Shown here: positions 1 through 64,000 of the stretch, one piece after another
How the letters are laid out: the number at the start of each line of letters is the position of its first letter
How positions within the stretch are numbered: the stretch's first letter is position 1
Source: Thermotogota bacterium
GTDB lineage: Bacteria; Thermotogota; Thermotogae; Petrotogales; Petrotogaceae
DNA: 64,000 nt
Assembly: GCA_029780115.1 (NCBI GenBank)
Contig: JAKOZG010000004.1
Location: 248,607-312,606 of the forward strand
Direction of reading: 5' to 3'
The notes under the pieces: model-generated
Told to the model about the DNA's origin: nothing
What the model saw: only the letters and a program-made list of their open reading frames with translations
Database searches by the model: none
Program-made: the position numbers and the translations under genes

Positions 1-27
1 ATAGGTGTTCTTTTTGTTGGTATATCA

Positions 28-1224
28 ATGGAAGAATTTAACAATTTAATTTCCCAAAACGATGCATTTTTTTTCAGACGATTTCTAATTTTTGCCCTTA
101 TAATTTCGATAGCCACTATTATTCTATCTTATTTTTTAATAAAAGATGTACTTATTAAACCTTTCGGTCATATCTCAGAAATCGTTTCAAAAACCTCTGA
201 AGGTGATTTAAATTTCAAAACTAACGTAACATTTAAAGCAAAAGAATTTGTGGCTTTAAAGACTGCTTTAGAGAAGATGCAAAATGATTTAGCTCGTTTA
301 GTTTCTGATATATCAGGAAAATCTGATCAAATACATAATTTATCTCAAAATTTAGCAGGTACTTCTCAAGAACTCAGCTCAACAACAGAAGAATTTTCTT
401 CTCAGATGGAAGAAATTAACAGATCTGCTCAGAATGCTTCTTCGTCTATACAGGAGGTAACAGCTGGAGTAGAAGAGGTATCTGGAAGTGCTCAGAATGT
501 ATCTAAATCAGCTATGGATTTGGCTCAAAGGGCTGAAATAGTTGATAATGCGGCTAAGGAAGGCGAAGAAGCTGTAAAGTCTATAGTTGAAATTATTCTT
601 CAAACTAAAGAAAAAGCTAGTATTACTCAACAAGCTGTAAAGAGCCTATCTCAAAAAGCTAGAAATATAGGGGAAATAATTGAAGCAATAAATTCTATAA
701 CAGAACAAACAAACCTCTTGGCTTTAAATGCAGCTATAGAAGCGGCTCGAGCTGGAGATGCAGGAAAAGGTTTTGCGGTGGTTGCAGATGAGATAAGAAA
801 GCTAGCAGAAGAAAGCAAAAAAGCCACCGATAAAATAGGATTAATGTTAGATCAGATACAAGATGGTGCTCTACAAGCAAATTCTGCTACAGATGATACA
901 GTAAAAGTAGTGGATGAGGCTAGTGAACGTTCCATTTTAGTAAAAGAAAGGTTTTCGAATATATTAAAAGAAATAGAAAGTATTAATTCAATGATTGAAA
1001 GTTTAGTAGCAAGTGCACAGGAACAGAATGCTGCAGCCCAAGAAATGAATAGTGCAATGAACACAGCCACTGTTTCTATAATGAACATAGCTCAACAGAT
1101 TGAAGAAATGACACAAGCAATCAAACAACAGGCAGATATGAGTCAAAACGTTAACAATTTAAGTGAAGAGTTAAGAATTATAGCAGAAGATTTGGTAGAG
1201 CAAATAAAATATTTTAAGTTGTAA
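28..1224 (+). CDS. Methyl-accepting chemotaxis protein (TM helix, HAMP, MCP signalling domain). The reading frame is open back to position 1, so the true N-terminus and sensor domain may lie upstream of the window.
   Basis: Hydrophobic TM segment [20 protein letters not shown]. Heptad-rich coiled coil. Highly conserved MCP signalling motif [14 protein letters not shown]. No in-frame stop between nt 1 and 28. Confidence 0.85.
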
Positions 1225-1310
1225 AGTTTTATCAAACACATGAATAGTAGGAGAACGATAAGTTTTTTATCCTACCCTTAGTTCTTTATAATTTCAACGT
1301 TGTTAAAGTT

Positions 1311-1919
1311 TCACTCCAAATTTATAAAGTTATTTCCAAGATTCAAATTTTTAACATTATGATTTATATTGCTGAATTCAGAAACTGATTCTTTTTCACT
1401 AATAACTTTGTATAGTTCTGATTTGTTTAAATCTATCTCAATGCCTTTTTCGTTGAGAACTTTGTCGACGGTCTTTTCTAACAGCTCTTTTGAATCAGTT
1501 ATTACAAAAACACTTCCTTCTTTTTTATAATCTTCAACAAAGAATGCAACATTATCTAATTCCTCAGATACTATTTCATCTTTTGCAGCTCCTATAAATA
1601 TTAAATGACGCCTTTTAGGTTTCTTTTTCAAGATGTTACAGATGGTATCATTCCAAATTTCAGGTACAACCATATGAGTAAACGACCTACCTATCCAGTT
1701 TGTTCCATTTGCGATTAATCCATTTATTGTTACTTTTTTTGCATATTTTTCTGGTTCACAGATTAGTTTGAAAAAATATTTTGTCATCAACTTCGGTTCA
1801 CTAGTGTAGATTCCGACTGCTTGACCTTTTTCTAATCTTACTGATGGGAAAGATATTAAAGGTTCTACTATGTCTAAAATAAAACCTTCAGAAGGAGTTT
1901 CTTTAATCATTTTGTACAC
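1311..1919 (-). CDS. Hypothetical protein, translationally coupled to the upstream flavoredoxin gene (17-nt overlap).
   Basis: 202-aa ORF overlapping the 3' end of the flavin-reductase-like gene. No motif I can assign confidently. Confidence 0.45.
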   Translation of the reverse strand: MYKMIKETPSEGFILDIVEPLISFPSVRLEKGQAVGIYTSEPKLMTKYFFKLICEPEKYAKKVTINGLIANGTNWIGRSFTHMVVPEIWNDTICNILKKKPKRRHLIFIGAAKDEIVSEELDNVAFFVEDYKKEGSVFVITDSKELLEKTVDKVLNEKGIEIDLNKSELYKVISEKESVSEFSNINHNVKNLNLGNNFINLE

Positions 1920-2481
1920 CTCTATTGCTTAGAGAATTTCTAATACTAGCAACTATTTCTTTAGTTTCAAATTTTTTAACTTGAGATAGATCGATAGTTG
2001 TAAAAGTATCATTTCCAAGATATATAGCTGGTTGTGATTCTTTTAAAATATTTTTAGAGGGATGAACGGCTAAAACTTTTCCTACAACAAAATCATGATC
2101 CCCTGTTTCAAAGATATTTTCTAGTTTACACTCCATTGAAAAGTATGCTTCTTCAACATAGGGACTTTGAACTATCTCTGAATCCTTTAATTTCAATGAA
2201 ATAGCTGATACCTTATCGCCCTCTCTACCTGAAATTCTGCCTAATTTCACTGCTAAATCACTTTTTTCTAGAGACAAAAAAGATACTGTAAACTCTTCTT
2301 CTTTTAAGATCAATTGGTAAGTATATCTATTTTTCCGGATAGAAAATCCAAATAAGGGTGGATTTGAAGATAAAGGAGTTGACCATGCTACGGTCATCGA
2401 ATTAACGCGCGAAACACTCTTAACGGTTATTAAGCAGACAGGTAATGCTACATTTTCACTAAATCTATTGCAATAATCCAT
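1903..2481 (-). CDS. Flavin reductase-like FMN-binding split-barrel protein (flavoredoxin family).
   Basis: Pattern NSMTVAWSTPLSSNPPLFGFSI is typical of flavin reductase-like domains. Size about 190 aa. Confidence 0.65.
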   Translation of the reverse strand: MDYCNRFSENVALPVCLITVKSVSRVNSMTVAWSTPLSSNPPLFGFSIRKNRYTYQLILKEEEFTVSFLSLEKSDLAVKLGRISGREGDKVSAISLKLKDSEIVQSPYVEEAYFSMECKLENIFETGDHDFVVGKVLAVHPSKNILKESQPAIYLGNDTFTTIDLSQVKKFETKEIVASIRNSLSNRGVQND

Positions 2482-2561
2482 AATGATACCTCCCGTTAGA
2501 ATTATACCACATTGATTTGGTTTTTTGCTTTATGAGAATACTGAAAAACTAAGCAAAAAAC

Positions 2562-2582
2562 AAAAGGGCTTTAAGCCCTTTT
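2562..2582. terminator. Bidirectional intrinsic terminator hairpin (AAAAGGGC-TTTAA-GCCCTTTT) between the FMN-binding protein gene and the flavoredoxin gene.
   Basis: Perfect GC stem flanked by A-run and T-run. Lies 40 nt downstream of the stop at 2623. Confidence 0.6.
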
Positions 2583-2622
2583 GTTCTCCATATGAATTAA
2601 TTTATCTAAACAAATTAAAAAA

Positions 2623-3339
2623 TTAAAATTTGAATCCAGCTTTTATCATTGCATCCTTAACTGCTTCCATCCACATATTTGAACTGCCTGTAGCACCAGT
2701 ATATGTGTCAACTGGAATTGTTCCCTTTTCTAAAATTCTTTGTGCGATAACTACTTTTGCTTCATGGAAAGGTTCCCATGGATAAGTATCTTCTGTTTTA
2801 GGTTCTCCGGTGTTATAAATGTCCCTATATTCATTTAGTATTACATCAACTATCTTACCATCTTTTACAACAATTATCGCATTAGCCCTGTCGTTTCTTT
2901 CAGAAACTTGTGAATGCCCTACATAGGTTCCATCTATTACACCATCAAATCCTTCTGCCCTTTTTAAAGCTCTTTCAACAGCTTGAATAGCCATTTCAGA
3001 AGAATGTGTTGCACCCGTATAAGTATCTATGTTAGTACCGTTTGCCTTAATAAATCTTTTTGGTAGTTCTTCCATTGCCTCATGCCATGGTTGCCATGGA
3101 TAAGATTCATCTTTCGCTAATCCAGTTGTGTTGATAATTTCTTCCAGCTTGACATCAACAATTTTTCCTTTTTCAATAGTTACAACAGCTTTTGTGTAAG
3201 TTCTATCACTTGGATCCGAATAACCAACATATGTCCCGTCTTTCCACGAATTATTCGATTTTCCAAAGAGAGCGGCAAAACTCATTGATACCGTTAAAAC
3301 AACGATTAAAACTAATGCTAGTACTCTTTTTTTGTTCAT
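2623..3339 (-). CDS. Secreted or anchored FMN-binding-domain protein with two tandem FMN_bind repeats (PplA-like), each carrying a [ST]GA[ST] flavinylation motif.
   Basis: N-terminal signal peptide MNKKRVLALVLIVVLTVSMSFAA with no lipobox Cys. Two repeats: DTYTGATHSSEMAIQAVERALKRA and DTYTGATGSSNMWMEAVKDAMIKAG. Repeated KDGKIVDV and YPW(Q/E)PWHEA segments show an internal duplication. Confidence 0.75.
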   Translation of the reverse strand: MNKKRVLALVLIVVLTVSMSFAALFGKSNNSWKDGTYVGYSDPSDRTYTKAVVTIEKGKIVDVKLEEIINTTGLAKDESYPWQPWHEAMEELPKRFIKANGTNIDTYTGATHSSEMAIQAVERALKRAEGFDGVIDGTYVGHSQVSERNDRANAIIVVKDGKIVDVILNEYRDIYNTGEPKTEDTYPWEPFHEAKVVIAQRILEKGTIPVDTYTGATGSSNMWMEAVKDAMIKAGFKF

Positions 3340-3646
3340 TCACTCTCGACCTCCTTTTATTTGTGCATTATTTAACAATAAAAATTGAATTATTTATATC
3401 ACTTTTTAAACTTCTTTTCTAATCTTTATCCTACAATAATTTTATCAAAACTTTGAAGAGGAGTCAAGAACTTTTGCTTTTCTAGTGTATATAAGATATG
3501 TACATTTATAAAATTTTATTGTATTATTAGTTAATTTTATAAAATTAGTAAAATAGAGAGATCTATAAAAGTTCAAATAAAATGATATAATAAATAGTAA
3601 CTAACAGGCTTAAAAAACATGAAATGCAATAGATAAGGAGCATAAA

Positions 3647-4735
3647 ATGGTTGAGTTAATAGCGTTATGTACATCAGGGTTGGAAGCAGCACCTTCTTTT
3701 GAAATAAAAGCTTACGGATATAAAATAATCGACTCGGTGTCGGGCAAAGTAAAATTTTTAGCCCCTCTTGAAGATGTTCCGCTTATATTAAATAGTTTTA
3801 GAACGGTTGACAGGATATTGATAAAAGTAGGAGAATTCGAAGTTACCAATTTTGATGATCTTTTTGATAAGGTTTACAATCTTAATTGGAAAGATTATAT
3901 AGAGAAAAGAGGTAAAGTAGTTATTGAAAAAGTTAAGATAACAAACTCTATTTTATCTGCAACTGGAGCAGTAGCTTCAATAATTAAAAAATCAATTTAT
4001 GAAAAACTAAAAAATAGCTATAAATGTAAAATTTGGGAAGAAAATGAGATAGTTTATCCCATTTGTGTATATTTAAAGGATAATCTAGCAACAATCGCTC
4101 TTGATACAGTACATAAGGGATCACTTGCTAAAAGAGGTTATCGAATTAAACATGTACCTACATCACTTCGAGAAACGATTGCAGCTAGCATGATCCTTCT
4201 TTCCAGATGGGATGCTTCTAAGATATTAATAGATCCTTTTTGTGGTTCAGGAACAATTCCCATTGAAGCTGCATTATTGGCTAGTGGCAAGACATTAAAG
4301 AGAGAGTATATATGTGAAAAATGGGAAATGTTTAAAGATTTGAAGCAAAATTTTTATCCATCTAGGGAACAAAAAGAAATAGATTACAAAATTTATGGCT
4401 ACGACAAAAGTTACAACGCTATATCTATCGCAAAAGAAAATGCAGCTTTAGCCGGAGTTAATATACATCTTGAAAAAAAAGTTATGGAATCGCTCAGTCC
4501 ATCAAATGATATAATTTATTTTGTTTCAAACTTGCCGTATGGCATAAAAGAAAAAGACAATATAGCTGATACTTACCAAAAAATGAGGTACCTATTAAGG
4601 GCTTTTCCAAACGGAAAGTTTTATTTTATTACTCCTGAATCTAAATTTGAAGATTATTTTGGTAGGAAAGCGAACAAAAAATTCAGATTTCAAAACAGTG
4701 GCATTTGGGTTTGGTTCTATATGTTTTATGAATAA
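3647..4735 (+). CDS. THUMP-domain class I SAM-dependent RNA methyltransferase (RlmL/COG0116-like).
   Basis: SAM motif DPFCGSGTIPIEAAL. NLPYG (NPPY-like) catalytic motif. N-terminal THUMP-like region. Confidence 0.75.
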   Translation: MVELIALCTSGLEAAPSFEIKAYGYKIIDSVSGKVKFLAPLEDVPLILNSFRTVDRILIKVGEFEVTNFDDLFDKVYNLNWKDYIEKRGKVVIEKVKITNSILSATGAVASIIKKSIYEKLKNSYKCKIWEENEIVYPICVYLKDNLATIALDTVHKGSLAKRGYRIKHVPTSLRETIAASMILLSRWDASKILIDPFCGSGTIPIEAALLASGKTLKREYICEKWEMFKDLKQNFYPSREQKEIDYKIYGYDKSYNAISIAKENAALAGVNIHLEKKVMESLSPSNDIIYFVSNLPYGIKEKDNIADTYQKMRYLLRAFPNGKFYFITPESKFEDYFGRKANKKFRFQNSGIWVWFYMFYE

Positions 4736-4781
4736 GTTTTAAGCCTAAATATTTGAAAAACTAAGTTAAGGGAGGGGCAAC

Positions 4782-6032
4782 ATGAATTTGGAAGATTATG
4801 TAGTTGAAAAAACTAAAAAAGCTAAAGAAATTTCCGGGGAATTTTCTTTAATTTCTGATTCATGTAGAAAAGATATTTTGAATAAAATAGCAAGTGAATT
4901 AAGAAATAACAGTAATTATATTTTATTAGAAAACCAAAAAGACGTATCCTCAGCCAAAGAGAAAGGAATTTCTAAAGCATTACTTGATAGGCTTAAATTG
5001 AATGAGGAACGAGTGTTTAGTATTTCAAAAAGTGTTGAAAAGGTAGCAAATTTGTCTAGTACCTTAGGTAACATTGTAAAAATGTGGAAGAGACCAAATG
5101 GTTTAATGATAGGTAAAATGGTAGTCCCGCTAGGTGTAATTGCCATAATCTATGAGGCTCGTCCAAACGTTACAGTTGATGCGGCTGCTCTTTGTATAAA
5201 GTCTGGCAATACAATAGTGTTAAGAGGAGGATCTGAAGCTATTAATTCAAACAAAGCCTTAGTGAATGTTATACATTCAGCAATTGAAAAAGCAGGATTT
5301 TCAAAAGAAATCGTCCAATTTTTTGATGTAACTGATAGAAAAGTTGTTGATGAATTAATAAAATTATATCAATATGTAGATGTATTAATTCCTCGTGGAG
5401 GACCTTCTCTAATTAATTATATTATAGAAAATTCTAGAATACCTGTAATACAAACTGGAGCAGGTAACTGTCATATATATGTGGATAAATATGCTGATAT
5501 TAATAAGGCTCTAAAAATAGTAGAAAACGCTAAGGTAAGCAGACCTTCAGTTTGTAATGCAGTAGAAACTATCCTTGTACATAATAGTGTAGCCGAAGAA
5601 TTTCTTGAAAAGTTATACGAAATTTTAAAGAATGAAGTTGAATTAAGAGGCTGTGAAAAAACCTTAGAAATTTTACCTCAAATAAAACCGGCATCGAATG
5701 ATGATTGGACAACAGAATATTTAGATTACATTCTTGCTATAAAAATTGTCAAAGATATTGAAAATGCAATTCAACATATAAATACTTATGGTTCAAAACA
5801 TTCTGATGCAATAATAACTGAAGATTATCCCACTATCATAAAATTTTTAAACGAAATTGATTCCGCCGCAGTGTATGTGAACGCTTCCACTAGATTCACT
5901 GATGGAGAAGAATTTGGCTTTGGAGCAGAGATAGGTATTAGTACCCAAAAATTACATGTTAGAGGCCCTGTTGGTGTAGAAGATCTTACTACATATAAAT
6001 ACATAATTTTAGGTAATGGGCAGGTTAGATAA
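4782..6032 (+). CDS. proA: Gamma-glutamyl phosphate reductase (glutamate-5-semialdehyde dehydrogenase).
   Basis: Aldehyde dehydrogenase-like 416-aa protein. Conserved VIPRGG and catalytic Cys region PSVCNAVETILVH. Immediately followed by proC. Confidence 0.9.
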   Translation: MNLEDYVVEKTKKAKEISGEFSLISDSCRKDILNKIASELRNNSNYILLENQKDVSSAKEKGISKALLDRLKLNEERVFSISKSVEKVANLSSTLGNIVKMWKRPNGLMIGKMVVPLGVIAIIYEARPNVTVDAAALCIKSGNTIVLRGGSEAINSNKALVNVIHSAIEKAGFSKEIVQFFDVTDRKVVDELIKLYQYVDVLIPRGGPSLINYIIENSRIPVIQTGAGNCHIYVDKYADINKALKIVENAKVSRPSVCNAVETILVHNSVAEEFLEKLYEILKNEVELRGCEKTLEILPQIKPASNDDWTTEYLDYILAIKIVKDIENAIQHINTYGSKHSDAIITEDYPTIIKFLNEIDSAAVYVNASTRFTDGEEFGFGAEIGISTQKLHVRGPVGVEDLTTYKYIILGNGQVR

Positions 6033-6034
6033 AA

Positions 6035-6862
6035 ATGTATAAGAAATTATGCATAATTGGTTTGGGAAAAATGGGAAGTACTTTAGCAAAGGGATTAATT
6101 AACGCTGGTATTTTAAAAAAAGAACAAATAATAGGCACTGATATATCAGTAGAAAATTTCGAGATGAATCCTGTTTATTGCAGTATTGAAACTCTAAATG
6201 ACAACATTAAGGCAGTCCAGCAGTGTGATATCGTTTTACTATCAGTTAAACCCCAGGTAATTGATAAAGTTTTAAAAGAAATAAGCTCTTTTTGTAAGGA
6301 GAAGATCGTTATTTCCATAGCAGCTGGGATAACTATTAATCATTTAGAAAGGGCTTTACCTTCATCCACGAAGATAATCCGAGCTATGCCAAACACTCCA
6401 ATATTAGTTGGAGAAGGTGTAATAGCAATAAGCAAAAACAAAAATGTTTCTGATGATGAATTAGACATGGTTAAAAGCATTTTAGAAAGTGTTGGAAAAG
6501 TATATGTAGTAGAGGAAGAATTGATGGACGTTATTACGGCTTTGAGTGGTAGTGGGCCAGCTTATGTCTACATTATTATTGAAGCATTGGCAGATGGAGG
6601 GGTTTTAATGGGGCTACCAAGGAATCTTTCACTTGAACTTGCTACAAGGACAGTTTTAGGATCTGCGAAGATGGTTTTAGAAAGTGACAAGCATCCTGGA
6701 GAATTAAAAGACATGGTTACTTCACCGGCGGGTACAGCTATTAGGGGAATTGAGGTATTAGAAAGTCGTGGTATTCGTGGAACAATTATGGATGCAGTAA
6801 AAGAGGCAACAAAAAGGTCACAAGAAATAAATTCCCAAAGAGGTGTTAACTTTGATAGATAG
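6035..6862 (+). CDS. proC: Pyrroline-5-carboxylate reductase.
   Basis: N-terminal Rossmann motif IGLGKMGSTLAKGL. Length 275 aa. Follows proA. Confidence 0.9.
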   Translation: MYKKLCIIGLGKMGSTLAKGLINAGILKKEQIIGTDISVENFEMNPVYCSIETLNDNIKAVQQCDIVLLSVKPQVIDKVLKEISSFCKEKIVISIAAGITINHLERALPSSTKIIRAMPNTPILVGEGVIAISKNKNVSDDELDMVKSILESVGKVYVVEEELMDVITALSGSGPAYVYIIIEALADGGVLMGLPRNLSLELATRTVLGSAKMVLESDKHPGELKDMVTSPAGTAIRGIEVLESRGIRGTIMDAVKEATKRSQEINSQRGVNFDR

Positions 6863-8168
6863 ATACTCATTGAGCCCTATTAAAGATATCTGGACATTAG
6901 AAGCTCAATATAAAAGATGGTTGGAGGTCGAGCTAGCAGTCATTGAAGCCTTTGAAGAATTAAGTATTGTACCTAGTGGGACAGCTCAAGAAGTAAGACA
7001 AAAAGCTAAGATTGATGTAGATGAAATTTTAGAAAAGGAAAAAATAGTTGATCATGACGTAATAGCCTTTATACAAGTTGTCACCGAAGATATGGGGGAT
7101 GTTGCCAGATATTTTCATATGGGTCTAACTTCTTCAGATGTAGTAGATACAGCTAATGCACTAGCAATTAAAAGAGCTGGGCAGCTAATAGAAAATGAAC
7201 TAGAAAGGTATATAATTTCGTTGAAAAAGTTAGCTTTGCGTCATAAATATACTGTAATTGTTGGTAGAACTCATGGAGTCCATGCAGAACCAACTTCTTT
7301 TGGTTTGAAGATTTTGAGTTTTGTAGCTGAGGCTGAAAGAAATAAAGAAAGATTAAAACAAACTATCGGTAATATCTCACAAGGTAAAATTAGTGGTGCT
7401 GTGGGGAATTACGCTAATTTAGATCCTCAAGTAGAACAGATTGCTTTAAAAAAACTAGATCTTTATCCTTGTAAAGTTTCAACGCAAGTGGTTCCTAGAG
7501 ATCTTCATGCTGAATTTTTTAGTATTTTGGCTTTAATAGGAGCTTCTATTGAGAGATTTGCTGTCGAAATAAGGCATCTTCAAAAAACAGAAGTATTGGA
7601 AGTGGAAGAACCGTTTAGAAAAGGGCAGAGAGGTTCTTCTGCAATGCCTCATAAGAAAAATCCTATTTTATGTGAGCGATTAACTGGTATGTCTAGAATG
7701 TTGAGATCTTACGTTACGGCTGCTTATGAAAGTATTTCGTTGTGGCATGAAAGGGACATTTCACATTCTTCAGTCGAAAGAGTGTTTATGCCCGATGCTA
7801 CTATTTTAGCTTTTTATATGTTAAATAAAGCTGATTACTTAGCAAGTAACTTGGTAGTTCATGAAGATACAATGAAAGCAAACATAGAAAAATCATATAA
7901 TCTAGTGTATTCCCAAAGGGTGCTTTTAAAACTTGTTGAAAAGGGTTTTAGTAGAGAAAAAGCTTATGAATTGGTTCAAGAGTGTGCAATGAAAGCTTGG
8001 GATCAAAAAGAGGATTTTAAAAAAATACTTTCTCATAACCCACAAATTATGGATAATTTCTCACAGGAAGAATTTGATGATTTGTTTTCTCCTCAATACT
8101 ATCTAAGGAATATTAATGAAGTATTTAATAGATTTGATTTTAGTGCAGTTGAAACAGCCAATTTGTGA
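6852..8168 (+). CDS. purB: Adenylosuccinate lyase. Likely TTG start at 6852 (MIDRYSL...) overlapping the proC stop; the longer GTG start at 6843 is an alternative.
   Basis: Fumarate-lyase signature GSSAMPHKKNP. N-terminus IDRYSLSPIKDIW is typical of PurB. SD AGAGGTG lies 7 nt before the TTG. Confidence 0.9.
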   Translation: MIDRYSLSPIKDIWTLEAQYKRWLEVELAVIEAFEELSIVPSGTAQEVRQKAKIDVDEILEKEKIVDHDVIAFIQVVTEDMGDVARYFHMGLTSSDVVDTANALAIKRAGQLIENELERYIISLKKLALRHKYTVIVGRTHGVHAEPTSFGLKILSFVAEAERNKERLKQTIGNISQGKISGAVGNYANLDPQVEQIALKKLDLYPCKVSTQVVPRDLHAEFFSILALIGASIERFAVEIRHLQKTEVLEVEEPFRKGQRGSSAMPHKKNPILCERLTGMSRMLRSYVTAAYESISLWHERDISHSSVERVFMPDATILAFYMLNKADYLASNLVVHEDTMKANIEKSYNLVYSQRVLLKLVEKGFSREKAYELVQECAMKAWDQKEDFKKILSHNPQIMDNFSQEEFDDLFSPQYYLRNINEVFNRFDFSAVETANL

Positions 8169-8229
8169 AGGAAGGAGGAAGGCGTGTTGTTTTCATTTGC
8201 TTAAATAATAAACAGGGCGCCAAAATATT

Positions 8230-10593
8230 ATGAAAAAACTTAAATTAGATGATTTCTCAATAAAAATACCGGATCTAAAGATAGAAAATACTCAAGAAAT
8301 AAAAATAGGTTCTTATCAAGATTATACGATTCAAAAAGGAGCATGTGAAATTATTGATTTTGCCTTGAGAAGTTCAAATAATTCAAATAATATATTTGTA
8401 GTAGGTCCTACAGGGAGTGGTAGAAGAAGCATGACTCGCAAAATTGTAGAAAAGATAGCATTAAGTCAAAAAACTCCCCCTGATATAATGTATGTGTTTA
8501 ATTTTGTCGAAGAAAGAAAACCAAAGCTATTACGATTGCCTGCGGGAGAAGGAAAAAAGTTTAAATCTGAGTTGCAAAATATCATTGATTCGTCCGTCCA
8601 AGTATTAAACAAGACAATGTCTACGGAAGAATTTCAAGATCGTTTGAGTTCTTTGGAAAGAGAATATAACTCTCAAAGAGAAAAATTATGGTCCGATTTG
8701 AGAAAAGAAGCTCAAAGTTTGGGGTTCATACTAGAAGCCTCACAAAGAGGTATTATAAGTGTTCCTATCTTCGATGGGAAAAGGCTTACTCCACAAGAGT
8801 TTGAACAACTCCCAGCTGAAATAAAAGAGCAGTTTAGAAAGAATTCTGAAAAATTAATGCAATTGATAGAAAGAACCATGTCACGTATAACTCAATTAGA
8901 CAAAGAATACTGGGAAGAGGTTAAAAATTTAAGAAGGTATTGGGCAACCTTTAGTTTGAGTAAACTTTTTGAGCCATTAGAGAAAAAGTATTTAAAATAT
9001 TCTGATGTTTTTGAATACCTTCAACTTTTAAAAGAAGACATGGCTTTACATCTCTCACAGTTAACTTCTGATAATCAAAACATTATCAGAGCACTCAAGG
9101 AAAAAAGGTATGCAGTTAATGTTTTAGTAGATAATTCTTACCTTCAAGGTGCCCCACTAATGGAAGAAGATAATCCAACTTTTTCAAATCTAGTTGGAAG
9201 AATAGAGTATTACTCGCAAATGGGATTTCTTCAGACTGATTTTACTATGATAAAGCCGGGTGCCTTTCATAAAGCAAATGGTGGATATCTAATTATGGAA
9301 GCGGAGAAAGTTCTCAGGAAGCCGTATTCCTGGGAAGTTCTGAAGCGTGTTTTGACCGAGAATGAGATAAAGATTGAAAATATTCAAGCTGCTGAGGGTT
9401 ATTCCAGTGTAGAAACTTTAGAGCCAGAACCTTTACCTTTAAATATTAGAGTAATTCTAATTGGAGAAGAATGGGTATACACAATGATGAGAGCATACGA
9501 TAGTGAATTTGAAAAATTATTTCCAATAAAATCACAATTTGACTATGAAGTAGAATTAAATGATGAAAATATAAATAAATTTCTGGCATTCTTAAGCAAT
9601 GCTGTTCAAGAAAACAATCTCTCCCATATAACAAAAGATGGAGTAGAAGAGATAATAAAACATGCATGCAGAATGAATGGCAGCAACAAAAAAATATCTT
9701 TAAAATTGGGTGAGATAAAGAATCTTTTAGTTGACGCTTATAATTTTTCACGTAAAATTCCAGGCAATTATTATATCAATTCTAAAAATATAAAAGATGC
9801 AATAGATTTTAAGGAAAAGATGTTTTCTTTTCATAGAAACAAAATTTTCGAAGCTATTAGAAATGAGAAGATAGATATAAAAGTTGATGGTTATGAAGTT
9901 GGTCAAATTAATGGTCTGACTGTACTTGACACGATAGATTTTTCTTTTGGACATCCTGTAAAGATCACTGCTAAGAGTTATAGGTCATCCTCGGAAAAGA
10001 TAATAAATATACATCGCGATATAGATTTAAGTGGGAAAATATATAAAAAATCTTCTTTGGTAATAGAAAACTATTTTAAACACAAATTTTCTAGGTTTAT
10101 TCAAAGTGGTTTTGGTGTGTCTTTAAATTTTGAACAAGTATACTCTGTTATAGAAGGAGATAGTGCAACTGTAGCCGAAACTCTTGCTTTAATGTCCTCA
10201 ATAGCAAACGTTCCTTTAAAACAAAACATAGCTATTACAGCTTCTATGAATCAAAGCGGAGAAGTTTTGCCTGTTGGTGGAATAACCGAGAAGATAGAAG
10301 GTTTTTACCAAGCTTGTAAAAATATTGTTTTTACAGGAAATCAGGGTGTAATCATACCTGCTAAAAATATAGACAATATTGTTTTAAAGGATGAAATTAA
10401 AAAAGATATAGAGGATGAAAATTTTCATATTTGGACTATTAACAACATAGATGAAGCGGTAGAATTAATGACTGATTATAAGGCTGGAAAAACAAACGAA
10501 AAAGGAGAATATGAAGAAGGAACGTTTTATTATTATGTGTGTGAAAATTTAAAAGAACTAGCAAAAGAAGAAAAAGAAGAAAAAAATGAATGA
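8230..10593 (+). CDS. Lon-like protease, LonC-type, with a degenerate Walker A (GPTGSGRRS) and a C-terminal S16 Ser-Lys protease domain.
   Basis: C-terminal GDSATVAETLALMSSIAN...GGITEKIEG (catalytic Ser and Lys). The AAA-like domain has a large insertion. The Walker A lysine is replaced (GSGRRS). Confidence 0.75.
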   Translation: MKKLKLDDFSIKIPDLKIENTQEIKIGSYQDYTIQKGACEIIDFALRSSNNSNNIFVVGPTGSGRRSMTRKIVEKIALSQKTPPDIMYVFNFVEERKPKLLRLPAGEGKKFKSELQNIIDSSVQVLNKTMSTEEFQDRLSSLEREYNSQREKLWSDLRKEAQSLGFILEASQRGIISVPIFDGKRLTPQEFEQLPAEIKEQFRKNSEKLMQLIERTMSRITQLDKEYWEEVKNLRRYWATFSLSKLFEPLEKKYLKYSDVFEYLQLLKEDMALHLSQLTSDNQNIIRALKEKRYAVNVLVDNSYLQGAPLMEEDNPTFSNLVGRIEYYSQMGFLQTDFTMIKPGAFHKANGGYLIMEAEKVLRKPYSWEVLKRVLTENEIKIENIQAAEGYSSVETLEPEPLPLNIRVILIGEEWVYTMMRAYDSEFEKLFPIKSQFDYEVELNDENINKFLAFLSNAVQENNLSHITKDGVEEIIKHACRMNGSNKKISLKLGEIKNLLVDAYNFSRKIPGNYYINSKNIKDAIDFKEKMFSFHRNKIFEAIRNEKIDIKVDGYEVGQINGLTVLDTIDFSFGHPVKITAKSYRSSSEKIINIHRDIDLSGKIYKKSSLVIENYFKHKFSRFIQSGFGVSLNFEQVYSVIEGDSATVAETLALMSSIANVPLKQNIAITASMNQSGEVLPVGGITEKIEGFYQACKNIVFTGNQGVIIPAKNIDNIVLKDEIKKDIEDENFHIWTINNIDEAVELMTDYKAGKTNEKGEYEEGTFYYYVCENLKELAKEEKEEKNE

Positions 10594-10616
10594 AAGAATG
10601 AATAAATAAGGAAATA

Positions 10617-10659
10617 AAATAGCTGCCGGTTGATGCAAAATCTAACCCGCAGCTATTTT
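10617..10659. terminator. Bidirectional intrinsic terminator between the convergent lon-like and M32 carboxypeptidase genes (11-bp perfect stem AAAATAGCTGC/GCAGCTATTTT).
   Basis: Perfect inverted repeat with A/T-rich flanks directly between two convergent stop codons. Confidence 0.6.
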
Positions 10660-10660
10660 A

Positions 10661-12160
10661 TCAAATATTATAGATTTCTGTATATTTATTTGTTATATAA
10701 TCGACAAAATATTTTGGATTAAGTTTTTCCCCAGTTACCCTATAAATAAGTTCTTGTGGTTCAACCATTTTGCCATATTGGTGAATATTATCTTTTAACC
10801 AGTTTATAATTGATGTTGCCTCACCTTTTTCAAGATCGGATGAATAACTCGGTATATCTTGTTTTAATTTGGAAAATAATTGAGCTGCGTACAAGTTACC
10901 CAACATGTACGATGGAAAATACCCAAACGAACCATTAGACCAATGGACATCTTGTAAAACACCAAGAGAATTATTTGGAGGAACTATTCCTAGATATTCT
11001 TTCATTTTGTCATTCCAAATTAAAGGTAATTCTTTAGTGGTGATTTTATCGTTAATCAAAGCTTCTTCTATTTCAAATCTCAGCATTATATGAAAATTAT
11101 AAGTTACTTCGTCTGCTTCTGTTCTTAATAAACTTCTCTCGACTATATTTACTCCTTTATAAAGATCTTTACTGGATAAACCTTTAAAAGAATTAAATAT
11201 TAATTTAATTCTTGTTGAAAAATAGTTCCAGAAAGGAAGACTTCTTCCTATAATATTTTCCCAAAACCTTGATTGTGACTCATGAATAGCCATAGAAGCC
11301 CCTTCATCTAAAGGAGTTTCAAAAAAAACGGCTGGAATGTTTAATTCATAAAGAGCATGTCCACATTCGTGAATGGTAGAAAACAAAGAATATCTAAGGT
11401 CTTCAGTACTGTATTTTGTTGTAATTCTTACATCCCTAGGGCCTATTTTTGTTGTGAAAGGATGTACAGAAGTATCTAATCTTCCGGAACTAAAATCGAA
11501 ATTCATAAATTTTAGTGCTTCTAATGATAATTCTTTTTGTTTGTTCATATCAAAATTGCCTTTGTAAAAATCATCACGTGGTTCTTTTCCTTCTTCAAGT
11601 AGTTTATTCAAAAAAAGTATGAGATTTTCTTTTAAGTATGCAATGATTTCAGAAACTTCGGTAGTTTTTAGACCAGGTTCATATAAATCTAGTAATGCAT
11701 CATACCTGTTCTTTTCATAACCTAACGAATCAGCTTCTTCTTTTACTAACCTTATGATTTCATCTAAATAAGGTTGAAAGATACTAAAATCATCGTTTTC
11801 TTTTGCTTGTTTCCAGGCTAAGTTTGCGTTAGCTGTCGTTTCTGCTAAATTTCTGACTAGTTTTGCTGGGATTTTTTTAATTTTTTCAAATTCTTTGTCT
11901 GCCACCTTTATTAAGGCTTTGTCAGTTTCATTAAGATCTCTTAAAATATTTTCTTGGGCAAAATAGGCTAGAAACTCTGCCATTTTATTCGAAACAAAAA
12001 GATTGTAACGCATTTCTGATAGTTCAGCTAAAGCTTTAGATCTATAATATACTGACTTATCTGGGGCATAAGTTTCAAGATCCCAATAAATAAGTGAAAG
12101 TGCTTGTTCATATCGTGAAATTTTAGCAAGATACTCCTTAAAATTATCGATTTTTTCCAT
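10661..12160 (-). CDS. M32 family carboxypeptidase (Taq-type thermostable carboxypeptidase).
   Basis: HEXXH zinc motif HECGHALYE. Downstream HESQSRFWEN. Length 499 aa. Confidence 0.9.
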   Translation of the reverse strand: MEKIDNFKEYLAKISRYEQALSLIYWDLETYAPDKSVYYRSKALAELSEMRYNLFVSNKMAEFLAYFAQENILRDLNETDKALIKVADKEFEKIKKIPAKLVRNLAETTANANLAWKQAKENDDFSIFQPYLDEIIRLVKEEADSLGYEKNRYDALLDLYEPGLKTTEVSEIIAYLKENLILFLNKLLEEGKEPRDDFYKGNFDMNKQKELSLEALKFMNFDFSSGRLDTSVHPFTTKIGPRDVRITTKYSTEDLRYSLFSTIHECGHALYELNIPAVFFETPLDEGASMAIHESQSRFWENIIGRSLPFWNYFSTRIKLIFNSFKGLSSKDLYKGVNIVERSLLRTEADEVTYNFHIMLRFEIEEALINDKITTKELPLIWNDKMKEYLGIVPPNNSLGVLQDVHWSNGSFGYFPSYMLGNLYAAQLFSKLKQDIPSYSSDLEKGEATSIINWLKDNIHQYGKMVEPQELIYRVTGEKLNPKYFVDYITNKYTEIYNI

Positions 12161-12633
12161 GTTATAACCTCCATAATTTTATGACATAAAAGATTAACTT
12201 ACCTAATTATAACAGTTTCCTTTACAAACATAAAACTTTTAAATTTTGATAAATTAGATAATTTGTTGTATAATTCTTATAAGCGATTTTATCGATAATT
12301 TATAAATTATGAGATTCTAAGATAATATATAAGTTATTTTGGAACTATCACAAATGATTTCTAAAGTTGTTTTAATGTAGAAACCTATTTATAGATTAGG
12401 ATAAATGTGATGATTAATTTTAAAATAGCACCCTTGAAATCTGAAATAATCAGGGTTAATAAAAATATTTTTTAGCAAATTATCATTAATCTTATGAGAA
12501 TATGTTGTTTTAAATAAACTCTAAATAGGTTATTGTAATTTACTAATAGAGCTTTTGAAATACAAGAAGAGGAAAGGAGCTTTTTGAAGGTCGATAAAGT
12601 TAGTTTAATTTCTTTACATTCGACTTTGATAAA

Positions 12634-13764
12634 ATGAATATAACGGGTAGAGACACTTTTGCCATAGTAAACATCGATAAATATTTAGAAAATTTAAACT
12701 TTTTGGGTTCTTACACAAACGCTAAAATCATGCCGGTTGTAAAGGCTGATGCTTATGGGCATGGTATGATAGCTTTAGCTAGGGAGGCCTTGAAAGAAGG
12801 CAATAATATGTTTGCTGTAGCCTTTTTGGAAGAAGCTTTGGAATTATTAGATAATGGTATGTTGTGTAATATTCTCATTTTTAATTATTTTAACCCTAAA
12901 GATTTTAAAAATATAGTGGATTATTCAAATTATTTGAAGCCAACAATAACATCAATTGATTTTTTAGAAAAAGCTTGTGATATACTAGGAAAAGATATAA
13001 GCAAATTTAAATTTCATTTAAATATTGATACAGGGATAAATAGGATAGGGATAAAAGAAAAAGAATTGCCTACATTAACAAAATTGATAAAAGATCATCA
13101 TATCAAGATTGAAGGAGTTTATTCCCATTTTGCAACTGCTGACGAAAAAGATGGTTTTGTAGAAGATCAATTTAACAAATATTTAGAGTTGCTAAATTTT
13201 ATCCTTGATCAAGGAATTGACATAAAAACAAGACATATAGCTAATAGTGCAGGTCTTCTTTTTTTCCCTCAATACTCTTTGGATTATGTGAGACCAGGAA
13301 TTGCTACTTTTGGCATGCAGCCGTCGAATTTGGATAATATTGAAGAACTAAAACCAATTATGGAGTTCAAAAGTGTAATAGTTAAAGTGAATGAACTGAA
13401 TTCTGGTGAAAGTGTTGGTTACGGTAGAACTTTTGTAGCAACAAAAAAAATGAAAACTGCTATTATCCCTGTAGGATATGCTGATGGGTATTTTAGGAAT
13501 CTGTCAAACAAAGCCGAGGTATTGATTAAAGGTAAAAAATGTCGTTTGTTAGGAAACATTTCTATGGATCAAATGGTTGTTGATGTTAGTGAAATAGATG
13601 CAAATGTTGGAGATGAAGTAGTATTGATAGGACAACAAGAAGATCAAAGAATTACTGTTGAAGAACTTGCCCAAAAAGCTGGAACGATTAATTACGAAAT
13701 TACCTCTAAGATAACCAAGAGAGTACCAAGAATTTACATCAGAGGAGGAAAGTGTCTTGTGTGA
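12634..13764 (+). CDS. alr: Alanine racemase.
   Basis: PLP-lysine motif VVKADAYGHG. Length 376 aa. C-terminal beta-domain. Confidence 0.9.
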   Translation: MNITGRDTFAIVNIDKYLENLNFLGSYTNAKIMPVVKADAYGHGMIALAREALKEGNNMFAVAFLEEALELLDNGMLCNILIFNYFNPKDFKNIVDYSNYLKPTITSIDFLEKACDILGKDISKFKFHLNIDTGINRIGIKEKELPTLTKLIKDHHIKIEGVYSHFATADEKDGFVEDQFNKYLELLNFILDQGIDIKTRHIANSAGLLFFPQYSLDYVRPGIATFGMQPSNLDNIEELKPIMEFKSVIVKVNELNSGESVGYGRTFVATKKMKTAIIPVGYADGYFRNLSNKAEVLIKGKKCRLLGNISMDQMVVDVSEIDANVGDEVVLIGQQEDQRITVEELAQKAGTINYEITSKITKRVPRIYIRGGKCLV

Positions 13765-14836
13765 CAACTATTCCTTGGGTGATATTTTAAGAGGAAAAAT
13801 TGACAGTTATAACATCGATCCTAATAGCAAAGAAAAAATTAATCAAGTTAAATTGATTTCGGAACTTAAACCTAACGAAGAAGTAGAAGTAGAAGGTAAA
13901 GTTATCAGTAAGAGGCTTCAAAAGACCAAATCTGATAAAGCATTTTTGCTAATCACTTTAGTGGATAAGAGTCAATCAATTAGGGCCGTTGATTGGTATT
14001 ATCCAGAAGAAAATAATAATAAAATCCAAGTGGGAGATGTCATAAAAGTAAAGGGGAAAACTGTTTTTTTTGAAAATAGGATCCAAATAAATGTTGTCAA
14101 CGATATTGATTCTATCGAGATATTAAATCCTCTTGAAGTTAATCCTGAAAAATATTTAAGAAATTCTCAAACTGAACTAATAGCTTTGACCCACAAATTA
14201 GAAAATTATATTTCACAAGTGAAAAATACAGGAATTAAAGCGCTGCTGAAATCAATATTTATAGAAAACAATTCTATTAGAGAAATGTTTTTAACTTCTC
14301 CAGCAGCCATCGAGGTACACCATGCATATCCTAATGGATTAATTGAACATAGTTTAAAGGTTACGGAATTATCTTTATGTTTATACGAAGCCTATTGTGA
14401 ACAAGATGTTTACATTAATAGAGATGTAATAATTGCTGGCTCCTTATTACACGATATAGGAAAAATTGAGGAATATATTATCACACCAACTGGCATAGAA
14501 AAAACTGAGCAAGGAGAATTGATGGGTCATATACCTTTAGGTGCAAAACTGATTTATGAAGAATCAAAAAAGATAGAAGAAAAAATTGAAAAAGAAGATA
14601 TCGAACATATCATTCATATAATTTTGTCTCATCATGGTGAAATTGAGTATGGAAGTCCAGTTGTACCTAAGACTTTGGAAGCAATGATAGTAAATTTCAG
14701 TGATAATATTGATTCTAAGATAGCTCGTGCAAAAGAAAACATTAAAAATACGCTTCAGATAAACGAAAACTCCACTTGGAGCGAATATGATAGAAGACTT
14801 GATAGAAAAATAAAAATTGAAAAATACACTGATTAA
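13757..14836 (+). CDS. yhaM: OB-fold + HD-domain 3'-5' exoribonuclease, YhaM-like.
   Basis: N-terminal OB-fold region. HD motifs HHAYPNGLIEHSL and LLHDIGK. Overlaps the alr stop by 8 nt. Confidence 0.7.
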   Translation: MCDNYSLGDILRGKIDSYNIDPNSKEKINQVKLISELKPNEEVEVEGKVISKRLQKTKSDKAFLLITLVDKSQSIRAVDWYYPEENNNKIQVGDVIKVKGKTVFFENRIQINVVNDIDSIEILNPLEVNPEKYLRNSQTELIALTHKLENYISQVKNTGIKALLKSIFIENNSIREMFLTSPAAIEVHHAYPNGLIEHSLKVTELSLCLYEAYCEQDVYINRDVIIAGSLLHDIGKIEEYIITPTGIEKTEQGELMGHIPLGAKLIYEESKKIEEKIEKEDIEHIIHIILSHHGEIEYGSPVVPKTLEAMIVNFSDNIDSKIARAKENIKNTLQINENSTWSEYDRRLDRKIKIEKYTD

Positions 14837-14868
14837 ACTTAGTTTTAGTTTTGCAGGGAGGTAAATGA

Positions 14869-17172
14869 ATGGCAAAAAAGAATAATGAAAAAACAAAAGA
14901 CAAAAACAAAAAGAACAATTCTTATAATGGAAATATTAAATATGTAGTGATAGTTGAGTCTCCTTCAAAAGCAAAAACAATAGAAAAATACCTTGGAAAA
15001 GAGTATAAGGTTATTGCCTCAAAAGGACATGTTAGAGATTTACCAGAGAAAGAGTTTGGAGTGGATATTGAAAATAACTTTGAACCGGAATTTCAAATAA
15101 TTCCAAACAAAGAAAAAGTAATCAAAGACATACAAAAAGAAACGAAGGACAAAAAAGTTTTGTTAGCTTCTGATATGGATAGGGAAGGAGAAGCAATAGC
15201 TTGGCATATTGCTCAATTATTGGATCTTGATCCTAAGGAAAAAAACAGGATAGTATTTTCAGAAATTACAAAAAATGCAATTTTAAATTCTGTAGAAAAT
15301 CCTAGAAGTCTTGATTTAAATAAAGTAGATGCTCAGATTGCAAGAAGAATTTTAGATAGGATAGTTGGATATAAGATCTCCCCTTTGGTATGGGAGGCTC
15401 TCAAAAATTATAATACAAGTGCTGGAAGAGTTCAATCGGCAGCCTTAAAGTTGATAATAGACAGAGAAAGAAAGATATTTACTTTTAAGCCAAAAAAGTA
15501 TTTTAAAATATTTTTAGACCATAAAGGATTAATAATTCCATTAACAAAAGAAAACGGTAAGACATTAAAACCAGAATCTGTTAATGAAAAAAAGAAAAAT
15601 GAAATTTTTGAATACTTAAAAGACAAAAAATTAAAAGTTACCGCCATAGAAGAAAATGAAACTTTTAAAAGTCCTCCTTATCCTTTTATCACAAGTACAA
15701 TGCAGCAAAGTGCTGTATCAACATTTGGATGGAGTTCTAGTAAGGTAATGAAAATTGCCCAAGATTTATATGAAGGGATAGAGACCCCTGAGGGAAGAAC
15801 TGCGTTTATAACTTATATGAGGACCGATTCAACAAGAATTTCTGAGGTGGCCAAAAGATCTGCTTCAGAATATTTGGAAAAGAAATTTGGAAAACAATAT
15901 GTAGGAAATTATGTAAACAAAGGTAAAAAGTCAAATGTACAAGATGCACATGAAGCTATCAGGCCAACAGATGTAGCAATAAATCCAGAAAAAGCAAAAA
16001 AACTAATTTCAGGAGATCATTTAAAATTATACACCTTGATTTGGAATAGATTTATGGCGTCTCAATCTGCGCCTGCAAAATATCAAGAAAAAAAATACAT
16101 AATAGAGGATGAGACCTTGAAATATTCGTTTGAAATAACGTCCAAGAAGTGTCTTTTTGACGGATTTGAAAAGTTTTGGAAGTCATCAAATGGAGAAAAT
16201 TATTTTGAGTTAGACACAAATGAAGAGATAACCTTTGAAGAACTTAAATGTGAAGAAAAGGAAACAAATCCCCCGAATAGATATACCGAAGCGACTCTAA
16301 TTAAGGAACTTGAAGCTAAAAAGATAGGAAGACCTTCTACTTATGCAACAATAATATTGACTTTACTTGATAGAAAGTATGTAGTAAAAATTGATAAAAA
16401 TTCACTAAGACCGACGACAACTGGTTTTGTTGTTACTGATTTCTTAGAAAAATTTTTTCCTGATATCGTTGATGTAAAATTCACAGCTAGAATGGAAAAA
16501 GATCTAGATCAGATAGAAGAAGGGAAAAACAATAGTAAAAAGGTTTTAGAAGATTTTTATATTGAGTTTGAAAAATTTCTTGAACGTGCTACAAAAGAAA
16601 TTAAAAATGGAGAATTAGAATTAAATTATGAAAGCGATGTTCCTTGTAAAAAATGCGAAAAAATGATGAAATTAAATTTTGGTAGATTTGGCTTATATCT
16701 TTCATGTGAGGAATGTAAAGAAACGTTAAAAATTCCATTAGAATCTTTTGGTGTTACTATAAATAATAAATTGTATATCAAAGAATTTTTAGAAACCAGC
16801 TTAAAAGTAAACGGAGAGAATAATAAAATAGGCGAAAAATGTCCGATGTGTGATGGAGATTTAATATTAAAAAATGGAAGGTATGGGGAATTCATTGCTT
16901 GTAGTAATTATCCAAAATGTACATTTACCAAAAATGTAACTGCAAGGGGAAATTGTCCAAATTGCGGAGGTGTAATAGAAAAATTAAGAAGCAAAAAAGG
17001 AAGAATATATTATAAATGTACTTCTTGTGGTGAAATGTATTGGGATGAACCTTCAGAGTATAAATGTCCTCAATGCGAAAGCACACTATTTTATAAAGTT
17101 AATAAAGGAAAAGAAAAACTATATTGTGAAAAAGATAAGAAATATTTCGAACTTGAAAAACTTAAAAAATAA
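14869..17172 (+). CDS. topA: DNA topoisomerase I with multiple C-terminal Cys4 zinc ribbons.
   Basis: TOPRIM N-terminus VVIVESPSKAKTIEKYLG. Catalytic Tyr region. C-terminal CxxC...CxxC repeats. Confidence 0.9.
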   Translation: MAKKNNEKTKDKNKKNNSYNGNIKYVVIVESPSKAKTIEKYLGKEYKVIASKGHVRDLPEKEFGVDIENNFEPEFQIIPNKEKVIKDIQKETKDKKVLLASDMDREGEAIAWHIAQLLDLDPKEKNRIVFSEITKNAILNSVENPRSLDLNKVDAQIARRILDRIVGYKISPLVWEALKNYNTSAGRVQSAALKLIIDRERKIFTFKPKKYFKIFLDHKGLIIPLTKENGKTLKPESVNEKKKNEIFEYLKDKKLKVTAIEENETFKSPPYPFITSTMQQSAVSTFGWSSSKVMKIAQDLYEGIETPEGRTAFITYMRTDSTRISEVAKRSASEYLEKKFGKQYVGNYVNKGKKSNVQDAHEAIRPTDVAINPEKAKKLISGDHLKLYTLIWNRFMASQSAPAKYQEKKYIIEDETLKYSFEITSKKCLFDGFEKFWKSSNGENYFELDTNEEITFEELKCEEKETNPPNRYTEATLIKELEAKKIGRPSTYATIILTLLDRKYVVKIDKNSLRPTTTGFVVTDFLEKFFPDIVDVKFTARMEKDLDQIEEGKNNSKKVLEDFYIEFEKFLERATKEIKNGELELNYESDVPCKKCEKMMKLNFGRFGLYLSCEECKETLKIPLESFGVTINNKLYIKEFLETSLKVNGENNKIGEKCPMCDGDLILKNGRYGEFIACSNYPKCTFTKNVTARGNCPNCGGVIEKLRSKKGRIYYKCTSCGEMYWDEPSEYKCPQCESTLFYKVNKGKEKLYCEKDKKYFELEKLKK

Positions 17173-17190
17173 GAAAAGGAGAAGTAAAAG

Positions 17191-18114
17191 GTGATAATTC
17201 CTATTGTTGCTGGTGGGAAATCTTTAGAACGAGAGGTTTCTTTTAGGAGTGCAAAAAACATTGAGAAGAGTCTTAGAAATCTAGGGTTTGATACTTTGAT
17301 TTTAGATCCAATTGACAAAGACTTTATAGACCAAATTAAAAACTATTCCTTTGTCTTTAATATTGTTCATGGTGATTTTGGTGAAGATGGGAGACTTCCA
17401 TCTCTTTTTGAAATTTTAGGTATTGATTATACATGTTCAAATCCTGAGACATCTTACATAACTTATGATAAGTATGTATTTTTTCTCTTTTTTAAAGATT
17501 ATTTAAAAATGCCTAAAACATTTCTGACAAACGATTTTATACCTCCTCCTTTTGAATTTCCTTTGGTTATCAAACCTAGAAAAAGTGGTTCAAGTAAAGG
17601 TGTTTATATAATACACGATATGAAGGAGTATAATCTCTATTTAAAACAAGACTTGTTAGATTTTGAAGATATTTTGATTCAGGAATACATAAAAGGAAAA
17701 GAGATCACCATTTCTTTTGTTCAGGAAGATGAAGAATTTATACTTTTACCTTTATTACAGATTATTCCGAAAAAAGAATTTTATGATTATGAAGCTAAGT
17801 ATACAACTGGTTTAACCGATTTAAAACCATGGCTATTTCCTCCAGAAAAAATAAGAAAACAAGTGGATAGAATTGGAGCGATAATTACAAATTTAATAGC
17901 CTTGAAAGATATGTTTAGAGTTGATGCAATCATAAACAATAATGATGATGTTTATGTATTAGAGGTTAATACAATACCTGGTATGACAGATTTAAGTGAC
18001 CTGCCAACTTCTGCAAAAGCTATTGATATAGAATTTGAAGACATCGTCAGGACTATCTTGAGCAACCATTCTATTTCTTTAAAAGAATCTAAGCAGAGAG
18101 AAAGTAGCTTATAA
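17191..18114 (+). CDS. ddl: D-alanine--D-alanine ligase.
   Basis: N-terminus IVAGGKSLEREVSFRSAKNIEKSLRNLGFD. ATP-grasp region. Length 307 aa. Confidence 0.85.
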   Translation: MIIPIVAGGKSLEREVSFRSAKNIEKSLRNLGFDTLILDPIDKDFIDQIKNYSFVFNIVHGDFGEDGRLPSLFEILGIDYTCSNPETSYITYDKYVFFLFFKDYLKMPKTFLTNDFIPPPFEFPLVIKPRKSGSSKGVYIIHDMKEYNLYLKQDLLDFEDILIQEYIKGKEITISFVQEDEEFILLPLLQIIPKKEFYDYEAKYTTGLTDLKPWLFPPEKIRKQVDRIGAIITNLIALKDMFRVDAIINNNDDVYVLEVNTIPGMTDLSDLPTSAKAIDIEFEDIVRTILSNHSISLKESKQRESSL

Positions 18115-18440
18115 GTTAATAAAATATCAAAAATCATGGTGAGAATTAGTTGAATAAGATGTCTGATAACTTTAAAATGGCAAGATAACGATCTGTTTTT
18201 AGAAGGCAGAGTACTAAATGAATAAAAATTTTTTTGGGATGTCAAAATAGAAAGGGTTAGGGAGCGAAGTTATTCTCTTTAGATATGGGTATTAAAGATG
18301 TCAAACGAATCTTTAGTTGATATAGAAGATTAAAAGGTAGTAGGTATTTTTTAAAAGACTAAATCTGAATCGTTCACAAACATATACTTTTGAATTTCTA
18401 AGACGCCATTAAACGAATAGTTTGTAAGGAGGAATAAAAA

Positions 18441-18974
18441 ATGCAGTTTCAGGGTACTACAATATTAGGCGTGAGAAGGAACGGTAAAACGGTTATAGGG
18501 GGAGATGGACAGGTTACTATGGGAGAAACTGTTTTTAAGGGAAACGCTAGAAAGGTGAGAAGAATAGGAGAAGGAAAAGTAATATCAGGTTTTGCGGGTT
18601 CTGTAGCAGATGCCTTAGCATTATATGAGAGGTTTGAAACAAAGTACAAATCTTCTAATGGAAATTTAATTAGGGCTGCCGTAGATCTAACAAAAGAATG
18701 GAGAATGGATAAGGTATTGAGACGATTAGAAGCTTTGTTACTTGTTGCGGATAAAGAAAATATGTTATTAATTTCTGGAAATGGTGAAGTTTTGGAACCC
18801 CAAGAAGATGCTATAGCTATAGGTTCTGGAGGACCTTATGCATATGCTGCTGCAATTGCACTTCTGAGGAATACTGACTTGGATGCTGAAGAGATAGTTA
18901 GGCAATCATTACAAATAGCAGGTCAAATTTGCATATATTCGAACGAAAATATTGTTTTGGAGATTATAGAATGA
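18441..18974 (+). CDS. hslV: ATP-dependent protease subunit HslV.
   Basis: N-terminal catalytic Thr context [21 protein letters not shown]. Strong SD AAGGAGG. Confidence 0.9.
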
Positions 18975-19552
18975 AAGAGTATGTATTTGCAGTACCTACA
19001 AATTTAGTTAATCAAATAATTATTACAAATACGAATTTCATTAAATTGAAATTTTCCGAATTTTCAAAGATCATAGAATATGGAGATTTTTTTGAAAGAA
19101 ATAAGATAGAAAATGACTCATCTTTTAAACAAATAATCCCATATACAGTTTTTAAAAATAGAGATAGCAAATATTTGGTATTAAAGAGAACCGAAAAACA
19201 AGGAGAAAAAAGGCTCCATAACATGATTTCTTTGGGCATCGGCGGTCATATAAACGAAAAAGATAAAGGGTTTTCAAAAGAACAAACATTTTTTAATGGA
19301 ATGGAAAGAGAAATAAACGAAGAAATATGGCTTTCTAATCCAGCAAAATATGTTTACAGAGGAATCATACGAGATAATTCTGAAGATGTTTCTAATGTAC
19401 ATTTAGGAATCCTTTTTGAAGGTTACGTGAAACATGCTGAAATAAAGGAAGTAGACAACTTTCACAGTGCTTGGCTCACAAAAAGTGAAATAGAAAAGTT
19501 AAAAGACGCAAAATTAGAAACTTGGGCTAAAATTGCTTTAGAAAATATATAA
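18971..19552 (+). CDS. Nudix hydrolase. The start overlaps the hslV stop (ATGA).
   Basis: Nudix-box-like [33 protein letters not shown]. Translational coupling to hslV. Confidence 0.6.
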
Positions 19553-19554
19553 TT

Positions 19555-19592
19555 CATCCCCTTTTTATGCTGAAGGGGATGTTTTTATTTTT
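19555..19592 (+). terminator. Intrinsic terminator (CATCCCCTT-loop-AAGGGGATG followed by TTTTTATTTTTATT).
   Basis: 9-bp GC-rich stem plus T-run immediately after the Nudix stop. Confidence 0.7.
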
Positions 19593-19622
19593 ATTGAATA
19601 ATTTTTATTTATGTAATAATTT

Positions 19623-20600
19623 TTACCCATTTTTCCCTACTTTTATTCTAGGATCTAAAAACCCATATATTAAGTCCAATAATATCATACCCACTATGTA
19701 TATTAGAGTGGTTATTGAGAGATTACCTAGAAGTACTGGTATATCGTTTTGTTGTACTGCAGCCCAATACAAAGTTCCCATGCCCGGCCAACTAAATATA
19801 CCTTCAAATATCAATGCACCAGAAAAAGAATTTAACAAAGATAAAACAGACATTGTTAATAAAGGGGGAGCGGAAGTTCTTAATGCATGTCCATATAAAA
19901 CGGATTTTTCAGGTATTCCACGAGCTCTAGCTGACATTATATAATCTTCTTGTAAATTCACTAAAACTATATTCCTTGTCAAATAAGCTCTTCCCCAGAA
20001 ACGTATAAGAACGAGTGTCATTACAGGTAAAAACATGTGGTACAACACATCCCCAACCCTTTTTAAAAAGGTTTCTGGAGGAGGAACACTGAGTATTCCA
20101 CTAGAGGGGAAAAAAGGAAAAATGAATGCGAAAAGCATGATCATAACTAATCCAACCCACCATGTAGGGAGCCCATAGCATACCATAGTGATTATTGAAG
20201 TTGTCTTATCCATGTATCCTCCAACTTTTTGTGCTTTTCTTATTCCTAACCGTATTCCAAGAAAAATATCTATAATTGTGGCCAAAGTAAAGAGAAGCAA
20301 AGTGTTTGGGACCCTTTCTAATACTATTTTAAAAACATCAGTTTCCCCTTTAAAAGACCGAATCACCATAGATTGTCCGTAATTAAAGGTTAGGGTATCA
20401 ATCCATCTAGAAAAAATCATGGGAATTATTGGTTCTTTTAAAAGATATATGTTACTCACTGCAAACATTATGTTAAAAAGAACCGAATATATAAAAATAA
20501 TTACAACATAAATTACAATTCCCATCAATATTCTTTTAAAAGCATATCTACAATACATTAAATTAACCACCTTCATATGGTTTAATACTACAAAATACAA
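19623..20600 (-). CDS. Orphan oligopeptide/oligosaccharide ABC permease, OppB-like paralog. Downstream of the opp operon terminator.
   Basis: About 80% identical to the OppB at 24098-25159, but lacks that protein's periplasmic loop of about 45 aa. The 5' coding DNA is also similar (ctacttttattctaggatc in both). Confidence 0.8.
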   Translation of the reverse strand: MYFVVLNHMKVVNLMYCRYAFKRILMGIVIYVVIIFIYSVLFNIMFAVSNIYLLKEPIIPMIFSRWIDTLTFNYGQSMVIRSFKGETDVFKIVLERVPNTLLLFTLATIIDIFLGIRLGIRKAQKVGGYMDKTTSIITMVCYGLPTWWVGLVMIMLFAFIFPFFPSSGILSVPPPETFLKRVGDVLYHMFLPVMTLVLIRFWGRAYLTRNIVLVNLQEDYIMSARARGIPEKSVLYGHALRTSAPPLLTMSVLSLLNSFSGALIFEGIFSWPGMGTLYWAAVQQNDIPVLLGNLSITTLIYIVGMILLDLIYGFLDPRIKVGKNG

Positions 20601-20655
20601 TAATAAGTTATTTTTTATGTCTCAAAAATGAGATAAGGATAACAACAAATTATTT

Positions 20656-20684
20656 TAAAAACCCCACAAAAGTGGGGTTTTTAT
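20656..20684. terminator. Bidirectional intrinsic terminator (AAACCCCAC-AAAA-GTGGGGTTT) between oppF and the orphan oppB paralog.
   Basis: 8-9-bp perfect stem. T-run on both strands. Confidence 0.65.
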
Positions 20685-20701
20685 TTAATATTTTGTACTT
20701 T

Positions 20702-21742
20702 CTAATTTATTTCTTTGTGTAGATAACAAGCCACATAGTGCCCGTCATTTGAATTTTCTTCAAGTTCTGGGTCATTATCACTTTCATAACAAATTGGTTT
20801 GGCGTACAAACATCTTGTATGGAATCTGCATCCTTGAGGTATATTAGAGGCTGATGGGATTTCTCCTTTAATAGGAATATCTTTAATAATATTTTCTTTA
20901 CCAGCGATTGGTTCAGGAACAGCAGCTATTAGGGCTTTTGTATACGGATGTAAAGGATTTTCTATAATTTCGTCAGAAGTACCTAATTCCACAATTCTTC
21001 CAAGATACATTACAGCAATTCTGTCACAAAAGTATCTCGCAGTAGAGAGATCATGAGTAATATAGAGATAAGTTAAATTCAATCTCTCTTGAACTTCTTT
21101 CATCATGTGCAAAATTTCTGCTCTTGTAGAAAGATCGATCATAGAAACGGGTTCGTCAGCTATAATTAGATCTGGAGAAAGCACTAAAGTTCTCGCGGTA
21201 GCTACTCTCTGCCTTTGGCCACCGCTTAACATATGTGGAAACCTATCTAAAAACTCGTCTGGAGGAGTCAATTTAACTTCTTCGAGAGCTTTTACAGCTA
21301 ATTGTTCCATTTCCGCGTGATTTTTGGTTTTTTCATGAATAATTAAAGGTTCGTACAATACGTCCCTAACCCTAAATCGTGGATTCATTGATGCATATGG
21401 ATCTTGAAAAACCATCTGGACATCTTCTTTATATTTCTTTATATCTTTGGCGGAAGATAAAGAAGAAATATCAACCCCCTTGAAGATAATCTGTCCCGCG
21501 GTTAGTTCTTCTAATTTCATAATTAAACGGCCAGTCGTAGTTTTTCCACATCCCGACTCACCAATGAGCGCAAAAATTTCTCCTTTTTTAATGTCAAAAC
21601 TTATGCCATCTACAGCTTTCACCCATTTTCTTTTGCCTTTAAAAACTTCTGCAATGCTTCTTCTTAGAGGAAACCATTTTTTTAAATTTTTTACACTTAA
21701 AATTATTTCATCATTCATCGTAACACCTCCAACATGCAACAA
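20702..21742 (-). CDS. oppF: Oligopeptide-type ABC transporter ATP-binding protein with C-terminal oligopeptide domain.
   Basis: Walker A GESGCGKTT. ABC signature LSGGQRQRV. Walker B IIADEP. Confidence 0.85.
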   Translation of the reverse strand: MLHVGGVTMNDEIILSVKNLKKWFPLRRSIAEVFKGKRKWVKAVDGISFDIKKGEIFALIGESGCGKTTTGRLIMKLEELTAGQIIFKGVDISSLSSAKDIKKYKEDVQMVFQDPYASMNPRFRVRDVLYEPLIIHEKTKNHAEMEQLAVKALEEVKLTPPDEFLDRFPHMLSGGQRQRVATARTLVLSPDLIIADEPVSMIDLSTRAEILHMMKEVQERLNLTYLYITHDLSTARYFCDRIAVMYLGRIVELGTSDEIIENPLHPYTKALIAAVPEPIAGKENIIKDIPIKGEIPSASNIPQGCRFHTRCLYAKPICYESDNDPELEENSNDGHYVACYLHKEIN

Positions 21743-22682
21743 AATGCTCCGGTTCGATTTCTCTTAAAGGAGGTTCATTTAAACTACATTTATCAAAAAC
21801 AACGGGACAACGTTCATGGAACCTGCATCCAGTTGGAGGATTTAGAAGATCGGGAGGAGTACCAGGTATAAATGCTAATTCTTCTACTTTTTCTCGTAGC
21901 TTTGGAGTAGCTCCTAAAAGGCCTTTTGTGTATGGATGAGAAGGTCCTTGCCGACCATATATTTGACTATTGGTTCCGATTTCTGCTATTTTACCAGCAT
22001 ACATCACCATTATTCTATCTGCAACTTCTGCTTCTGTTGCTAAATCATGTGTGATAAATATAAAAGAAAGGTTTAGTTCATGTTTTAATTTTTTTAGCAA
22101 ATTTATTATTTGTGCTTGAACTACAACGTCCAAAGCTGTTGTGGGTTCGTCTGCGACGATAATTTTTGGTTCAAGAAAAAGAGCTGTAGCTATAACAACC
22201 CTTTGTTTCATTCCTCCAGAAAGTTCATGAGGATATCTTCTTAAGACATCATCAGACAAACCAACATAATTTAAATATTTTTTAATTATTTCAAGAGCTT
22301 GTTCTTCTTCCATTTCACGATGATTTAAGAGAGTTTCTAACATTTGCTTTTTTATGCTATATACTGGAGTTAAGCTATTCATAGCACCTTGAAATATCAT
22401 GGATATTTTCGACCATCTAATTCTTTTACGTAACTCATTTTCATCTAAAGGAACAATATTTTCATTATCTATTATAATTTCTCCATCTACTATTCTCCCC
22501 GGAGGGCTAGGCATTCTTAAAAGGCCCATGCCTAAGGTGGTTTTTCCACATCCCGACTCACCAACTAAACCAAGTGTTTCTCCTTCTTTTAGAGTAAAGC
22601 TCACATCATCCAAAGCTTTGACAACACCTTTACGCGTATAATAGTATATTTTTAAATTATTAACAGCTAAAACATCGCTCAT
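21711..22682 (-). CDS. oppD: Oligopeptide-type ABC transporter ATP-binding protein.
   Basis: Walker A GESGCGKTT. Signature LSGGMKQRV. Walker B VADEPTTALD. Confidence 0.85.
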   Translation of the reverse strand: MSDVLAVNNLKIYYYTRKGVVKALDDVSFTLKEGETLGLVGESGCGKTTLGMGLLRMPSPPGRIVDGEIIIDNENIVPLDENELRKRIRWSKISMIFQGAMNSLTPVYSIKKQMLETLLNHREMEEEQALEIIKKYLNYVGLSDDVLRRYPHELSGGMKQRVVIATALFLEPKIIVADEPTTALDVVVQAQIINLLKKLKHELNLSFIFITHDLATEAEVADRIMVMYAGKIAEIGTNSQIYGRQGPSHPYTKGLLGATPKLREKVEELAFIPGTPPDLLNPPTGCRFHERCPVVFDKCSLNEPPLREIEPEHFVACWRCYDE

Positions 22683-22688
22683 TTTTAT

Positions 22689-24101
22689 CTACCTCGTTCT
22701 TAGTTTTGGATTTAGGATTGTGTCCATTGCAAAACCAATAAATGCAAAAGTCATTCCTATAAGGGCTATGGCAATACCTGGTGGAACTACCCACCACCAC
22801 AGTCCATTTGTAACGGCTCCTCCGTTCATTGCGTCATGAAGGATTTGGCCCCATGTTACTATAGTAGCATCGCCCAAACCAAGCAAACTTACCGATGCTT
22901 CATAAAGTATAGCACTTGGTACATTTAACGCCATACTAGCAAATGAGTATGGGATTAAAATAGGTACCATATGCTTAAAAATTATTCGGGCATGTGATGC
23001 ACCCAAAGCCTTAGCAGCTTCTACATACGTTTCTTCTTTTATTTGCAAAGCCATGCTTCTTACAGTCTTTACAGGACCTACCCAAAAAAACAAACACATC
23101 ATAATTATTAGTGACCAAATGCTAGGTTTAAATATAGCAGCCAAAACTATTAAAACTGGGAGTAAAGGAATATTTGCAAAAATTTCCCAAATTCTTTGCA
23201 TTACGGAATCGACAATTCCTCCATAATAAGCGGAAACAACACCATAAATGACCCCTACTGTAACAGAAATAGCAGAAGTCAGGAGTCCGATAAAAAGAGC
23301 CCATTTAGTGCCAGCTATTAAACCACTCCAAATATCTCTTTTTGCGTTATCTGTACCTAAGATACCTGACACTGCGCCAGACAAGACTAGTTTTGGTTCC
23401 TCAATAATTGTATCTGCAGAGGTTTTTATTATGTTAACTTTAAATTTATACGTGCCCTTCAAAGGTTGAGGGTTTGAGAGAATTGTCTCATTTGCTTGAG
23501 CAAAAAGCACGTTATTTACTTTTACGCTTTGAACTGAGGAATTCTGGTATTTTTTAGCAAAGCTTTGAACAGGATTTTTTGCTTCAGTACCAATCGCGAC
23601 TCTAAAATCTTTCCATGATGGAGAACTAAAATTTTTGTTTACTAAATTTAAAACATTACCATCAGGTCGTTCTAAAACGATGTTTAAAGTAAAAGATCCT
23701 TTATATCTTCCTCTATAAATCAAATCTATAGGTGGAACATCATAACGATAATCATATTCTATTACAGATGTCATCAAAGTCATAGTAGGAGACATTATAT
23801 TTTCTTCAAAATTTATATCATCTATGTAGGTAGTAGGGGTATAATCTTTTTTACTAAACCAGTTAATCCACGCTGGAGGCGCATTTCTGGGATTATCTTC
23901 CCAGTAGGTTATATCTCTCCATCGTGTAGAAGCTTCTGGAAAAGGAATCAAAAAACTTTCAAATATCGTTACTAAAATTGCAATCACGAGAAAAATTATT
24001 CCTATAATCCCAAATTTAATTTGTTTAAATTCATTCCAGAAATCAACTAGCTGCATTTTTAGTCTACTGGATGATTTTTTAGGTTTTTTTTCAGCACTCA
24101 C
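22689..24101 (-). CDS. oppC: ABC permease, OppC-type, with a long N-terminal extracytoplasmic extension.
   Basis: BPD-transporter EAA-like region ARAIGASHARIIFKH. Multiple TM helices. Overlaps oppB by 4 nt. Confidence 0.85.
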   Translation of the reverse strand: MSAEKKPKKSSSRLKMQLVDFWNEFKQIKFGIIGIIFLVIAILVTIFESFLIPFPEASTRWRDITYWEDNPRNAPPAWINWFSKKDYTPTTYIDDINFEENIMSPTMTLMTSVIEYDYRYDVPPIDLIYRGRYKGSFTLNIVLERPDGNVLNLVNKNFSSPSWKDFRVAIGTEAKNPVQSFAKKYQNSSVQSVKVNNVLFAQANETILSNPQPLKGTYKFKVNIIKTSADTIIEEPKLVLSGAVSGILGTDNAKRDIWSGLIAGTKWALFIGLLTSAISVTVGVIYGVVSAYYGGIVDSVMQRIWEIFANIPLLPVLIVLAAIFKPSIWSLIIMMCLFFWVGPVKTVRSMALQIKEETYVEAAKALGASHARIIFKHMVPILIPYSFASMALNVPSAILYEASVSLLGLGDATIVTWGQILHDAMNGGAVTNGLWWWVVPPGIAIALIGMTFAFIGFAMDTILNPKLRTR

Positions 24102-25159
24102 GCTTTCCCACCTACTTTTATTCTAGGATCCAGGAATCCATAGATTAAATCTAAAACCACAATACCCGCAATATATATTAGGGTAGTTATTGAAAGGTTG
24201 CCTAAAAGTACGGGTATATCATTTTGCTGTACAGCGGCCCAATATAAGTTTCCCATGCCTGGCCAACTAAATATACCCTCAAAAATGAGCGCTCCTGAAA
24301 AAGAGCCTAACAAGGATAAAAGCGACATTGTTAAAATTGGAGGAGCAGACGTTCTTAAAGCATGCCCATATAAAACAGACCTTTCAGGTAACCCACGAGC
24401 TCTTGCAGACATAATAAAATCTTCTTGTAAATTTCCTAAAACTATGTTTCTTGTCAAATAAGCTCGTCCCCAAAATCCAATAAAAACAAGCGTGATTACT
24501 GGTAAAGCCATGTGATACAGTAAATCAACAAATTTTGCAAAAAAAGTTTCAGGTGGTGGAACGCTACTTAAGCCTCCAGAAGGAAATATGGGTATAGAGA
24601 AGGCGAAAAGCATTATCATAACCATTCCAAACCACCACGACGGCAATCCATAAACCGCCATAGTTGCTATTGAAGTGGTTTTGTCCATAATGCCACCAGC
24701 TTTTTGAGCTTTTTTAATTCCTAACCAAACTCCTAATAATATATCTAAAATTATAGATGTTGTAAATAGGATCAACGTGTTAGGTATTCTTTCAACAACA
24801 ATCTTTATAACATCGGTTTCTCCTTTAAAAGATCTCATGATAGTTGATTTGCCGTAATTAAAGGTTAAAGTATCTATAGCTCTCCAGAAAACTCTCGAAA
24901 GTAAAGGGTCGTCAAGGTGATATAAATCCCTAAGTTCTCTAATTCTTCTTTCTCTGTATTCTAATAAATATTGAGGGTCCGTTCCAACTTGAGACATCTT
25001 TAACATTTCTCCATTGACTTGTTCAATTATTTGTCCATTTAGTGTTTCTTCCATTACAGTATTGAAAAGGAAGGAATAAATAAAAATGATTATTACATAA
25101 ATAATAATACCCATAAGGATCCTTCTTATAGCATATCTCCAATACATAAAATCGATCAC
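24098..25159 (-). CDS. oppB: ABC permease, OppB-type.
   Basis: Conserved IMSARARGLPERSV...RTSAPP EAA loop. N-terminal TM and large periplasmic loop. Confidence 0.85.
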   Translation of the reverse strand: MIDFMYWRYAIRRILMGIIIYVIIIFIYSFLFNTVMEETLNGQIIEQVNGEMLKMSQVGTDPQYLLEYRERRIRELRDLYHLDDPLLSRVFWRAIDTLTFNYGKSTIMRSFKGETDVIKIVVERIPNTLILFTTSIILDILLGVWLGIKKAQKAGGIMDKTTSIATMAVYGLPSWWFGMVMIMLFAFSIPIFPSGGLSSVPPPETFFAKFVDLLYHMALPVITLVFIGFWGRAYLTRNIVLGNLQEDFIMSARARGLPERSVLYGHALRTSAPPILTMSLLSLLGSFSGALIFEGIFSWPGMGNLYWAAVQQNDIPVLLGNLSITTLIYIAGIVVLDLIYGFLDPRIKVGGKA

Positions 25160-25262
25160 CTCTTATCAATTACGAGCTCTTTAAAAACAGGCTTCCCCTT
25201 ATCGGGGAGCCTGTGAAAAAAGAATTATTAAATTGAACTCACTTTAATTACTTCTCTTAATA

Positions 25263-27770
25263 CTAGTAAACAATTATTGTAGTTGAATAGGTTGATGGGA
25301 TAGCCCCTTCTGATTTAGCTGCCACTGCCACTGAATATGTGCCTGGTTCTAATTTTGCAAGGACACTACCAGGTATAATTGCCACAAATCTACCTGGAGA
25401 TTCAACTTCTGCTTTGAATGTCATTGTCGCTTCACCCGGTATTATTAATGAAACTTCAACGTCACCCTCGGAAGCGGGTGTGAATGTATCATAAGGATAA
25501 AGAACTTCTGACACATTAATATATACAGGAAGGTCTAAACCACCCATTGCTGCAAACGCAAGATCCACACTATCAACATTCAATCTTACTGTTTCAAAGA
25601 ATGTGTTCCAATAGCCCCTTTCGAAAGGATATCTCTCATCTCTTACAGCGGTTAATTCCACATAACGAGCAACCGGATCATATTTTGACATGTAGAATGG
25701 TCCACTTCCAATATAAGCATGACCATATTTGTTAACAAAATCAAGCGCAGTTTGATATCTCTGTACAGCTTCTTCTGGAGTTACAAGGTCTTTAATATAG
25801 ACAGGAACGTATTTTTCGTTAATCATCTTTTGAAGTTCAGCTTTTATATCTCCAACACATACGGGTTCAATAACATCGACTTCATAGACATTTCCCTTAA
25901 CAGCAGTAGCTGAGAACGTGTACTCTCTTCCCGAAACTCCTCCATGCTCGACTAACCTAGTTAGAGCTTCGACGATCTCCCAAGATACTCCTATAGGTTG
26001 CCCTGATTGAGAAACTGACCAACCTGGTGCTCCCCAAGATGCTAGATACATTTCATCAACAGGGAAGTTATAGTTAAACCAAACAGTTATAGAACCATCT
26101 GGATTAACTTTTCTAGCAACTTCTACCTCTAAACCTGGTTTTGCAGAAGCTGAATAAGTAGGATCATATCTGGTATCTCCAGAACCAGAATCTACTGATA
26201 AATCCCAGGCGTAAGCGGGAGCATACATATAATCGGTTAAGCTTATTGAGATTCCATGATTCCAAACGCTATGTATTAAATCATACGTACATACACTTAT
26301 AGATTTTTTCCCAGGACCAACAGGGACCCATTTTTTTGTATCAAGATCAACTTTTATGGCATCTTCGGGTACTTCAATTAAACCAACAAGTTCACCGTTT
26401 TCATCTACGTCAAATTTTGTCTCTAAAGTTTCAAGTCTTGGTATTACAGTCGCTGGTATAATATCAGCCGATGCCGGACTTTCAAACATTCCACGTTCAT
26501 ACATCGGTGCAGCAATATTGATAGAGAAAACATCATTGAATCCACTCGTTCCTACAGGATCCCATGCACTCATAAATAGAGCACCTAACGCAGAATGTTG
26601 AGTAACTCTTAGTATTCTATCCTTTGTATCTGCTGTAAGTATAGACCATTCATTTAAGCCATCTCCTAAGCCATACACCATTCTTCTATTGAAGCGATCT
26701 TTGTTGGCTAGGAAGAATTGATCTTGATATGAAATGTAAATTCTTACAGCATCTTCTAATCCAAGTTCTGTAGCTCTTAGAATAGCATCCCAGTATTCTT
26801 CTTCTGTTTTAAATTGTCCCGTGTAAACCTTTTGAGTAAGATAATCGATTTCGTCTTGTACATAATTCCAGTGGGTTGGTTCCTGACCACCAGGCATGTT
26901 AGCATACCAAGGTGCATACATTTGACAAACAATATGATGCCAATACTTTCTAGTGGCTCCTGCGCCCCATCCTTCAGTGTAGATATGCCATTCAAGATCG
27001 GCAGGATTTGAATAATAAGCGATCTGTATTGCAGTTCTATCTCTTTCTAATCTATCTACTTTTATTCCAGCTTTTTCTATCTGATCTGCAATGTATCTTC
27101 CAGCTTTAAGCCTTCCTTCAGGGTCATCTACACGAATCAAGAACTTTAATGTGACTGGTTCTCCGTCAAAGGTCCACCATTGACCACTCTTAACCAATCT
27201 ACCCTTGTTTTCTGGAAGATTAGCTGCTTCGTTCATAGCTTTTTCGATCATTTCGAGGGCTAAATCCTCGTTTCCTTCAGGTGTAAAACCCATTTTTGCG
27301 GCCAGCTGAACATATGGTTCAGTGCCTGGTTGCCCTGGAGTAGCCATTACATGCATTACTCCTCCGGCACCTTGTTGAATTTCATCAACAATGTATTGTT
27401 TGTTTATTAGAAAGTTCATTGCAAATCTAACTTCTCGAATTGCCAAAGGATTGAAGTATTCTTTACCTCCAACGTTTACTGTATATGGTGCCTCATTTGG
27501 AACTGGATTAAATAGCAAGGACCAAGAACCGGATGGAATCGAGTAAACATCTAGTTTGTCTAGAGTGGATTTTGGCAAGGAATAAACTAGGGGTGCATCT
27601 ACCGAGGTAAGGAATACATCGACGTTACCAGCTGCGACATCTTGGATAGCAATATCTTCTTGCATTCTTACATCAAAATATACCTTATCTGGCATAGGCC
27701 CCTTCTCTGCAAAAATTAAAGCAGAGAGCACACACATCAACACGACTAGCACAGTATTCACTTTTTTCAT
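25263..27770 (-). CDS. oppA: Extracellular solute-binding protein family 5 (Opp-type). It is unusually long at 835 aa, so it may be an oligosaccharide-binding protein.
   Basis: Signal peptide MKKVNTVLVVLMCVLSALIFA. Cluster-5 SBP-like sequence. First gene of the permease/ATPase operon. Confidence 0.75.
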   Translation of the reverse strand: MKKVNTVLVVLMCVLSALIFAEKGPMPDKVYFDVRMQEDIAIQDVAAGNVDVFLTSVDAPLVYSLPKSTLDKLDVYSIPSGSWSLLFNPVPNEAPYTVNVGGKEYFNPLAIREVRFAMNFLINKQYIVDEIQQGAGGVMHVMATPGQPGTEPYVQLAAKMGFTPEGNEDLALEMIEKAMNEAANLPENKGRLVKSGQWWTFDGEPVTLKFLIRVDDPEGRLKAGRYIADQIEKAGIKVDRLERDRTAIQIAYYSNPADLEWHIYTEGWGAGATRKYWHHIVCQMYAPWYANMPGGQEPTHWNYVQDEIDYLTQKVYTGQFKTEEEYWDAILRATELGLEDAVRIYISYQDQFFLANKDRFNRRMVYGLGDGLNEWSILTADTKDRILRVTQHSALGALFMSAWDPVGTSGFNDVFSINIAAPMYERGMFESPASADIIPATVIPRLETLETKFDVDENGELVGLIEVPEDAIKVDLDTKKWVPVGPGKKSISVCTYDLIHSVWNHGISISLTDYMYAPAYAWDLSVDSGSGDTRYDPTYSASAKPGLEVEVARKVNPDGSITVWFNYNFPVDEMYLASWGAPGWSVSQSGQPIGVSWEIVEALTRLVEHGGVSGREYTFSATAVKGNVYEVDVIEPVCVGDIKAELQKMINEKYVPVYIKDLVTPEEAVQRYQTALDFVNKYGHAYIGSGPFYMSKYDPVARYVELTAVRDERYPFERGYWNTFFETVRLNVDSVDLAFAAMGGLDLPVYINVSEVLYPYDTFTPASEGDVEVSLIIPGEATMTFKAEVESPGRFVAIIPGSVLAKLEPGTYSVAVAAKSEGAIPSTYSTTIIVY

Positions 27771-28327
27771 AGAATCCCTCCTTTTAAAATTGTATTTCTT
27801 CTGTCTTTTGAAATTAACTTTTTGATATATGTAGTTATAAAGAAATTTATTTCAAAAGACTTTTTATCCCCTTTACCCAAACTTCATAGTATCCTTGGGT
27901 ATTTATGCAAAAAACTATTATAAAATTAAAACTTTCTCACAAATAATACATAGTTATTATATTATTTTATAAAATTTACTGTTCATGTAAAAATATTTAA
28001 TAAGATTAAAGAAAAAAATCTTTGATTAAAATACCTTTATTATTTTTTATATTACTAAAAAAGCTGTTTCTATTAAGACATTTTAATTTAGTTTACTTTA
28101 GATATTCACATAAACCGTTACTATTATAATACATTTTTCTTTAGGTTGTCAAGTAAATAAGTTAAATTATATAGTCATATCATTCAAAATGTCTGTAGAC
28201 TACGATATAATCCAATATTACAAGTAAAAACAGACAAATTAAAAAGCAAGTAACTAACAACTATTGGTTCTTATAAATTAAAAAAATTTTAGTTAAACTA
28301 ATTTAAGTTAAAAGGTAAAATCATTTT

Positions 28328-29566
28328 TCAAAAATATTTTTTTTGATCTTTCCATAGTTGAACTAATCTTTCCTTTATCTTTTTTTCATAGCCAACCTCT
28401 TTCGGGTAAAAAAATTGGATTTTTTCGTAATTTTCTGGCATGTAACTTTCTCTAACAAAACCTCCATAATCATGCGGATATTTATAATCAACGCCAAATC
28501 CCTGCTTTACCATTTTTTTATTGAGTGGATTAATTAATTTTTTAGGGAGTTCAAAGTTAGTTTTGTTTATGAAATCTTTAGCCTTTGAATAAGCTAAGTA
28601 AGCAGAATTGGATTTTGGGCAAGCACATAAATATAAAGTTGCTTCAGATAAGGGAAGATAACATTCTGGATAACCAATATGCTCCGTAGCTATCATTGCT
28701 GATACAGCAATGTTTAGAGCGTTTGGATCTGCAAGACCAACATCTTCTGCAGCAAGAATAACCATTCTTCTAGCTATATATAGTGGATCTTCTCCACTTT
28801 CAAGCATATAAGCAAGATACAAAATGGCAGCATCTGGATCACTTCCCCTCACACTTTTAATGTATGCAGAAATAAAACTATATTTTGCATCTTTATTATA
28901 GCTTAATTTAAAACCTGTAAAATCAGAGAGAAATTGTAGATCTATTTCGTTTATAGAAGCTTCCTTAGCAGTTTCTATTAAATTGATTATTCTTCGAAGG
29001 TCTTTTCCAGCATAATCCACAAGAGCCTTTTTTGCCTCATCGGTTATATTTATATCTTTGTAATAATCTTTAATTCTTTCAAATAACATTTCATAATCTT
29101 TTTCCGATAATTCCTGTGTTTTAAAGATTAAAACCCTAGAAAGCAATGAGGGATTTATGCTTATAGCGGGGTTTTCTGTTGTAGCTCCAATTAGAGTAAG
29201 AGCTCCTGTTTCAATACTTAATAAAAGTGTATCTTGTTCAGCTTTGTTTAATCTGTGAATTTCATCAACAAATAAAAGTTTTGGCTTAGAAAAAAGATTA
29301 TCTTCTTTTTCAATTATACTTTTAATAGTTTTCTTACCCTCTAGAGCACCTGAAATAGTATATATATCATAAAAGTCTTTAATTTCGTTTAGTAAAGCTT
29401 TAACAATGGTAGATTTACCTGTTCCGGGTTCCCCATATATGATAAAAGACCTAACTTTTTTATTTTTTACCCAGGTCTTGAGTACTTCTTTCAATTTCTC
29501 ATTTCCTAAAATTTCATCAATGTTTTTGGGGCGTATTTTTTCATACAGAGGTTCTATACCATTCAA
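28328..29566 (-). CDS. rarA: Replication-associated recombination protein A (AAA+ ATPase RarA/MgsA).
   Basis: N-terminus PLYEKIRPKNIDEILGNE. Walker A GEPGTGKST. Walker B LFVDEIHRLNKAEQD. Confidence 0.85.
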   Translation of the reverse strand: MNGIEPLYEKIRPKNIDEILGNEKLKEVLKTWVKNKKVRSFIIYGEPGTGKSTIVKALLNEIKDFYDIYTISGALEGKKTIKSIIEKEDNLFSKPKLLFVDEIHRLNKAEQDTLLLSIETGALTLIGATTENPAISINPSLLSRVLIFKTQELSEKDYEMLFERIKDYYKDINITDEAKKALVDYAGKDLRRIINLIETAKEASINEIDLQFLSDFTGFKLSYNKDAKYSFISAYIKSVRGSDPDAAILYLAYMLESGEDPLYIARRMVILAAEDVGLADPNALNIAVSAMIATEHIGYPECYLPLSEATLYLCACPKSNSAYLAYSKAKDFINKTNFELPKKLINPLNKKMVKQGFGVDYKYPHDYGGFVRESYMPENYEKIQFFYPKEVGYEKKIKERLVQLWKDQKKYF

Positions 29567-30482
29567 TAGTATTTTTCACTCCTTCTTTTAAATTGAATGA
29601 AGGTTGCCAGTTTAAAATCCGTTTGGCTTTTTCATTTGAAAGCACACTTACCTCTAAATCTCCAGGCCTTTTCGGTTGATATATAGGAGATTTTTTGTAG
29701 TTAGTTTCTTCTTTCATTATTTTAAAAAGCTCGTTTATACTTGTTGCTTCATTACATGAGATATTTAATATTTCGTTATCAGCATTGTTTATGGATAAAA
29801 TGTTAGCTTCGACAACGTCATAAACATGAATAAAATCTCTTATCTGTTCCCCATTTCCGTAGATTTCAACTTCTTGGTTCTTTAGCATGTTTTCTGTGAA
29901 TATTGCAACTACACCTGCTTCGCCTTTAGGAGTTTGTTTAGGCCCATAAACATTAGAATATCTTAATATTGTATAATTCAGTGAAAATTCTTTTGAAAAA
30001 AATTTTATGTAATGTTCACAAGCTAATTTGGAAATAGCGTATGGACTTATTGGATTTGGACAAAAATCTTCCGTTGTAGGTATAGGAGCATTCTCCCCAT
30101 AGATTGCTCCACCAGATGAAGAAAATATTATCTTTTTAACTCCATATTTAGAAGATAAGGACAATATATTTAAAGTACCCATAATGTTTATTTCTGCATC
30201 TTTTTTTGGGTTATCGACAGATTCTGGTACAGAAATTTGAGCTGCTAGATGAAAAACATAGTCAAAATGATGAGTTTCAAAAATGATTTCTAGGACTTTG
30301 TAGTCCCTAATATCTTGATGATAAAATAAAGCTAAAGGAGACAACAAATTTATCTTACCAGTTGAAAGATCGTCCACTACCACTACTGAATGGCCTTCTT
30401 CTACTAATCTATCGACTAAATTTGAACCAATAAACCCAGCCCCACCGGTTACAAGTATTTTGTATTTGTTTTTGTCAGACAT
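29541..30482 (-). CDS. NAD-dependent epimerase/dehydratase (UDP-glucose 4-epimerase-like).
   Basis: Rossmann motif ILVTGGAGFIGSNL. Catalytic YAISK (YxxxK). Confidence 0.8.
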   Translation of the reverse strand: MSDKNKYKILVTGGAGFIGSNLVDRLVEEGHSVVVVDDLSTGKINLLSPLALFYHQDIRDYKVLEIIFETHHFDYVFHLAAQISVPESVDNPKKDAEINIMGTLNILSLSSKYGVKKIIFSSSGGAIYGENAPIPTTEDFCPNPISPYAISKLACEHYIKFFSKEFSLNYTILRYSNVYGPKQTPKGEAGVVAIFTENMLKNQEVEIYGNGEQIRDFIHVYDVVEANILSINNADNEILNISCNEATSINELFKIMKEETNYKKSPIYQPKRPGDLEVSVLSNEKAKRILNWQPSFNLKEGVKNTIEWYRTSV

Positions 30483-31025
30483 GATTACCTCCTATATTTT
30501 ATTGATTTGGTCACTTTAGAAATTTTAAAACATGCATTTATAAATTCAAAATCTTATTTTTCAAAAATCTTCATATCTAAAGTGCCTATTTATTAATTTT
30601 CTTCTCAAACATTATTATAACATTTATTTAATTTATTATAGAATTTATATTCTAATTAGATATTCGATCACTTCAAAGTTGAATCTAATCTAAATTATAT
30701 TTGAATCTCTGGATTTTAATCGAGGTGATGGAGGTGTGTCCTACCCCCCTAAACAACTATTAAAACTTAAGAATTTGTCTTCATTTTATCAGAACACAAA
30801 TTGGGGGATTGTACCTTTCTGCCATGTTTCCAAATTCGAAATCCTCACTTTAAGAAACAATTTTTTCTAAAAGATATAAACAATTAACACTGATTGAAAA
30901 TATTAATGTTAAAAATTTCTAGAAACAATACTAATTTTGTGTTATAATTACTTAATAATTGTTAATAATATCGGGAATTGTTATATGTAAAAAAAAAAAG
31001 AGTTTAATTTTTATCAATTTATATC

Positions 31026-31736
31026 TTGGAGTGTGTTTTCATGGATGCATTAGAGTTTGAAAATAGAGTCAAGAAAATAGATGAAGTTTACAGAAGTCTA
31101 AATATTTATTCTCCTAATAAATCTCACCTTCCAACTCATGCAAGTGTTTTTTTATTGGCAACATGTCCAGCTAAAAATGGATATAGAATTGTAGAGCTAG
31201 GCAGTGGTGTTGGACATGTTTGTTTAGCTTTATCAAAATTAACAGAAAGTAGTCAAATTTATGGTATTGAAGTTCAAGAAGAATTATTTGCATGGTCTTT
31301 AAATAATAAGCAAATCAATTGTAATAAAAATGTTGAGTTTTATAATTTAAACGTTAAAGATGTAAAAAAATTTTTCAACACCGAATTTGCTGATTTAGTT
31401 ATCTCAAATCCTCCACATTATTTTGATGGATTAAAAAGTGAGCGAGAAGACAGAAGAATGGCTAGATCTGCAGATAACTTAGCGTTGTTAGAAGATTTTT
31501 TCTACGCTGCTAAATATCTTTTAAAAAATAAAAGCTTGGGTTGTTTTGTAATACACCCAGCAATTTTATCAGACGTTTTTATTATCTTAGAAAGAAACAA
31601 TCTTGAACCTCAGCAAATGTATATAGGATATGGAAATAGAAATAAAGAAGCTCAACTGATTTCTTTAATTTTTAGAAAGAACGGCGGAAGGAATTTAGTG
31701 ATTCATCCCCCAATATTCTTAGATACAATTAAATAA
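31026..31736 (+). CDS. Small class I SAM-dependent methyltransferase with an NPPH motif (TrmN6/YfiC-like N6-adenine RNA methyltransferase family).
   Basis: VELGSGVGHVCLAL SAM motif. NPPHYF motif IV. Confidence 0.6.
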   Translation: MECVFMDALEFENRVKKIDEVYRSLNIYSPNKSHLPTHASVFLLATCPAKNGYRIVELGSGVGHVCLALSKLTESSQIYGIEVQEELFAWSLNNKQINCNKNVEFYNLNVKDVKKFFNTEFADLVISNPPHYFDGLKSEREDRRMARSADNLALLEDFFYAAKYLLKNKSLGCFVIHPAILSDVFIILERNNLEPQQMYIGYGNRNKEAQLISLIFRKNGGRNLVIHPPIFLDTIK

Positions 31737-31765
31737 ATTTTTGAAAATTACGAATTTGATTTTGA

Positions 31766-32200
31766 AAAGTATCCAGAAAGAATTGTCGATATCCTACTGA
31801 AGTGGCGTTAGTTAAAACTTTTGGTGTATATTCTTTGACAACTGGCCCTGGCATCCATGGACATCTACCATATCCTTTTCAATCTCACGTTCTCGTAGAT
31901 GTCAGATCAATAAATAAGATTGAGATCGGATTTAGAACCACAAGCTTTGGCAGAATCACTTCTTATGTATACGTTGACAAAGAAGCTCTAATGATTACAG
32001 GAGGCCAAAATATCATAAGTATCGAAGACATTGTTCAATATAGAGTCAATGATCCTGTTGCATATCCTTTTAATGTAATTCAAGGATATGATTTAGTTAA
32101 ATTCACTTCCGAAAATGTTTTGCGAGAAATGGTCGCGTTATTAGAGTTAGAAAAAGTATTAACGACAGAAAGGGATAAAGTATCTATAAAAATCTTTTAA
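31766..32200 (+). pseudogene. HflK/HflC (SPFH, band-7) gene fragment lacking the N-terminal TM segment and the C-terminal half.
   Basis: GPGIHGHLPYPFQSHVLVDVRS and ALMITGGQNIISIEDIVQYRVNDPVAYPFNV match the HflK core. Similarity continues upstream to an in-frame stop at 31763 with no TM segment or start codon. The ORF ends after about 130 aa. Confidence 0.5.
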
Positions 32201-32231
32201 GGAGGAGGACTTCAAACTGAACGTTTTAGAT

Positions 32232-33221
32232 ATGATAACTCTCAAAGAGGCATATAAGAAAACCAATCAAGAATTAATAGAACTTGTAGATACTGAAAGA
32301 TTACCTATAGTTTTTAAAGAAGATTTTGAAGAAAAAAAGAGAGCTATTTTAAAAAAATTGAACAATGTAAAAGATTTAAAAATTTTGACTTATTGGGATG
32401 AAGCATATCCAGATCTCCTAAAAGAAACAAACGATCCTCCCGTTGTTATTTACTATTTAGGCGATATTTCTTTAATGAAAAGTAAAAAAGTTTCGATCGT
32501 TGGAACTCGAAAACCAACTAGTTATGGGAAAATGATTTGTGAGAAGATAGCTCATACACTCGACAGTTATACTGTTGTCAGTGGATTGGCTTATGGTATA
32601 GATTCCATTGCACATTTGAATTCAAAAAAAACAATCGCTGTTTTAGGAAATGGAATAGATATAATTTACCCTAAATCAAATGAGAATTTATACACTAAAA
32701 TAAAAAATGAAGGATTAGTTATTTCAGAATACTTTCCCGGGACTCATCCGGCAAAATACACATTCCCTTATAGAAATAGAATAATAGCAGGACTTTCAGA
32801 AAAAACAATTGTAGTGGAAGCTTCAAAAAAAAGTGGTTCGCTTATTACTGCTAGATATGCTCTTGACTACGGAAGAGAAGTTTTGGCAGTACCTGGGGAT
32901 ATTACCCGCTTAAATTCTTACGGAACGAATTACTTAATATATAATGGAGCTACTCCTATTATTTCTTCTGAACAACTCAGAGAAATATTTGGAATAAACA
33001 ACGGTTTTGTTAACACTGCTAATACATCAAAAGATAAAAGTTCTTTTATAGAACAAAATATACTTAAATTAATAGCTGATGGAAAGGATAATTTAGATTT
33101 AATTTGTGATTCTTTAAGCGATGATGTATCCTTAATTTTATCAACAATAATGAAAATGGAAATAGAGGGAAAAATTGTACAAGAAAATGGAGTTTACTAT
33201 ATTTTTAAAGAAGGAGAGTGA
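32232..33221 (+). CDS. dprA: DNA processing protein DprA (Smf).
   Basis: [13 protein letters not shown] motif. Rossmann-like DprA core. C-terminal winged-helix-like tail. Confidence 0.85.
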
Positions 33222-33225
33222 TCCC

Positions 33226-35412
33226 ATGCCAATATTAACAGACGATGAGATTAAAATGTTAATAAATGCAGAGTGCCATGATCCTTTTATCTATCTTGGT
33301 TTAAGAAAATTAAACGAAAAAAATTTAGTAGTAAGAACTATACAACCTTTTGCGGAAGAAGCATATTTGTTGGCTAAAGAGAAAAAAATCAAGTTAGATA
33401 AAATACATCCTAATGGGCTTTTTGAAAAGAAGATAGAAGGTGAAGAATTTTTTGATTATGAATTTGAATATGTGTCTAAAGATGGTAATAAATGGAGAAC
33501 TATGGATCCTTATTCTTTTTTGCCCGTTATTTCTGAATACGATAGATATTTGTTTAACGAGGGAAACCACTATAAAATTTACGAAAAATTAGGTGCACAT
33601 CCTCTGCAAATAAAAGGTGTCAATGGGGTGTTATTTGCGACATGGGCCCCAAATGCTAAAAGGGTTAGTGTTGTGGGCAATTTTAATAATTGGGATGGTA
33701 GAGTTCACCAAATGAGGGTGCTTGGATCATCTGGAATTTGGGAAATTTTCATTCCGGGTGTAGTGGAAGGAGATTTGTACAAATTTGAAATTAAAACTCA
33801 AAGTGGAGAATTACTTATAAAAACGGATCCATATGGGACCTATTTTGAAGTTCGACCCAACACAGCTGCGATAGTCTACGATGTAAATGACAAGCATAAG
33901 TGGCAAGATAAGAAGTGGATGGAACAAAGAAAAGACGTGAATTGGTTTGAAGAACCAATGACTATTTATGAAGTTCATTTGGGATCATGGGCTCGAAAAG
34001 ATGGAAATGAGTTTTTAACTTATAGAGAGTTAGCTGATAAATTGGTAAAACATGTTAAACAACATAATTTTACACATATCGAATTGCTTCCGATAGCTGA
34101 ACATCCTTTAGACATTTCGTGGGGTTATCAAGTGACTGGATATTTTGCTCCCACAAGCCGATTTGGCAAACCTGAAGATTTCATGTATTTTGTTGACGTT
34201 ATGCATCAAAATGGTATAGGAGTTTTTGTAGATTGGGTTCCTGGACATTTTCCAAAAGATGCATTTGCTTTAGGTAGATTTGATGGAACTGCTTTGTATG
34301 AACATCTGGATCCTAGACTTGGAGAACATAAAGATTGGGGAACATATATCTTTAATTATGGAAGACATGAAGTGAAAAACTTTTTGTTATCAAACGCTTT
34401 GTTTTGGCTCGAAAAATATCATGTAGATGGATTAAGGGTAGATGCTGTTGCTTCGATGATTTATTTAGATTATAGCAGAAAAGATGGTGAGTGGATTCCT
34501 AATAAATATGGAGGAAGAGAAAATTTAGAAGCAATCGATTTTTTAAAGCATCTGAATACAGTTACTTACCAGTATTTTCCAGGAATATTAACAATAGCAG
34601 AAGAATCTACAGCCTTCCCAGGAATAACAAAGCCTGTTCATTTTGGTGGGTTGGGCTTTTCTTATAAATGGAATATGGGATGGATGAATGACACTTTACG
34701 ATATTTCAGCAAAGATCCTATATTTAGAAAATATCATCAAAATGATCTAACTTTTTCATTACTTTATGCCTTTTCAGAAAATTTTATACTTTCTATATCG
34801 CATGATGAAGTGGTTCATGGAAAAAGGTCTCTTTTAGAAAAAATGCCGGGAGATGATTGGCAAAAATTTGCTAATCTCAGGTTATTTTATTCTTATATGT
34901 ATGCTCATCCTGGTAAGAAGTTACTTTTTATGGGTTCTGAAATTGCTCAAAGAAAGGAATGGGATTGTTTACATAGTTTAGATTGGCATTTGCTACAATA
35001 CGAACCCCATCAGAAAATTAGCTTATTTTTAAAAGATTTAAATAAAATTTATAAAGATCACAAATCTCTTTTTGAAGTAGATCATAGTTATGATGGCTTT
35101 GAATGGATAGATTTCAATGATACTGATAACAGTGTTATTTCATTTATAAGAAAATCTAAAAATGTTGAAGAGATAATGGTTTGCGTTTTTAATTTCACTC
35201 CTGTGCCAAGAGAAAATTATCGGATAGGAGTTCCAAAAAAGGGTGTTTATCAAGAAATATTAAATAGTGATTGGAAAGAATACTATGGCAGTGGGGTTGA
35301 TAATCCCAGAGAAGTTTATTCACAAGATGTTCCCATGCATGGAAGAGAACAATCCGTTATCTTGACCTTGCCTCCATTGGCTGGAATGTATTTTAAATAT
35401 GTAATAAAATAA
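33226..35412 (+). CDS. glgB: 1,4-alpha-glucan branching enzyme (GH13). Start at the ATG at 33226 with SD GGAGAG, 5 nt after the dprA stop.
   Basis: GH13 catalytic regions [10 protein letters not shown] and EESTAFPG. Length about 729 aa. Confidence 0.9.
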
Positions 35413-35448
35413 ATTTTTTCAAACAACAATATTGGAGAAGATTTAGCC

Positions 35449-36216
35449 ATGGTTTTAAAAGCTTACGGAAAAGTTAATCTTTATCTCGATGTGCTAAGAA
35501 AAAGAAGCGACGGTTATCATGACATATTAACACTTTTTCAATCTATAAAAGAACATGATATTATTTTTGTAGATTTTGCTGAAAAAGAATTATTTGAGAG
35601 TCAGCCAAAATTGTCTATACCATGGGAAGCAAACATTTTAAAGAAAACTATAGAAGTGTTTAAAAGTCAAACAGGCATTCATGATTTTAACTTAAAAATA
35701 AAATTAATTAAAAAACTTCCAGTAGGAGGAGGATTAGGCGGTGGAAGTGCTGATTCCGCCGCCTTATTAAATTTTCTGTCTAAAAATTTTAATATACCAG
35801 AAGAAGATATTTTTGAAATAGCCAAAAAAATAGGAAGTGATGTTCCTTTTCTATTAAGAGGAGGGACAGCGATAGGAAGAGGAAGAGGAGAGATATTAGA
35901 GTTCTTGGAGCCATTGGAGATTAAGATAGAAATATATCCCATGTCAGCGAAATTAGAAACTAAAAAGATGTATGAACTCTTAGATCAACAATGGAAAGAA
36001 ATAAAGCATCACGGAAATCCCTATCTTCTATACGATGCATTAAAAAACAAAAACGCTGAAGGTGCTAAAGAAAATGCCTTCAACGTTTTTGAACAAGTTG
36101 CTTTTAGGATTTTCCCACAGTTAGAATTACAAAAATTAGTTTTAGAAAAAGAAGAAGGCACTATTTTTGCTCTTATGAGCGGGTCAGGTAGCACTCTCTT
36201 TAGAGTTTATGAGTAA
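35449..36216 (+). CDS. ispE: 4-diphosphocytidyl-2-C-methyl-D-erythritol kinase.
   Basis: KVNLYLDVLRKRSDGYHDI and GHMP-kinase motif PVGGGLGGGSADSAA. Confidence 0.85.
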   Translation: MVLKAYGKVNLYLDVLRKRSDGYHDILTLFQSIKEHDIIFVDFAEKELFESQPKLSIPWEANILKKTIEVFKSQTGIHDFNLKIKLIKKLPVGGGLGGGSADSAALLNFLSKNFNIPEEDIFEIAKKIGSDVPFLLRGGTAIGRGRGEILEFLEPLEIKIEIYPMSAKLETKKMYELLDQQWKEIKHHGNPYLLYDALKNKNAEGAKENAFNVFEQVAFRIFPQLELQKLVLEKEEGTIFALMSGSGSTLFRVYE

Positions 36217-36235
36217 AAAATTATTTTAGATATTT

Positions 36236-36496
36236 TTAGATATATTGTCGGTCCAATTTATAGACAAAAGCTATGATTTCAGCAGCTATTTCATAAAGTT
36301 CGGGTGGTATTTCATCATTTAAATCAAGAGCATAGAAATCTTCTACCGCTTTTTCATTCTTAATAATAGGTATATTTTCTTTTTCAGCAATCTCCAGAAT
36401 TCTTTGGGCTATAAGATTCATACCTTTTGCTACTACTTTTGGTGCATTATCTACTCCCCTTTTATATCGTAAAGCAACTGCTTTCTTTTTTTCCAT
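36236..36496 (-). CDS. FlhB C-terminal-domain-like small protein (EscU/YscU/HrcU family, YlqH-like).
   Basis: 86-aa protein with the VVAKG...IA..I.E.A.E..IPI motif typical of FlhB_C domain paralogs. Confidence 0.65.
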
Positions 36497-36502
36497 TTAT
36501 TT

Positions 36503-37540
36503 TCATCTCACTTTTAAAGATAAAAAATCTTTTAGGGTTTTAATCACATAATCAATGTCTTCTTTGGAAACCCAATAATTTGTTACAAATCTGAACATGC
36601 CGTTTTCAGGAGCGTTAATTTTTATACCTTTATCTAAAAAGAAGCTCACTATCTCATCTGCGTTACCAATATCTAAAGTAAAAAACACCATATTGATTTG
36701 GATATCATCTAAATTTACCGATACTTGTGGAATTTTACTTAATTCATTTCCTAAGTACTTTGCATTTTGATGATCTTCATACAATCGGCCTCTCATTTTC
36801 TCAAGAGCGATTAATCCTGCTGCAGCTAAGAAACCTACCTGTCTCATCCCTCCGCCCATCAACTTTCTCCTTTTCTTTGCCTTTTCCACAAACATTTTAC
36901 TACCAGCGATTATGGAGCCAACAGGAGCGCATAAACCCTTAGACAAGCAGAACATTATAGAATCACAGTAATTAGTAATTTCTTTAGGATCAATATTTAA
37001 ATAAGTTGCAGCATTAAATACCCTTGCTCCATCCAGGTGAACAGGAATATTGTTTTCTTTTGCTATTTCATATATCTCTTTCATATTTTCAAGAGGGATG
37101 ACTCTGCCATTTGAATGGGCATTTTCTAGACATATTAACCCAGTTGAAGGAAAATGAATGTCTTGTTCACCTTTTCTAATTTTACTTCTAATTTCTTGAG
37201 GAGACATAACTCCCTTATCGCTCTTAAGGGTTCTTAATTGAACTCCAGCTATTACTGATGAAGCACCTACTTCGTGAATTACTATATGGCAACTATCATC
37301 TAGAATAACTTCATTACCTCTCTCACAGTGCGTAAAAATGCAAAGTTGGTTTCCAAAAGTGCCACTAGGAACAAATAGTGCAGCTTCTTTTCCCACGATT
37401 TTAGCCGCATAATCTTCTAACTTTTTAGCTGTTGGATCTTCATCGTATACATCATCGCCAACTTCTGCCTTATACATTGCTTCTCTCATTTCTTGAGTAG
37501 GTTGAGTTACTGTATCACTCCTGATATCAATATATTTCAT
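36503..37540 (-). CDS. ltaE: Low-specificity L-threonine aldolase (PLP, beta-eliminating lyase family).
   Basis: N-terminus IDIRSDTVTQPTQEMREAM. PLP-lysine region SFCLSKGLCAPVGS. Confidence 0.8.
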   Translation of the reverse strand: MKYIDIRSDTVTQPTQEMREAMYKAEVGDDVYDEDPTAKKLEDYAAKIVGKEAALFVPSGTFGNQLCIFTHCERGNEVILDDSCHIVIHEVGASSVIAGVQLRTLKSDKGVMSPQEIRSKIRKGEQDIHFPSTGLICLENAHSNGRVIPLENMKEIYEIAKENNIPVHLDGARVFNAATYLNIDPKEITNYCDSIMFCLSKGLCAPVGSIIAGSKMFVEKAKKRRKLMGGGMRQVGFLAAAGLIALEKMRGRLYEDHQNAKYLGNELSKIPQVSVNLDDIQINMVFFTLDIGNADEIVSFFLDKGIKINAPENGMFRFVTNYWVSKEDIDYVIKTLKDFLSLKVR

Positions 37541-37564
37541 CTGAAATTCACCTCTTTCTATACC

Positions 37565-38437
37565 CTAACGTTTATTGTTTTGTTCTATTTTACTCACAGG
37601 TTTTACTAAACGATTTATAATTTTGTCAGAAAAAGAAGTTAAAAGGATAACTAATATCATTAGAATTGCACCTATTAATTGAAAAGTTGTAAATTTTTCT
37701 TTAAGAAAGATAAAAGAAAATAATGAAGCAAAAATAGGTTCCCCAATAAAAATAAGAACTGTTGAATTAGAACCAACAACTTTTTGATATTTAACCTGAA
37801 CAAAATTTACTAGGACTGTCGCAATTATAGATGTGTATAATGTGGTTACAATAATAGGTTGTGTCAATTTCCAATTAGAACTAAAGGAAAGTAACAAATT
37901 AACTAAAGCCGCAAAAATAAATTGATAAGCTAAGAGTGAGGTTTCTTGAACTATTTTAGAAAATTTTGTTATTAACACAATATGAAATGCAAATAAAATA
38001 GCCCCTATGAAGGTTAAGAAATCACCAATATTAAATCCATGAATACCTCCAAAAAGCATATAAGAACCAAGTAAAGACAAAGGAAAACATATCCATTGAA
38101 CTAAATTAGGTTTTTCTCTTTCAATTAAAAAAGAAATTATTGGAGTAAAGGGAATGTATAAGGATGTGATAAACCCACTTTTAGAAGCATCTGTAAAATT
38201 AATTCCGTAAGTTTGAAGTGCATGGCCCAATCCCAGAATTACTCCAAGTATCATACCATATTTAAAAGACTGTTTTCTCCAAATGATTAAAGAAACAATT
38301 CCTGCTATCGCAAATCTAATAAACAAATATGGAAATGTATATTCATCAGTTAAAACAGCTTTATGAAGTGGGAATGTACTTCCCCATATTAGAGTGACTA
38401 AAAACAAGTTTATATATGCTTTGTATGTTTTTTGCAA
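37565..38437 (-). CDS. EamA/DMT-family transporter (10 TM).
   Basis: Two tandem EamA-like hydrophobic halves. Length 290 aa. Confidence 0.7.
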   Translation of the reverse strand: MQKTYKAYINLFLVTLIWGSTFPLHKAVLTDEYTFPYLFIRFAIAGIVSLIIWRKQSFKYGMILGVILGLGHALQTYGINFTDASKSGFITSLYIPFTPIISFLIEREKPNLVQWICFPLSLLGSYMLFGGIHGFNIGDFLTFIGAILFAFHIVLITKFSKIVQETSLLAYQFIFAALVNLLLSFSSNWKLTQPIIVTTLYTSIIATVLVNFVQVKYQKVVGSNSTVLIFIGEPIFASLFSFIFLKEKFTTFQLIGAILMILVILLTSFSDKIINRLVKPVSKIEQNNKR

Positions 38438-38754
38438 GTATACACCTCCAAATCAAGTTGATACTATCGATAATAATGTCATAAAACTCTAAAGAATATT
38501 TGTTGTCACTGCTTATAGAGGCATTGATAATTATTTTAAAGGTTAAAATACTTTTTATCTTACCAAATATATTTTATCTTTTTCTTTATAATAATATTTA
38601 TCGATTATATTTTACCATGTTTAGATTTTTTATTTTTCAAAGTATAAGAAGAAAATTTGAAACGCACCTATTGTACCCATCAAATCCATAATACATCGCA
38701 AAGAGATTAGGCAATTTTTTATTAAAATGATTCCTATAAAAAATGATATAAATG

Positions 38755-38782
38755 TTGCAAAATAAGTATTTTGTTGTATAAT
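38755..38782 (+). promoter_or_regulatory. Sigma-70-like promoter: TTGCAA, 16-nt spacer, TATAAT. Lies upstream of the YkuK-like gene.
   Basis: Near-consensus -35 and -10 hexamers with correct spacing, about 50 nt upstream of the ORF. Confidence 0.45.
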
Positions 38783-38831
38783 AGTAAAAAAGGAAAAGGG
38801 GGATTTTAACTTCAGATTAAAAAATCCGACG

Positions 38832-39260
38832 TTGGGTTTTGTAGAATCATTAGAAATGCCTGATTTCATTAGAAAATTTTCAGCCAAAGAAGAAGTAAAA
38901 ATATGGGTTGGGACTGACAGCCATTCTAGAAATGGAAATGTTGTGTTCGCAACGGCTATTGTTATTTATAAAATAGGGAGTGGAGGTACTTATTTTTATT
39001 ATCTTACCAAAGAAAACAAAAAATATGATATGTATACCAGGCTTATTAAAGAAACAGAACTAAGTTTAGAAACAGCAAAATATATTGAAGAAGAGCTAAA
39101 ATTGAAAAAACCTGAAATACATTTGGATATAGGATTGAACGGGAAATCTAAAGAAATCTTTAATTCTCTAACTGGCTACGTAAAAGGACTTGGCTATGAC
39201 TGCAAAACAAAACCTTACTCCTTTGCAGCAACAAATATTGCACACCTTTATACAAAATAA
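38832..39260 (+). CDS. YkuK-like RNase-H-fold protein (DUF458).
   Basis: VGTDSHSRNGNVVFATAIVIY and GYVKGLGYDCKTKPYSFAA resemble the YkuK family. The start is uncertain: TTG at 38832 or ATG at 38856. Confidence 0.5.
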   Translation: MGFVESLEMPDFIRKFSAKEEVKIWVGTDSHSRNGNVVFATAIVIYKIGSGGTYFYYLTKENKKYDMYTRLIKETELSLETAKYIEEELKLKKPEIHLDIGLNGKSKEIFNSLTGYVKGLGYDCKTKPYSFAATNIAHLYTK

Positions 39261-39369
39261 ATAAGTGTTGATGAGATGTTTTTTGTTTTATCAATTTTTA
39301 ATTTAATAATAACAGTTAGTTTGTTTCTAAAATGTAATTCAAAATTAACAAAACTTAAGGTGAATAATA

Positions 39370-39428
39370 TTGATTATTTTTTAATAGTTTGATATAATTT
39401 GTCTACACAAGCTTGTGTAGACAAATTT
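39370..39428 (+). promoter_or_regulatory. Promoter TTGATT-17 nt-TATAAT overlapped by a 32-bp perfect palindrome AATTTGTCTACACAAGCTTGTGTAGACAAATT (39397-39428). Candidate autoregulatory operator of the downstream GntR/HutC regulator.
   Basis: Perfect inverted repeat containing GTCTAcAC/GTgTAGAC half-sites that resemble HutC-family GT-N-TA-N-AC operators. It sits over the -10 and +1 positions, 40 nt before the regulator ATG. Confidence 0.6.
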
Positions 39429-39467
39429 GTATATAGTAAAATTTATTAATTTTAGAGGTATGGAACA

Positions 39468-40175
39468 ATGGCGAATAATAAAGTACCTATTTATAAAATT
39501 ATTGCAGATGAAATTACTTCTCGAATATATGAAGGAGAGTATCCCCTTAACTCATATCTTCCTTCAGAAAACGAATTGGCAGAAGAATTTCATGTAACAA
39601 GAACCACAATAAGAAAAGTTTTAGAAGTGTTAAAACATCAAGGAACAATAAAAAGTTATCCAGGACGTGGTTATAAGGTTCAATCTTTGTTGTGGGAACA
39701 AAGTTTACTTAAATTTTATAGTTTTGGTAGAAGTATAGCTACAAAAGTAGATAACTCTAAAACGAAATTAATTTCTATTAATAAAGTTGAAGGATTAGGA
39801 GATGTTGAAAAATTTGAACATTTGGAATTATGGGAGATAACAAGGATCGGGATGGTAGGAGAAATCCCTCTAATTTTGGAAACTTCTTATATACCATGCG
39901 ATTATCTTAAAAAAATAGATAACAAAAAACTTCTTCAAACTAAATCTTTGTATGATTTACTGGAAAGAGAAGGAATCCGATGTGTCAGGGCAAAAGAATA
40001 TTTAGAACCTGTCTTACCTTCTTTAGAAGCTCAAAAGTTATTGGAAGTAGAAGAAAATGTGCCTCTCTTTCAAACAACGCGATATACTTATGACTCGGAT
40101 GATAGATTTGTAGAATTTAGAGAAAGTTTAATTAGAGCTGACTACTTCAAATTTTATACTGAATTAAATTTATAA
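39468..40175 (+). CDS. GntR-family transcriptional regulator, HutC subfamily (N-terminal wHTH plus C-terminal UTRA domain).
   Basis: PIYKIIADEITSRIYEGEYPLNSYLPSENELAEEFHVTRTTIRKVLEVL is a canonical GntR HTH. C-terminal UTRA-like region. Confidence 0.85.
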   Translation: MANNKVPIYKIIADEITSRIYEGEYPLNSYLPSENELAEEFHVTRTTIRKVLEVLKHQGTIKSYPGRGYKVQSLLWEQSLLKFYSFGRSIATKVDNSKTKLISINKVEGLGDVEKFEHLELWEITRIGMVGEIPLILETSYIPCDYLKKIDNKKLLQTKSLYDLLEREGIRCVRAKEYLEPVLPSLEAQKLLEVEENVPLFQTTRYTYDSDDRFVEFRESLIRADYFKFYTELNL

Positions 40176-40286
40176 TAACAATTTCATTCCAACTAATTTA
40201 ATTAAGTTTAAAAAGTATGATTATTTTCAATGGGGTTTTATATTATTTATCCCCTTTTTTTTATATAAAAAATTACTATACTATGA

Positions 40287-40865
40287 ATGTTAGGGGACGA
40301 TTCAATGACAAAAGAGAAAGAAAAAAATAAATTATTTAGCATGTTCTTTACTTTTTTGAAAATAGGCCTTTTCACTTTTGGCGGAGGTTACGCTATGATT
40401 CCACTGATGGAAAAGGAAATAGTTGATAACAATAAATGGTTAGAAAAGGAGAAGTTTACACAAACGGTTTCACTAACCCAAGCAATACCTGGATCTGTCT
40501 CGGTAAATTTATCCATTTTATTAGGATATAATATAGAAGGTGTCTTAGGAGCCATAGTTTCTGCCTTAGGCGTTATTTTACCTTCTTTTGTTATTATTTT
40601 ATTAATTGCTCTTGCTCTTACAAATTTGGGAGAATTAGCTCTTTTAGAAAAAGCCTTTAGTGGAATAAGACCCGCTGTTGCTGCGTTTATTCTATACGCA
40701 GCTTTCAGTCTTTCAAAAAGTATCAATTGGTCAACAATTTTATTTATAATTTTTTTAACTTCTTTCTTCTTGACGACTGTTTTCAATGTAAATCCTATTT
40801 ATATAATTGCTGGAGCTTTTATAATCGGTACCTTATCAAGCAGATTTAATAAAAGAAATAATTAA
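40287..40865 (+). CDS. chrA: Chromate ion transporter ChrA, short-chain (half-size) form. First of a tandem pair.
   Basis: FGGGYAMIPLM CHR motif. Half-size at 192 aa. Confidence 0.8.
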   Translation: MLGDDSMTKEKEKNKLFSMFFTFLKIGLFTFGGGYAMIPLMEKEIVDNNKWLEKEKFTQTVSLTQAIPGSVSVNLSILLGYNIEGVLGAIVSALGVILPSFVIILLIALALTNLGELALLEKAFSGIRPAVAAFILYAAFSLSKSINWSTILFIIFLTSFFLTTVFNVNPIYIIAGAFIIGTLSSRFNKRNN

Positions 40866-40890
40866 CTACTAGAAAGAAAGGATTTTAACC

Positions 40891-41406
40891 ATGCTTACTT
40901 TACTAAAATTATTTGGTACATTTTTTGAAATAGGATTATTTGGATTTGGTGGGGGATATGTGATAATTCCACTTATTCAAGAACATCTAGTAAAGAATAA
41001 TTGGATGAGTATTGAAGAATTTTTAAATTTAGTGGCAATAGCTGAAGTAACCCCTGGTTCCATATCTGTTAATAGTGCCACTTATGTTGGCTATAAGGTT
41101 TATGGTGTTCTTGGCTCTGTAGTTGCAACTTTAGGAGTTATTTCACCTTCTTTAATTGTAGGACTCCTAATTGCCGCTTTTTTTAAAAATGGGACTGGTA
41201 ACACACCACAAAATATACTTAAATTTTTAGCACCAGCAGTTATAGGGTTAATCCTGGGATCAGGTTTTACAATAGGTATTACAAATATTACCTCCTTAAT
41301 TAATTTGTTGATTTTTGTAATAGTTTTATTGCTGTTAGTGTTTACAGATGTGAATCCAATAGTAATCATTATAGCAACAGCCTTAATTGGTATAGTTTTT
41401 GGATAA
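40891..41406 (+). CDS. chrA: Chromate ion transporter ChrA, short-chain form. Second of a tandem pair.
   Basis: FGGGYVIIPLIQEHLV CHR motif. Length 171 aa. Homologous to the upstream gene. Confidence 0.8.
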   Translation: MLTLLKLFGTFFEIGLFGFGGGYVIIPLIQEHLVKNNWMSIEEFLNLVAIAEVTPGSISVNSATYVGYKVYGVLGSVVATLGVISPSLIVGLLIAAFFKNGTGNTPQNILKFLAPAVIGLILGSGFTIGITNITSLINLLIFVIVLLLLVFTDVNPIVIIIATALIGIVFG

Positions 41407-41410
41407 AAAA

Positions 41411-42343
41411 TTAACCAACAATAACCTTAAGGGTTTGGGGCAAAATTTCAAAATGAAATGGTGCATGTCCCAGAGATTCTCCATCAACTTCTAAGTACAA
41501 TTTTTCTTGCGAAAAGATTTTTATAGTCCTTGCTCTAAAAGTTTTCACAGAAGGATTTTTTATGAAAGATCCATTGTATATTTTTCTTAAGTTTTTTAAA
41601 ATTACAAAAATTGATACATCTTCAACTACCGTCAAATCGAAAAGTCCATCATCATAAACAGCATTAGGTGTAAACATCATGCCACCACCGCTGTATTTAC
41701 ATATGCCAACATTTAAGGTTAATGCCATATTTTCAAAGACTATTTTTTCATCGGCAATTATTTGTACATTCGTAGGTCGGTATGAAAATAAAGTTTTAAG
41801 AAGATTCATAGAATAGGAGAGACTTGTAGCGAATCTTCCCCTTTTTTTATTTGCTTTATAAGTAACCTCTGCATCAAAACCCATTCCAGCAACATTTATG
41901 AAAAATCTTTCTTTTTCTTTTCCTTTTTGTATATATCTGACCTTACCAACATCTTGAAAAATATACTTTTCTTTTTTTAAAATGTTTACAGCCTCATTGT
42001 AATCTTCGGGAATACCTATTGTTTTACGCCAATCATTCCCTCGACCAGTACCTATTGAACCTACTGCAATTTCAGATGGTTCCACAAAATTTTGTCTTAA
42101 AATTGCATTGACAATTTCATTTAAAGTACCGTCTCCCCCTACAGAAACCAACTTTCTATATCCTTTTTCTATGCCTTTCATAGCTAAACTAAATCCATCA
42201 AAAGGTTTTTCTGTGAAAACATAGTCAAACTGAAGGTCGCCACTTTTTATTAGAAGAGGATAAATCTTTTTCTCCCAACTTTTTAAAGATTTTCCTCCAC
42301 AAGCTTTTGGATTGACTATAAATAGAATTCTTTCGTCTTTCAT
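41411..42343 (-). CDS. Diacylglycerol-kinase-family lipid kinase (YegS/DagK-like).
   Basis: DAGK catalytic-domain motif VSVGGDGTLNEIVN. Length 310 aa. Confidence 0.8.
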   Translation of the reverse strand: MKDERILFIVNPKACGGKSLKSWEKKIYPLLIKSGDLQFDYVFTEKPFDGFSLAMKGIEKGYRKLVSVGGDGTLNEIVNAILRQNFVEPSEIAVGSIGTGRGNDWRKTIGIPEDYNEAVNILKKEKYIFQDVGKVRYIQKGKEKERFFINVAGMGFDAEVTYKANKKRGRFATSLSYSMNLLKTLFSYRPTNVQIIADEKIVFENMALTLNVGICKYSGGGMMFTPNAVYDDGLFDLTVVEDVSIFVILKNLRKIYNGSFIKNPSVKTFRARTIKIFSQEKLYLEVDGESLGHAPFHFEILPQTLKVIVG

Positions 42344-42375
42344 GATTTATCATCCCACTTTTTAATCAGAATTTT

Positions 42376-43338
42376 TTAATTTCTTGACGATATATCTTTT
42401 AATAAATTAAAAATACCTTCTACCGTTAACACGCTACTAAAGGCTATGGTTCCAAGTTTTCCACCTACTCCTCCTAGACTGCAGTAACTGCATATAAAGA
42501 AAACAGGAACAACTAAAGAAGTAAAGGTAATTTTATAAAAATTTTCTCTCTTAATTGAACTCATTCCAGCAAATGTAGCAGCCATCATAAGAGAAGGTGA
42601 AATGTTTTTTAAATTGGGAAATAATACCGGTAATATTAAAGCACCCATCAAACTTATCAAAGCGGAAGATAAAACTACATCTTTTAAAAAAAAATTGTGC
42701 AATAAGTAAGTAGTTATTGTCCCAACAAAACTAATTAAGAATAATTCATATCCAATTTTATAATTAAAAGCGGGGTGGAGAAAAGTTAAATTGAAAAGTA
42801 AATAGGTAATAACCCACGAACTAAAAGCTATTGTCCCCAATTTTCCACCTGTCCCTACAAATATCTCTTTAGATAATTCATAAATAAATCCCGCAATTAT
42901 ACAAGCAGCACAAATATGATAAAAATTATGCGAAAAATCAGGAGAAATCATACCCACAAAAGCTCCGGTATATATAGGTAAAGAGTATTTAGGAAAAAAG
43001 ATTGAGCCAATAATTCCAATTAAACTGGCTGCAATGATTGAGCCTTGATCTAGATATATGTTCAAGAAATAAGTTGAAAGTGCACCAACAATAACACTTA
43101 CAAAAGACAGAAAATTGAAACCTGAATTAGACTTTGAAGATGTCTTTATAGATTTAAATTCAGCAACGAGAGCATACAAAATGCCAAAAACAAAAAACAG
43201 TAAAAGAAAAAAAGCTGTTAAACTAAACTTGAATGAAAAAATAATTGAAGAAATTACTAAATACAGCATCGATACACTTAATATAAAAAAAGAGACATAT
43301 TTCATCCACATAAAAATCCCCCTTAAAATTTTTAGCAC
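42376..43338 (-). CDS. Polytopic membrane protein of unknown function with an internal repeat (VGTGGKLGTIAFSS / LGGVGGKLGTIAFSS).
   Basis: At least 8 predicted TM helices. The G-rich loop motif occurs twice. No family I can name. Confidence 0.45.
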   Translation of the reverse strand: MLKILRGIFMWMKYVSFFILSVSMLYLVISSIIFSFKFSLTAFFLLLFFVFGILYALVAEFKSIKTSSKSNSGFNFLSFVSVIVGALSTYFLNIYLDQGSIIAASLIGIIGSIFFPKYSLPIYTGAFVGMISPDFSHNFYHICAACIIAGFIYELSKEIFVGTGGKLGTIAFSSWVITYLLFNLTFLHPAFNYKIGYELFLISFVGTITTYLLHNFFLKDVVLSSALISLMGALILPVLFPNLKNISPSLMMAATFAGMSSIKRENFYKITFTSLVVPVFFICSYCSLGGVGGKLGTIAFSSVLTVEGIFNLLKDISSRN

Positions 43339-43590
43339 TTATGAGACAAAATAATTTTATCATAAATATTTTTTAGTTTATTATACTTATAAGAAAATAA
43401 TTTTTTGTATTTGTTTATTGAATAAGAGTCTATATTCTTGGTATATTTTGTTTAAAAGCTAGCTATTTTTTATTGAGGCTTAAATACAGTATAATTAATT
43501 GAATAATGAAAATAAGAAAAAAGTAACGAGAATAATTGTTAGAGAAAATAAATTTAAATAATGAAAAATTTAAACAGGAGGATAATAAGT

Positions 43591-46500
43591 ATGTTAGATA
43601 AGCTACAAAACATAACAAAAAATAAATTAGCGAACGGATTATGGTCAATAAGAAGAAACGAGGAAGTCTCAGTCTATCAAGTACAAGAGATGGATTATTT
43701 TGAAGATCATGAAAGAAAGTTTAAGCCAGACTTTGATGACTCAATAAAATGGGGAAAAATTTCAACCGGGCAAAGATGGGGAGGATACGATAAAATTTTT
43801 TGGTTTAAAGCGCAAATAAACTTCCCTGAACATTTAAAGGGAGGCAGATTTTTTTTAATGCCTTCACTTGCAAAGTCTAGTAATTTAGATGTGGTTCCTA
43901 ATTATCCTGAGTCATTACTTTTCATTAATGGAGCAGCGGTACAAGGTATTGATAAATATCATAAAGGAATATTTTTGCCTCAAGAATTGCTAGAAAAGAA
44001 AACTTTTACCATACATATAAGGTCTTGGACACGATTGAGAGGAAAACTTGATTATACATTTTTTGGCTTGGAATTTTTTGTTGTTAACCCTGTTGCACAA
44101 AAATATTATTTCTTAGCAAAAAATGTCTTAGATACAATTGAAGAATTAGATAAAAATGATTTTGCCTATTCAAGATTGTTGGATATCTTGAATGATTCCT
44201 ATAAAAAAATAGATTTCGCCTATCCTCGATCTCAAGAATACTATGATTCGATTACCCAAGCGTTTACAAGTCTTAGTGAAGGACTCAAAAAACTGGATTT
44301 TCTGAAAAGGGAGGTACCTACGATTGTTGTAACTGGACATTCCCATCTTGATATGGCATGGTTATGGAGGGTTCTTCATACTAGAGAAAAAGCACAAAGA
44401 ACATTTGCAACTGTTTTAAACTTAATGGAAGAATATCCTGAATATACATTTATCCATTCTTCTCCATGCCTATATAAATATTTGAAAAAAGATTATCCGG
44501 AATTATACGAAAAGGTTAAAGAAAAAATAAAAGAAGGAAAATGGGAAGCAACAGGTGGCATGTGGGTTGAATCTGATTCCAATATATCACCTGGGGAATT
44601 TCTCATTAGGCAAATTTTATTTGGTAAGAGATTTTTAAGGGAAGAATTTGGTGCAGAATCTAAAGTTGTTTGGTTACCAGATGCTTTCGGATATACTTAT
44701 TCTTTACCTCAGATAATCAAAAAATCGGGGATGAATTATTTTGCAACTACTAAAATAAGTTGGAACGAATTCAATCGGTTTCCATATGACACATTTTGGT
44801 GGAAAGGAACAGATGGAACAGAAATATTAGCTCATTTTATAACTACTCCAGATAAACACAGTTATTACTATACATACAATGGTATGCTAGAACCGTTTAC
44901 TGTACAAGGCATATGGGACAACTACAAGCAAAAAGATATAAACGAAGAGCTGCTTTTAGTTTTTGGCTGGGGAGACGGTGGAGGAGGTCCAACGTTTGAA
45001 ATGTTAGAAAACTATGAAGCCATGAAGCAAATTCCCGTGTTATACGATATTGAAATGGGAAGTGTGGAAAAATACTTTGAACGATTAGAAAAACGAATAC
45101 AAAATGAAAATGTTCCTGTTTGGGACGACGAACTTTACTTTGAACTTCATAGAGGTACCTATACTTCTCAAGCTTTTATAAAAAGAGATAATAGAAAGTC
45201 AGAGGTTTTATATCACAACGCAGAATTCATAAATTCAGTTGCTAAGTCTTTGTTTGATGATTATGAATATCCTAAAGATTCATTAAATGAGGGATGGGAA
45301 TTACTTCTCTTGAATCAATTTCACGATATTTTGCCAGGTTCTTCTATCAGAGAAGTATACGAGGATGCTCGAAAAGATTTTGAAAAAATAAAAGGAATTG
45401 CCAATAATGAAATACAGAAAGCAACCTCTTTGATTTCAAATCATATAAAAACCCAAGAGGATAGTGTTGTACTTTTTAATACTACAAATTTTGAAAGAGA
45501 AGAGCTTATTGAATTAGAAAATGGGAAAAAAGCTATAATAAAAGGTATACCTCCCCTAGGCTATAAAACTGTAAGTTTGTCTGAAATAGAAGAATCAAAT
45601 CCAGAGAATGAAAAAATAAAGGTTAGCAGGGATATTATAGAAAACAAATTCTATATAATAGAATTTAATGAAAGAGGACAAATCAAGAGATTATATGATA
45701 AAGAAAATCAAAGAGAAGTATTAGAAGAAGGAAAATGTGGTAATGTATTACAAGCTTTTGAGGATAGACCATACTTTTTTGATGCTTGGGATATCTCGCC
45801 ATATTTTAATGAAAAGATGAAGGAAGTTACAGATTTAGTGGAAGTAGAAGTAGAAGAAAGTGACAATTATAGAGGTATATTAAAATTTACCTGGAAATTT
45901 TATGAGTCAAAAATCGAACAAAGAGTTATAGTTTACAATCATTCAAGAAGGATAGATTTTGATACAAAAATTGATTGGAAAGAAAAGGAAATTCTTTTAA
46001 AGGCGGCATTTCCTGTTAATATTAGAAGTACAAAAGCAACTTATAATATCCAATTTGGTAATATAGAACGATCAACAACAAATAATACTAGTTATGATAT
46101 TGCGAAATTTGAGGTTCCGGCACAAAAATGGGCAGATTTATCAGAAGGTAACTATGGTGTTTCTATCCTAAACGACTGTAAGTATGGTTATGATATAAAA
46201 GATAATATTATGAGAATAACTCTTTTAAGATCTCCGGTAGATCCAGATGAAACAGCTGATAGAACAGAACATAGATTTGTATATAGTCTTTTGCCTCATT
46301 ATAAAACGTGGAGAGAAGCTCAGGTAATTGAAGAAGCATATAAACTTAATTATCCAGTTATTGTAGAAAAAACTGATATGAATAAAAAAGGAAAATTGCC
46401 CAACAGTTTTTCTTTCTTTAAAATTAGTGATTCTGATATAATAGTTGAGACTATTAAAAAGGCCGAAGATGATAATTCTATAATTATTAGAGTTTACGAA

Positions 46501-46671
46501 AGTAAAGGTAATAGAAAACAAGGTGTATCATTAACCTTCTATAAAAATATAAAAAATGCGTGGGAAACAAACTTAATTGAAGAAGAAGGAAAACAAATAT
46601 CTTTTGAAGATAACAAGATAGTATTTAATATAAACCCATATGAAATAAAAACGTTTAAAGTAGATCTATAA
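43591..46671 (+). CDS. GH38 alpha-mannosidase (cytoplasmic). Start at the ATG at 43591, preceded by AGGAGG.
   Basis: GH38 signature GHSHLDMAWLW. Length of about 1000 aa. No signal peptide. Confidence 0.9.
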   Translation: MLDKLQNITKNKLANGLWSIRRNEEVSVYQVQEMDYFEDHERKFKPDFDDSIKWGKISTGQRWGGYDKIFWFKAQINFPEHLKGGRFFLMPSLAKSSNLDVVPNYPESLLFINGAAVQGIDKYHKGIFLPQELLEKKTFTIHIRSWTRLRGKLDYTFFGLEFFVVNPVAQKYYFLAKNVLDTIEELDKNDFAYSRLLDILNDSYKKIDFAYPRSQEYYDSITQAFTSLSEGLKKLDFLKREVPTIVVTGHSHLDMAWLWRVLHTREKAQRTFATVLNLMEEYPEYTFIHSSPCLYKYLKKDYPELYEKVKEKIKEGKWEATGGMWVESDSNISPGEFLIRQILFGKRFLREEFGAESKVVWLPDAFGYTYSLPQIIKKSGMNYFATTKISWNEFNRFPYDTFWWKGTDGTEILAHFITTPDKHSYYYTYNGMLEPFTVQGIWDNYKQKDINEELLLVFGWGDGGGGPTFEMLENYEAMKQIPVLYDIEMGSVEKYFERLEKRIQNENVPVWDDELYFELHRGTYTSQAFIKRDNRKSEVLYHNAEFINSVAKSLFDDYEYPKDSLNEGWELLLLNQFHDILPGSSIREVYEDARKDFEKIKGIANNEIQKATSLISNHIKTQEDSVVLFNTTNFEREELIELENGKKAIIKGIPPLGYKTVSLSEIEESNPENEKIKVSRDIIENKFYIIEFNERGQIKRLYDKENQREVLEEGKCGNVLQAFEDRPYFFDAWDISPYFNEKMKEVTDLVEVEVEESDNYRGILKFTWKFYESKIEQRVIVYNHSRRIDFDTKIDWKEKEILLKAAFPVNIRSTKATYNIQFGNIERSTTNNTSYDIAKFEVPAQKWADLSEGNYGVSILNDCKYGYDIKDNIMRITLLRSPVDPDETADRTEHRFVYSLLPHYKTWREAQVIEEAYKLNYPVIVEKTDMNKKGKLPNSFSFFKISDSDIIVETIKKAEDDNSIIIRVYESKGNRKQGVSLTFYKNIKNAWETNLIEEEGKQISFEDNKIVFNINPYEIKTFKVDL

Positions 46672-46750
46672 CAATTTTGCTTTTGAAATAGTTTATAAAT
46701 TTCAAATGATACTTGTGTGTCTTCATTCAACATTTTAGGAGCTTCGAATA

Positions 46751-47593
46751 ATGAAAAATTCAAAATTACGGGTATGCAGTTTTAACATACGTTATGACAA
46801 TATATTAGATTTTGGAGAAAGATCATGGAAGCATCGAAGAGACAAAGTGGTCAGGCTGTTAAAGTATCATAATATGGATTTGATAGGATTTCAAGAAGTA
46901 TTAAAAAATCAATTGGAATATTTAAGTGATTATTTAGATGAGTATGATTATGTTGGAGTCGGAAGAGAAGATGGCATAGATAAAGGAGAATTCGTTCCTA
47001 TATTTTACAAGAAAGATAAATTCATACTAGAGAAATGGGGAACATTTTGGTTATCTGAAACTCCTGAAATAAAGGGGAGTATTGGTTGGGATGCAGCATG
47101 TGTAAGGATTACAACATGGGCTAAATTTACATTGAAAGATGTGAACAATTCTCTTCTTTTCTTCAATACTCATTTTGACCATTTTGGGCATAAAGCGATG
47201 TTAAACAGCGCCTATTTATTACTCGAAAAAGTTAAAAATATTGCTAAGGACGTTCCTGTAATTATAGTTGGGGATTTTAACAACACAGAAGACAGTTTAG
47301 TATATAAAATTTTAACTGAAAAAGCAGAAAAAGATTTGAGAATTACTGATTCAAAATATGTAAGTCTTAATGGCCATTATGGCTGTACTTTTAGTTTTCA
47401 TGATTTTAAAGCGCCAAAAATCTTCAATAAACTAAAAAATTCAAATAGGAACGAAAACACACTACAACTTATAGACTATATTTTTGTAAAAAATTCTATA
47501 AAAGTTATAAATCATGGGATTTTGCCAGATAATTGTGACGGTATTTTTCCATCCGATCATATGCCTGTTATAGCTGATTTAGAGATTGTGTAA
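46751..47593 (+). CDS. Endonuclease/exonuclease/phosphatase (EEP) family protein.
   Basis: LRVCSFNIRYDN N-terminus and C-terminal SDHMPV motif typical of the EEP fold. Confidence 0.75.
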   Translation: MKNSKLRVCSFNIRYDNILDFGERSWKHRRDKVVRLLKYHNMDLIGFQEVLKNQLEYLSDYLDEYDYVGVGREDGIDKGEFVPIFYKKDKFILEKWGTFWLSETPEIKGSIGWDAACVRITTWAKFTLKDVNNSLLFFNTHFDHFGHKAMLNSAYLLLEKVKNIAKDVPVIIVGDFNNTEDSLVYKILTEKAEKDLRITDSKYVSLNGHYGCTFSFHDFKAPKIFNKLKNSNRNENTLQLIDYIFVKNSIKVINHGILPDNCDGIFPSDHMPVIADLEIV

Positions 47594-47597
47594 AATA

Positions 47598-47625
47598 CCC
47601 CTGCTTAACTGCAGGGGATTATTAA
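47598..47625 (+). terminator. Candidate terminator hairpin CCCCTGC-TTAACT-GCAGGGG after the EEP gene.
   Basis: 7-bp GC stem. The downstream T-run is weak. Confidence 0.4.
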
Positions 47626-47856
47626 ATGTTGATTTTAAACATCAATCAAGTATTATTGGCGCTGATAGAGACTAAACTTTAGAAGAGGAAAGACATTCTA
47701 AACATAGGATTTTGAATTTATGAAGTTTACATGAGCGGAGCCCTCCTCTTCACCTTCTGCATAAATACCAAAAAAAGCTAAAATTTGAAGCATAAATAGA
47801 ATTAAAGTTTCAGAATTTTTAAAGTGGATATTAATTTCATATTAGGAGGAAAATTT

Positions 47857-49674
47857 ATGATACCAGTTCCTAAAAAGATCACTTTACTTGAAAGAATTTT
47901 TAAAATGCCTGATAGTGGAAAAATTCTAGCTTCAACAGATACTTTTAAGTTGGCAGGATTAGTAAAAGACATTTTTTTTGAAAAGAAGCTGGAGATAACA
48001 ACCTATAATGATGGCACAGCAAAGATTCAACTTTTTGTTGATGAAAATGTAATAAATAACCCACAAGGTTACAAAATGAGGATTACTGAATCTAAAATCA
48101 CTATTGTAGGTGGATCACATCAAGGATTATTTTATGGAATTCAAACGTTAAAACAACTATTTAGAGAGCATAGATACCAAATTCCTTCGATGATAATCGA
48201 AGATGAGCCTGATTTTTACAATCGTGGATTTATGTTAGATATAAGTCGAGATAGAGTGCCTACTATGGATACTCTTAAAAGTTTAATTGATGTTTTGGCT
48301 GAACTAAAATATAATCAATTTCAACTATATACAGAACATACCTTTGCTTATACTAATCACGAAATTGTATGGAAAGACTATTCTCCTTTGACTTCTCAGG
48401 ATATTCTTGAACTTGATAATTATTGTAAAGAAAGATACATAGAATTAGTTCCAAATCAAAATTCTTTTGGACATATGGAAAAATGGTTAATTCATGATGA
48501 ATATAAACATTTAGCTGAAGCACCAAATGGTTTTATCAAACCTTGGGGAGAAAAGTCGGGTCCTTTTTCGATATCGCCGGCAGTTCCTGAGTCCATAGAA
48601 TTTGTAAATAGTTTATTTGAGGAGCTACTGCCTAATTTTACAAGTACAAAAGTAAACATAGGTGCAGATGAGACATTTGATTTAGGCTTAGGTCGATCTA
48701 AAGAACTTTGTGAAAAGTTTGGAAAAGGAAGAATATATTTAAACTTCTTGTTTGATATATATAAAATAATTAAAAAACATAATAAAACAATGATGTTTTG
48801 GGGAGATATAATAAAAAATTATCCAGAACTTGTAAAAGATCTTCCTGACGATGTTATTTCTTTAATCTGGGGATATGAAGCTAATCATCCATTTGAAGAA
48901 GAATGCTTGTTATTTGCAGAAAAAGGATTCACATTTTATGTTTGCCCTGGTACCTCTTCTTGGAATTCCTTTATTGGAAGAAGTGATAATGCTATCGAAA
49001 ATATAGAGAATGCCATTATAAATGGGAAAAATCTTGGAGCAAGTGGGATTCTTCTTACTGATTGGGGCGATAATGGTCATCCTCAACATTTGCCTTTTTC
49101 GGTTATTGGTCTAGGGTATGCTTCAACGCTTGGATGGAATCTTTCAAATAAACCTTTGGTTAAAGAGTTTTTGAAAGATTTAAATGTGCATATTTTTCAG
49201 GTTAAAGATGATATAGCACAAATATTATACACTTTAGGAAATCTTTACAAAAACGCTGGAGTTCAGATTCACAATTCAAGTCCATATTTTCTAGCGCTCT
49301 TATTTCCGGAAAGGGTTATAGGTTCCAAAGAGATGTTAGATGTGAATGTTGAAGGAGTCAATAAATCAATAATCATAGCTAAAGAAACAATGCAAGAATT
49401 ATCGAAAATGAGAGATAATACTGACAAAAAAATGTTAATAGATCAAATAATAAATAATGTTGAAATGGCTATCCTAGGAATGAAAATGCTGTTACTTATT
49501 AAAGAACACACGAATATTCTAAAAATTCCAGAAAATGAGTGGAAGATATTTAAAGAAGAATTAGATCATGTAATCAATGAATACCAAAAATTGTGGTTAT
49601 CTGTAAATAGACCTGGGGGATTAGAAGATAGCACAAAAAAACTTACTAAAATTTTACAACTAAGATATAAATAA
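47857..49674 (+). CDS. GH20 beta-N-acetylhexosaminidase-like glycoside hydrolase (cytoplasmic). Start at the ATG at 47857 after AGGAGG.
   Basis: GH20 catalytic-domain hallmark RGFMLDISRDRV. TIM-barrel region HIGADE-like NIGADETFDLG. Confidence 0.75.
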   Translation: MIPVPKKITLLERIFKMPDSGKILASTDTFKLAGLVKDIFFEKKLEITTYNDGTAKIQLFVDENVINNPQGYKMRITESKITIVGGSHQGLFYGIQTLKQLFREHRYQIPSMIIEDEPDFYNRGFMLDISRDRVPTMDTLKSLIDVLAELKYNQFQLYTEHTFAYTNHEIVWKDYSPLTSQDILELDNYCKERYIELVPNQNSFGHMEKWLIHDEYKHLAEAPNGFIKPWGEKSGPFSISPAVPESIEFVNSLFEELLPNFTSTKVNIGADETFDLGLGRSKELCEKFGKGRIYLNFLFDIYKIIKKHNKTMMFWGDIIKNYPELVKDLPDDVISLIWGYEANHPFEEECLLFAEKGFTFYVCPGTSSWNSFIGRSDNAIENIENAIINGKNLGASGILLTDWGDNGHPQHLPFSVIGLGYASTLGWNLSNKPLVKEFLKDLNVHIFQVKDDIAQILYTLGNLYKNAGVQIHNSSPYFLALLFPERVIGSKEMLDVNVEGVNKSIIIAKETMQELSKMRDNTDKKMLIDQIINNVEMAILGMKMLLLIKEHTNILKIPENEWKIFKEELDHVINEYQKLWLSVNRPGGLEDSTKKLTKILQLRYK

Positions 49675-49706
49675 ATCAGGCAGAGAATTATCTCCACCTG
49701 ATTTAT
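49672..49706. terminator. Candidate bidirectional terminator hairpin (AAATCAGG...CCTGATTT) between the convergent GH20 gene and hydA.
   Basis: Inverted repeat with a large loop lying between two convergent stop codons. Confidence 0.35.
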
Positions 49707-49712
49707 ATATGA

Positions 49713-51449
49713 TTAAAGCCACTCTCTTTCTAAATAATGAGTATGTAATAATTGTTGTGCCTTTTCGCTTCCTGGTTTTTCTAGGTATTCGTTGTAAAGT
49801 CTTAATATATAAGGATTTTCGTGGGACTTTCTTATTATTTTAGTTCTATCTATAACATTTAATGCATCTATTCTTTTTTTGATTACTTCAAAATTACCAT
49901 GGTGATAAGGTTGACCTCCTCCTCCTACACAACCGCCAGGACAGGCCATAATTTCGATTAAATGAAGATCTATTTTTTTGTCTCTAATAGCTTCCAGCAA
50001 TTTTCGAGCGTTTCCTAAACCATATGCTACCCCAATTTTAATAATTTGACCGTTAATGTCTACTTCTGCAACTCTTAAAGATTCATAACCGTGTAAAGCT
50101 TGGAACTCAACCGTTCTTAATTCTCTTCCAGTTAACCACTCATATGTGGTTCTTAAAGCTGCTTCTGCAACTCCACCTGTTCTTCCAAAGATTGCAGCTG
50201 CCCCAGTCGATTCTCCAAGAGGGTTGTCGTAAGACCTTTCTGGAACAGTTGTAAAATTAATTCCTGCCTCTTTTATCATTTTTGCTAGTTCTCTAGTTGT
50301 TAATACGTAATCAACATCTTTATAATCTGGGCTGGAGTTTATTTCTTTTCGAGAAGCTTCGTATTTTTTGGCTAAGCATGGCATAATAGATACTACTGTA
50401 ATATTTTTAGGTTCCAGATTAGCCTTTTGGGCATAATAACTTTTTACTATAGCACCAAACATCTGTTGAGGAGATTTTGCAGAAGAAGGCATTTCTATTA
50501 AATCCGGGAATTGGTGTTCCAAAAACTTTATCCATCCTGGACAACATGAAGTCAGCATAGGTAGAAAACCGTCGTTTTCAAGTCTTTCTTTAAATTCTGT
50601 AGCTTCTTCAATTATAGTAAGATCTGCACCAAAGTTAGTATCGAAAACCTTGTCGAATCCTAGTAATTTTAATGCACCAACTAATTTTCCAGTAGAAATA
50701 GTTCCTGGCTCAAATCCAAACTCTTCTGCCAAGGCTACTCTGACAGCAGGTGCTGTCTGAACAACAACATGCTTTTTTTCGTTTACCAAATCTTTCCATA
50801 CGTAGTCAATATATGAATCCTCTTCTAATGCACCTGTTGGACATACTGCAACACACTGACCACAGAAAGTACAAGCCGTTTCTTCTAAAGGCAAATCAAA
50901 AGTAGGTTTAATAACAGCGTTGAATCCCCTCTCTACAGCTGATAAAACTCCTACTGTTTGAAAATCATTGCACATTGTTTCACATCTTCTACACATTATA
51001 CATTTATTAGGATCTCTTATAATTGCTGTGGAAATATCTTGTTTGTAGTTTGTTGTTTTTCCCATGAAAGGGTTTTTCACTATATTAAGTTCAGAAGCAA
51101 TTCTTTGAAGGTCGCACTCACCATTTTTTGGGCATTGCAAACAATCTTGTGGATGGTCTGATAGAAGTAATTGAATAGCAGTTCTTCTAGCTTCAACTGC
51201 TTGTCTTGAAAGTGTGTTTATTCTTAATCCTTCCGAAACTGGTGTAGTACAAGCTGGAGCTAATGATTTTCTACCTTCTATTTCAACCATACAAACTCTA
51301 CACGATGAAGGTTTATTTTCTATGTTAATATCCTTTAAATTTAAATAGCACAAAGTCGGTATGTAACCACCGAATTTTTGAACTGCAGTCAAAACAGTAT
51401 CATTTTCAGAAGCTTCAAACTCATCTCCATTTATATAAATTTTGGGCAT
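49713..51449 (-). CDS. hydA: [FeFe]-hydrogenase catalytic subunit (H-cluster plus N-terminal 2Fe-2S and 4Fe-4S ferredoxin domains).
   Basis: H-cluster motifs L1 TSCCPGW, L2 IMPCLAKKYE and L3 EIMACPGGCVGGGGQP. Cys-rich N-terminus. Confidence 0.9.
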   Translation of the reverse strand: MPKIYINGDEFEASENDTVLTAVQKFGGYIPTLCYLNLKDINIENKPSSCRVCMVEIEGRKSLAPACTTPVSEGLRINTLSRQAVEARRTAIQLLLSDHPQDCLQCPKNGECDLQRIASELNIVKNPFMGKTTNYKQDISTAIIRDPNKCIMCRRCETMCNDFQTVGVLSAVERGFNAVIKPTFDLPLEETACTFCGQCVAVCPTGALEEDSYIDYVWKDLVNEKKHVVVQTAPAVRVALAEEFGFEPGTISTGKLVGALKLLGFDKVFDTNFGADLTIIEEATEFKERLENDGFLPMLTSCCPGWIKFLEHQFPDLIEMPSSAKSPQQMFGAIVKSYYAQKANLEPKNITVVSIMPCLAKKYEASRKEINSSPDYKDVDYVLTTRELAKMIKEAGINFTTVPERSYDNPLGESTGAAAIFGRTGGVAEAALRTTYEWLTGRELRTVEFQALHGYESLRVAEVDINGQIIKIGVAYGLGNARKLLEAIRDKKIDLHLIEIMACPGGCVGGGGQPYHHGNFEVIKKRIDALNVIDRTKIIRKSHENPYILRLYNEYLEKPGSEKAQQLLHTHYLEREWL

Positions 51450-51467
51450 CTAAATATTACCTCCTGA

Positions 51468-52925
51468 TTAAACAATTTTAATTGCATTAAATCTACAAGT
51501 AGAATAACAAGAACCACACTTAATACATTTTGTTTGGTCTATAAAATGAGGTTTCCTCAATTCGCCACTTATAGCTTGTGTAGGGCAAACTCTTGCACAA
51601 GCAGTGCATCCTTGACAGTTTTGTGGAATAACTTCATATCTGATTAAATTCTTACAAATACCTGCAGGACATACCCTGTCTAAGATATGAGCTTTGTACT
51701 CATCTTCAAAATACTTAAAAGTAGAAAGAACAGGGTTAGGTGCTGTTTGTCCCAATCCACATAACGAAGAATTTTTTATAACATTGGAGAGAGAAATCAT
51801 TCTTTCCAAGTCCTCTAAATGGGCGTTTCCAGAAGTAATTTTTTCTAATATTTCTAACAGCCTGACATTACCAATTCTACAAGTTGTGCATTTTCCACAA
51901 GATTCATCAACTGTGAATTGAAGATAAAATTTTGCCACATCTACCATACATGTATCTTCGTCCATGACAATCATTCCGCCAGATCCCATCATTGATCCTA
52001 AATTTTGAAGACTATCATAATCTATTGGTGTATCGAGATATTCAATAGGAATACAACCGCCGGAAGGTCCCCCAGTCTGGACAGCCTTAAATTTTTTGTC
52101 TCCCTTAATTCCACCACCAATATCAAAAATAATTTCCCTTAAGGTTGTTCCCATGGGAACTTCTACTAAACCAACATTTTTTACGTCTCCAGCTAAAGCG
52201 AAAACTTTTGTGCCAGGGGAATTTTTAGTACCATATTGTCTGAACCAATCTGGGCCATTAAGTATTATAGGGGCAATATTAGCGAAAGTCTCAACATTAT
52301 TTATTAAAGTAGGTTTTCCCCATAAACCACTTGTAGAAGGAAATGGTGGCTTATTTCTAGGTTCGCCTCGTGATCCTTCAATCGAATGAATTAAAGCTGT
52401 TTCTTCTCCACATACAAAGGCACCAGCACCCAACCTAATTTCTATGTCAAAAGAAAAACTGGTTCCTAGAATATTTTCTCCAAGCAATCCAAATTCTTTT
52501 GCCTGACAAATAGCATTTTTTAATCTTTCAACTGCTAGAGGATATTCTGCTCTGATATAAATAATACCTTTTTTTGCTCCTACGGCATAACCTCCAATAG
52601 TCATTCCTTCAAGAACGGAATGAGGATCTCCCTCCAAAATAGATCTGTCCATAAAAGCACCAGGGTCTCCTTCGTCGGCGTTGCATATAACATATTTTTC
52701 ATCGCCTTTTGCTTGCATAGTAAATTTCCATTTTAAACCAGTTGGAAAACCCCCTCCACCTCTGCCTCGTAAGTTAGAAGAAGAAATAATATCAATCACT
52801 TCTTCCCTCGTCGACTCAAGAGCTTTTGCTAGCGCTAAATAACCATCGTTTTTTAAATAATCTTCTATATTTTCCGGATTAATATTTCCAGCGTTTCGTA
52901 ATACAATACGTATTTGTTCACACAT
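51468..52925 (-). CDS. hydB: Hydrogenase NAD(P)H-binding flavoprotein subunit (NuoF-like, with C-terminal 2x[4Fe-4S] ferredoxin domain).
   Basis: NuoF-like FMN/NADH motifs [15 protein letters not shown] and [13 protein letters not shown]-terminal CxxCxxCxxxCP. SD GGAGGT 8 nt before the ATG. Confidence 0.9.
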
Positions 52926-53049
52926 TATTTTACCTCCACTTATATAACTAATTCTATTTTTGATATTATGAAATGCTAGTAGCTAATTTATTATTTAGAT
53001 AAATTCTAAATTTTTAACGCAATTTGCTTTCTTTCTTCTTTTTAAAAGG

Positions 53050-53100
53050 GAAAGTAAGAGGGCTGCCGCCCTTGAACCCGCTTAAATTTAAAACTCAGCT
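53050..53100 (-). repeat. Copy A of a conserved intergenic element. Minus-strand core TTTAAATTTAAGCGGGTTCAAGGGCGGCAGCCCTC.
   Basis: Near-identical core to copies at 56700-56790, 59105-59165 and 59195-59262. Same orientation relative to the flanking minus-strand genes. Confidence 0.8.
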
Positions 53101-53112
53101 TCTAAAGATTGA

Positions 53113-53490
53113 CTACAAAACTATCTTATGAGTTTCATGGACAATAAGTTCTTTCACTATTTTTCCTTCCATTAAATGATTATAAACAATATCATGAACC
53201 TTAGATTTTGTTACAAAACCATATAATATAGGTTCTTTTCCTGGTTCATTAACTTCAACGGTAGGTTCGGCATAACAATATCCCAAGCATCCTGTTTTTA
53301 TTACTTCTACGTTTTCTAGTTTAGTTTCATTAATAACTTTTAATAACTCATTAAAAGTTTCCTCTGCCCCAGAAGAGATTCCACAAGTTCCTAAGGCTAC
53401 CTTCAAATAAGTAGTTTTATTTTCACTATCATTTTTTTTAAGAGTAGCTACCAAATTTCTTAATTCATCGATACTATTTAACTTAGACAC
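53113..53490 (-). CDS. Thioredoxin-like ferredoxin-fold small protein. Possibly a detached N-terminal domain of HydB, since HydB homologues in related taxa are about 140 aa longer.
   Basis: 125 aa with NuoE-like CGIS...GCLGYCYAEP pattern, but only 3 Cys. Lies between hydC and hydB on the same strand. Confidence 0.55.
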   Translation of the reverse strand: MSKLNSIDELRNLVATLKKNDSENKTTYLKVALGTCGISSGAEETFNELLKVINETKLENVEVIKTGCLGYCYAEPTVEVNEPGKEPILYGFVTKSKVHDIVYNHLMEGKIVKELIVHETHKIVL

Positions 53491-53630
53491 AAAAGTTCCC
53501 TCCTATTTTATAAAGGTTTTAGATTAACATTTTTGAAAAAAGGTTCTTCATTGGGTAAGATTTCGCTGTGTTACATTTTAATTTCAAGGTATTATTATTC
53601 ATAAAATCTATCTTCTTCTAAGGTTTTTAT

Positions 53631-54137
53631 CTATTGATTTTCTTTACTTGTATATTCTCTAATAATTTTTCTAACATCTGAAACTTTTAGTCTCCCGTAA
53701 GTATCTTCACCAATTTTTACAACTGGAGCTAGACCACACGCACCCAAACATCTAACTGGATGAATTGAGAATAAACCATCTTCTGTAACTTCCTCTGGTT
53801 CAATATTTAAAAATTTTTTAAATTCATCATAAATTAAGTTTGCCCCCGCAACATAACAAGCGGTCCCCAGACAAATATTAATAGGATATTTTCCACGAGG
53901 TTTTGTAGAGAAAAAATTATAAAATGTAACTACTCCATATACTCTAGAGACGTGTATTTTTAGTTTCTGTGCAATGAGCTTCTGAACTTCTGTTGGAATA
54001 TAACCTATATTTTCTTGTGCTTTATGAAGAATTTGAATGAGCAAGCTTTTTCTTTGTTCATCGGTATAACCCTCTACATCTATTGATTCAAGATATTCTC
54101 GGAATGTTTCTAATTTGTGTTCATAAACTTTTTCCAT
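53631..54137 (-). CDS. hydC: Hydrogenase NuoE-like [2Fe-2S] subunit.
   Basis: NuoE motifs ICLGTACYVAG and VRCLGACGLAPVV. Length 168 aa. Confidence 0.85.
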   Translation of the reverse strand: MEKVYEHKLETFREYLESIDVEGYTDEQRKSLLIQILHKAQENIGYIPTEVQKLIAQKLKIHVSRVYGVVTFYNFFSTKPRGKYPINICLGTACYVAGANLIYDEFKKFLNIEPEEVTEDGLFSIHPVRCLGACGLAPVVKIGEDTYGRLKVSDVRKIIREYTSKENQ

Positions 54138-54348
54138 GAAAAGTTATCCTCCTTACTTAAAATAATAAGTTAAAAAATTCACTTAAAAAATATATAAATT
54201 TTCAAAAATTCTATCATACTTTTAAATAAAAAAGTTTAAAAAAATCTGAAAAGCTTATTACACTTTTTACTAAATATTATCTACTAAATTTTATGTATAT
54301 TTCAATTGAATACAAAATTATTTTAAAATTTTTATTAATAACTATTTT

Positions 54349-55494
54349 TTAATAATTGATCCAAACACAACCTTTGTTTGTACTTTCCACACATTTTTCT
54401 ATAAAACGCATGCCTTGAACACCATCTTCTACAGTTGGAAAATCCAAATCTGCAGAAGTTAAAATCTCACCTTGTTTTTTCTTATGAATTGCATTAACAA
54501 ATTTATCATAGATTCTAGCAAAAGCTTCTACATATCCTTCTTGATGGCCACCTGGGGCAACATATTCTGTTTTTATAGAATCATTTATCTGATCGCTTCC
54601 TCGAGATATAATTTTAAATGGTTCATCGATTGTCGATAATTTTAGATAATTTGCATGTTCTTGAGACCATTCTATAGAACCTTTGGTACCGTATATACCA
54701 AAATTTAAGTTGTTTTCATGTCCAACGGCAATTTGTGATGTCCAATAGATACCTTTGGAATTATTATCATAATTTACAAGAATGGAGGCATTATCGTCAA
54801 GTCTATCTTCTTCTATGAATTTATCCATTCTAGCACATAAAGAATTTATCTTTAGACCGCTAACAAAAGATATCAAATTTTCAACATGAACTCCGATGTC
54901 TGCAACACAATTTGACAATCCAGAAATATTAGGATCTGATCTCCATTCATGACGTGGGATTTTACCCTTATAAGGAACTTTTGCCATCCATTCACTTATA
55001 TACTGTGCATTTACAAATCGCACCTCACCAATTTTTCCGCTTTTTACTAGTTCTCTTGCATATCTAACCATTGAATAACCAGTATATGCATAAGAAACTG
55101 CGAAAAGTAAATCTTTTTCTTGTGCTAATTTTTGTAATTCTAATGCCTGATCCAACGTAACTGTTAAAGGTTTTTCGCACATGACATTTATTCCATTTTC
55201 CAGAAAACTTTTAGCAATCTCATAATGAGAATTGTTAGGAGTCACTATAACAACGAAATCTATTTTATCAGGTCTTTTTCCTTCTTCTTCTGCCATTTCA
55301 GCGTAATTTTTATATAATCTTTTTTCATCAAGCTTTAATTCTTTACCTGTAGCCAATGTATTTTTAATATTTCTGGAAAAAGAACCAGCTACTAATTCTG
55401 CCTTCCCATGAAGATTTAAAGCTTTTCGATGAATAGTTCCTATCTGAGATCCTCTTCCTCCACCAACCATTCCATAGATAATCTTTTTAGCCAT
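54349..55494 (-). CDS. Gfo/Idh/MocA-family NAD(P)-dependent oxidoreductase. Start at M8 of the ORF, preceded by GGAGG.
   Basis: N-terminal Rossmann YGMVGGGRGSQIG. EKPL motif CEKPLT. Paralog of the upstream gene. Confidence 0.8.
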   Translation of the reverse strand: MAKKIIYGMVGGGRGSQIGTIHRKALNLHGKAELVAGSFSRNIKNTLATGKELKLDEKRLYKNYAEMAEEEGKRPDKIDFVVIVTPNNSHYEIAKSFLENGINVMCEKPLTVTLDQALELQKLAQEKDLLFAVSYAYTGYSMVRYARELVKSGKIGEVRFVNAQYISEWMAKVPYKGKIPRHEWRSDPNISGLSNCVADIGVHVENLISFVSGLKINSLCARMDKFIEEDRLDDNASILVNYDNNSKGIYWTSQIAVGHENNLNFGIYGTKGSIEWSQEHANYLKLSTIDEPFKIISRGSDQINDSIKTEYVAPGGHQEGYVEAFARIYDKFVNAIHKKKQGEILTSADLDFPTVEDGVQGMRFIEKCVESTNKGCVWINY

Positions 55495-55511
55495 GTTATG
55501 GCCTCCTTCAA

Positions 55512-56606
55512 TCAAAATTTAACCCAAGAACTTCCTTTTTTAGTACTTTCTATACATTTTTCTATAAATTTCATGCCTCTTACACCAGCGATAACACTTT
55601 GAAAGTTCGAGTTATTGTTATTAATTTTCTTACCATTCTTTTTATTTATTAGATCTGTTATAAAAAGAGAATAAGTGTTTTTGAAGCCTGCATTTGTACC
55701 TTCTAAAATTTCTTCTTCTTTTTTTATTAGTTTTAGTGAATCTTCAAAGAAAATTTTTATAGTGTTTGCTTCTTGAAGATCCCATTTTAAAGTTCCTTTG
55801 GAACCATAAAGTGAAAAGTTAAAATTGTTTTTTTCTCCTATGGCTATCTGAGACATAAAATAAATTCCTCTTGAACCATCTTTAAAATTTACCATAACTA
55901 TCGAATTATCTTCCAGCTTTCTTGATTTTACAAATGCATCTAATATTGCGCACAACGATTCGATTTCCTTTTCTGTTAAGTAAGAAATCATATTTTCCAC
56001 ATGACTTCCAATGTCAGCAGTTGTGTTAGCCAAACCACTTTGAGAAGGATCTAAACGCCACTGAGCTTGTTTATTTTCATTTTCCACAGGTTCGGCCAGC
56101 CATCCTTGAAGATACTGAGCATTTATCATTCTGATAGTTCCTATTTCGCCAGATTGAATCATTTTTTTTGCTTCTTGAATAATAGGAAAACCAGTATAAG
56201 AGTAAGTTACGCAGAATAGTAAATCCTGTTTATTTGCTAAATCTTTAAGTTCTTCGGCTTCTTTTAGAGAAGTAGTTAAAGGTTTTTCACAAACAACGTT
56301 TATTCCATTTTCTAGAAAAGCTTTAGCTATTTTGTAATGAGAGACATTTGGCGTTGCAATAACCACAAAATCTATCTTTGGCTTCTTCTTACTTTCTACT
56401 CTAATCATTTCTTGATAATCTTTGTACAGCCTTTCTCTTCTTATTTTCCACTCTTTGCCTGTCTGAAGTGTTTTCTTAAAATCTCTTGAAAAGCAACCAC
56501 TAACAATTTTTGCCCTTCCATCTAGTAGGATAGCGTTTCTGTGAGATTCTCCAATCATAGAATCTATAGCTCCGCCTACCATTCCGTAGGTTAATTGAGT
56601 ATCCAT
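55512..56606 (-). CDS. Gfo/Idh/MocA-family NAD(P)-dependent oxidoreductase. Start at M13 of the ORF, preceded by AGGAGG.
   Basis: YGMVGGAIDSMIG. CEKPLT. About 45% identical to the downstream paralog. Confidence 0.8.
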   Translation of the reverse strand: MDTQLTYGMVGGAIDSMIGESHRNAILLDGRAKIVSGCFSRDFKKTLQTGKEWKIRRERLYKDYQEMIRVESKKKPKIDFVVIATPNVSHYKIAKAFLENGINVVCEKPLTTSLKEAEELKDLANKQDLLFCVTYSYTGFPIIQEAKKMIQSGEIGTIRMINAQYLQGWLAEPVENENKQAQWRLDPSQSGLANTTADIGSHVENMISYLTEKEIESLCAILDAFVKSRKLEDNSIVMVNFKDGSRGIYFMSQIAIGEKNNFNFSLYGSKGTLKWDLQEANTIKIFFEDSLKLIKKEEEILEGTNAGFKNTYSLFITDLINKKNGKKINNNNSNFQSVIAGVRGMKFIEKCIESTKKGSSWVKF

Positions 56607-56699
56607 TGGTTTTTTCCTCCTAAGAATTGATGTTTTATACACTTTGGAAATTCAAAAATCTTTATTTTTAAAGGGTAATAATTGATGAGTTCTTTAACA

Positions 56700-56790
56700 A
56701 ATTCGGTACTTGTACCGAGAGAAGATAAAGGGCTGCCGCCCTTATACCCGTATAAATCTAAAACCTTATTTTTGAAAATCTTTGTTTCTA
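56700..56790 (-). repeat. Copy B of the conserved intergenic element: extended prefix AAAGATTTTCAAAAATAAGGTTTTAG, core, and suffix CGGTACAAGTACCGAATTTG.
   Basis: Shares the GGGCGGCAGCCC hairpin core with copies A, C and D. Shares the prefix with C and the GGTAC...GTACCGAAT suffix with D. Confidence 0.8.
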
Positions 56791-56856
56791 AAGTGTGTAT
56801 TTAGGTTAGTTTAATTATATAATATTTTATAGTGAAGGAAAAATATTTCTACTCCA

Positions 56857-57774
56857 TTAATTTATTTTATTGATTTCATAAGGTGTTTCTTGATATACAT
56901 AATAGTTTAACCAATTGCTAAACAATAAATAAGCGTGGCTTCTCCATTTTACTATTGGTTCCCCATTGGGATCATCATTAGGAAAATAATTTTTTGGAAG
57001 GGGTATATCTAGCCCTTTATTTAAATCTCTTTCATACTCTTTTTTCAAAATTACTGGATCGTATTCCGGATGGCCGGTTACAAATACTTGTCTTCCATCT
57101 ACTTTTTCTATTAAGTATACTCCAGCGTCTACTGATTCAGAAATAATATTTAATTCAGTAATTGGTTCTATATCTTCTCTTTTTATTTCTGTATGTCTTG
57201 AATGAGGTGCCCAAAATATGTCATCAAAACCCCTTACCAATTTACAACTTATATCGTTTACTGAATGCTCAAAAACGCCAAATATTTTTTTATTAACAGG
57301 ATATTTATTTATACCATAGTATAAATATAATCCTGCTTGGGCTCCCCAACAAAGGTGTAAAGTTGAAAAAACATTATTTTTAGACCATTTCATAACTTCT
57401 TTTAATTCTTCCCAATAATCTACTTCTTCAAAATCTAAAGTTTCAACAGGAGCGCCTGTAATAATCAATCCATCAATTTTTTTGTATTTAATTTCAGAAA
57501 ACGTTGTATAAAAAGTCCTAAGGTATTCTTCTGAAGTATTTTTTGATTTGTGAGAGATCATTCTTAATAAAGAAACATTTACTTGTAAAGGTGTGTTTCC
57601 TATAAGTCTAAGGATTTGAGTTTCTGTGACAATTTTTGTGGGCATTAAGTTTAAGATTATAATTTCTAAAGGCCTAATGTCCTGATGTATAGCTCTTTCC
57701 TGAGACATTACGAAAACATTTTCTTTTTTTAATATTTCCCCAGCGGGTAGATTCGCTGGAATGTTTATGGGCAT
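56857..57774 (-). CDS. metA: Homoserine O-acyltransferase (MetA family).
   Basis: [31 protein letters not shown]-terminal hallmark. Length 305 aa. Overlaps metY by 10 nt. Confidence 0.85.
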
Positions 57775-59081
57775 TTACTTCCATGCTCCCTTTGAGAGGT
57801 AGTAGCTTTGGTTAATGATAGGTTTATATCTTCTATTAAATCCTCTATATCTTCTAAACCCACAGATAGTCGAATCATATCCTCTGTAACGCCAGAAGCC
57901 AGCTGTTCCTCTTTAGTCAGTTGTTGGTGAGTAGTAGAAGCTGGATGAATAGCCAAAGATCTGGCATCTCCTACATTGGCAACGTGCTGAAAAAGTTCTA
58001 AATTTTCTATAAATTTTCTTCCTGCTTCTAACCCCCCCTTCAACCCGAAAGTTAAGATTCCTCCAAATCCGTTTTTCAAAAAATTCTTTGAATTATTATA
58101 AGTCTTATGATCCTCTAGTCCTGGATAATTAACCCAGTTAACCCTTGGATCATTTTGTAAATAATGAGCTATTTGTAAAGCGTTAAAACAATGCTTTTGC
58201 ATCCTTAGACTTAAGGTCTCTAAGCCTTGTAATATCAAAAAGGAATTAAAAGGGCTGATTGTGCACCCTATATCTCTTAAAAATTGAGATCTAGCTTTTT
58301 GTATATAAGCGGCATTTCCAAATTTTTCGAAAAAGTTTACACCATGATATGATGGGTCTGGTTCACTTAACTCAGGAAATTTTCCATTGTTCCAATTAAA
58401 GTTACCACTGTCTACAATGATTCCACCAATACAAGTACCATGCCCGTTCATGTACTTGGTTAAAGAATGAATTACTATATCGGCGCCAAATTCAAAAGGT
58501 TTGCATAAATAAGGTGTTGCAAACGTATTATCGACAATTAACGGAATTCCATTTGTATGTGCTATTTTAGATATTTCTTCAAAATTTGGTACAGACAATT
58601 CTGGGTTGCCTATGGTTTCAACATACACTAACTTTGTTTTATTAGATATTTTTTCTTGTAAATCTTGAAGATCTGTAACATGAAAAGAATGTGTTGTTAT
58701 GCCCAGTCTTCCTAATGTATTTTTAAATAGAGTGAAGGTACCTCCATATAGAGAGCTGCTGCACAAAATTTCATCTCCTGCTTTTGTAATATTTAAAACA
58801 GCGATAGTTTCAGCAGCTTGACCAGAGGCGGTAGCCAAAGCTCCTACTCCTCCCTCCAACGCGGCAACACGCTTTTCCAAAACTTCTGTAGTTGGATTTT
58901 CCATTCTTGTATAAATATTTCCACTCTCTTCTAAAGAAAAAAGTCTAACCGCATGATTGGTATCTTTAAATTTGTAAGAGGATGTTTGATAGATCGGAAC
59001 AACATTTGAACCGGTTGTAAGATCTGAATTGTATCCGGCATGAATCATTAAAGTATCGAATTTGTAATTCTTTTTTGTCAT
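57765..59081 (-). CDS. metY: O-acetylhomoserine aminocarboxypropyltransferase (sulfhydrylase), PLP-dependent.
   Basis: PLP-lysine context [12 protein letters not shown]. Cys/Met gamma-synthase family. SD AGGAGGT 7 nt upstream. Confidence 0.85.
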
Positions 59082-59104
59082 ATTTGTACCTCCTTAAAAT
59101 TTGG

Positions 59105-59165
59105 TGAGGGCTACCGCCCTTTAACCCATTTAAATTAAAAACCTTATTTTAAAAATCTTTATTTC
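59105..59165 (-). repeat. Copy C of the conserved intergenic element. It lies immediately upstream of the metY SD.
   Basis: Minus strand: AAAGATTTTTAAAATAAGGTTTTTAATTTAAATGGGTTAAAGGGCGGTAGCCCTCACC. Confidence 0.8.
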
Positions 59166-59194
59166 AAAATAGCATTAATTAGTTCTTTTTTACA

Positions 59195-59262
59195 GATTCG
59201 GTACCCGTAACAAGAAGAGTGAAGAGCTACCGCCCTTTAACCCGTTTAAATTTACAAATCAT
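59195..59262 (-). repeat. Copy D of the conserved intergenic element. The core is slightly degenerate and it carries the GGTACCGAAT suffix.
   Basis: Minus strand: TTTAAACGGGTTAAAGGGCGGTAGCTCTTCACTCTTCTTGTTACGGGTACCGAATCTG. Confidence 0.75.
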
Positions 59263-59288
59263 AAGTTTTTTTGAGTAATAAAAAAATA

Positions 59289-59318
59289 AAAACCTCTTTT
59301 TAAGATGAGAAGAGGTTT
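59289..59318 (-). terminator. Expression-platform terminator of the SAM-I riboswitch: AAACCTCTT-loop-AAGAGGTTT followed by TTTTATTTTTTT on the minus strand.
   Basis: 9-bp stem plus U-run about 20 nt downstream of the aptamer P1 3' strand. Confidence 0.75.
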
Positions 59319-59335
59319 TTATTATTGTTTTTCCT

Positions 59336-59450
59336 CTCCTTATCTCTCAGAATTATTTCTGCAGGATTTGGCACCTTCGCATAATTTGATTTATGCAGGT
59401 TGCCGTGGCTTCATAGGGCCAGTCCCTCCACCACTCTTGATAAGGCGAAA
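59336..59450 (-). ncRNA. SAM-I (S-box) riboswitch aptamer in the metY-metA leader.
   Basis: Minus strand reads CTTATCAAGAGTGGTGGAGGGACTGGCCCTATGAAGCCACGGCAACC...GAAGGTGCCAAATCCTGCAGA...CTGAGAGATAAG. This is a near-textbook match to the S-box consensus, including the P1 helix CTTATC/GATAAG. It is a GC-rich island in AT-rich DNA. Confidence 0.9.
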
Positions 59451-59622
59451 ATTATTAAATTAGGAAAATTCTAACATAATTTATAATTTTTGTCAAGTCA
59501 ACTTATAAAATACGTAACAACTTAAAAAATGTTAACTTTATTTAGAAAAAGTGTTATTTTAAAATGTTATAATTACATAAAATTAATATTTCAGGTAATA
59601 TAAATGTGAAAGGAGTTTTATA

Positions 59623-60081
59623 ATGTCGTGGCTTATTCCGGTAATCATCTTTTTTGATCAGTTAACAAAAAAACTGGCAGAAACTTTTTTGATTCAAAGC
59701 CCTATAAAAATAGGTATATTTGAGTTGACTTACGTAGAGAATACTGGAGTAGCCTTTGGACTCTTTAGAGGGAAATCCTTTATACATGGAATTGTTGCAA
59801 CTATAATCGCTGTATTTCTATGTTTTTTTAGAGAAAAATATTTAAAAGCTAATCATGAATACAATTTTTCTTTTGATTTAGGGATCTGTTTTATAATCAG
59901 CGGAGCTTTGGGGAATATTTTTGATAGGATTAGATTAGGGTATGTAGTAGATATTATATCGTGGCATAATTTTTCAGTGTTCAACGTTGCAGACATTTTT
60001 ATAACGTGTGGTGGAATAGTCTTATTGTATCATTTAGTTCGGAGGAGTTTACATGGAAAAAATGATGTACAAAGTGAATAA
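59623..60081 (+). CDS. lspA: Lipoprotein signal peptidase (signal peptidase II).
   Basis: FDQLTKKLAETFL, NTGVAFGL and FNVADIFITCG conserved LspA motifs. Length 152 aa. Confidence 0.85.
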   Translation: MSWLIPVIIFFDQLTKKLAETFLIQSPIKIGIFELTYVENTGVAFGLFRGKSFIHGIVATIIAVFLCFFREKYLKANHEYNFSFDLGICFIISGALGNIFDRIRLGYVVDIISWHNFSVFNVADIFITCGGIVLLYHLVRRSLHGKNDVQSE

Positions 60082-61018
60082 AGTAGATGAACTGAAAAGA
60101 TTAGACATATTTGTTTTAGAAAAATGTCCTATAAAAGTTTCTAGAAGTATAATTCAAGAATTGATAAGAAATGGAGCGGTTACAGTTAATGGAGGTATGA
60201 AAAAGACACATTATCTTGTTAAAGATGGAGACGAAGTTATTATATATCTTGATGATTTAAAAAGATTAATTAACAATAATGAACAAGTATCCATATTGCC
60301 AGAGAATATTCCTTTGGATATTTTATATGAAGATAAAGATATAATAGTTATCAACAAACCAGCAGGCCTTTTAGTACATCCAACTAATAAAATTAGAAGT
60401 GGAACTTTAGTTAATGCGTTAATGTATCACATCGAAGGTTTTGACAAAATTGGGGATGATCCAAGCCGACCGGGTATAGTTCATAGACTTGATAAAGATA
60501 CTTCTGGAGTTTTAGTTGCAGCAAAAAACAATTATTCAAAAAGCAGTTTATCTGAACAATTTAAAGAAAGAAAAACAAAAAAGATATACTTAACCATTGT
60601 AAAAGGTTGTTTAAAAGAAAAAGAAGGTGAAATAGAGTTACCTTTAGGCAGGCATCCTACATTAAGGCAAAAAAGAGCAGTAGTTTTCAACGGAAAAGAA
60701 GCTGTAACTTTTTATAAAGTATTGAAAGAATTTGATGATCTAATATCCTTAGTTTGGGTACAACTCGAAACAGGGAGAACTCATCAAATAAGAGTTCATT
60801 TCAAACATATAGGGAACCCTGTTGTTGGTGACACTTTGTATGGGAAAAACAAATTTGAAAAGGATTTTGAAATTCCTATTGAAAGACAAATGCTGCATGC
60901 ATTGAAGCTTGGATTTTACCATCCTCGAAGCGGAAAATGGTTGGAGTTTTTAGCTCCTTTACCAAAAGATTTTAAAAGAGTTTTAATAAATTTTAGTGAT
61001 AACGTTGGGGGTCAGTAA
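60053..61018 (+). CDS. rluD: 23S rRNA pseudouridine synthase, RluA family (RluD-like), with N-terminal S4 domain.
   Basis: Catalytic motif HRLDKDTSGVLVAAKN. S4-like N-terminus. Overlaps lspA, as in the usual lspA-rluD arrangement. Confidence 0.85.
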   Translation: MEKMMYKVNKVDELKRLDIFVLEKCPIKVSRSIIQELIRNGAVTVNGGMKKTHYLVKDGDEVIIYLDDLKRLINNNEQVSILPENIPLDILYEDKDIIVINKPAGLLVHPTNKIRSGTLVNALMYHIEGFDKIGDDPSRPGIVHRLDKDTSGVLVAAKNNYSKSSLSEQFKERKTKKIYLTIVKGCLKEKEGEIELPLGRHPTLRQKRAVVFNGKEAVTFYKVLKEFDDLISLVWVQLETGRTHQIRVHFKHIGNPVVGDTLYGKNKFEKDFEIPIERQMLHALKLGFYHPRSGKWLEFLAPLPKDFKRVLINFSDNVGGQ

Positions 61019-63430
61019 TTGAAAATTTTAGGACCTGTAAAGACTTCAAAATCGATAGGTAAGTCTTATCTTCAAATAAAAGATCTTTTTGTTTTAGCCG
61101 AAAAACATGGATTTAATTGCATAGTTTTATCTGAATCTCACCCAAAATCATGGGTGAGGTTTATTAGTCTTTGTGAAAAATATAAAATCAAACCCGTTAT
61201 TTTGTATGAAACAAACCACAGAAAATTCCTTCTCAAAACTAATCAAGATATCAAACAAGCAATAATGTATTATAACAAATTGATTGACAATTTAAGCTTA
61301 AAGGAAGTAAGCTTAAATCTACCTTATGTGAGATATCCTGTTGAGGGATTAAAAAACATATTTAAAGACACTGAGTCGTTGTGTGTGAAAGAAGCATTAA
61401 AATATCAAAAGGATTTGTCTTTCCTAGGTTATGAAGATACTTATTATAATTTAAAAGAATACACTTTTAAAGAGTATCAGGTTAGAGGAAAAAGTTTATA
61501 CGATTATTTACAAGAAGATGAAATGACCGATATAGAGAAGGAAAGATTGGCTTATGAGTTAAACACTGTCAAAAAGTTGGGAGTAGAAAATTATATATTA
61601 ACGGTGAAGGAAATAGTAGATGCTGCAGCTAAAAAAGATATATTTATAGGCCCTGGAAGGGGATCAGCAGTAGGTTCTTTTTTGGTGTATAAATTAGGTA
61701 TAACAAAGGTTAATCCATTGAAATATGGATTATTATTTGAGAGATTTCTAAATGAATACAGGCATGAGTTGCCTGATATAGATATAGATGTGGATGCTGA
61801 AAAAAGGAATGAACTTATCGCTACGTTACAAGAAAATATGGGTTTTTACAACGTGGCTCAAATACGAACATATTCTACGATGAAAATCAAATCTGCTTTA
61901 AAAAAAAGTGAAGAATTACTTGGTTATACTGCTGATCTTAAACTCTCAGTTCCAATTAGAGACAAAGAAAATTTAAAAATGCTAGCAAATTTTTCCAACA
62001 AAGAAAAGATTTTTTTTATTTTAGCCTATTATTTAGAGGGCTTAGAAACTGCTGAGTCAACTCATGCTGCAGGCCTGGTTATTTCAGATGAAGATCTTAG
62101 AACCTTTGCACCTTTAGAAGAAAGAAATATACCAATAATTGAGTGGGAAATGTCAGATTTGAAAAATATAGGCGTTGAAAAATTTGATATTCTTTCATTA
62201 GATACCTTATCTTTTTTAAAAAGGTTAGAAGCAAAAGAAGAATATGAAAATTTAAATGAACCTTTAAATTATAAGTATCTTTCACTGGGTTTAACTAAGG
62301 GAATATTTCAATTAGATTCTAGACTGGGGAAAAAACTTTCAAAGAAAATTAAACCAAAAAATTTTGAAGAATTGGTATTGTTGCTAGCCATAAACAGACC
62401 CGGTCCACTTGAGTCAGGAATGCTAGAACAATATTTAGAGAATGCTGCTCCTCAATATTTGAGGGATATCTTTCCAGAAACAAAAGGTGTTTTGGTTTAT
62501 CAAGAACAGATCATGAAGCTATCACAAGTCTTAGGAGGATTTTCACCAGAAGAATCTGATTTATTAAGAAAAGCAATGTCAAAAAAAGAAAAAGAGAAAA
62601 TTCTAAAGTTCAAAGATAAATTTATAAATAACGCATCAAAGAAAATAGGTTATGCTCAAGCAAATTTGTTATTTTCCCAGCTAGAAAATTTTGCTCAATA
62701 TGCATTTAATAAATCCCACGCGGTTGCTTATGCACATATCTCATATTGGCTTATGGAAGTGAAGTTTAAAAACCCAAAAAAGTTTTTTTTGGAGTTAATT
62801 AAACTAAAGGGTTTAGACATAGATATAATTAATGAAGCCAAAATATTAGGGATAGAAGTAAGTTTGCCCGACATTAGATATCCGCATGGTCACATTGATA
62901 AATCACAAATTATTTTGCCACTATATAGTGTAAAAGGAATAGGGAAAAATATAGCCGACATTTTCATGGACTCTAATTTTCAAAGTTTAGAAGAGTTTTT
63001 TAATTTCTCTATATCCAAAAATCTTAACAGAAACATAGTTGAATTACTTATTAAATGTGGATCTTTAGATTATCTAGATAACAATAGAAAAAAGATTTTA
63101 AAAAATTTGTCAGAATTATTAAGGGGGAAAAACAAAGAACTTCAAGAAATTGGAAGGGTTTTGTTTGGAGAGAAAAAAGAAGAAACTTTTTCTGACGAAA
63201 TTATAACTGTTCTGGAAGATTACGCAAATTATGAAGTAGAGACTTTAGGCTTTCCTATCTCACTTTTAAAGCAAAAAGGATTATCTGATACTTTAATAAA
63301 AAAATATTTAAATAACGAGAAAATTGTTTTTAATGGTTATGCATTTCGTGAATTTTTGGTGGATAATTCTGCTATAATGTATACTAAAATATATAACAGA
63401 ACCCTGAAAAGAATAAAGAAGTTATTATAG
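61019..63430 (+). CDS. dnaE: Short DNA polymerase III alpha subunit (DnaE-type). The PHP N-terminus is degenerate and there is no C-terminal OB/tau-binding extension. TTG start.
   Basis: Pol III alpha palm/fingers motifs GPGRGSAVGSFLVYKLGIT, LLFERFLN, PDIDIDV, HAAGLVIS, KFDILSLDTL, NRPGPLESGM and NKSHAVAYAHISYW. Length 803 aa. Confidence 0.8.
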   Translation: MKILGPVKTSKSIGKSYLQIKDLFVLAEKHGFNCIVLSESHPKSWVRFISLCEKYKIKPVILYETNHRKFLLKTNQDIKQAIMYYNKLIDNLSLKEVSLNLPYVRYPVEGLKNIFKDTESLCVKEALKYQKDLSFLGYEDTYYNLKEYTFKEYQVRGKSLYDYLQEDEMTDIEKERLAYELNTVKKLGVENYILTVKEIVDAAAKKDIFIGPGRGSAVGSFLVYKLGITKVNPLKYGLLFERFLNEYRHELPDIDIDVDAEKRNELIATLQENMGFYNVAQIRTYSTMKIKSALKKSEELLGYTADLKLSVPIRDKENLKMLANFSNKEKIFFILAYYLEGLETAESTHAAGLVISDEDLRTFAPLEERNIPIIEWEMSDLKNIGVEKFDILSLDTLSFLKRLEAKEEYENLNEPLNYKYLSLGLTKGIFQLDSRLGKKLSKKIKPKNFEELVLLLAINRPGPLESGMLEQYLENAAPQYLRDIFPETKGVLVYQEQIMKLSQVLGGFSPEESDLLRKAMSKKEKEKILKFKDKFINNASKKIGYAQANLLFSQLENFAQYAFNKSHAVAYAHISYWLMEVKFKNPKKFFLELIKLKGLDIDIINEAKILGIEVSLPDIRYPHGHIDKSQIILPLYSVKGIGKNIADIFMDSNFQSLEEFFNFSISKNLNRNIVELLIKCGSLDYLDNNRKKILKNLSELLRGKNKELQEIGRVLFGEKKEETFSDEIITVLEDYANYEVETLGFPISLLKQKGLSDTLIKKYLNNEKIVFNGYAFREFLVDNSAIMYTKIYNRTLKRIKKLL

Positions 63431-63448
63431 CTTTAATAGAGGTGATAA

Positions 63449-64000
63449 ATGAAGATAAATATATTGTCCATAGCCCATAAATATCCAGGGCAGGGTGTAT
63501 ATTCTGCTACAGAAGACCACATGTATTTGCTTGAAAAGTATAGTGATTACGAGATATATCAAAATAAGTTGTTTGGAAAATATGATATCTTACATATTCA
63601 TACGATTAATCCAAAAAGCTTTTTCTCATTATTGTTCCATAAAAAAGAATCTTTTTGCGTTATAAGTGCTCATATTGTTCCAAATTCTTTAAAGGGTAGT
63701 TTAAAATTAAATAGATTTTGGCTATTTCTATTTAGAATATATCTCTGGAGTTTTTACAAAATTAGTGATGTTGTTTTAGCTGTAAGTGAAGAAACAAGAG
63801 AGGAACTTATAAATGATTTAAAAATTGAGCCAGAAAAAATTAAAGTGTTTCGAAATATTGTTAGAAAGGACCTGTTTTACACTAGTCAGAAAGATAAAGA
63901 ATCTAAAAAAAAATTTTTAAGAAAAAAATATGGTTATTCTGTAAATGATTTTGTGGTTTTAGGAGCTGGACAAATTCAACCTAGAAAAGGCATTAGAGAT
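63449..64000 (+). CDS. Glycosyltransferase family 4-like protein (N-terminal part; continues beyond the window).
   Basis: ORF open to the window end. SD GAGGTGA before the ATG. N-terminal GT4 N-domain-like sequence. Remained open for the 184 codons seen. Confidence 0.5.
   Translation, partial: MKINILSIAHKYPGQGVYSATEDHMYLLEKYSDYEIYQNKLFGKYDILHIHTINPKSFFSLLFHKKESFCVISAHIVPNSLKGSLKLNRFWLFLFRIYLWSFYKISDVVLAVSEETREELINDLKIEPEKIKVFRNIVRKDLFYTSQKDKESKKKFLRKKYGYSVNDFVVLGAGQIQPRKGIRD

Follow-up and report, generated by a model that had tools for sequence, protein, structure and literature searches.

The minus strand of the 64,000-nucleotide stretch of Defluviitoga DNA analysed here (the window) carries, side by side, genes for a 238-aa protein with two FMN_bind domains, a flavoredoxin-type protein and a 199-aa protein. 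The locus raises the question of whether an exported flavoprotein acts as an extracytosolic electron carrier in Defluviitoga, a dominant hydrolytic fermenter of thermophilic biogas plants, and whether the adjoining genes belong to the same system. If it is an electron carrier, such a periplasmic di-flavin protein could bear on the disposal of reducing equivalents by Defluviitoga, and could serve studies of the uncharacterised multi-flavinylated class as a compact, thermostable model with two flavins. At present, the protein is annotated as an 'FMN-binding protein' (100% identity to the database entry 'FMN-binding protein [Defluviitoga sp.]') and belongs to an already published class.

Domain architecture and export signal

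The ORF (2623..3339, minus strand) encodes a 238-aa protein that matched the PF04205 FMN_bind profile in two stretches, scoring 59 bits where the cut-off is 22 (E = 7e-16). Domain 1 comprises residues ca. 31-129 (2953..3249, minus strand) with the motif D105-T-Y-T-G-A-T111, and domain 2 residues ca. 133-238 (2626..2943, minus strand) with D211-T-Y-T-G-A-T217. At 44% identity (BLASTP, E = 1e-25), the two halves bear out the internal duplication seen in the initial reading of the sequence, and YPW(Q/E)P(W/F)HEA and DTYTGAT are each found in both. The AlphaFold2 model (pLDDT 92, pTM 0.83) had 3O6U, 8P2A and 8P2B as top structural matches.

The codons for residues 1-22 (3274..3339, minus strand) were read as a signal peptide with predicted SPase I cleavage between SFA and AL. 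The N-terminus, MNKKRVLALVLIVVLTVSMSFA followed by AL, has an n-region charge of +3, a hydrophobic core of 17 residues, and small residues at -3 and -1 (S20 and A22), and by eye resembles a classic Sec signal. In the model, the N-terminal helix (residues 3-24) is of low confidence and detached from the fold, and an N-terminal signal or lipobox is found in each of the 22 family members aligned. The protein contains zero Cys residues, hence no lipobox Cys. The arrangement of an N-terminal signal sequence followed by two tandem FMN_bind domains, as originally predicted, was thus retained.

ApbE, FAD export and probable flavinylation

The flavinylation motif Dxx[S/T]GA[S/T] occurs twice in the protein, as DTYTGAT, and A110 and T111 of domain 1 and A216 and T217 of domain 2 are invariant in the alignment of 22 homologues. 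From alignment offsets, T111 corresponds to Thr67 of CbFMN4-D1 (8P2B), which carries covalent FMN in the crystal (PMC10339131). Judging from the alignment, the expected FMN-bearing residues are T111 (codon 3007-3009) and T217 (codon 2689-2691), the Thr of G-A-T; of the motif DTYTGAT[HG]SS proposed initially, DTYTGAT was present in each domain, and the last Ser gave way to this Thr as the expected site. Because the protein is predicted to be exported, has two FMN_bind domains and keeps the motifs intact, it very probably serves as a substrate of ApbE, with T111 and T217 as the flavinylated residues, and the intact motifs together with an ApbE gene in the genome make the anticipated modification by an ApbE/Ftp-type transferase very likely.

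No ApbE was found in the 64-kb window by tblastn with two ApbE-context proteins (best E = 4), as foreseen. The cognate enzyme is encoded elsewhere in the same genome: ApbE P0144 is a 346-aa protein with a PF02424 match and an N-terminal transmembrane anchor, and shares 49% identity with T. maritima TM1553. The refuting case named in the initial reading, a genome lacking any ApbE/Ftp homologue, thus does not apply. Its co-residence with the FMN_bind gene rests on the matching longest contig of 795,038 bp, which is common to P0144 and the FMN_bind, flavoredoxin, ProA and 199-aa proteins, and on the shared metagenome samples; the GC percentage for P0144 is 32.5, against 31.6 in the window. At this locus, separate from that of the FMN_bind gene, apbE is followed by genes matching PF07009 and then PF07456, which represent EetA and EetB, the latter a FAD-export ECF-S component (PMC9973259). 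ApbE genes also adjoin the FMN_bind homologues of Serpentinicella (locus L005) and of Dehalococcoidia (L027, together with riboflavin genes and ECF subunits).

The best explanation, which we regard as probable, is that the protein is an exported, soluble periplasmic di-flavin carrier, loaded by ApbE and separate from the flavoredoxin pair. Sec would export the soluble protein to the periplasm under the toga with removal of the signal peptide, and the two CPE2226-like domains would be packed as one compact unit. The outward-facing, membrane-anchored ApbE would move FMN from FAD, probably provided by the EetB-type ECF exporter encoded beside apbE, to T111 and T217 as phosphoester links. With both flavins in place, the protein may then carry electrons outside the cytosol as a member of the 'multi-flavinylated protein' class, and Rnf would be its most plausible membrane electron donor.

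Relatives, origin and alternative roles

Multi-FMN_bind proteins have been counted as 2081 in 1530 genomes (Meheust et al. 2021, eLife, PMC8238504), the class being defined by more than one FMN-binding domain together with a signal peptide or lipidation site, and the Defluviitoga protein has both. It shares with the described multi-flavinylated proteins (PMC8238504; Huang et al. 2024, mSystems, PMC11334425; SaFMN3 and CbFMN4, Tong et al. 2023, PMC10339131) the predicted export, the presence of more than one FMN_bind domain with Dxx[S/T]GA[S/T] in each, an ApbE in the genome, and an uncharacterised function; 8P2A and 8P2B are structural matches to its model. It differs from the class in having only two domains with predicted tight packing (pTM 0.83) instead of beads on a string, in the CPE2226-type insertion K-D-x-x-Y-P-W...H-E-A of these domains, in the lack of an adjacent apbE or membrane partner gene, and in its host, a toga-bearing Thermotogota species. 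Clostridium perfringens CPE2226 (3O6U) was the top match per domain in both sequence (E = 8e-4) and fold (Foldseek E = 4e-6, 28% identity), and it has in common with the Defluviitoga domains an additional excursion and helix preceding helix 1 and the conserved flavin-binding Thr, whereas it consists of a single FMN-bind1 domain instead of a tandem of two. CPE2226 is itself uncharacterised and crystallised without FMN (PMC10339131). By these comparisons, the protein fits within the published, functionally uncharacterised multi-flavinylated class, closest to CPE2226.

When 1.84 billion representatives were searched exhaustively, the identity range of 48%-76% to the FMN_bind protein was empty. 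The Defluviitoga clade nested among Bacillota and Dehalococcoidia sequences in a neighbour-joining tree drawn without support values, and the GC percentage of the gene (35.8, against ca. 31) is a weak foreign signal only. The D. tunisiensis homologue was found on 499 contigs. A contig scan of genomes for FMN_bind homologues returned no Defluviitoga, though D. tunisiensis carries the gene, and absence from other Thermotogota is therefore not claimed on the scan alone. On the evidence of the sequence searches, the gene is within Thermotogota confined to Defluviitoga, and because it groups with Bacillota homologues, horizontal acquisition from a Bacillota-type donor is likely. The notion of a protein unusual in Thermotogae applies only in that the subfamily is Defluviitoga-specific, as ApbE is widespread among the named Thermotogota matches. 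Among the closest relatives, in Halanaerobiaceae, the FMN_bind genes are single or tandem duplicates beside housekeeping genes. Recurrent neighbour families (LysM, Rex, metallophosphoesterase and others) were considered as functional partners and rejected: since they occur solely within a single clade of Bacillota MAGs whose gene order is closely syntenic, the recurrences reflect relatedness, not function.

In an unlikely alternative, the protein would be a detachable Rnf accessory, i.e. a soluble RnfG-like extension giving Rnf electrons a second exit to the periplasm, a branching of the kind proposed for multi-flavinylated RnfG by Meheust et al. (PMC8238504). Like RnfG and NqrC, it has an FMN_bind fold and a flavinylation-site Thr in S/T-G-A-T context, and it gave weak RnfG model matches; the scores against the RnfG/NqrC profiles (25.3, 18.2 and 17.6) are far below the respective cut-offs (205, 230 and 102), and it differs in having two domains and no rnf or nqr operon context. 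Rnf subunit transcripts have been reported in a D. tunisiensis-like bin (PMC6011919), and RnfD-RnfG fusions with multiple FMN_bind domains exist in Rnf-type operons of Halanaerobiaceae. In Defluviitoga, however, the FMN_bind gene is unlinked to rnf genes, none of which was found within 10 kb on either side, and the giant Halanaerobiaceae fusions were rejected as close relatives because their ordinary repeats are without the YPW...HEA insertion. The accessory role is in any case a special case of the preferred periplasmic carrier and does not contradict it.

A further extension of the preferred carrier, in which a Bacillota-derived periplasmic di-flavin shuttle is loaded through apbE-eetA-eetB and reduced by Rnf for flavin-based electron disposal outside the cytoplasm, is at this stage a long shot. 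Sulfur or thiosulfate, Fe(III), and syntrophic partners in digesters would be candidate acceptors, and, if true, Thermotogota would gain their first described case of an extracytosolic electron outlet based on flavinylation. Our literature search on Defluviitoga, extracellular electron transfer and flavins returned nothing specific.

No transmembrane electron-transfer partner genes were found at the FMN_bind locus, nor at most homologous loci, and the lack of redox partner genes near the homologues in most genomes would agree with a periplasmic flavin-binding protein without electron transfer, serving flavin storage or scavenging or acting as an oxidant-scavenging buffer. One homologue adjoins an ECF riboflavin-type S subunit (locus L007), and reduced SaFMN3 reacts with O2 (PMC10339131). 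Yet the covalent-attachment motifs are strictly conserved, and a fixed cofactor is therefore favoured over cargo; moreover, the characterised ApbE-flavinylated FMN_bind domains are all electron carriers (PMC8238504), which makes a storage or buffer role improbable.

The original prediction placed the protein with the PplA-type flavoproteins of flavin-based extracellular electron transfer in Firmicutes. In a chain like that of Listeria monocytogenes, it would be the terminal flavoprotein and receive electrons from NDH-2 through a quinone pool, with the genes for both elsewhere in the genome. The gross architecture is alike, with two ApbE-type FMN_bind domains and an extracytosolic location (predicted here), and the genome also encodes ApbE (FmnB-like), EetA-like and EetB-like proteins. 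However, the protein reached 32.5 bits with the PplA equivalog model (NCBIfam NF041941), whose cut-off is 325, and matched only at residues 134-185; its domains are of the CPE2226 type; and it has a plain signal peptide with no lipobox, whereas PplA has a lipoprotein signal. None of the Listeria EET locus (ndh2, dmkA/B, eetA/B, fmnA/B) surrounds the Defluviitoga gene, no ndh2, dmkA or dmkB was found at either the FMN_bind or the apbE locus, and apbE-eetA-eetB clusters are used by Rnf and other systems as well (PMC9973259). Judging from the profile scores and gene content, the protein is not a PplA orthologue, and a PplA-type role is quite improbable.

Transcription units and the flavoredoxin pair

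The FMN_bind gene is proposed, on its flanking signals, to form its own transcription unit. Upstream, a promoter-like site (3439..3467, minus strand) consists of TTGACT, a 17-nt spacer and TG-TAAAAT, and is the top consensus match of the region (10/12, with an extended -10 TG); both hexamers are kept in D. tunisiensis with diverged flanks. Downstream, the intrinsic terminator anticipated between the FMN_bind and flavin-reductase-like genes proved real (2554..2590, minus strand), with a 17-pair stem, a 3-nt loop and a T-run, of which the stem core and T-run are kept in D. tunisiensis. A search for FMN or other riboswitches in 1100-3800 gave only sub-threshold chance matches overlapping the terminator.

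Besides this conserved terminator, the region between the two genes contains a conserved TGnTATAAT element, read as the extended -10-like TGTGGTATAAT (2501..2511, minus strand) 5' of the flavoredoxin gene, around which D. tunisiensis has the same 13-nt block, TTGTGGTATAATT, between diverged flanks. The element would serve the neighbouring transcription unit and not the FMN_bind gene, although its promoter function is only inferred, because the implied leader is very short.

The flavoredoxin gene (1903..2481, minus strand) encodes a cytoplasmic, flavin reductase-like protein of 192 aa, which matched the Flavin_Reduct profile PF01613 with 120 bits against a cut-off of 27 (E = 1e-34), in agreement with the split-barrel assignment made earlier; among solved structures it comes closest to the flavoredoxins 1USC (E = 7e-20), 2D5M and 3BNK. 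The 199-aa protein gene (1311..1910, minus strand) follows, and neither product has a signal peptide. The neighbours of the FMN_bind gene further include rlmL, proA, proC, purB and an MCP gene.

That the exported protein, the flavoredoxin and the 199-aa protein constitute a single extracellular or periplasmic electron-transfer unit is very improbable: they are same-strand neighbours in both Defluviitoga lineages whose loci were read, and all are flavin-related or of unknown function, but no membrane-spanning component lies between the compartments, and the reading is largely refuted by gene-order history. At the same syntenic proA...pheS site in related Petrotogaceae (loci L068-L071), the flavoredoxin/199-aa pair is present and the FMN_bind gene absent, and Flavin_Reduct adjoins the FMN_bind gene at 0 of ca. 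57 homologous loci from taxa outside Defluviitoga. Because the flavoredoxin lacks a signal peptide, is separated by the conserved terminator and promoter-like element, occurs in its pair elsewhere without FMN_bind, and is never adjacent at these loci, it is not a partner; the juxtaposition is an accident of gene order, the module envisaged by the original prediction falls apart, and both downstream genes were judged to lie outside the feature.

The translational coupling suggested for the pair stood in part. The overlap with the flavoredoxin gene was confirmed, and translation more probably begins with the ATG at 1910 than with the GTG that would give 202 aa. This ATG has a Shine-Dalgarno-like AGAGGTG on its 5' side and was also used in metagenome gene calls; it yields 199 aa and an overlap of 8 nt with the end of the flavoredoxin gene (ATGATTAA). 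The 199-aa protein, which is restricted to Petrotogaceae, had no Pfam match, and its model (pLDDT 78) has a degenerate ABC nucleotide-binding-domain-like fold, the top Foldseek matches being ABC-transporter NBDs (E ~1e-6, identity 10-13%). Assignment as an ABC transporter ATPase was rejected, as the Walker A motif GxxGxGK[ST] is missing, the P-loop position reads GIYTSEPKL, and the likeness is one of fold only. Homologues of this protein formed 7 clusters only, all from Defluviitoga or 'Petrotoga sp.' MAGs.

A predicted exported protein with two FMN-binding domains

Three ORFs were read on the minus strand of positions 1311-3339. The ORF at 2623-3339 (-) encodes a 238-aa protein that matched Pfam FMN_bind in two stretches (59 bits, gathering score 22), and its two halves, 44% identical to each other (BLASTP E = 1e-25), each contain a DTYTGAT and a YPW(Q/E)P(W/F)HEA segment. 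The N-terminus (MNKKRVLALVLIVVLTVSMSFA, cleavage before AL) reads as a Sec/SPase I signal, with positive charge, hydrophobic core and small residues at -3/-1. The original prediction of a signal peptide followed by two tandem FMN_bind repeats was thereby confirmed at the sequence level, with a correction of the FMN-accepting residue.

In the AlphaFold2 model made from the family alignment (pLDDT 92, pTM 0.83), two beta-3/alpha-2 domains pack against each other and the N-terminal helix is detached. Foldseek searches of the PDB with this model returned 3O6U (Clostridium perfringens CPE2226) first, followed by 8P2A and 8P2B, which are domains from proteins shown by experiment to be multi-flavinylated (PMC10339131). 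The domains, of about 105 aa each, match the compact FMN-bind1 type in size (PMC11334425), and, like CPE2226, have an additional excursion and helix (PMC10339131).

The protein had been described as PplA-like. It is, however, neither PplA nor RnfG, as it scored 32.5 bits against the cut-off of 325 for the NCBIfam PplA equivalog, and 17-25 bits against cut-offs of 102-230 for the RnfG models; containing no cysteine, it is not a lipoprotein either. With more than one FMN_bind domain and a signal it falls under the published definition of multi-flavinylated proteins, and thus adds a member to an already described class, for which Meheust et al. gave a count of 2081 proteins across 1530 genomes, leaving the function open (PMC8238504).

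Flavinylation site and machinery

The predicted flavinylation motif, Dxx[S/T]GA[S/T], is indeed present twice, but the expected acceptor is the G-A-T threonine (T111, T217) and not the last Ser as first proposed. The HMMER alignment with PDB 8P2B, by its offsets, makes T111 the counterpart of Thr67 in CbFMN4 domain 1, to which FMN is covalently attached in the crystal (PMC10339131). Across 22 aligned homologues, Ala and Thr were invariant in both GAT motifs, and all 22 carried an N-terminal signal peptide or lipobox.

As stated originally, no ApbE was found in the window, and the search was therefore extended beyond it with residues 21-298 of Thermotoga maritima ApbE (TM1553, PDB 1VRM), rebuilt from a PDB alignment. 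ApbE was common among the named Thermotogota matches. For one ApbE of 346 aa, P0144, the longest contig measured 795,038 bp, the same figure as for the FMN_bind, flavoredoxin, ProA and 199-aa proteins of the window, and P0144 was present in the same JGI sample (3300009653), with a GC percentage of 32.5 vs 31.6 for the window. Since its N-terminus consists of a positively charged stretch and a transmembrane helix, the catalytic domain should face outward. Directly after the P0144 gene follow a PF07009 and then a PF07456 gene, families called EetA and EetB by Rivera-Lugo et al. (PMC9973259, Data Set S1), EetB being the ECF-S subunit which exports FAD for extracytosolic flavinylation (PMC9973259). 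The Radical_SAM, apbE, PF07009 (EetA-like) and PF07456 (EetB-like FAD-export ECF-S) genes overlap or abut at L072 9027-11930, a locus of the same Defluviitoga genome outside the window, and this run is likely the organism's operon for flavin export and transfer. Absence of ApbE from the genome had been named as evidence against the original prediction; with P0144 and the EetA/EetB-family genes found, machinery for loading the 238-aa protein is present, making the protein a sound candidate ApbE substrate with putative flavinylation.

Following Sec export and signal cleavage, membrane-anchored ApbE would move FMN from exported FAD onto T111 and T217, giving a soluble periplasmic two-flavin carrier, for which Rnf would be the most plausible membrane electron donor; we infer all parts of this scheme from the flavinylation step on. 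Transcripts of Rnf subunits have been reported from a bin resembling D. tunisiensis (PMC6011919).

The flavoredoxin gene pair

The downstream ORF at 1903-2481 (-) encodes, as predicted, a flavin-reductase-like protein (Flavin_Reduct PF01613, E = 1e-34), with the flavoredoxins 1USC, 2D5M and 3BNK as the closest solved structures. For the last ORF the likeliest start is ATG 1910, preceded by the Shine-Dalgarno-like AGAGGTG and also chosen by metagenome gene callers. The gene proposed as coupled does run into the flavoredoxin stop, with an 8-nt overlap (ATGATTAA), and the product is likelier to be 199 than 202 aa long. Homologues of this protein formed seven clusters only, all in Petrotogaceae, with genes at 1311-1910 (-) in the window and at L068 8001-8507, L070 2616-3224 and L076 7421-8020 in compared loci. 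The gene always directly follows flavoredoxin, by 8-nt overlap or 1-nt gap, and the two are a conserved two-gene unit. The flavoredoxin gene at L070 2047-2623 is broken into two ORFs of 65 and 115 aa, by a frameshift or by an error of the assembly. The 199-aa model (pLDDT 78, one of five models confident) matched ABC-transporter nucleotide-binding domains (NBDs) in Foldseek (E ~1e-6, 10-13% identity), and the protein has no Walker A motif or Pfam match; it appears to be a degenerate NBD-like partner of flavoredoxin, probably without catalytic activity.

The reading of a PplA-like electron-transfer module including flavoredoxin was not supported. Neither flavoredoxin nor the 199-aa protein has a signal sequence, and no membrane protein lies between them and the predicted exported protein. 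The expected intrinsic terminator was located after the FMN_bind stop codon (2590-2554 (-), 17-pair hairpin and T-run). This hairpin, a promoter-like TTGACT-17-TGnTAAAAT site upstream of FMN_bind, and an extended -10-like block (TTGTGGTATAATT) followed by GGGAGGT upstream of flavoredoxin are all kept in D. tunisiensis amid diverged flanks, which indicates a probable monocistronic FMN_bind unit and then a bicistronic unit. Between rlmL and the FMN_bind promoter, another intergenic block conserved with D. tunisiensis (3489-3547) contains, besides a GTAC-centred palindrome, a perfect inverted repeat of 11 nt (TTTATAAAATT, 17 nt, AATTTTATAAA); the block may be a site for a regulator, or a chance product of AT-rich sequence.

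A 'Petrotoga sp.' MAG has the pair (63% and 56% identity, identical 8-nt overlap) at the same syntenic position, between proA-proC-purB-lon and pheS-pheT-rhomboid, and has no FMN_bind gene anywhere across the 13 kb locus; in a second relative the pair is likewise syntenic without FMN_bind. The FMN_bind gene was therefore inserted later beside an existing pair. Among 57 loci of FMN_bind relatives from other species none had an adjoining Flavin_Reduct gene, the sole match lying 9.5 kb off, and unbiased clustering of homologue neighbours gave no functionally meaningful conserved partner.

Distribution and contexts of homologues

The 238-aa protein has an exact match in 'FMN-binding protein [Defluviitoga sp.]' (100% identity; MAGs, anaerobic-digester metagenomes), and the D. 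tunisiensis copy CEP77587.1 (86% identity) was seen on 499 contigs with the gene order of the window. Among 1.84 billion cluster representatives searched exhaustively with HMMER, 831 were relatives at E <= 1e-3 and 32 at E <= 1e-30, with a gap in identity from the Defluviitoga cluster (76%) to the next match (48%). Named relatives were from Halanaerobiaceae, other Bacillota and Dehalococcoidia, and a neighbour-joining tree without support values placed the Defluviitoga clade beside a Dehalococcoidia sequence and a Halanaerobiaceae group. The simplest reading of these sequence data is that the Defluviitoga lineage acquired the gene horizontally. The species-genome scan gave no Defluviitoga locus though CEP77587.1 of D. 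tunisiensis L3 fits the search pattern, so the scan is not exhaustive and its absences need caution.

The informative contexts point to flavin trafficking: the Serpentinicella homologue has a divergent apbE directly upstream, and an ECF riboflavin-type S component adjoins one Bacillota MAG homologue. No other context found for the family is as flavin-rich as that in a Dehalococcoidia MAG (L027 317-13524), where riboflavin-synthesis-like genes and ApbE are joined in one stretch by two membrane-protein ORFs, a two-FMN_bind homologue and ECF transporter subunits. These contexts support ApbE-dependent maturation, and name no donor or acceptor.

Two Halanaerobiaceae MAGs (L054 6353-11914, L057 6470-11185) encode giant proteins of 1571-1853 aa, with an N-terminus RnfD-like by inspection and then an FMN_bind repeat array (eight exact GA[TS] sites in the 1571-aa protein), followed by genes for small hydrophobic RnfE-like and RnfA-like proteins; these are examples of multi-flavinylated RnfG. 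Elsewhere in the window, a HydABC-type [FeFe] hydrogenase cluster (49713-54137 (-)) comprises HydA-like (578 aa), NuoF-like (485 aa) and NuoE-like 2Fe-2S (168 aa) proteins and an unassigned ORF of 125 aa. A split ChrA-type transporter pair is encoded at 40287-41406 (+) by two neighbouring half-size Chromate_transp (PF02417) genes of 192 and 171 aa.

Follow-up and report, generated by a model that had tools for sequence, protein, structure and literature searches.

Organization of the hydrogenase locus

The window, by which we mean the whole 64,000-nt stretch of contig JAKOZG010000004.1 that was analysed, contains four adjacent co-oriented genes coding for a NuoE-like, a small HndB, a NuoF-like and a HydA-like protein. 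In gene order, and with the interval between the second and the third gene, the features are:

53631..54137, minus strand: hndA/hydC, NuoE-like thioredoxin-like [2Fe-2S] subunit, 168 aa (PF01257, 164.9 bits)
53113..53490, minus strand: hndB, 125-aa stand-alone subunit of thioredoxin-like fold with cysteines C36, C68 and C72 (GTG start, SD GGAGGG)
52926..53112, minus strand: hndB-hndC spacer, 187 bp, closing with the hndC SD GGAGG and orthologous to a 116-bp spacer of D. tunisiensis
53050..53108, minus strand: MITE copy A, a fragment of ~60 nt (HMM positions 32-90, 15.8 bits, E 3.9e-07 in a search of the spacer)
51468..52925, minus strand: hndC/hydB, NuoF-like FMN/NAD(H) subunit, 485 aa (SD GGAGG 8 nt upstream)
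49713..51449, minus strand: hndD/hydA, [FeFe]-hydrogenase catalytic subunit, 578 aa (Fe_hyd_lg_C, 339 bits)

These calls agree in all coordinates and sizes with those of an earlier note on this DNA, including the 187-bp interval with repeat copy A between the 125-aa ORF and hydB, and the strong SD that it had ascribed to the 485-aa gene itself. The hndA/hydC product also matched the NuoE/HoxE families in NCBIfam, and the hndD product contains Fe_hyd_SSU, Fer2_4 and NADH-G_4Fe-4S_3 domains (Pfam) and was assigned to NF040763, "NADH-dependent [FeFe] hydrogenase, group A6", with 851 bits against a cut-off of 765. The same four-gene order was found in D. tunisiensis, in a Petrotoga-like contig and in Peptococcaceae. 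The enzyme had been called trimeric in the note; once the small gene is included, the number of encoded subunits rises to four, and these, judged from gene content, would form a single enzyme of corresponding stoichiometry with electron-bifurcating or -confurcating activity.

The NuoF-like subunit is of the short HndC form

The hndC product contains a Complex1_51K domain beginning at residue 47, SLBB and NADH_4Fe-4S domains, and two Fer4 domains (residues 430-485) that make up a C-terminal 2x[4Fe-4S] ferredoxin domain, and the Pfam search found no N-terminal thioredoxin-like domain in its 485 residues. T. maritima HydB (626 aa) could be aligned to it from residue 150 onward only, in line with the prior estimate that this core is ~140 aa short of HydB proteins bearing the N-domain. 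On the fused PDB chains 9n5u_B, 8oh5_B and 9bov_B the core covers residues 100/114-594 (730 bits for residues 114-594 of Thermococcus sibiricus NfnB), and its identity is 70-73.5% to long-form HydBs versus 63% to the short HndC of Peptococcaceae. The 485-aa subunit is a short HndC form without the canonical four-Cys N-domain and not the remnant of a recently split gene.

The 125-aa protein belongs to the HndB family

The earlier note had counted only three cysteines in the small ORF (CGIS...GCLGYC), and three is indeed the exact number. Against PF01257 the protein scored 20.3 bits, below the gathering cut-off of 24.8. An exhaustive HMMER search (E<=1e-3) returned a family of 4,239 representative clusters, among the best 150 of which no ~600-aa fusion was found. 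The best 120 homologues, from Thermotogota, Clostridia, Bacteroidota and Peptococcaceae, are all stand-alone proteins with lengths of 112-180 aa, only 5 of them falling outside 122-136 aa, and those named by JGI are annotated as "NADP-reducing hydrogenase subunit HndB"; the name HndB as used here rests on these annotations and on agreement in architecture and size. All family-invariant residues (T35, C36, G41, G67, C68, Y71, C72, A74, E75, P76 and E79) are present in the window protein, and the three-Cys motif TCG...GCxGYCYAEP is invariant across the family. When the fourth cluster ligand, whose presence the note had wished to see checked, was looked for, it proved absent: the first Cys position of the four-Cys set (CX4C ... 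CX3C) is occupied by Ala or Gly throughout the family. HndB probably carries no [2Fe-2S] cluster.

That the small protein might be an independent soluble [2Fe-2S] ferredoxin, acting as an electron carrier and not as a hydrogenase subunit, is suggested by its weak similarity to the thioredoxin-like ferredoxins of Clostridium and Azotobacter (35 bits in NCBIfam; 1f37 and 5abr). However, these scores lie under the Pfam and NCBIfam cut-offs, the first CX4C ligand is missing in every family member, the gene kept its place between a NuoE-like (or HATPase) gene and a NuoF-like gene in all loci examined, and the characterised Hnd enzyme co-purifies as a tetramer (PMC10084766). We regard a free ferredoxin as very improbable.

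An AF2 model of HndB (pLDDT 87) adopts a thioredoxin-like alpha/beta fold, for which Foldseek returned the N-domains of BfuB proteins as best matches (rmsd 1.3-1.6 A), 1f37 and 5abr being also matched. The best PDB sequence matches were likewise residues 3-97 of 9n5u_B, 8oh5_B and 9bov_B, in a rank order identical to that obtained with the 485-aa core. In pairwise comparisons, which fell into three clusters, HndB scored 52-70 bits against three-Cys fused N-domains versus 30-56 bits against four-Cys N-domains. By sequence, the 125-aa gene appears to be an HndB orthologue, that is, a separately encoded ancient paralogue of the N-terminal domain of BfuB/HydB. The proposal that the small ORF is the HydB N-domain thus stands as far as the homologous fold is concerned; it fails in that the protein comes from a separate family, the members of which mostly stand alone.

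Long and short NuoF-like subunits both occur with HndB

In a probable Thermotogota relative (L007), hndB lies beside a HydB with an N-domain of its own (ILICGGTGC...TGCFGFC), and in Caloramator (L152) and Bacteroidota (L153) it lies beside a 597-aa HydB that also has its own four-Cys N-domain. The Peptococcaceae locus (L154) shows the short architecture of the window, with a 491-aa NuoF-like protein and a gap of 11 bp after hndB. Since hndB adjoins HydB proteins that keep their own four-Cys N-domain, HndB would be a paralogous extra subunit, like that of the tetrameric HndABCD of Solidesulfovibrio. Its partnership with both long and short NuoF-like proteins bears on the question, currently debated, of whether the bifurcation site includes the N-domain cluster.

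The junction between hndB and hndC was compared across these loci. In the Petrotoga-like genome (L004/L005) the hndB stop overlaps the hndC start (TAATG), with neither spacer nor repeat, and gaps of 11-24 bp without a repeat separate the two genes in Peptococcaceae, Caloramator, Bacteroidota and L007. The syntenic locus of D. tunisiensis has a 116-bp orthologous spacer containing a mutated repeat core, which aligned with the window spacer at 74% column identity with two deletions. With a mutated copy in the alignment, this spacer does not count as a repeat-free state.

The earlier note had offered two explanations for the two genes. According to one, insertion of the repeat at the domain boundary cut a full-length HydB into the 125-aa and 485-aa genes, or maintains the split. 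In its favour, the two ORFs tile one protein when aligned with fused BfuB chains of the NfnB/StnB type, a fragment of a mobile element lies exactly between them, and the family to which this fragment belongs does insert directly upstream of SD sequences. If the element had split hydB, however, a fused gene would be expected in close relatives free of the element, and there the two genes remain separate, overlapping at TAATG in the Petrotoga-like relative and 11-24 bp apart elsewhere. Moreover, the HndB family is stand-alone in several phyla and represents another paralogue than the four-Cys N-domain of the long HydB encoded in the same operons. A tblastn search of the 187-bp spacer for a pseudogenised coding remnant of a four-Cys N-domain found nothing. 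With repeat-free relatives carrying the separate gene, and with a small protein from an independent family, the situation is essentially the one in which the note would have held its split-gene reading to be wrong, and we give a repeat-made or repeat-maintained split next to no credence. Of the note's two explanations, it is the other one, an ancestral split, that holds.

Taken together, the locus very probably encodes a four-subunit Hnd-type NADH/ferredoxin-dependent [FeFe]-hydrogenase of a Defluviitoga species, with HndB as a separate paralogue and a spacer that stems from the later landing of a MITE. The hndB-hndC junction would formerly have been tight, the 187-bp spacer having arisen later, in the Defluviitoga lineage, when a MITE of ~205 bp landed in the junction and then decayed to a fragment of ~60 nt; translation of hndC may now start at its own strong SD and no longer depend on coupling. 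For annotators, hndB followed by a short hndC should not be taken for a broken HydB.

Comparison with known enzymes

HndABCD of Solidesulfovibrio (Desulfovibrio) fructosivorans is a tetrameric electron-bifurcating [FeFe]-hydrogenase, in which flavin-based bifurcation links the oxidation of H2 to the reduction of NAD+ and ferredoxin; HndB has long been known as its separate fourth subunit, and the four subunits have about 171, 123, 490 and 585 aa. By names, sizes and architecture the window enzyme (168, 125, 485 and 578 aa) resembles this enzyme, with the same order of a NuoE-like subunit, HndB, a NuoF-like subunit without N-terminal domain and the catalytic subunit; it differs in belonging to another phylum, the Thermotogota, and in the 187-bp spacer with a MITE fragment that parts hndB from hndC. 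The S. fructosivorans enzyme is isolated as a complex of all four subunits, in which HndB is thought to have no redox centre (PMC10084766). The hydrogenase of Defluviitoga and Petrotoga is of the four-subunit Hnd type, and not of the trimeric kind, known from T. maritima, with which reviews credit the Thermotogae.

The trimeric HydABC of the T. maritima type has homologous HydA, HydB core and HydC proteins and shares with the window enzyme the FMN/NAD site, the B1 cluster, the Zn hinge residues and the C-terminal ferredoxin domain, and presumably, by analogy, the bifurcation chemistry. Its HydB has a fused four-Cys [2Fe-2S] N-domain (B5 cluster), whereas the NuoF-like subunit of the window lacks this domain, and a three-Cys paralogue has a gene of its own upstream. 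An extra, cofactor-less protein of ~15 kDa, HydD, is found in A. woodii (PMC6288185).

The best matches of both ORFs, in sequence and in structure, were the NfnB/StnB (BfuB) proteins of T. sibiricus, Caldicellulosiruptor saccharolyticus and Sporomusa ovata (PDB 9n5u, 9bov and 8oh5), whose N-domains have a three-Cys pattern, xxCG(I/M)AAG...GC(I/V)GxC(Y/F)xEP, as does HndB. These proteins carry the N-domain and the core on one chain, and their large partner subunit is the NADPH-oxidising NfnA/StnC, not a hydrogenase. The HndB motif is most like that of the T. sibiricus NfnB N-domain, the site of which binds Zn2+ and not [2Fe-2S] (PMC12018979). By analogy, the three-Cys site of HndB may possibly hold Zn, and the match of an invariant three-Cys protein to a Zn-binding N-domain touches the same debate on the bifurcation site. 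HndB may dock on HndC at the position held by the N-domain in the fused enzymes, where its role would be structural and not electron-carrying; both its metal content and this docking site are proposed from the fused homologues.

A more specific version of the ancestral scenario is that HndB and the short HndC correspond, as two separate proteins, to the fused three-Cys (Zn-type) BfuB found in Nfn/Stn enzymes and are linked to it by one deep fission or fusion event, with HndB serving short HndC as its N-domain in trans. The superposable folds and the pairwise scores of HndB against three-Cys fused N-domains, which exceed the four-Cys level, fit this scenario, and removal of the N-domain cripples HydABC of T. 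kivui (PMC12018979), so that a short HndC plausibly needs a substitute. It is weakened by the fact that HndB also accompanies HydB proteins bearing an N-domain and is hence not simply "the" N-domain, by the weak phylogenetic signal of domains of ~90 aa, and by the closer similarity of the window core to long HydBs than to short HndC, which, as read from percent identities and not from a reconciled tree, would point to repeated loss of the N-domain. On balance we consider this scenario possible but not the more probable one. The deep fission/fusion link as such, between HndB plus HndC and three-Cys BfuB, is real, since 9n5u_B, 8oh5_B and 9bov_B come out first for either ORF, and at this deepest level the word "split" is not wrong.

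The repeat in the spacer belongs to a MITE family

Four occurrences of the repeat core AGRGCTRCCGCCCTT were counted in the window (0.08 expected by chance), and the repeat family is represented there by seven copies or fragments, six of which were recovered when the whole window was searched with the MITE HMM; copy A scored only when the spacer was searched alone. Besides copy A, the following copies were located:

56638..56794, minus strand: MITE copy B, ~157 nt, internally deleted, directly preceding the SD of a GFO/MocA oxidoreductase gene (nhmmer E 1.9e-15)
59100..59262, minus strand: MITE copies D and C, a tandem pair lying between a SAM-riboswitch terminator and the metY SD
47676..47826, plus strand: MITE copy E, preceding a GH20 hexosaminidase gene in the same orientation (nhmmer E 4e-11)

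The full-length element, found in Petrotogaceae, is a conserved block of ~205 bp with TIRs, (T)AGnnACTTTAGAAAT ... ATTTCTAAAGTnAGTA, which were recognised both in copies from metagenomes and in copies B, E and F of the window; copy B has the ends ACTTTAGAAAC ... ATTTCCAAAGTG. Direct target duplications of 10 bp flank six of the eight distinct insertions (L127, L128, L132, L133, L135 and L144). D. tunisiensis carries a copy upstream of hydC at a site that is empty in the window, and its assemblies L001 and L003 have different numbers of tandem copies. With its TIRs, target-site duplications, multiple non-coding copies and presence/absence polymorphism, the repeat is a MITE. In the ~350 kb of loci examined, no autonomous IS sharing its ends was found.

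Copy A contains TTTAAATTTA and a GC-rich hairpin, GGGTTCAAGGGC-GGCA-GCCCT, which was flagged as terminator-like, and belongs to direct-repeat family D2. TIRs were not recognisable with the HMM on the spacer, and no target-site duplication was seen at this copy; a candidate right TIR, TTTAGAATTTATCTAAAT, was discarded, the HMM giving it no support. We infer that a whole MITE once inserted at copy A, where the match covers only ~60 nt. The element at the orthologous site of D. tunisiensis would, from its mutated core, already be decaying.

Other readings of the repeat were considered. A structured RNA family was rejected, the element being bounded by TIRs and target-site duplications; Rfam gave nothing for the repeat, either in the window and 20 unrelated loci at the gathering threshold or in the 52.9-59.5 kb region at E<=10, the only match being the SAM riboswitch, and RNAalifold on eight copies yielded a 7-pair hairpin only, with weak covariation. 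A CodY-box-like sequence, AATTTTCWGAAAAT, and the palindromic TTTAGAAnTTCTAAA in the MITE are better read as TIR or sub-terminal repeats than as regulator sites. Among the matches listed for the contig pattern GGGTN{1,2}AAGGGCGGN{0,1}AGCCCT were GC-rich hairpin repeats from unrelated phyla and none from Thermotogota.

The MITE as a possible mobile promoter

The hydrogenase cluster is an ordinary one of the Hnd type; more novelty lies in the MITE family, which emerged as a side result. The element typically sits a few bases upstream of an SD, and within the hydrogenase operon it precedes hydC in D. tunisiensis, separates hydC from hndB in the Petrotoga-like genome and lies between hndB and hndC in the window. 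A bolder and rather unlikely interpretation is that the MITE is a mobile promoter or 5'-UTR cassette, inserted or retained only a few bases before an SD and co-oriented with the gene, which entered three junctions of the hydrogenase operon in three lineages, each time breaking translational coupling and possibly rewiring expression, with HndB acting as a Zn-type BfuB N-domain in trans. If this were true, the N-domain would be a detachable module of the bifurcating core. The MITE family may offer a way to study how promoters move in thermophilic biogas bacteria.

Short, non-coding, multi-copy MITE-like repeats with outward promoter-like sequences include the Correia elements of Neisseria and the enterobacterial repeats of the ERIC/BIME type. 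The window MITE resembles these in its TIRs, target-site duplications, transcribed intergenic placement, internal hairpins and -10-like box, a TATAAT in module 2 of the element; it differs in being another sequence family and in its strong bias for insertion 5' of an SD in co-orientation with the gene, which is unusual.

The hydrogenase gene cluster

The cluster consists of four co-oriented genes on the minus strand between 49.7 and 54.1 kb of the window.

Genes of the hydrogenase cluster and the intervening spacer (window positions)
54137..53631, minus strand: hndA/hydC, NuoE-like protein, 168 aa; 2Fe-2S_thioredx, 165 bits (Pfam)
53490..53113, minus strand: hndB, small ORF, 125 aa; GTG start after GGAGGG
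53112..52926, minus strand: hndB–hndC spacer, 187 bp
52925..51468, minus strand: hndC/hydB, NuoF-like protein, 485 aa; ATG start, GGAGG 8 nt before
51449..49713, minus strand: hndD/hydA, HydA, [FeFe]-hydrogenase, 578 aa; Pfam, NCBIfam

ORF coordinates, Pfam searches and a cysteine count agreed with the earlier note on gene order, protein sizes, the Shine-Dalgarno (SD) sequence and the exactly three cysteines of the 125-aa protein, which matched 2Fe-2S_thioredx below threshold (20.3 bits, cut-off 24.8; Pfam). The 485-aa protein contains Complex1_51K, SLBB, NADH_4Fe-4S and two Fer4 domains, with no Pfam domain N-terminal of residue 47. HydA carries Fer2_4, NADH-G_4Fe-4S_3, Fer4, Fe_hyd_lg_C and Fe_hyd_SSU (Pfam) and was assigned to the NCBIfam 'NADH-dependent [FeFe] hydrogenase, group A6' (851 bits, cut-off 765). 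Public databases already contain the cluster's proteins under generic names; a 'Defluviitoga sp.' MAG encodes an identical 125-aa protein, the D. tunisiensis version shows 77% identity, and the host of the window is a Defluviitoga species. Between the met genes and the cluster lie two tandem paralogous GFO/IDH/MocA oxidoreductase genes (54349-56642, minus strand, 73-77% identity, direct repeats D4/D5), a synteny kept in D. tunisiensis.

Reviews credit Thermotogae with the trimeric T. maritima-type HydABC (PMC7795431), and the earlier note had likewise called the enzyme trimeric. The window cluster differs from that type: by its architecture it is classed as a four-subunit, Hnd-type bifurcating [FeFe]-hydrogenase, sharing with the tetrameric Hnd of Solidesulfovibrio fructosivorans the order NuoE-like protein, HndB, short NuoF-like protein, HydA. 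A Peptococcaceae locus has exactly the window's architecture: hndB encodes 125 aa, and 11 bp later comes the gene for an HndC of 491 aa with the start ...QQLRIALRNCG. A. woodii, too, possesses an additional cofactor-less subunit of ~15 kDa, HydD (PMC6288185).

HndB and the NuoF-like core tile HydB

Alignment to fused chains supported the homology behind the proposal of a split HydB. Residues 29-122 of the small protein matched residues 3-97 of HydB/NfnB/StnB-type (BfuB) chains (phmmer against PDB sequences), namely T. sibiricus NfnB (9n5u_B, E 4.6e-11), S. ovata StnB (8oh5_B) and C. saccharolyticus NfnB (9bov_B), with weaker matches to A. woodii and T. kivui HydB. The 485-aa protein aligned over its full length to these chains as well, covering their residues 100/114-594 and ranking them identically (about 730 bits); in T. 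maritima HydB its match spans residues 150-626. The small protein as modelled by AlphaFold (pLDDT 87) superposed on the N-terminal thioredoxin-like domains (N-domains) of these BfuB subunits at 1.3-1.6 A. At the level of homology, the two ORFs tile one HydB.

HndB as a separately encoded subunit

The interpretation as a 'split HydB' is nevertheless not supported. The best 120 homologues of the small protein, from Thermotogota, Clostridia, Bacteroidota and Peptococcaceae, are 112-180 aa long (all but 5 within 122-136 aa), and those that JGI names bear the label 'NADP-reducing hydrogenase subunit HndB'. An HndB profile, run exhaustively with HMMER, returned 4,239 representative clusters (1,717 at E<=1e-10). 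Nearly all of the best 150 are 104-140 aa long; several more (150-290 aa) have the HndB part at the N terminus, about four (~290-405 aa) have it at residues ~175-290, and none is an HndB fusion of ~600 aa. The long members P0181, P0194, P0259 and P0269 (290-405 aa) are probably HndA-HndB fusions (NuoE-like plus HndB), suggesting that HndB fuses to either neighbour, differing by lineage.

Across 35 diverse members, T35, C36, G41, G67, C68, Y71, C72, A74, E75, P76 and E79 are invariant, and Ala or Gly always stands in place of the first cysteine of the canonical CX4C pair, so that the three-cysteine pattern is the family signature, not a defect. At three loci HndB is encoded beside long HydB proteins that have kept their own canonical N-domain (starting ...ICGGTGC...TGCFGFC...): L007, from a probable Thermotogota relative (its type of HndB is also known from a Thermotogota MAG), L152 from Caloramator and L153 from a Bacteroidota contig. 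There, 18-24 bp separate hndB from the long HydB gene downstream, whose product measures 597 aa in L152 and L153; in L007 it was called as 527 aa on a short contig. An all-against-all comparison yielded three groups: stand-alone HndB (79-194 bits within the group), four-Cys N-domains (68-126 bits) and three-Cys fused NfnB/StnB N-domains (80-117 bits), and HndB scores highest against the last of these (52-70 bits) and lower against the four-Cys N-domains (30-56 bits). Its own family, the invariant cysteines, the co-occurrence with long HydB and the three score groups mark HndB as a paralogous, separately encoded subunit.

Identity of the window core to related cores
D. tunisiensis: short form, 96.7%
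Petrotoga-like contig: short form, 86.8%
L007: long form, 73.5%
Caloramator: long form, 70%
Bacteroidota: long form, 67%
Peptococcaceae HndC: short form, 63%

Short and long cores are not sorted by similarity, suggesting that N-domain presence changed more than once. Going by these identities, not a tree, the simplest reading would be that in Petrotogaceae the four-Cys domain was lost in a lineage already possessing hndB; tblastn found no remnant of this domain in the hndB–hndC spacer.

The best-matching solved structure, T. sibiricus NfnB, has the three-Cys pattern in common with HndB; its N-domain site ('B5') 'unequivocally' holds Zn2+, not [2Fe-2S], and the enzyme bifurcates nonetheless, while removal of the four-Cys N-domain from T. 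kivui HydB strongly lowered bifurcation (PMC12018979). HndB may therefore be a Zn-binding or metal-free subunit with a structural or regulatory role, which would dock at the position taken by the N-domain in fused enzymes. Candidates for a fourth ligand are the invariant Glu75/Glu79 or Thr35.

A MITE in the hydrogenase operon

The core of the repeat in the hndB–hndC spacer (copy A) is found again at 56.7, 59.1 and 59.2 kb of the window, and related copies occur in D. tunisiensis, a Petrotoga-like contig and 25 metagenome loci (22-nt pattern). It belongs to a conserved block 188-207 nt long (~205 bp) with inverted-repeat ends, (T)AGnnACTTTAGAAAT ... ATTTCTAAAGTnAGTA, flanked by 10-bp direct target duplications in six of eight distinct insertions, which identifies the block as a MITE. 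One or two tandem copies lie upstream of hydC in D. tunisiensis (L001 5050-5400; two in assemblies L001 and L002, one in L003) and none in the window, and one copy separates hydC from hndB in a Petrotoga-like contig (L004 593-792). Given these differences the element is mobile, and it occupies three junctions of the operon (before hydC, hydC-hndB, hndB-hndC) in three related lineages.

The earlier note had left open whether the split was ancestral or was generated or maintained by the repeat. In Petrotoga-like contigs hndB and hndC are separate yet overlap (TAATG), with the hndC SD within hndB, the expected ancestral, translationally coupled state; the two-gene state was therefore not created by the repeat, the ancestral alternative holds, and it only moved apart two genes that were already separate. 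In copy A, no more than ~60 nt (53108-53050, 15.8 bits) match the MITE model; its remnant hairpin was flagged as terminator-like (5 bp, weak) and may act as a partial terminator or an RNA-stability element, or have no function. The 116-bp spacer of D. tunisiensis and that of the window are orthologous, with 74% column identity; the former contains the same segment with a mutated hairpin (GGGCGGCAGCCC to AAGCAATGGCTC) and two deletions, indicating that the insertion predates both Defluviitoga species and is decaying.

MITE copies and fragments in the window
18325-18401, plus strand
30498-30589, minus strand
47676-47826, plus strand
53050-53108, minus strand: copy A
56638-56794, minus strand
59100-59262, minus strand: two in tandem

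An HMM search found six copies or fragments besides copy A; each of the seven has the orientation of the following gene and lies no more than 70 nt from where that gene starts. Within the MITE lie a GC-rich hairpin, a TACAAGTACC motif and a TATAAT box close to the right end. Each insertion examined faces an unrelated gene and sits a few bases before that gene's SD (rplS, hydC, rubrerythrin, Mur ligase, phosphate-binding and sugar-binding protein genes, among others). The element looks like a mobile promoter/5'-UTR cassette. A family with such SD-proximal, gene-co-oriented insertion appears undescribed so far; a literature search on miniature inverted-repeat elements and Petrotoga returned nothing relevant, and earlier descriptions may exist.

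MITE copies contain the longest-ORF starts of a GH20 gene (GTG 47824) and a GFO/MocA gene (GTG 56642); translation probably begins instead at the ATGs 47857 and 56606, each preceded by an SD, as in D. tunisiensis. Two MITE fragments lie between the metY SD and the terminator of a SAM riboswitch (RF00162, 100 bits; 59337-59446, minus strand) that precedes metY-metA (59081..56857). Among the matches listed, multi-copy intergenic repeats in unrelated bacteria, most of them GC-rich, contain the MITE's hairpin GGGTCAAGGGC-GGA-GCCCTTGCC unchanged; these bacteria include Acetobacteraceae, Hyphomicrobiaceae, a Victivallaceae MAG and gut Clostridia MAGs. No Rfam family matched these repeats at the gathering threshold in 20 unrelated loci; among the matches listed, the hairpin usually belongs to a set of 2-3 tandem 'GGGTC + hairpin + GC' units.

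Follow-up and report, generated by a model that had tools for sequence, protein, structure and literature searches.

Copies of the repeat in the window

Four look-alike intergenic stretches, copies A to D, lie in the hyd-gfo-met stretch of the window, which is the whole 64-kb piece of DNA analysed here. A preliminary description had reported them at these places and in one orientation, and both points stand: the resemblance is far beyond chance, and AAGGGCGGYAGCCCT, with up to 2 mismatches allowed, matches all four on the minus strand (53059-53073, 56729-56743, 59107-59121 and 59223-59237). The fifth match is copy B's own palindrome read on the plus strand, and shuffled sequences gave 0 matches. 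A repeat search of the window returned one 4-copy family. When a profile built from copies A-D was scored against those same copies, the E-values were 5e-26 for D, 6e-23 for A and 5e-16 for C, with that of B listed in Table 1.

The four copies are fragments of a larger, modular, non-coding repeat with 80-225 nt per unit. The full unit of ~220 nt begins with the left end (G)GTACTTTAGAAAT, which is followed by an A/T-rich 5' module, CGGGTY, hairpin 1, a CT-rich tract, hairpin 2, a 3' module of ~100 nt and finally the right end AATTTCTAAAGTRGGTAAA, the inverse complement of the left end. Here, hairpin 1 is GGGC-(3-4 nt, G..A)-GCCC and hairpin 2 is (C)GGTAC-AA-GTACC(G). The size of 35-90 nt first proposed for the element is too small, as copies A and B span the intervals given in Table 1 when their short inverted ends are included.

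Copy A lies between the stop of a 125-aa HndB-like ORF (53113-53490) and the start of hydB (52925). Its hairpin 1 coincides with the first of the four matches, there is no clear hairpin 2 and the right end is degenerate. This copy was thought to split a gene that is fused in relatives, but the family of the 125-aa ORF consists almost always of stand-alone proteins of 110-140 aa, and copy A therefore split no fused gene. The argument that its position looks functionally relevant, which depended on the split of hydB, fails with it.

Copy B is arranged as left end CACACTTTAGAAAC, 5' module, CGGGTA-T-AAGGGCGGCAGCCCTT (56728-56743), CT tract, hairpin 2 CGGTACAAGTACCG (56703-56718), a shortened 3' module and right end GAATTTCCAAAGTG, with 24 nt separating it from the GGAGG of the first Gfo/Idh/MocA gene. 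It folds into a terminal stem and two hairpins (z = -3.4).

Copies D and C, neither of which has a right end, form the tandem of about 1.5 units that was originally described, with a period of 116 nt. Copy D begins directly after the terminator of a SAM riboswitch, which is upstream of both copies; it has no 5' module, one mismatch in hairpin 1 (GGGCGGTAGCTC) and a weakened hairpin 2. Copy C comprises the 5' module and core, is cut off right after hairpin 1 (the third match) and runs into the metY Shine-Dalgarno sequence. Since promoter-like boxes, the SAM-I riboswitch and its terminator lie upstream, D and C are inside the metY 5' UTR. The 5' module common to B and C and the 3' module common to B and D are both real. 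The cores are nearly identical in pairs, with GGCA loops in A and B and GGTA loops in C and D.

The element was believed to occur nowhere else in the 64 kb, but profile searches find at least three more diverged members, giving seven element loci. Copy E is upstream of a GH20 gene (start 47857), with hairpin 1 GAGCGGAGCCC and right end GAATTTTTAAAGTG, 23 nt before GGAGG. A mini copy retains left end GGCACTTTAGATAT, the 5' module and right end AAATTTCTAAAGTG, has no hairpins and is 24 nt before the GGAGG of a 313-aa ORF (29541-30482). A degenerate long-form copy lies upstream of hslV (18441), and the site upstream of hydC holds a right-end remnant only.

Table 1. Element copies in the window and neighbouring features of the metY leader
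Feature	Position	Strand	Remarks
Degenerate long-form copy	18198-18410	+	profile E = 7.7e-9 (match 18198-18401)
Mini copy	30510-30590	-	profile searches and end comparison
Diverged copy E	47675-47836	+	profile E = 2.7e-21 to 3e-21
Copy A	52935-53131	-	profile E = 1.6e-23; 52.8 bits
Copy B	56630-56804	-	most complete unit of window; profile E = 2e-35
Copy C	59084-59172	-	profile matches
Copy D	59176-59277	-	profile matches
SAM-I riboswitch terminator	59277-59331	-	context, outside element
SAM-I riboswitch	59337-59446	-	100 bits; context, outside element
Promoter-like TTGACA-17-TAGAAT	59468-59496	-	context, outside element

Structure of the unit

Of 13 units, 9 have short inverted ends of 10-12 nt, (T)ACTTTAGAAAT / ATTTCTAAAGT(A), in matching places, with modest per-unit support from shuffling (0-29 of 500). 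The units have no coding capacity, as only chance ORFs cross them. The Defluviitoga copies are deletion forms, in which units have lost internal modules, and units also amplify head to tail.

Over 23 distinct copies, pairing in hairpin 1 amounts to 97%; these copies include two CG-to-UA double changes and have loops of 3-10 nt. On the sense strand G-U cells outnumber A-C cells by 10 to 3, so G-U pairs are tolerated there, and in the end stem C/T variation stands opposite an invariant G. In addition, AAGGAGG is a possible pairing partner of the CU-rich tract CCUUCCUU, as is an internal GGGAGG in long units. The fold of the full unit is no better than that of shuffled sequences (z = -0.9). A terminator scan flags hairpin 1 (5-6 pairs); the tails contain interrupting C residues (TATCTTCTCT, CTTACTTTCC), and the copies are inside operons.

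Distribution and differences between strains

Sister Defluviitoga contigs and a Petrotoga-like genome also contain relatives of the element. Petrotoga sp. 9PWA.NaAc.5.4 carries 220-nt units in tandem arrays of 3-4. Among the compared loci, L047 has nine profile stretches in 21 kb plus a mini copy at its metY, L057 has five stretches and L044 has a four-unit array with a 74-81-nt period. Profile searches found no matches in L048, L049, L051, L053-L055, L059 and L060, and no element in other Petrotoga, Geotoga and Oceanotoga loci. Copies A-D belong to a non-coding modular repeat family that, among the compared loci, is restricted to Defluviitoga and a Petrotoga-like relative.

Orthologous sites differ. 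Copy B is a single unit in the window, two near-identical units in L036 and two diverged units in L045, and copy A has lost hairpin 1 in L036 and L045 while hydB is intact. At hslV there is one unit in the window versus three tandem units in the Petrotoga-like genome (L057 9469-9973). No element is present at the metY of L048, the hslV of L053, L059 and L060 or the glpX of L036. The one comparison of a filled with an empty site, that of hydC in L045 with the remnant in the window, revealed a duplicated right-end-like 19-mer, which looks less like a classic target-site duplication. Possible TA flanks at the units are uninformative in DNA of 31% G+C. The orthologous copies in L045 are all diverged and old; the near-identical core pairs in the window versus these diverged orthologues need gene conversion or selection.

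Orientation and distance to genes

At 16 of 17 independent loci the element is in sense to the downstream gene, and in all 11 gene-proximal copies the right end is 22-25 nt from the Shine-Dalgarno GGAGG. Both orientations are present in the window, each following its gene. The units occupy presumably transcribed spacers: some lie between cistrons, others between a promoter or terminator and the Shine-Dalgarno sequence that follows it. As the element is downstream of riboswitch terminators both in the window and in L047, it is inside the 5' UTR. The downstream genes are unrelated (metY, Gfo, hydB, hydC, GH20, hslV, glpX, ackA, SDR, Bmp lipoprotein, glgP and SBP). The near-strict sense orientation and the fixed distance are not expected of a randomly inserting MITE and hint at selection for function, or at a targeted or recombinational mechanism of copying.

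A hairpin core in other phyla

The core CGGGTT-N-AAGGGC-GGCA-GCCCT(T) is common to multi-copy, covarying hairpin elements of other phyla (L001-L035), a connection that the preliminary description had not foreseen. The carriers are Alphaproteobacteria (Hyphomicrobiaceae/Devosia), rumen Clostridia, Chloroflexota, Spirochaetota, Lentisphaeria and Verrucomicrobiota, and none of their elements has a family in Rfam. The shared 21-mer was the search key for these loci, so that part of the core identity exists by construction. The module is kept in unselected copies of the cross-phylum elements, and a model built from non-Thermotogae copies only (R2) has just four matches in the window, copies A-D, with E-values between 7e-8 and 2.5e-5. 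The two sets have in common GC-GGGT(N), the hairpin GGGC-G..A-GCCC, a preceding hairpin and a multi-copy, intergenic occurrence.

Both sets also have an A-run and purine tract 5' of the core, a hairpin before and often after it, a loop repertoire of GGCA, GATA and GGA, and a GGGT/ACCC compensatory variant. They differ in that hairpin A of the L001-L035 elements is strong, G+C-rich and covarying, whereas only a vestigial TTTAAATTTAA is present in the Defluviitoga element. The third hairpin is GCGAAGC-like in the former and GGTAC-AA-GTACC in the latter, and the outer ends differ.

Tentatively, CGGGTT plus GGGC-GNNA-GCCC with neighbouring hairpins may define an undescribed cross-phylum superfamily that acts in single-stranded form, of which the Defluviitoga form would be an A/T-rich derivative tied to translation starts. 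Its members would be those seen in Thermotogota and the six groups above. The elements would serve as the recognition site of a mobilising enzyme, or else as a portable leader or a processing signal to which a conserved host factor binds. A tie to translation start regions would account for the sense-only orientation and the 22-25-nt distance.

Relationship to known repeats

The element resembles BOX elements (Streptococcus pneumoniae; boxA-boxB(n)-boxC) and other modular intergenic repeats of this kind. Both are short and non-coding, with mutually complementary end modules and internal modules that are variable in number or missing. Both are also intergenic close to gene starts and without their own transposase, and the present element, like BOX, would be co-transcribed. 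There is no sequence relation, however, and the present element repeats whole units in tandem, not only an internal box, is almost always in sense and ends at a fixed Shine-Dalgarno distance.

MITEs such as Correia/NEMIS of Neisseria, ERIC/IRU and RUP resemble the element in size (80-225 nt), terminal inverted repeats, dispersed intergenic location, the ability of the transcript to form a long hairpin, and sites that are filled in one strain and empty in another. In contrast, its inverted ends are only 10-12 nt, a target-site duplication and a parent IS are not established, and tandem arrays, strict orientation and fixed spacing are atypical for a MITE. REP/BIME and RAYT-associated REPIN sequences are likewise G+C-rich imperfect palindromes in A/T-rich spacers inside operons, often in clustered or tandem mosaics with presumed effects on mRNA stability, and the alphaproteobacterial relatives are two-armed, as REPINs are. 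The element, however, has no GTAG foot, its unit is much longer with its own inverted ends, and no RAYT was seen. A REP/REPIN assignment, which would call for an imperfect palindrome of 20-40 nt with a GTAG-type foot, was rejected, as the foot of the hairpin is CGGGTT(N)AA.

Interpretation

We consider it probable that copies A-D are members of a lineage-restricted, modular repeat family of the MITE/REP/BOX type that neither senses a ligand nor marks a hyd/met regulon. The family, its anatomy and distribution, the strain and species differences, the position and orientation of the copies and the conservation of hairpin 1 are direct observations. The preliminary description had offered, as the first of two readings, a miniature dispersed repeat of the MITE/REP type, in one orientation in operons. 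This is borne out by the additional copies in the window, in sister contigs and in the Petrotoga-like genome, and by units that have inverted ends, vary in their modules and differ between strains in tandem copy number.

The element would behave as a selfish or structural repeat, spread by a mobilising activity and/or recombination between copies, and would be part of 5' UTR and intercistronic transcripts. In these, its stem-loops may have at most generic effects, e.g. as an mRNA end-protection or processing site, or in weak attenuation. The constrained part is presumably the CGGGTT plus GGGC-GNNA-GCCC module, which is most likely recognised single-stranded by whatever propagates or handles the elements.

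It is possible, if rather unlikely, that the element is instead a portable 5'-leader module, tuning stability or translation of many genes at the RNA level. Its terminal stem, hairpins 1 and 2 and CU-rich, anti-Shine-Dalgarno-like tract would be bound by a conserved RNA-binding protein, ribosome component or RNase; this would explain the retained orientation and spacing, and tandem arrays would multiply the effect. Consistent with a leader are the sense orientation and fixed distance themselves, the 5' UTR position downstream of riboswitch terminators, the G-U tolerance and end-stem variation, the pairing potential of the CU-rich tract, and many copies in other phyla that are also in sense just upstream of a Shine-Dalgarno sequence. 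Yet copies are dispensable and variable (the hydB and copy B sites), those at metY have no right end, the downstream genes are unrelated and the full unit folds no better than shuffles. Furthermore, a copy in the groES-groEL spacer of rumen Clostridia is antisense to the operon.

Movement as single-stranded DNA by an HUH (Y1) enzyme of the RAYT or IS200/IS605 TnpA type, as for REP or PATE sequences, is less likely still. The module that the enzyme recognises and cleaves would be hairpin 1 together with the conserved GC-GGGT at the 5' foot, and the invariant stem, closed by C:G around GNA or GNNA loops (GGCA, GATA, GGA), is in keeping with such a role. GCGAAGC-type mini-hairpins flank copies in other phyla, and the base of hairpin A keeps a U-G (T-G) pair in 24 of 31 copies, which makes one strand the relevant one. 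Presence in many phyla is expected for a horizontally moving pair of enzyme and site. However, the GTAG-type tetranucleotide is missing, no Y1 gene adjoins any copy in the loci examined, and in these loci neither a transposase nor an autonomous partner sharing the ends was found. An IS200/IS605 copy in one Defluviitoga strain (L036), the only IS seen, would be in favour; its ends have no similarity to those of the element and the profile finds nothing in it. Derivation as an IS200/IS605 PATE is also contradicted by the inverted ends, which such derivatives do not have. Finally, the two orientations in the window follow the gene and cannot follow a single replication direction unless an origin or terminus is within the window.

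A portable promoter or transcription-factor site on double-stranded DNA is improbable. The right end would be a promoter at a fixed Shine-Dalgarno distance and the palindromes (CGGTACNNGTACCG, GGGCN4GCCC) would be operators. The constant distance to the gene start, the perfect palindrome CGGTAC-AA-GTACCG and weak sigma-70-like matches inside units fit this idea, but those matches are at shuffle level (7 versus 5.1 and 41 versus 30) and, by reading, correctly spaced -35 and -10 boxes do not recur in the right end. Several copies are preceded by separate sigma-70-like boxes, a promoter after the L047 SAM riboswitch terminator would bypass that riboswitch, and the variable loops of hairpin 1 are unlike a fixed operator.

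It is hardly credible that the element is a novel riboswitch or other ligand-sensing leader common to hydrogenase and methionine genes, or no more than a recent duplication limited to this gene cluster. Copies A-D do lie within 6.2 kb of each other, one set of them next to a known riboswitch, but others are elsewhere in the window and in other genomes, those in L045 are old and diverged, the modules vary and the genes served are unrelated. The co-regulation of hydrogenase and methionine genes by a structured RNA or protein site that was first envisaged is unsupported because copy number and integrity differ between strains, neighbouring genes form no coherent set and Rfam gives no match. Nor is the element retained at orthologous genes: hairpin 1 is lost at hydB in two loci, and some orthologous genes elsewhere have no element.

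This removes a false lead, since neither a new riboswitch nor a hyd/met regulator is present. What the analysis documents is a repeat family that occupies numerous 5' UTRs and operon spacers of Defluviitoga, a dominant hydrolytic bacterium of thermophilic biogas reactors, and lengthens the metY leader behind the SAM riboswitch to ~200 nt. Since it differs between strains, the element is also a possible strain marker. Its sense orientation and fixed distance to the ribosome-binding site are unexplained by ordinary MITE biology, and the 23-nt hairpin core, which recurs in unrelated phyla within multi-copy elements that covary, would, if this holds, be a widespread recognition motif.

Extent and anatomy of the unit

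The element is probably a MITE/REP/BOX-like repeat, which is copied by some activity and/or by recombination between copies and is passively carried in transcripts. The four copies of its core, AAGGGCGGYAGCCCT, that the preliminary description had claimed are present on the minus strand upstream of hydB (copy A), the first Gfo/Idh/MocA gene (copy B) and metY (copies D then C). The core occurs 0 times in shuffles, and a repeat search places the copies in one family. The extra 5' module common to B and C and the 3' module common to B and D were confirmed by reading the sequence.

The size first given to the element was too small. In a Defluviitoga strain (L036), copy B is a perfect tandem duplicate of 2 x 120 nt, so the unit is longer than was supposed, and in Petrotoga sp. 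9PWA.NaAc.5.4 (GCA_002895485.1, L047) it measures ~220 nt, with four units arrayed ahead of glpX. Its anatomy was derived by aligning long with short unit forms and comprises seven parts: a left end, (G)GTACTTTAGAAAT; an A/T-rich 5' module, TTTTCAAAAAATAAG, TTTTGAATTTAAA; CGGGTY followed by hairpin 1 (GGGC-loop-GCCC); a CT-rich tract; hairpin 2, (C)GGTAC-AA-GTACC(G); a 3' module of ~100 nt with an internal GGGAGG; and a right end, AATTTCTAAAGTRGGTAAA, which is the inverse complement of the left end. The end motif is also written ACTTTAGAAAT. Relative to the long unit, the copies in Defluviitoga are internal-deletion forms. Searching the window with a long-form profile brought up three additional members, so the statement that there are none elsewhere in the 64 kb is true of the well-preserved hairpin core only and fails for the family.

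The CT-rich tract after hairpin 1 (CCUCUCCUUCUUCCUU; equivalents occur in other long units) resembles an anti-Shine-Dalgarno sequence. In long units it is predicted to pair with the internal GGGAGG ~70 nt downstream, and the genuine Shine-Dalgarno could be its partner in short units (in the digester contig L044, CUUCCUU with AAGGAGG). Most Petrotoga-like copies have a 4-6-codon mini-ORF at the left end, behind AGG (ATG..TAA; MIIFKK-stop, MRIF-stop, MKIFEK). It was rejected as a conserved feature, since the mini copy is alone in having one among the window copies with that region.

Coordinates of the element and associated features (L036 and L045, Defluviitoga; L047 and L057, Petrotoga-like; L014, L017, L028 and L029, loci of other phyla)
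Feature	Sequence	Position	Strand	Basis or remark
Core AAGGGCGGYAGCCCT, copy A	window	53059-53073	-	pattern match
Core AAGGGCGGYAGCCCT, copy B	window	56729-56743	-	pattern match
Core AAGGGCGGYAGCCCT, copy C	window	59107-59121	-	pattern match
Core AAGGGCGGYAGCCCT, copy D	window	59223-59237	-	pattern match, one mismatch
Diverged member	window	47675-47836	+	long-form profile
Diverged member	window	18198-18401	+	long-form profile
Mini copy without hairpins	window	30510-30590	-	long-form profile
SAM-I riboswitch	window	59337-59446	-	100 bits
Strong promoter-like site	window	59468-59496		upstream of SAM-I riboswitch
125-aa ORF	window	53113-53490	-	between NuoE-like (53631-54137) and NuoF-like (51468-52925) hydrogenase subunit genes
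Gfo/Idh/MocA genes	window	54349-55515, 55512-56642	-	
TTCACTATAAAATATTATATAATTA stretch	window	56806-56850	-	
TTCACTATAAAATATTATATAATTA stretch	L045	2570-2610		
CT-rich tract, CCUCUCCUUCUUCCUU	L047	700-790		
Left-end mini-ORF	L047	650-690		
Left-end mini-ORF	L057	9480-9520		
Left-end mini-ORF	window	30560-30590		
GGAGG, spacing site	window	30482, 47857, 56606		
GGAGG, spacing site	L047	1271, 8653, 12195, 15727, 17068, 20269		
GGAGG, spacing site	L045	5516		
GGAGG, spacing site	L057	9956		
Exception to sense orientation	L047	15835-16056		
IS200/IS605 element	L036	2706-4180		Y1 TnpA plus TnpB; near glpX
Cross-phylum element	L029	3839-3934		
Cross-phylum element	L014	4530-4625		
Cross-phylum element	L028	312-407		
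Cross-phylum element	L017	1690-1861		

Orientation, spacing and transcript context

The element is sense to the gene that it precedes in 16 of 17 loci, with orthologous sites counted once, and the sole exception lies in L047. In addition, wherever a gene-proximal copy retains its right end (11 of 11), one fixed measure puts the right-end motif AATTTYYAAAGT(R) at 22-25 nt from GGAGG, the Shine-Dalgarno sequence. This spacing is unexplained by random insertion and needs one of targeted insertion, right-end-anchored recombinational copying or selection; the second of these is suggested by the hydC site of the sister Defluviitoga lineage L045.

Selection is what the main rival explanation invokes. 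Here, the element would be a portable leader module under selection that affects stability or translation, a reading that the orientation and spacing rules sustain and that we consider unlikely.

Sigma-70-like boxes are found upstream of several left ends, and the element lies downstream of a riboswitch terminator in both genera, which together suggest that it is transcribed within leaders or intercistronic RNA. At metY, the SAM-I riboswitch and its terminator are directly upstream of D and C, which form ~1.5 units with a 116-nt period. With the promoter-like site also upstream, D and C therefore lie within the metY 5' UTR.

The right end was rejected as a sigma-70 promoter, as it has no consistent hexamers and no consistent -35/-10 pair. 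GC skew tracks gene strand and yields no replication direction. Directly upstream of copy B is a TATAAT-containing stretch, TTCACTATAAAATATTATATAATTA, which is conserved better than the element between the two Defluviitoga lineages and is a possible internal promoter of the Gfo genes.

Structure of the hairpins

In the MAFFT alignment (A1), hairpin 1 was out of register between 3-nt-loop and 4-nt-loop forms, so pair counts were taken from a model-guided alignment (A5). Across its 23 distinct copies, 97% of hairpin 1 cells are paired, with two CG-to-UA double changes and three G-U cells. For hairpin 2 the figure is 70%, which is an underestimate because helix 2 of L044 is one column out of register in A5; its compensatory changes are few (GGTAC/GTACC versus GCTAC/GTAGC versus TGGTA/TACCA). 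A covariation test gave a score that only 1 of 500 shuffles, and none of the slid controls, reached. The loop length of hairpin 1 varies between 3 and 10 nt, which speaks for a hairpin and against a fixed double-stranded operator. Copy B is predicted to fold into a terminal stem plus two hairpins (z = -3.4), and the predicted fold of a full Petrotoga-like unit is no better than shuffles (z = -0.9). Hairpin 1 is a weak terminator look-alike only.

Distribution and strain differences

All relatives were sampled as ~20-kb windows around two marker genes. The metA and hslV products of the window are identical to proteins labelled Defluviitoga sp., and many anaerobic-digester assemblies contain this same locus. 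L045, in which metA is 88% identical, carries the element at the orthologous metY, Gfo and hydB sites and has a long copy upstream of hydC. A four-unit array is present in L044, which came from a scan of metagenome contigs with a 25-mer. The Petrotoga-like genome has the element in two regions, and a related metagenome contig has it as well (L047, L057, L058). No copy was detected in the 20-kb samples of Petrotoga sp. 9PW.55.5.1, another Petrotoga group, Geotoga and Oceanotoga. In the sampled DNA, the density is ~1 occupied locus per 9 kb for the window and ~1 per 4 kb for the Petrotoga-like genome.

Occupancy differs between strains and species. The window has copy B as a single unit; it is doubled in L036, where the two units are near-identical, and in L045, where they are old and diverged. 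Hairpin 1 of copy A is gone in L036 and L045, where hydB is intact. The region upstream of hydC is filled in L045 and holds a right-end-like remnant alone in the window; hslV has one degenerate unit in the window versus three in L057; and at metY, Defluviitoga has D and C, L047 a mini element and L048 none. These differences are the behavior of a dispensable repeat, not of a required regulator.

The window cores are near-identical in pairs, A and B with the loop GGCA and C and D with GGTA, whereas in L045 no two of the four orthologous copies are the same, a pattern that suggests gene conversion or lineage-specific constraint.

L036 itself is a mosaic (5653-12427 versus 12409-21317), being 99.1% identical to the window over metY-metA and 96.9% over gfo-hyd, and its hydB-upstream spacer matches the L045 lineage. 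Its dnaE and hydA are split into several short ORF calls, possibly through assembly errors. It also contains an IS200/IS605 element.

Rejected identities and the hyd locus

Co-regulation of hydrogenase and methionine genes, one of the two readings first proposed for the element, is not supported: the genes downstream of the copies are unrelated to one another, hairpin 1 is lost at hydB in L036 and L045 and there is no Rfam match. The Rfam searches, at gathering and E-value thresholds, covered the window, L047, the arrays and the cross-phylum loci and returned nothing beyond the SAM riboswitch and tRNAs. Copy A had also been placed within a split hydB. The family of the adjoining 125-aa ORF is almost exclusively stand-alone (110-140 aa), and the split-hydB idea is therefore unsupported; we take this family to be HndB-like (Hnd hydrogenase). 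A pair of neighboring Gfo/Idh/MocA oxidoreductase paralogs, which contain internal direct repeats (families D2 and D3, 73-77% identity), lies between metA and the hydrogenase genes, an arrangement that is missing from the Petrotoga-like locus L047.

Literature searches by organism, repeat terms and literal sequences found no description of the element, and the text and available supplements of RepRanger, which analysed D. tunisiensis, contain no matching motif. No parent element was found in the ~20-kb windows sampled, and the IS605 of L036 was rejected as one because it has no similarity. Two scans of viral contigs gave chance matches to the A/T-rich right end alone, with the core absent. Several of these contigs (L063-L070, IMG/VR sample 3300045988) share an identical 24-nt match to the right-end motif with the rest of the element absent, which is probably conserved phage sequence unrelated to it.

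The core in other phyla

A 21-mer of the core, GGGTWNAAGGGCGGYAGCCCT, gave 35 genome-contig matches (L001-L035). Isolated chance hits are estimated from collection size at about 4-25. Chance matching in G+C-rich genomes was rejected for the 35, as nearly all have the same surroundings: on the 5' side an A-run and purine tract and then a variable hairpin ending in GC, and on the 3' side T, often followed by a GCGAAGC-type mini-hairpin. The upstream hairpin has compensatory changes at 7 of 8 pairs and a conserved U-G as its base pair (24/31), and covariation is also seen at the pair that closes the core hairpin (GC 11, UA 8, CG 2). The common core is GC-GGGTT-N-AAGGGC-GGCA-GCCCTT.

As the search was keyed on this 21-mer, part of the identity in its columns arises by construction. 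Independent support comes from four features: a C is conserved before GGGTT, the A-run and purine tract recur, unselected copies show the loop repertoire and the matching families are multi-copy. A model built from L001-L035 finds such unselected copies in the same loci. These retain GC-GGGT(N) plus GGGC-G..A-GCCC, with loops GGCA, GATA and GGA and one GGGT/ACCC variant, which is the repertoire of Defluviitoga and the Petrotoga-like genome.

The hosts are Hyphomicrobiaceae/Devosia, rumen Clostridia, Chloroflexota, Spirochaetota, Lentisphaeria and Verrucomicrobiota. Within genomes the families are multi-copy and adjoin unrelated genes; across the loci there is no common neighboring protein and no nearby TnpA or TnpB. 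Alphaproteobacterial units are two-armed, ~150 nt long and end in TTCGCTTCGCGA / TCGCGAAGCGAA, and a plasmid collection gave no match to one such copy. In Clostridia, the spacer between groES and groEL holds one copy that runs antisense to the operon; many copies elsewhere read in sense and directly precede a Shine-Dalgarno sequence.

Proposed mode of action

For a passively carried repeat, any influence of the stems on mRNA ends would be generic at most. The CGGGTT-plus-hairpin module would be the constrained part and is the best candidate for a recognition site, probably in single-stranded form. Its partner may be an enzyme that mobilises the element or a host factor that binds RNA or DNA.

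Follow-up and report, generated by a model that had tools for sequence, protein, structure and literature searches.

A SAM-I riboswitch upstream of metY-metA in a Thermotogota bacterium, and an intergenic repeat family in its leader

Introduction

Two kinds of described system come closest to the DNA discussed here. The first is the SAM-I (S-box) riboswitch, Rfam family RF00162, of the met and cys leaders of Bacillus and Clostridia. The metY-metA leader in the window (the whole 64,000-nucleotide stretch of DNA that was analyzed) shares with them the aptamer, the kind of gene under control, and a terminator/antiterminator logic built on the 3′ strand of P1, but its host is a Thermotogota bacterium (Defluviitoga). 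The second is the short intergenic repeat. Pneumococcal BOX and enterobacterial ERIC-type repeats are short non-coding intergenic modules with stable predicted hairpins; they are co-transcribed with their neighbors, and strains differ in how many tandem copies of an internal unit they carry. A repeat family found partly in the metY leader resembles them in being strictly intergenic, in its stable predicted hairpins, and in tandem units whose number varies among strains (one versus two, and four in a metagenome contig, L136). The likeness is a functional analogy only: there is no sequence similarity, the unit here consists of two hairpins and a CU-rich linker in 80–120 nt, and all genomes in which it was seen are Defluviitoga-like. 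REP/BIME elements and MITEs provide further common ground, namely a GC-rich palindrome in A+T-rich intergenic DNA, many copies, and possibly an effect on mRNA ends. A survey of palindromic (REP) repeats includes D. tunisiensis in aggregate counts only (PMC12306157), and our literature search found no description of the repeat family.

A SAM-I riboswitch precedes metY-metA

Two methionine genes lie downstream of the aptamer, both on the minus strand. metY (57765–59081) encodes O-acetylhomoserine sulfhydrylase / homocysteine synthase (TIGR01326, 652 bits against a cut-off of 495), and metA (56857–57774), which overlaps metY by 10 nt, encodes homoserine O-acetyltransferase (NF047918, 497 bits against a cut-off of 460.5). 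These profile matches bear out the gene assignments of an earlier, sequence-only reading of this DNA. A ribosome-binding site (RBS), AAGGAGG, was read from the sequence at 59089–59095 (minus strand), 7 nt before the metY ATG at 59081. The MetY protein is identical to one that NCBI names Defluviitoga sp., and its sequence is found on many anaerobic-digester metagenome contigs.

The S-box call made in the sequence-only reading stands: RF00162 matches 59446–59337 (minus strand) with 100 bits against a gathering score of 44.4 (E = 5e-23). The match covers the full model (positions 1–108 of 108), and no other Rfam family scores above threshold in the 64-kb window. All helices are paired in the cmscan alignment, with three non-canonical positions flagged, and an independent minimum free energy fold (ViennaRNA) reproduces the four-way junction P1–P4. 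Folding 59446–59278 as one piece gives P1–P4 plus a terminator, at −52.9 kcal/mol. This terminator (59323–59281, minus strand), which had also been noticed before, is recovered by a terminator scan and by ViennaRNA (−13.5 kcal/mol): its stem pairs 59323–59310 with 59298–59285, has the core CCUCUU/AAGAGG, and is followed by UUUUUAUUUUUUU, with the U-run at about 59281. An antiterminator (59346–59302, minus strand) appears when the expression platform is folded alone (ViennaRNA, −16.3 kcal/mol at 37 °C). In it, GAGAU.AGGAGAGG (59346–59333), a segment containing the 3′ strand of P1, is base-paired to CCUCUUCU.AUCUU (59315–59302), the 5′ half of the terminator. The antiterminator competes with both P1 and the terminator (−16.3 versus −13.5 kcal/mol for the latter). 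Just upstream of the aptamer lies a putative sigma-70-type promoter (59496–59468, minus strand; TTGACA-17 nt-TAGAAT with a TG extension, 11 of 12 consensus matches), from which transcription is predicted to start a few bases before the aptamer.

The metY loci of relatives were compared at MetY identities of 90% (L127), 87% (L128), 78% (L129 and L130) and 74% (Petrotoga olearia, L132/L133). Rfam places a SAM-I aptamer upstream of metY in L127, L128, L129 and L130, again with methionine genes downstream, and finds no SAM-I aptamer in the metY leader of Petrotoga olearia. L128 and L130 both retain the promoter −35 and the extended −10. In the leader alignment, the terminator hairpin is kept in L127 and L128, and a different complementary hairpin replaces it in L129 and L130. 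As modeled, the leader element is of classical S-box design: it is an ordinary transcription-termination SAM-I riboswitch, which in vivo would terminate in a SAM-dependent manner.

A repeat family in the leader and in other intergenic sites

The distance from the U-run (about 59281) to the metY ATG (59081) is 200 nt, in agreement with the earlier estimate, and about 1.5 tandem repeat units fill the leader between the terminator and the RBS. Both leader copies reported by the sequence-only reading were recovered: an 18-mer, GGGTTAAAGGGCGGTAGC, occurs there twice without mismatch (59243–59226 and 59127–59110, minus strand), and nhmmer envelopes mark the two copies as well. With two to three mismatches the 18-mer is also present at 56749 and 53079 on the minus strand, making four matches where 0.01 would be expected by chance.

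A profile HMM built from the copies and run with nhmmer detects five copies in the window. The first leader copy, C3 (59269–59181, minus strand; E = 2e-17), folds as a near-complete unit, with one mismatch in the first hairpin (GGGC/GCUC), then a CU-rich linker and a second hairpin, CGG-GUA-CCG. The second, C4 (59163–59103, minus strand; E = 6e-17), is the 5′ part of a unit; its first hairpin is intact in the fold (GGG..AGGGC-GGUA-GCCCU..CC) and it ends 8 nt before the RBS, with an nhmmer envelope (59156–59066) that overruns the recognizable copy (end at about 59103) into the RBS and metY. A full unit, C2 (56780–56686, minus strand; E = 1.5e-22), lies between metA and the first gfo/idh/mocA gene. 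Copy C1 (53109–53016, minus strand; E = 4e-18) sits inside the hydrogenase operon, between a 2Fe-2S ferredoxin-like gene and a NuoF-like hydrogenase subunit gene. The fifth copy (47699–47782, plus strand), upstream of a GH20 gene, is weak and decayed (E = 2e-4 and E = 5e-3). A full unit is 80–120 nt long. Its A+T-rich lead-in (AAAGATTTTYAAAAATAAGGTTTT.ATTTAAAY) is followed by a two-tier hairpin (GGG..AGGGC-loop-GCCCU..CCC), then by 12–16 nt of CU-rich linker and by a second hairpin (for example, CGGUAC-AA-GUACCG). Repeat modules reach −12 to −25 kcal/mol in single-sequence folds, and the hairpins are retained in most copies.

All of the copies found lie between ORFs. Strain L001 carries two tandem units of about 120 nt in the metA-gfo spacer (L001:12289–12538) where the window has one (56660–56795), which is direct evidence that copy number changes by tandem duplication or deletion. 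In L136, from a related organism, a four-unit array (755–1087; 81-nt period, 90% matches) fills the spacer from an ABC permease gene to the RBS of a GH30 gene. Further copies lie in a spacer bounded by an ABC permease gene and a GH42 gene, and one upstream of a solute-binding-protein gene is in the opposite orientation. Co-orientation with the flanking genes holds at six of seven independent repeat loci (one-sided p about 0.06, not significant). The family has been sampled in only about 100 kb of related genomes. A metagenome scan with a longer repeat pattern returned three loci, which are no census since the scan missed contigs known to carry the repeat. A scan of genome contigs with GGGTNNAAGGGCGGYAGC was discarded: this pattern is too loose and G+C-rich, and it gave only chance matches in high-GC genomes.

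Several known classes of element were considered for the repeat. First, the palindrome of REP/BIME elements is present but their conserved GTAG/CGTC head is not (the loops read GGTA, GGCA or GACA), and neighboring copies are direct, with no inverted pairs. Second, a MITE seems unlikely. No convincing terminal inverted repeats were seen: an A+T-rich 9-mer (TTCAAAAAT/ATTTTTGAA) flanks C2 but is absent around C3 and C4, and the flanking direct repeat AAAGATTTT equals the start of the next repeat unit. Third, the defining motifs of attC sites, Rex boxes, ECF and sigma-54 promoters, and tRNA fragments are absent on inspection. A permissive Rfam search (E up to 10) over 52.8–59.7 kb placed no family on the repeats, and searches of phage, plasmid and viral collections gave no match to the repeat. 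Near this locus, the digester strain L001 has acquired an insertion of the IS200/IS605 family, with TnpA and TnpB (L001:2706–4180); the repeat HMM does not match this element, the one IS that was checked. In the same strain, dnaE is called as four fragments (L001:5656–8063), possibly through real pseudogenisation or through an assembly or frameshift artefact. A separate, 300-nt direct repeat with 81% identity occurs in the window at 19636–19935 and 24111–24410, in two minus-strand ORFs that are probably paralogous transporter ATPase genes.

Relatives with and without repeats in the metY leader

Between the end of the aptamer and the metY ATG, the window has 256 nt and L127 has 232 nt; in L128 the distance is only 130 nt, and in L129/L130 it is 117 nt. 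The leader alignment places a block of about 135 nt in the window and L127 only, and the repeat HMM finds no copy in the metY leaders of L128 and L129. In those two relatives the terminator is 60–70 nt from the start codon; in the window it is 200 nt away because repeat DNA sits between. The sequence-only reading had called the repeats inserted, and the sister leaders agree with it: the relatives with 87% and 78% MetY identity have no detectable copy, and the 90% relative shares the block. Origin of the leader repeats as inserted DNA is thus supported by leader comparison, with one qualification: the metY and metA trees disagree on the branching of the window, L127 and L128, so that a single insertion, a gain followed by loss in L128, or a more complex history would each fit.

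Repeats of Petrotoga olearia, or the L128 leader itself, looked plausible by eye as homologues of the Defluviitoga repeat but gained no statistical support (nhmmer E > 1). The Petrotoga olearia metY leader has a repeat of its own, TGATTTTGAACTTGGGGTTTTTAAGGGGYTTGCCCTT, in two tandem copies 74 nt apart (L132:5796–5952), with a third copy between two gfo genes (L132:11758–11866). The gfo-nuoE spacer of L127 (L127:5300–5420) holds an extra insert of about 230 nt that is absent from the window; it has G- and C-rich runs (GGGGGGATTATG...CCCTCCCCC) and a motif, CTTGATACAAATACCAAA, that is common to the second-hairpin region of the repeat. Downstream of metA in the window (56805–56850, minus strand), the stretch TTTTTCCTTCACTATAAAATATTATATAATTA is almost identical in L127, within a spacer that has otherwise diverged. 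This stretch may serve as the promoter for the gfo genes, which would put repeat copy C2 in their 5′ UTR.

Conservation of the switch and of the repeats

Parts of the leader have diverged at very different rates. Identity between the window and L127 is 95% in the aptamer, 77% in the linker plus terminator, 65% in the repeat region and 55% at four-fold degenerate sites of metY; between the window and L128, aptamer identity is 92%. An aptamer at 95%, set against repeats at 65% and neutral sites at 55%, points to a riboswitch under selection and repeats that drift. Both leader copies of L127 have a decayed first hairpin. Among six strain-level contigs, the aptamer and terminator are identical, and the transcribed leader is polymorphic in the repeat only. 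Judged by these alignments, the aptamer would have been under strong purifying selection ever since the repeats arrived, and the repeats themselves appear to evolve close to neutrally.

How the leader may work

Most probably, the leader holds a normal, functional termination-type SAM-I riboswitch, and the roughly 1.5 repeat units are passenger DNA in a part of the leader that is transcribed on read-through only. Transcription would start at the strong, conserved promoter (59496–59468) and enter the SAM-I aptamer directly. With SAM bound, P1 would close, the terminator (59323–59285 plus the U-run) would form, and the transcript would end about 200 nt before metY. With no SAM, the 3′ strand of P1 would instead pair with the 5′ half of the terminator, and the resulting antiterminator would allow read-through into metY-metA. 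The 200-nt stretch from terminator to RBS would lie outside the switch and consist of roughly 1.5 units, in tandem, of an intergenic repeat specific to this lineage, in which the hairpins and linker of each unit come with an AT-rich spacer. This family would spread between intergenic sites and shift in copy number by tandem duplication and deletion, and its leader copies would be passengers, present in the read-through mRNA alone and evolving almost neutrally. The sequence-only reading had left two options, termination with the repeats in the regulated leader or a promoter brought in by the insertion. The first is favored by the conservation of the aptamer (95%, versus 55% at four-fold sites), by the conserved promoter, and by the lack of a promoter-like site in the repeats.

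It is also conceivable, though unlikely, that the repeat has a function of its own as an RNA module acting in cis: for example, it might affect processing or stability, terminate some of the transcripts, or control translation in an anti-Shine-Dalgarno manner. It would then exert a second, SAM-independent control on metY-metA and on the other genes that the repeat precedes. Copies from three organisms share the two-hairpin architecture and a CU-rich linker that looks like the anti-SD end of 16S rRNA, and they always lie in 5′ leaders or intercistronic spacers. The co-orientation at six of seven loci and the hairpins kept in most copies hint at some constraint at the RNA level, but that co-orientation is not significant (p about 0.06), and the leader copies diverge almost at the rate of neutral sites, with hairpins broken in L127. 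There is no canonical terminator after metA other than the repeat's own hairpins, and both C2 hairpins pass a lenient terminator scan; the tails behind the hairpins, however, are mixed C/U and not U-runs. Further, the metY leaders of close relatives lack the repeat altogether, and copy number varies between strains. RNAalifold, run on a MAFFT alignment of 13 copies, returned no consensus structure, a null result that arises because the loops are misaligned. A more specific proposal, which we consider quite unlikely, treats the unit with its two hairpins and CU linker as a cis-regulatory RNA of Petrotogaceae that has so far gone undescribed. Acting as an attenuator, as a site of processing or as an anti-SD module, it would be stronger or weaker according to its tandem copy number. 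If this proposal were true, metY-metA would be under serial controls, SAM-I termination and then the repeat element, and strain-level changes in copy number would adjust how strongly sugar, hydrogenase and methionine genes are expressed.

Very unlikely, in our judgment, is the second of the earlier options, in which the repeats brought a promoter and most metY transcripts start past the terminator and escape SAM control. The leader is A+T-rich and has −10-like hexamers (for example, TAAAAT at about 59150), and the repeat in the metA-gfo spacer is near a conserved stretch that contains TATAAT. Nevertheless, a sigma-70 consensus scan of the minus strand from 59100 to 59280 found no site with at least 9 of 12 matches, a result that a weak promoter could escape in DNA of 68% A+T, and the one −35-like hexamer of the inter-copy linker (TTGAAA) is deleted in L127. 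Aptamer identity of 95%, against 55% at neutral sites, holds for both repeat-bearing lineages, which would be unexpected had the switch been bypassed since before their split. The bypass promoter thus found no support. The repeat region likewise contains no ORF of at least 20 aa. That the riboswitch is a decaying relic, with no SAM binding or termination, is extremely improbable: nothing favors it except the unusually long distance to the start codon, and against it stand a full-length 100-bit match with intact helices, an intact terminator/antiterminator pair, an aptamer identical in six strain-level contigs, and 92–95% identity to species-level relatives.

Implications

The riboswitch itself adds nothing new: it is one more well-supported SAM-I instance in Thermotogota. 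Its setting indicates that about 135 nt of foreign structured DNA can be tolerated between the terminator and the RBS of a termination-type riboswitch that nonetheless stays under strong purifying selection. The new item is only the repeat, an undescribed, tandemly expanding family of intergenic repeats in Petrotogaceae, and as a novelty it is minor. The biogas bacterium whose strains differ in this repeat is, however, of industrial importance, and the operons whose leaders contain it are metabolic. Given its tandem expansion, its variation between strains and its position in operon leaders, the repeat could confuse annotation and assembly, and it might modulate expression.
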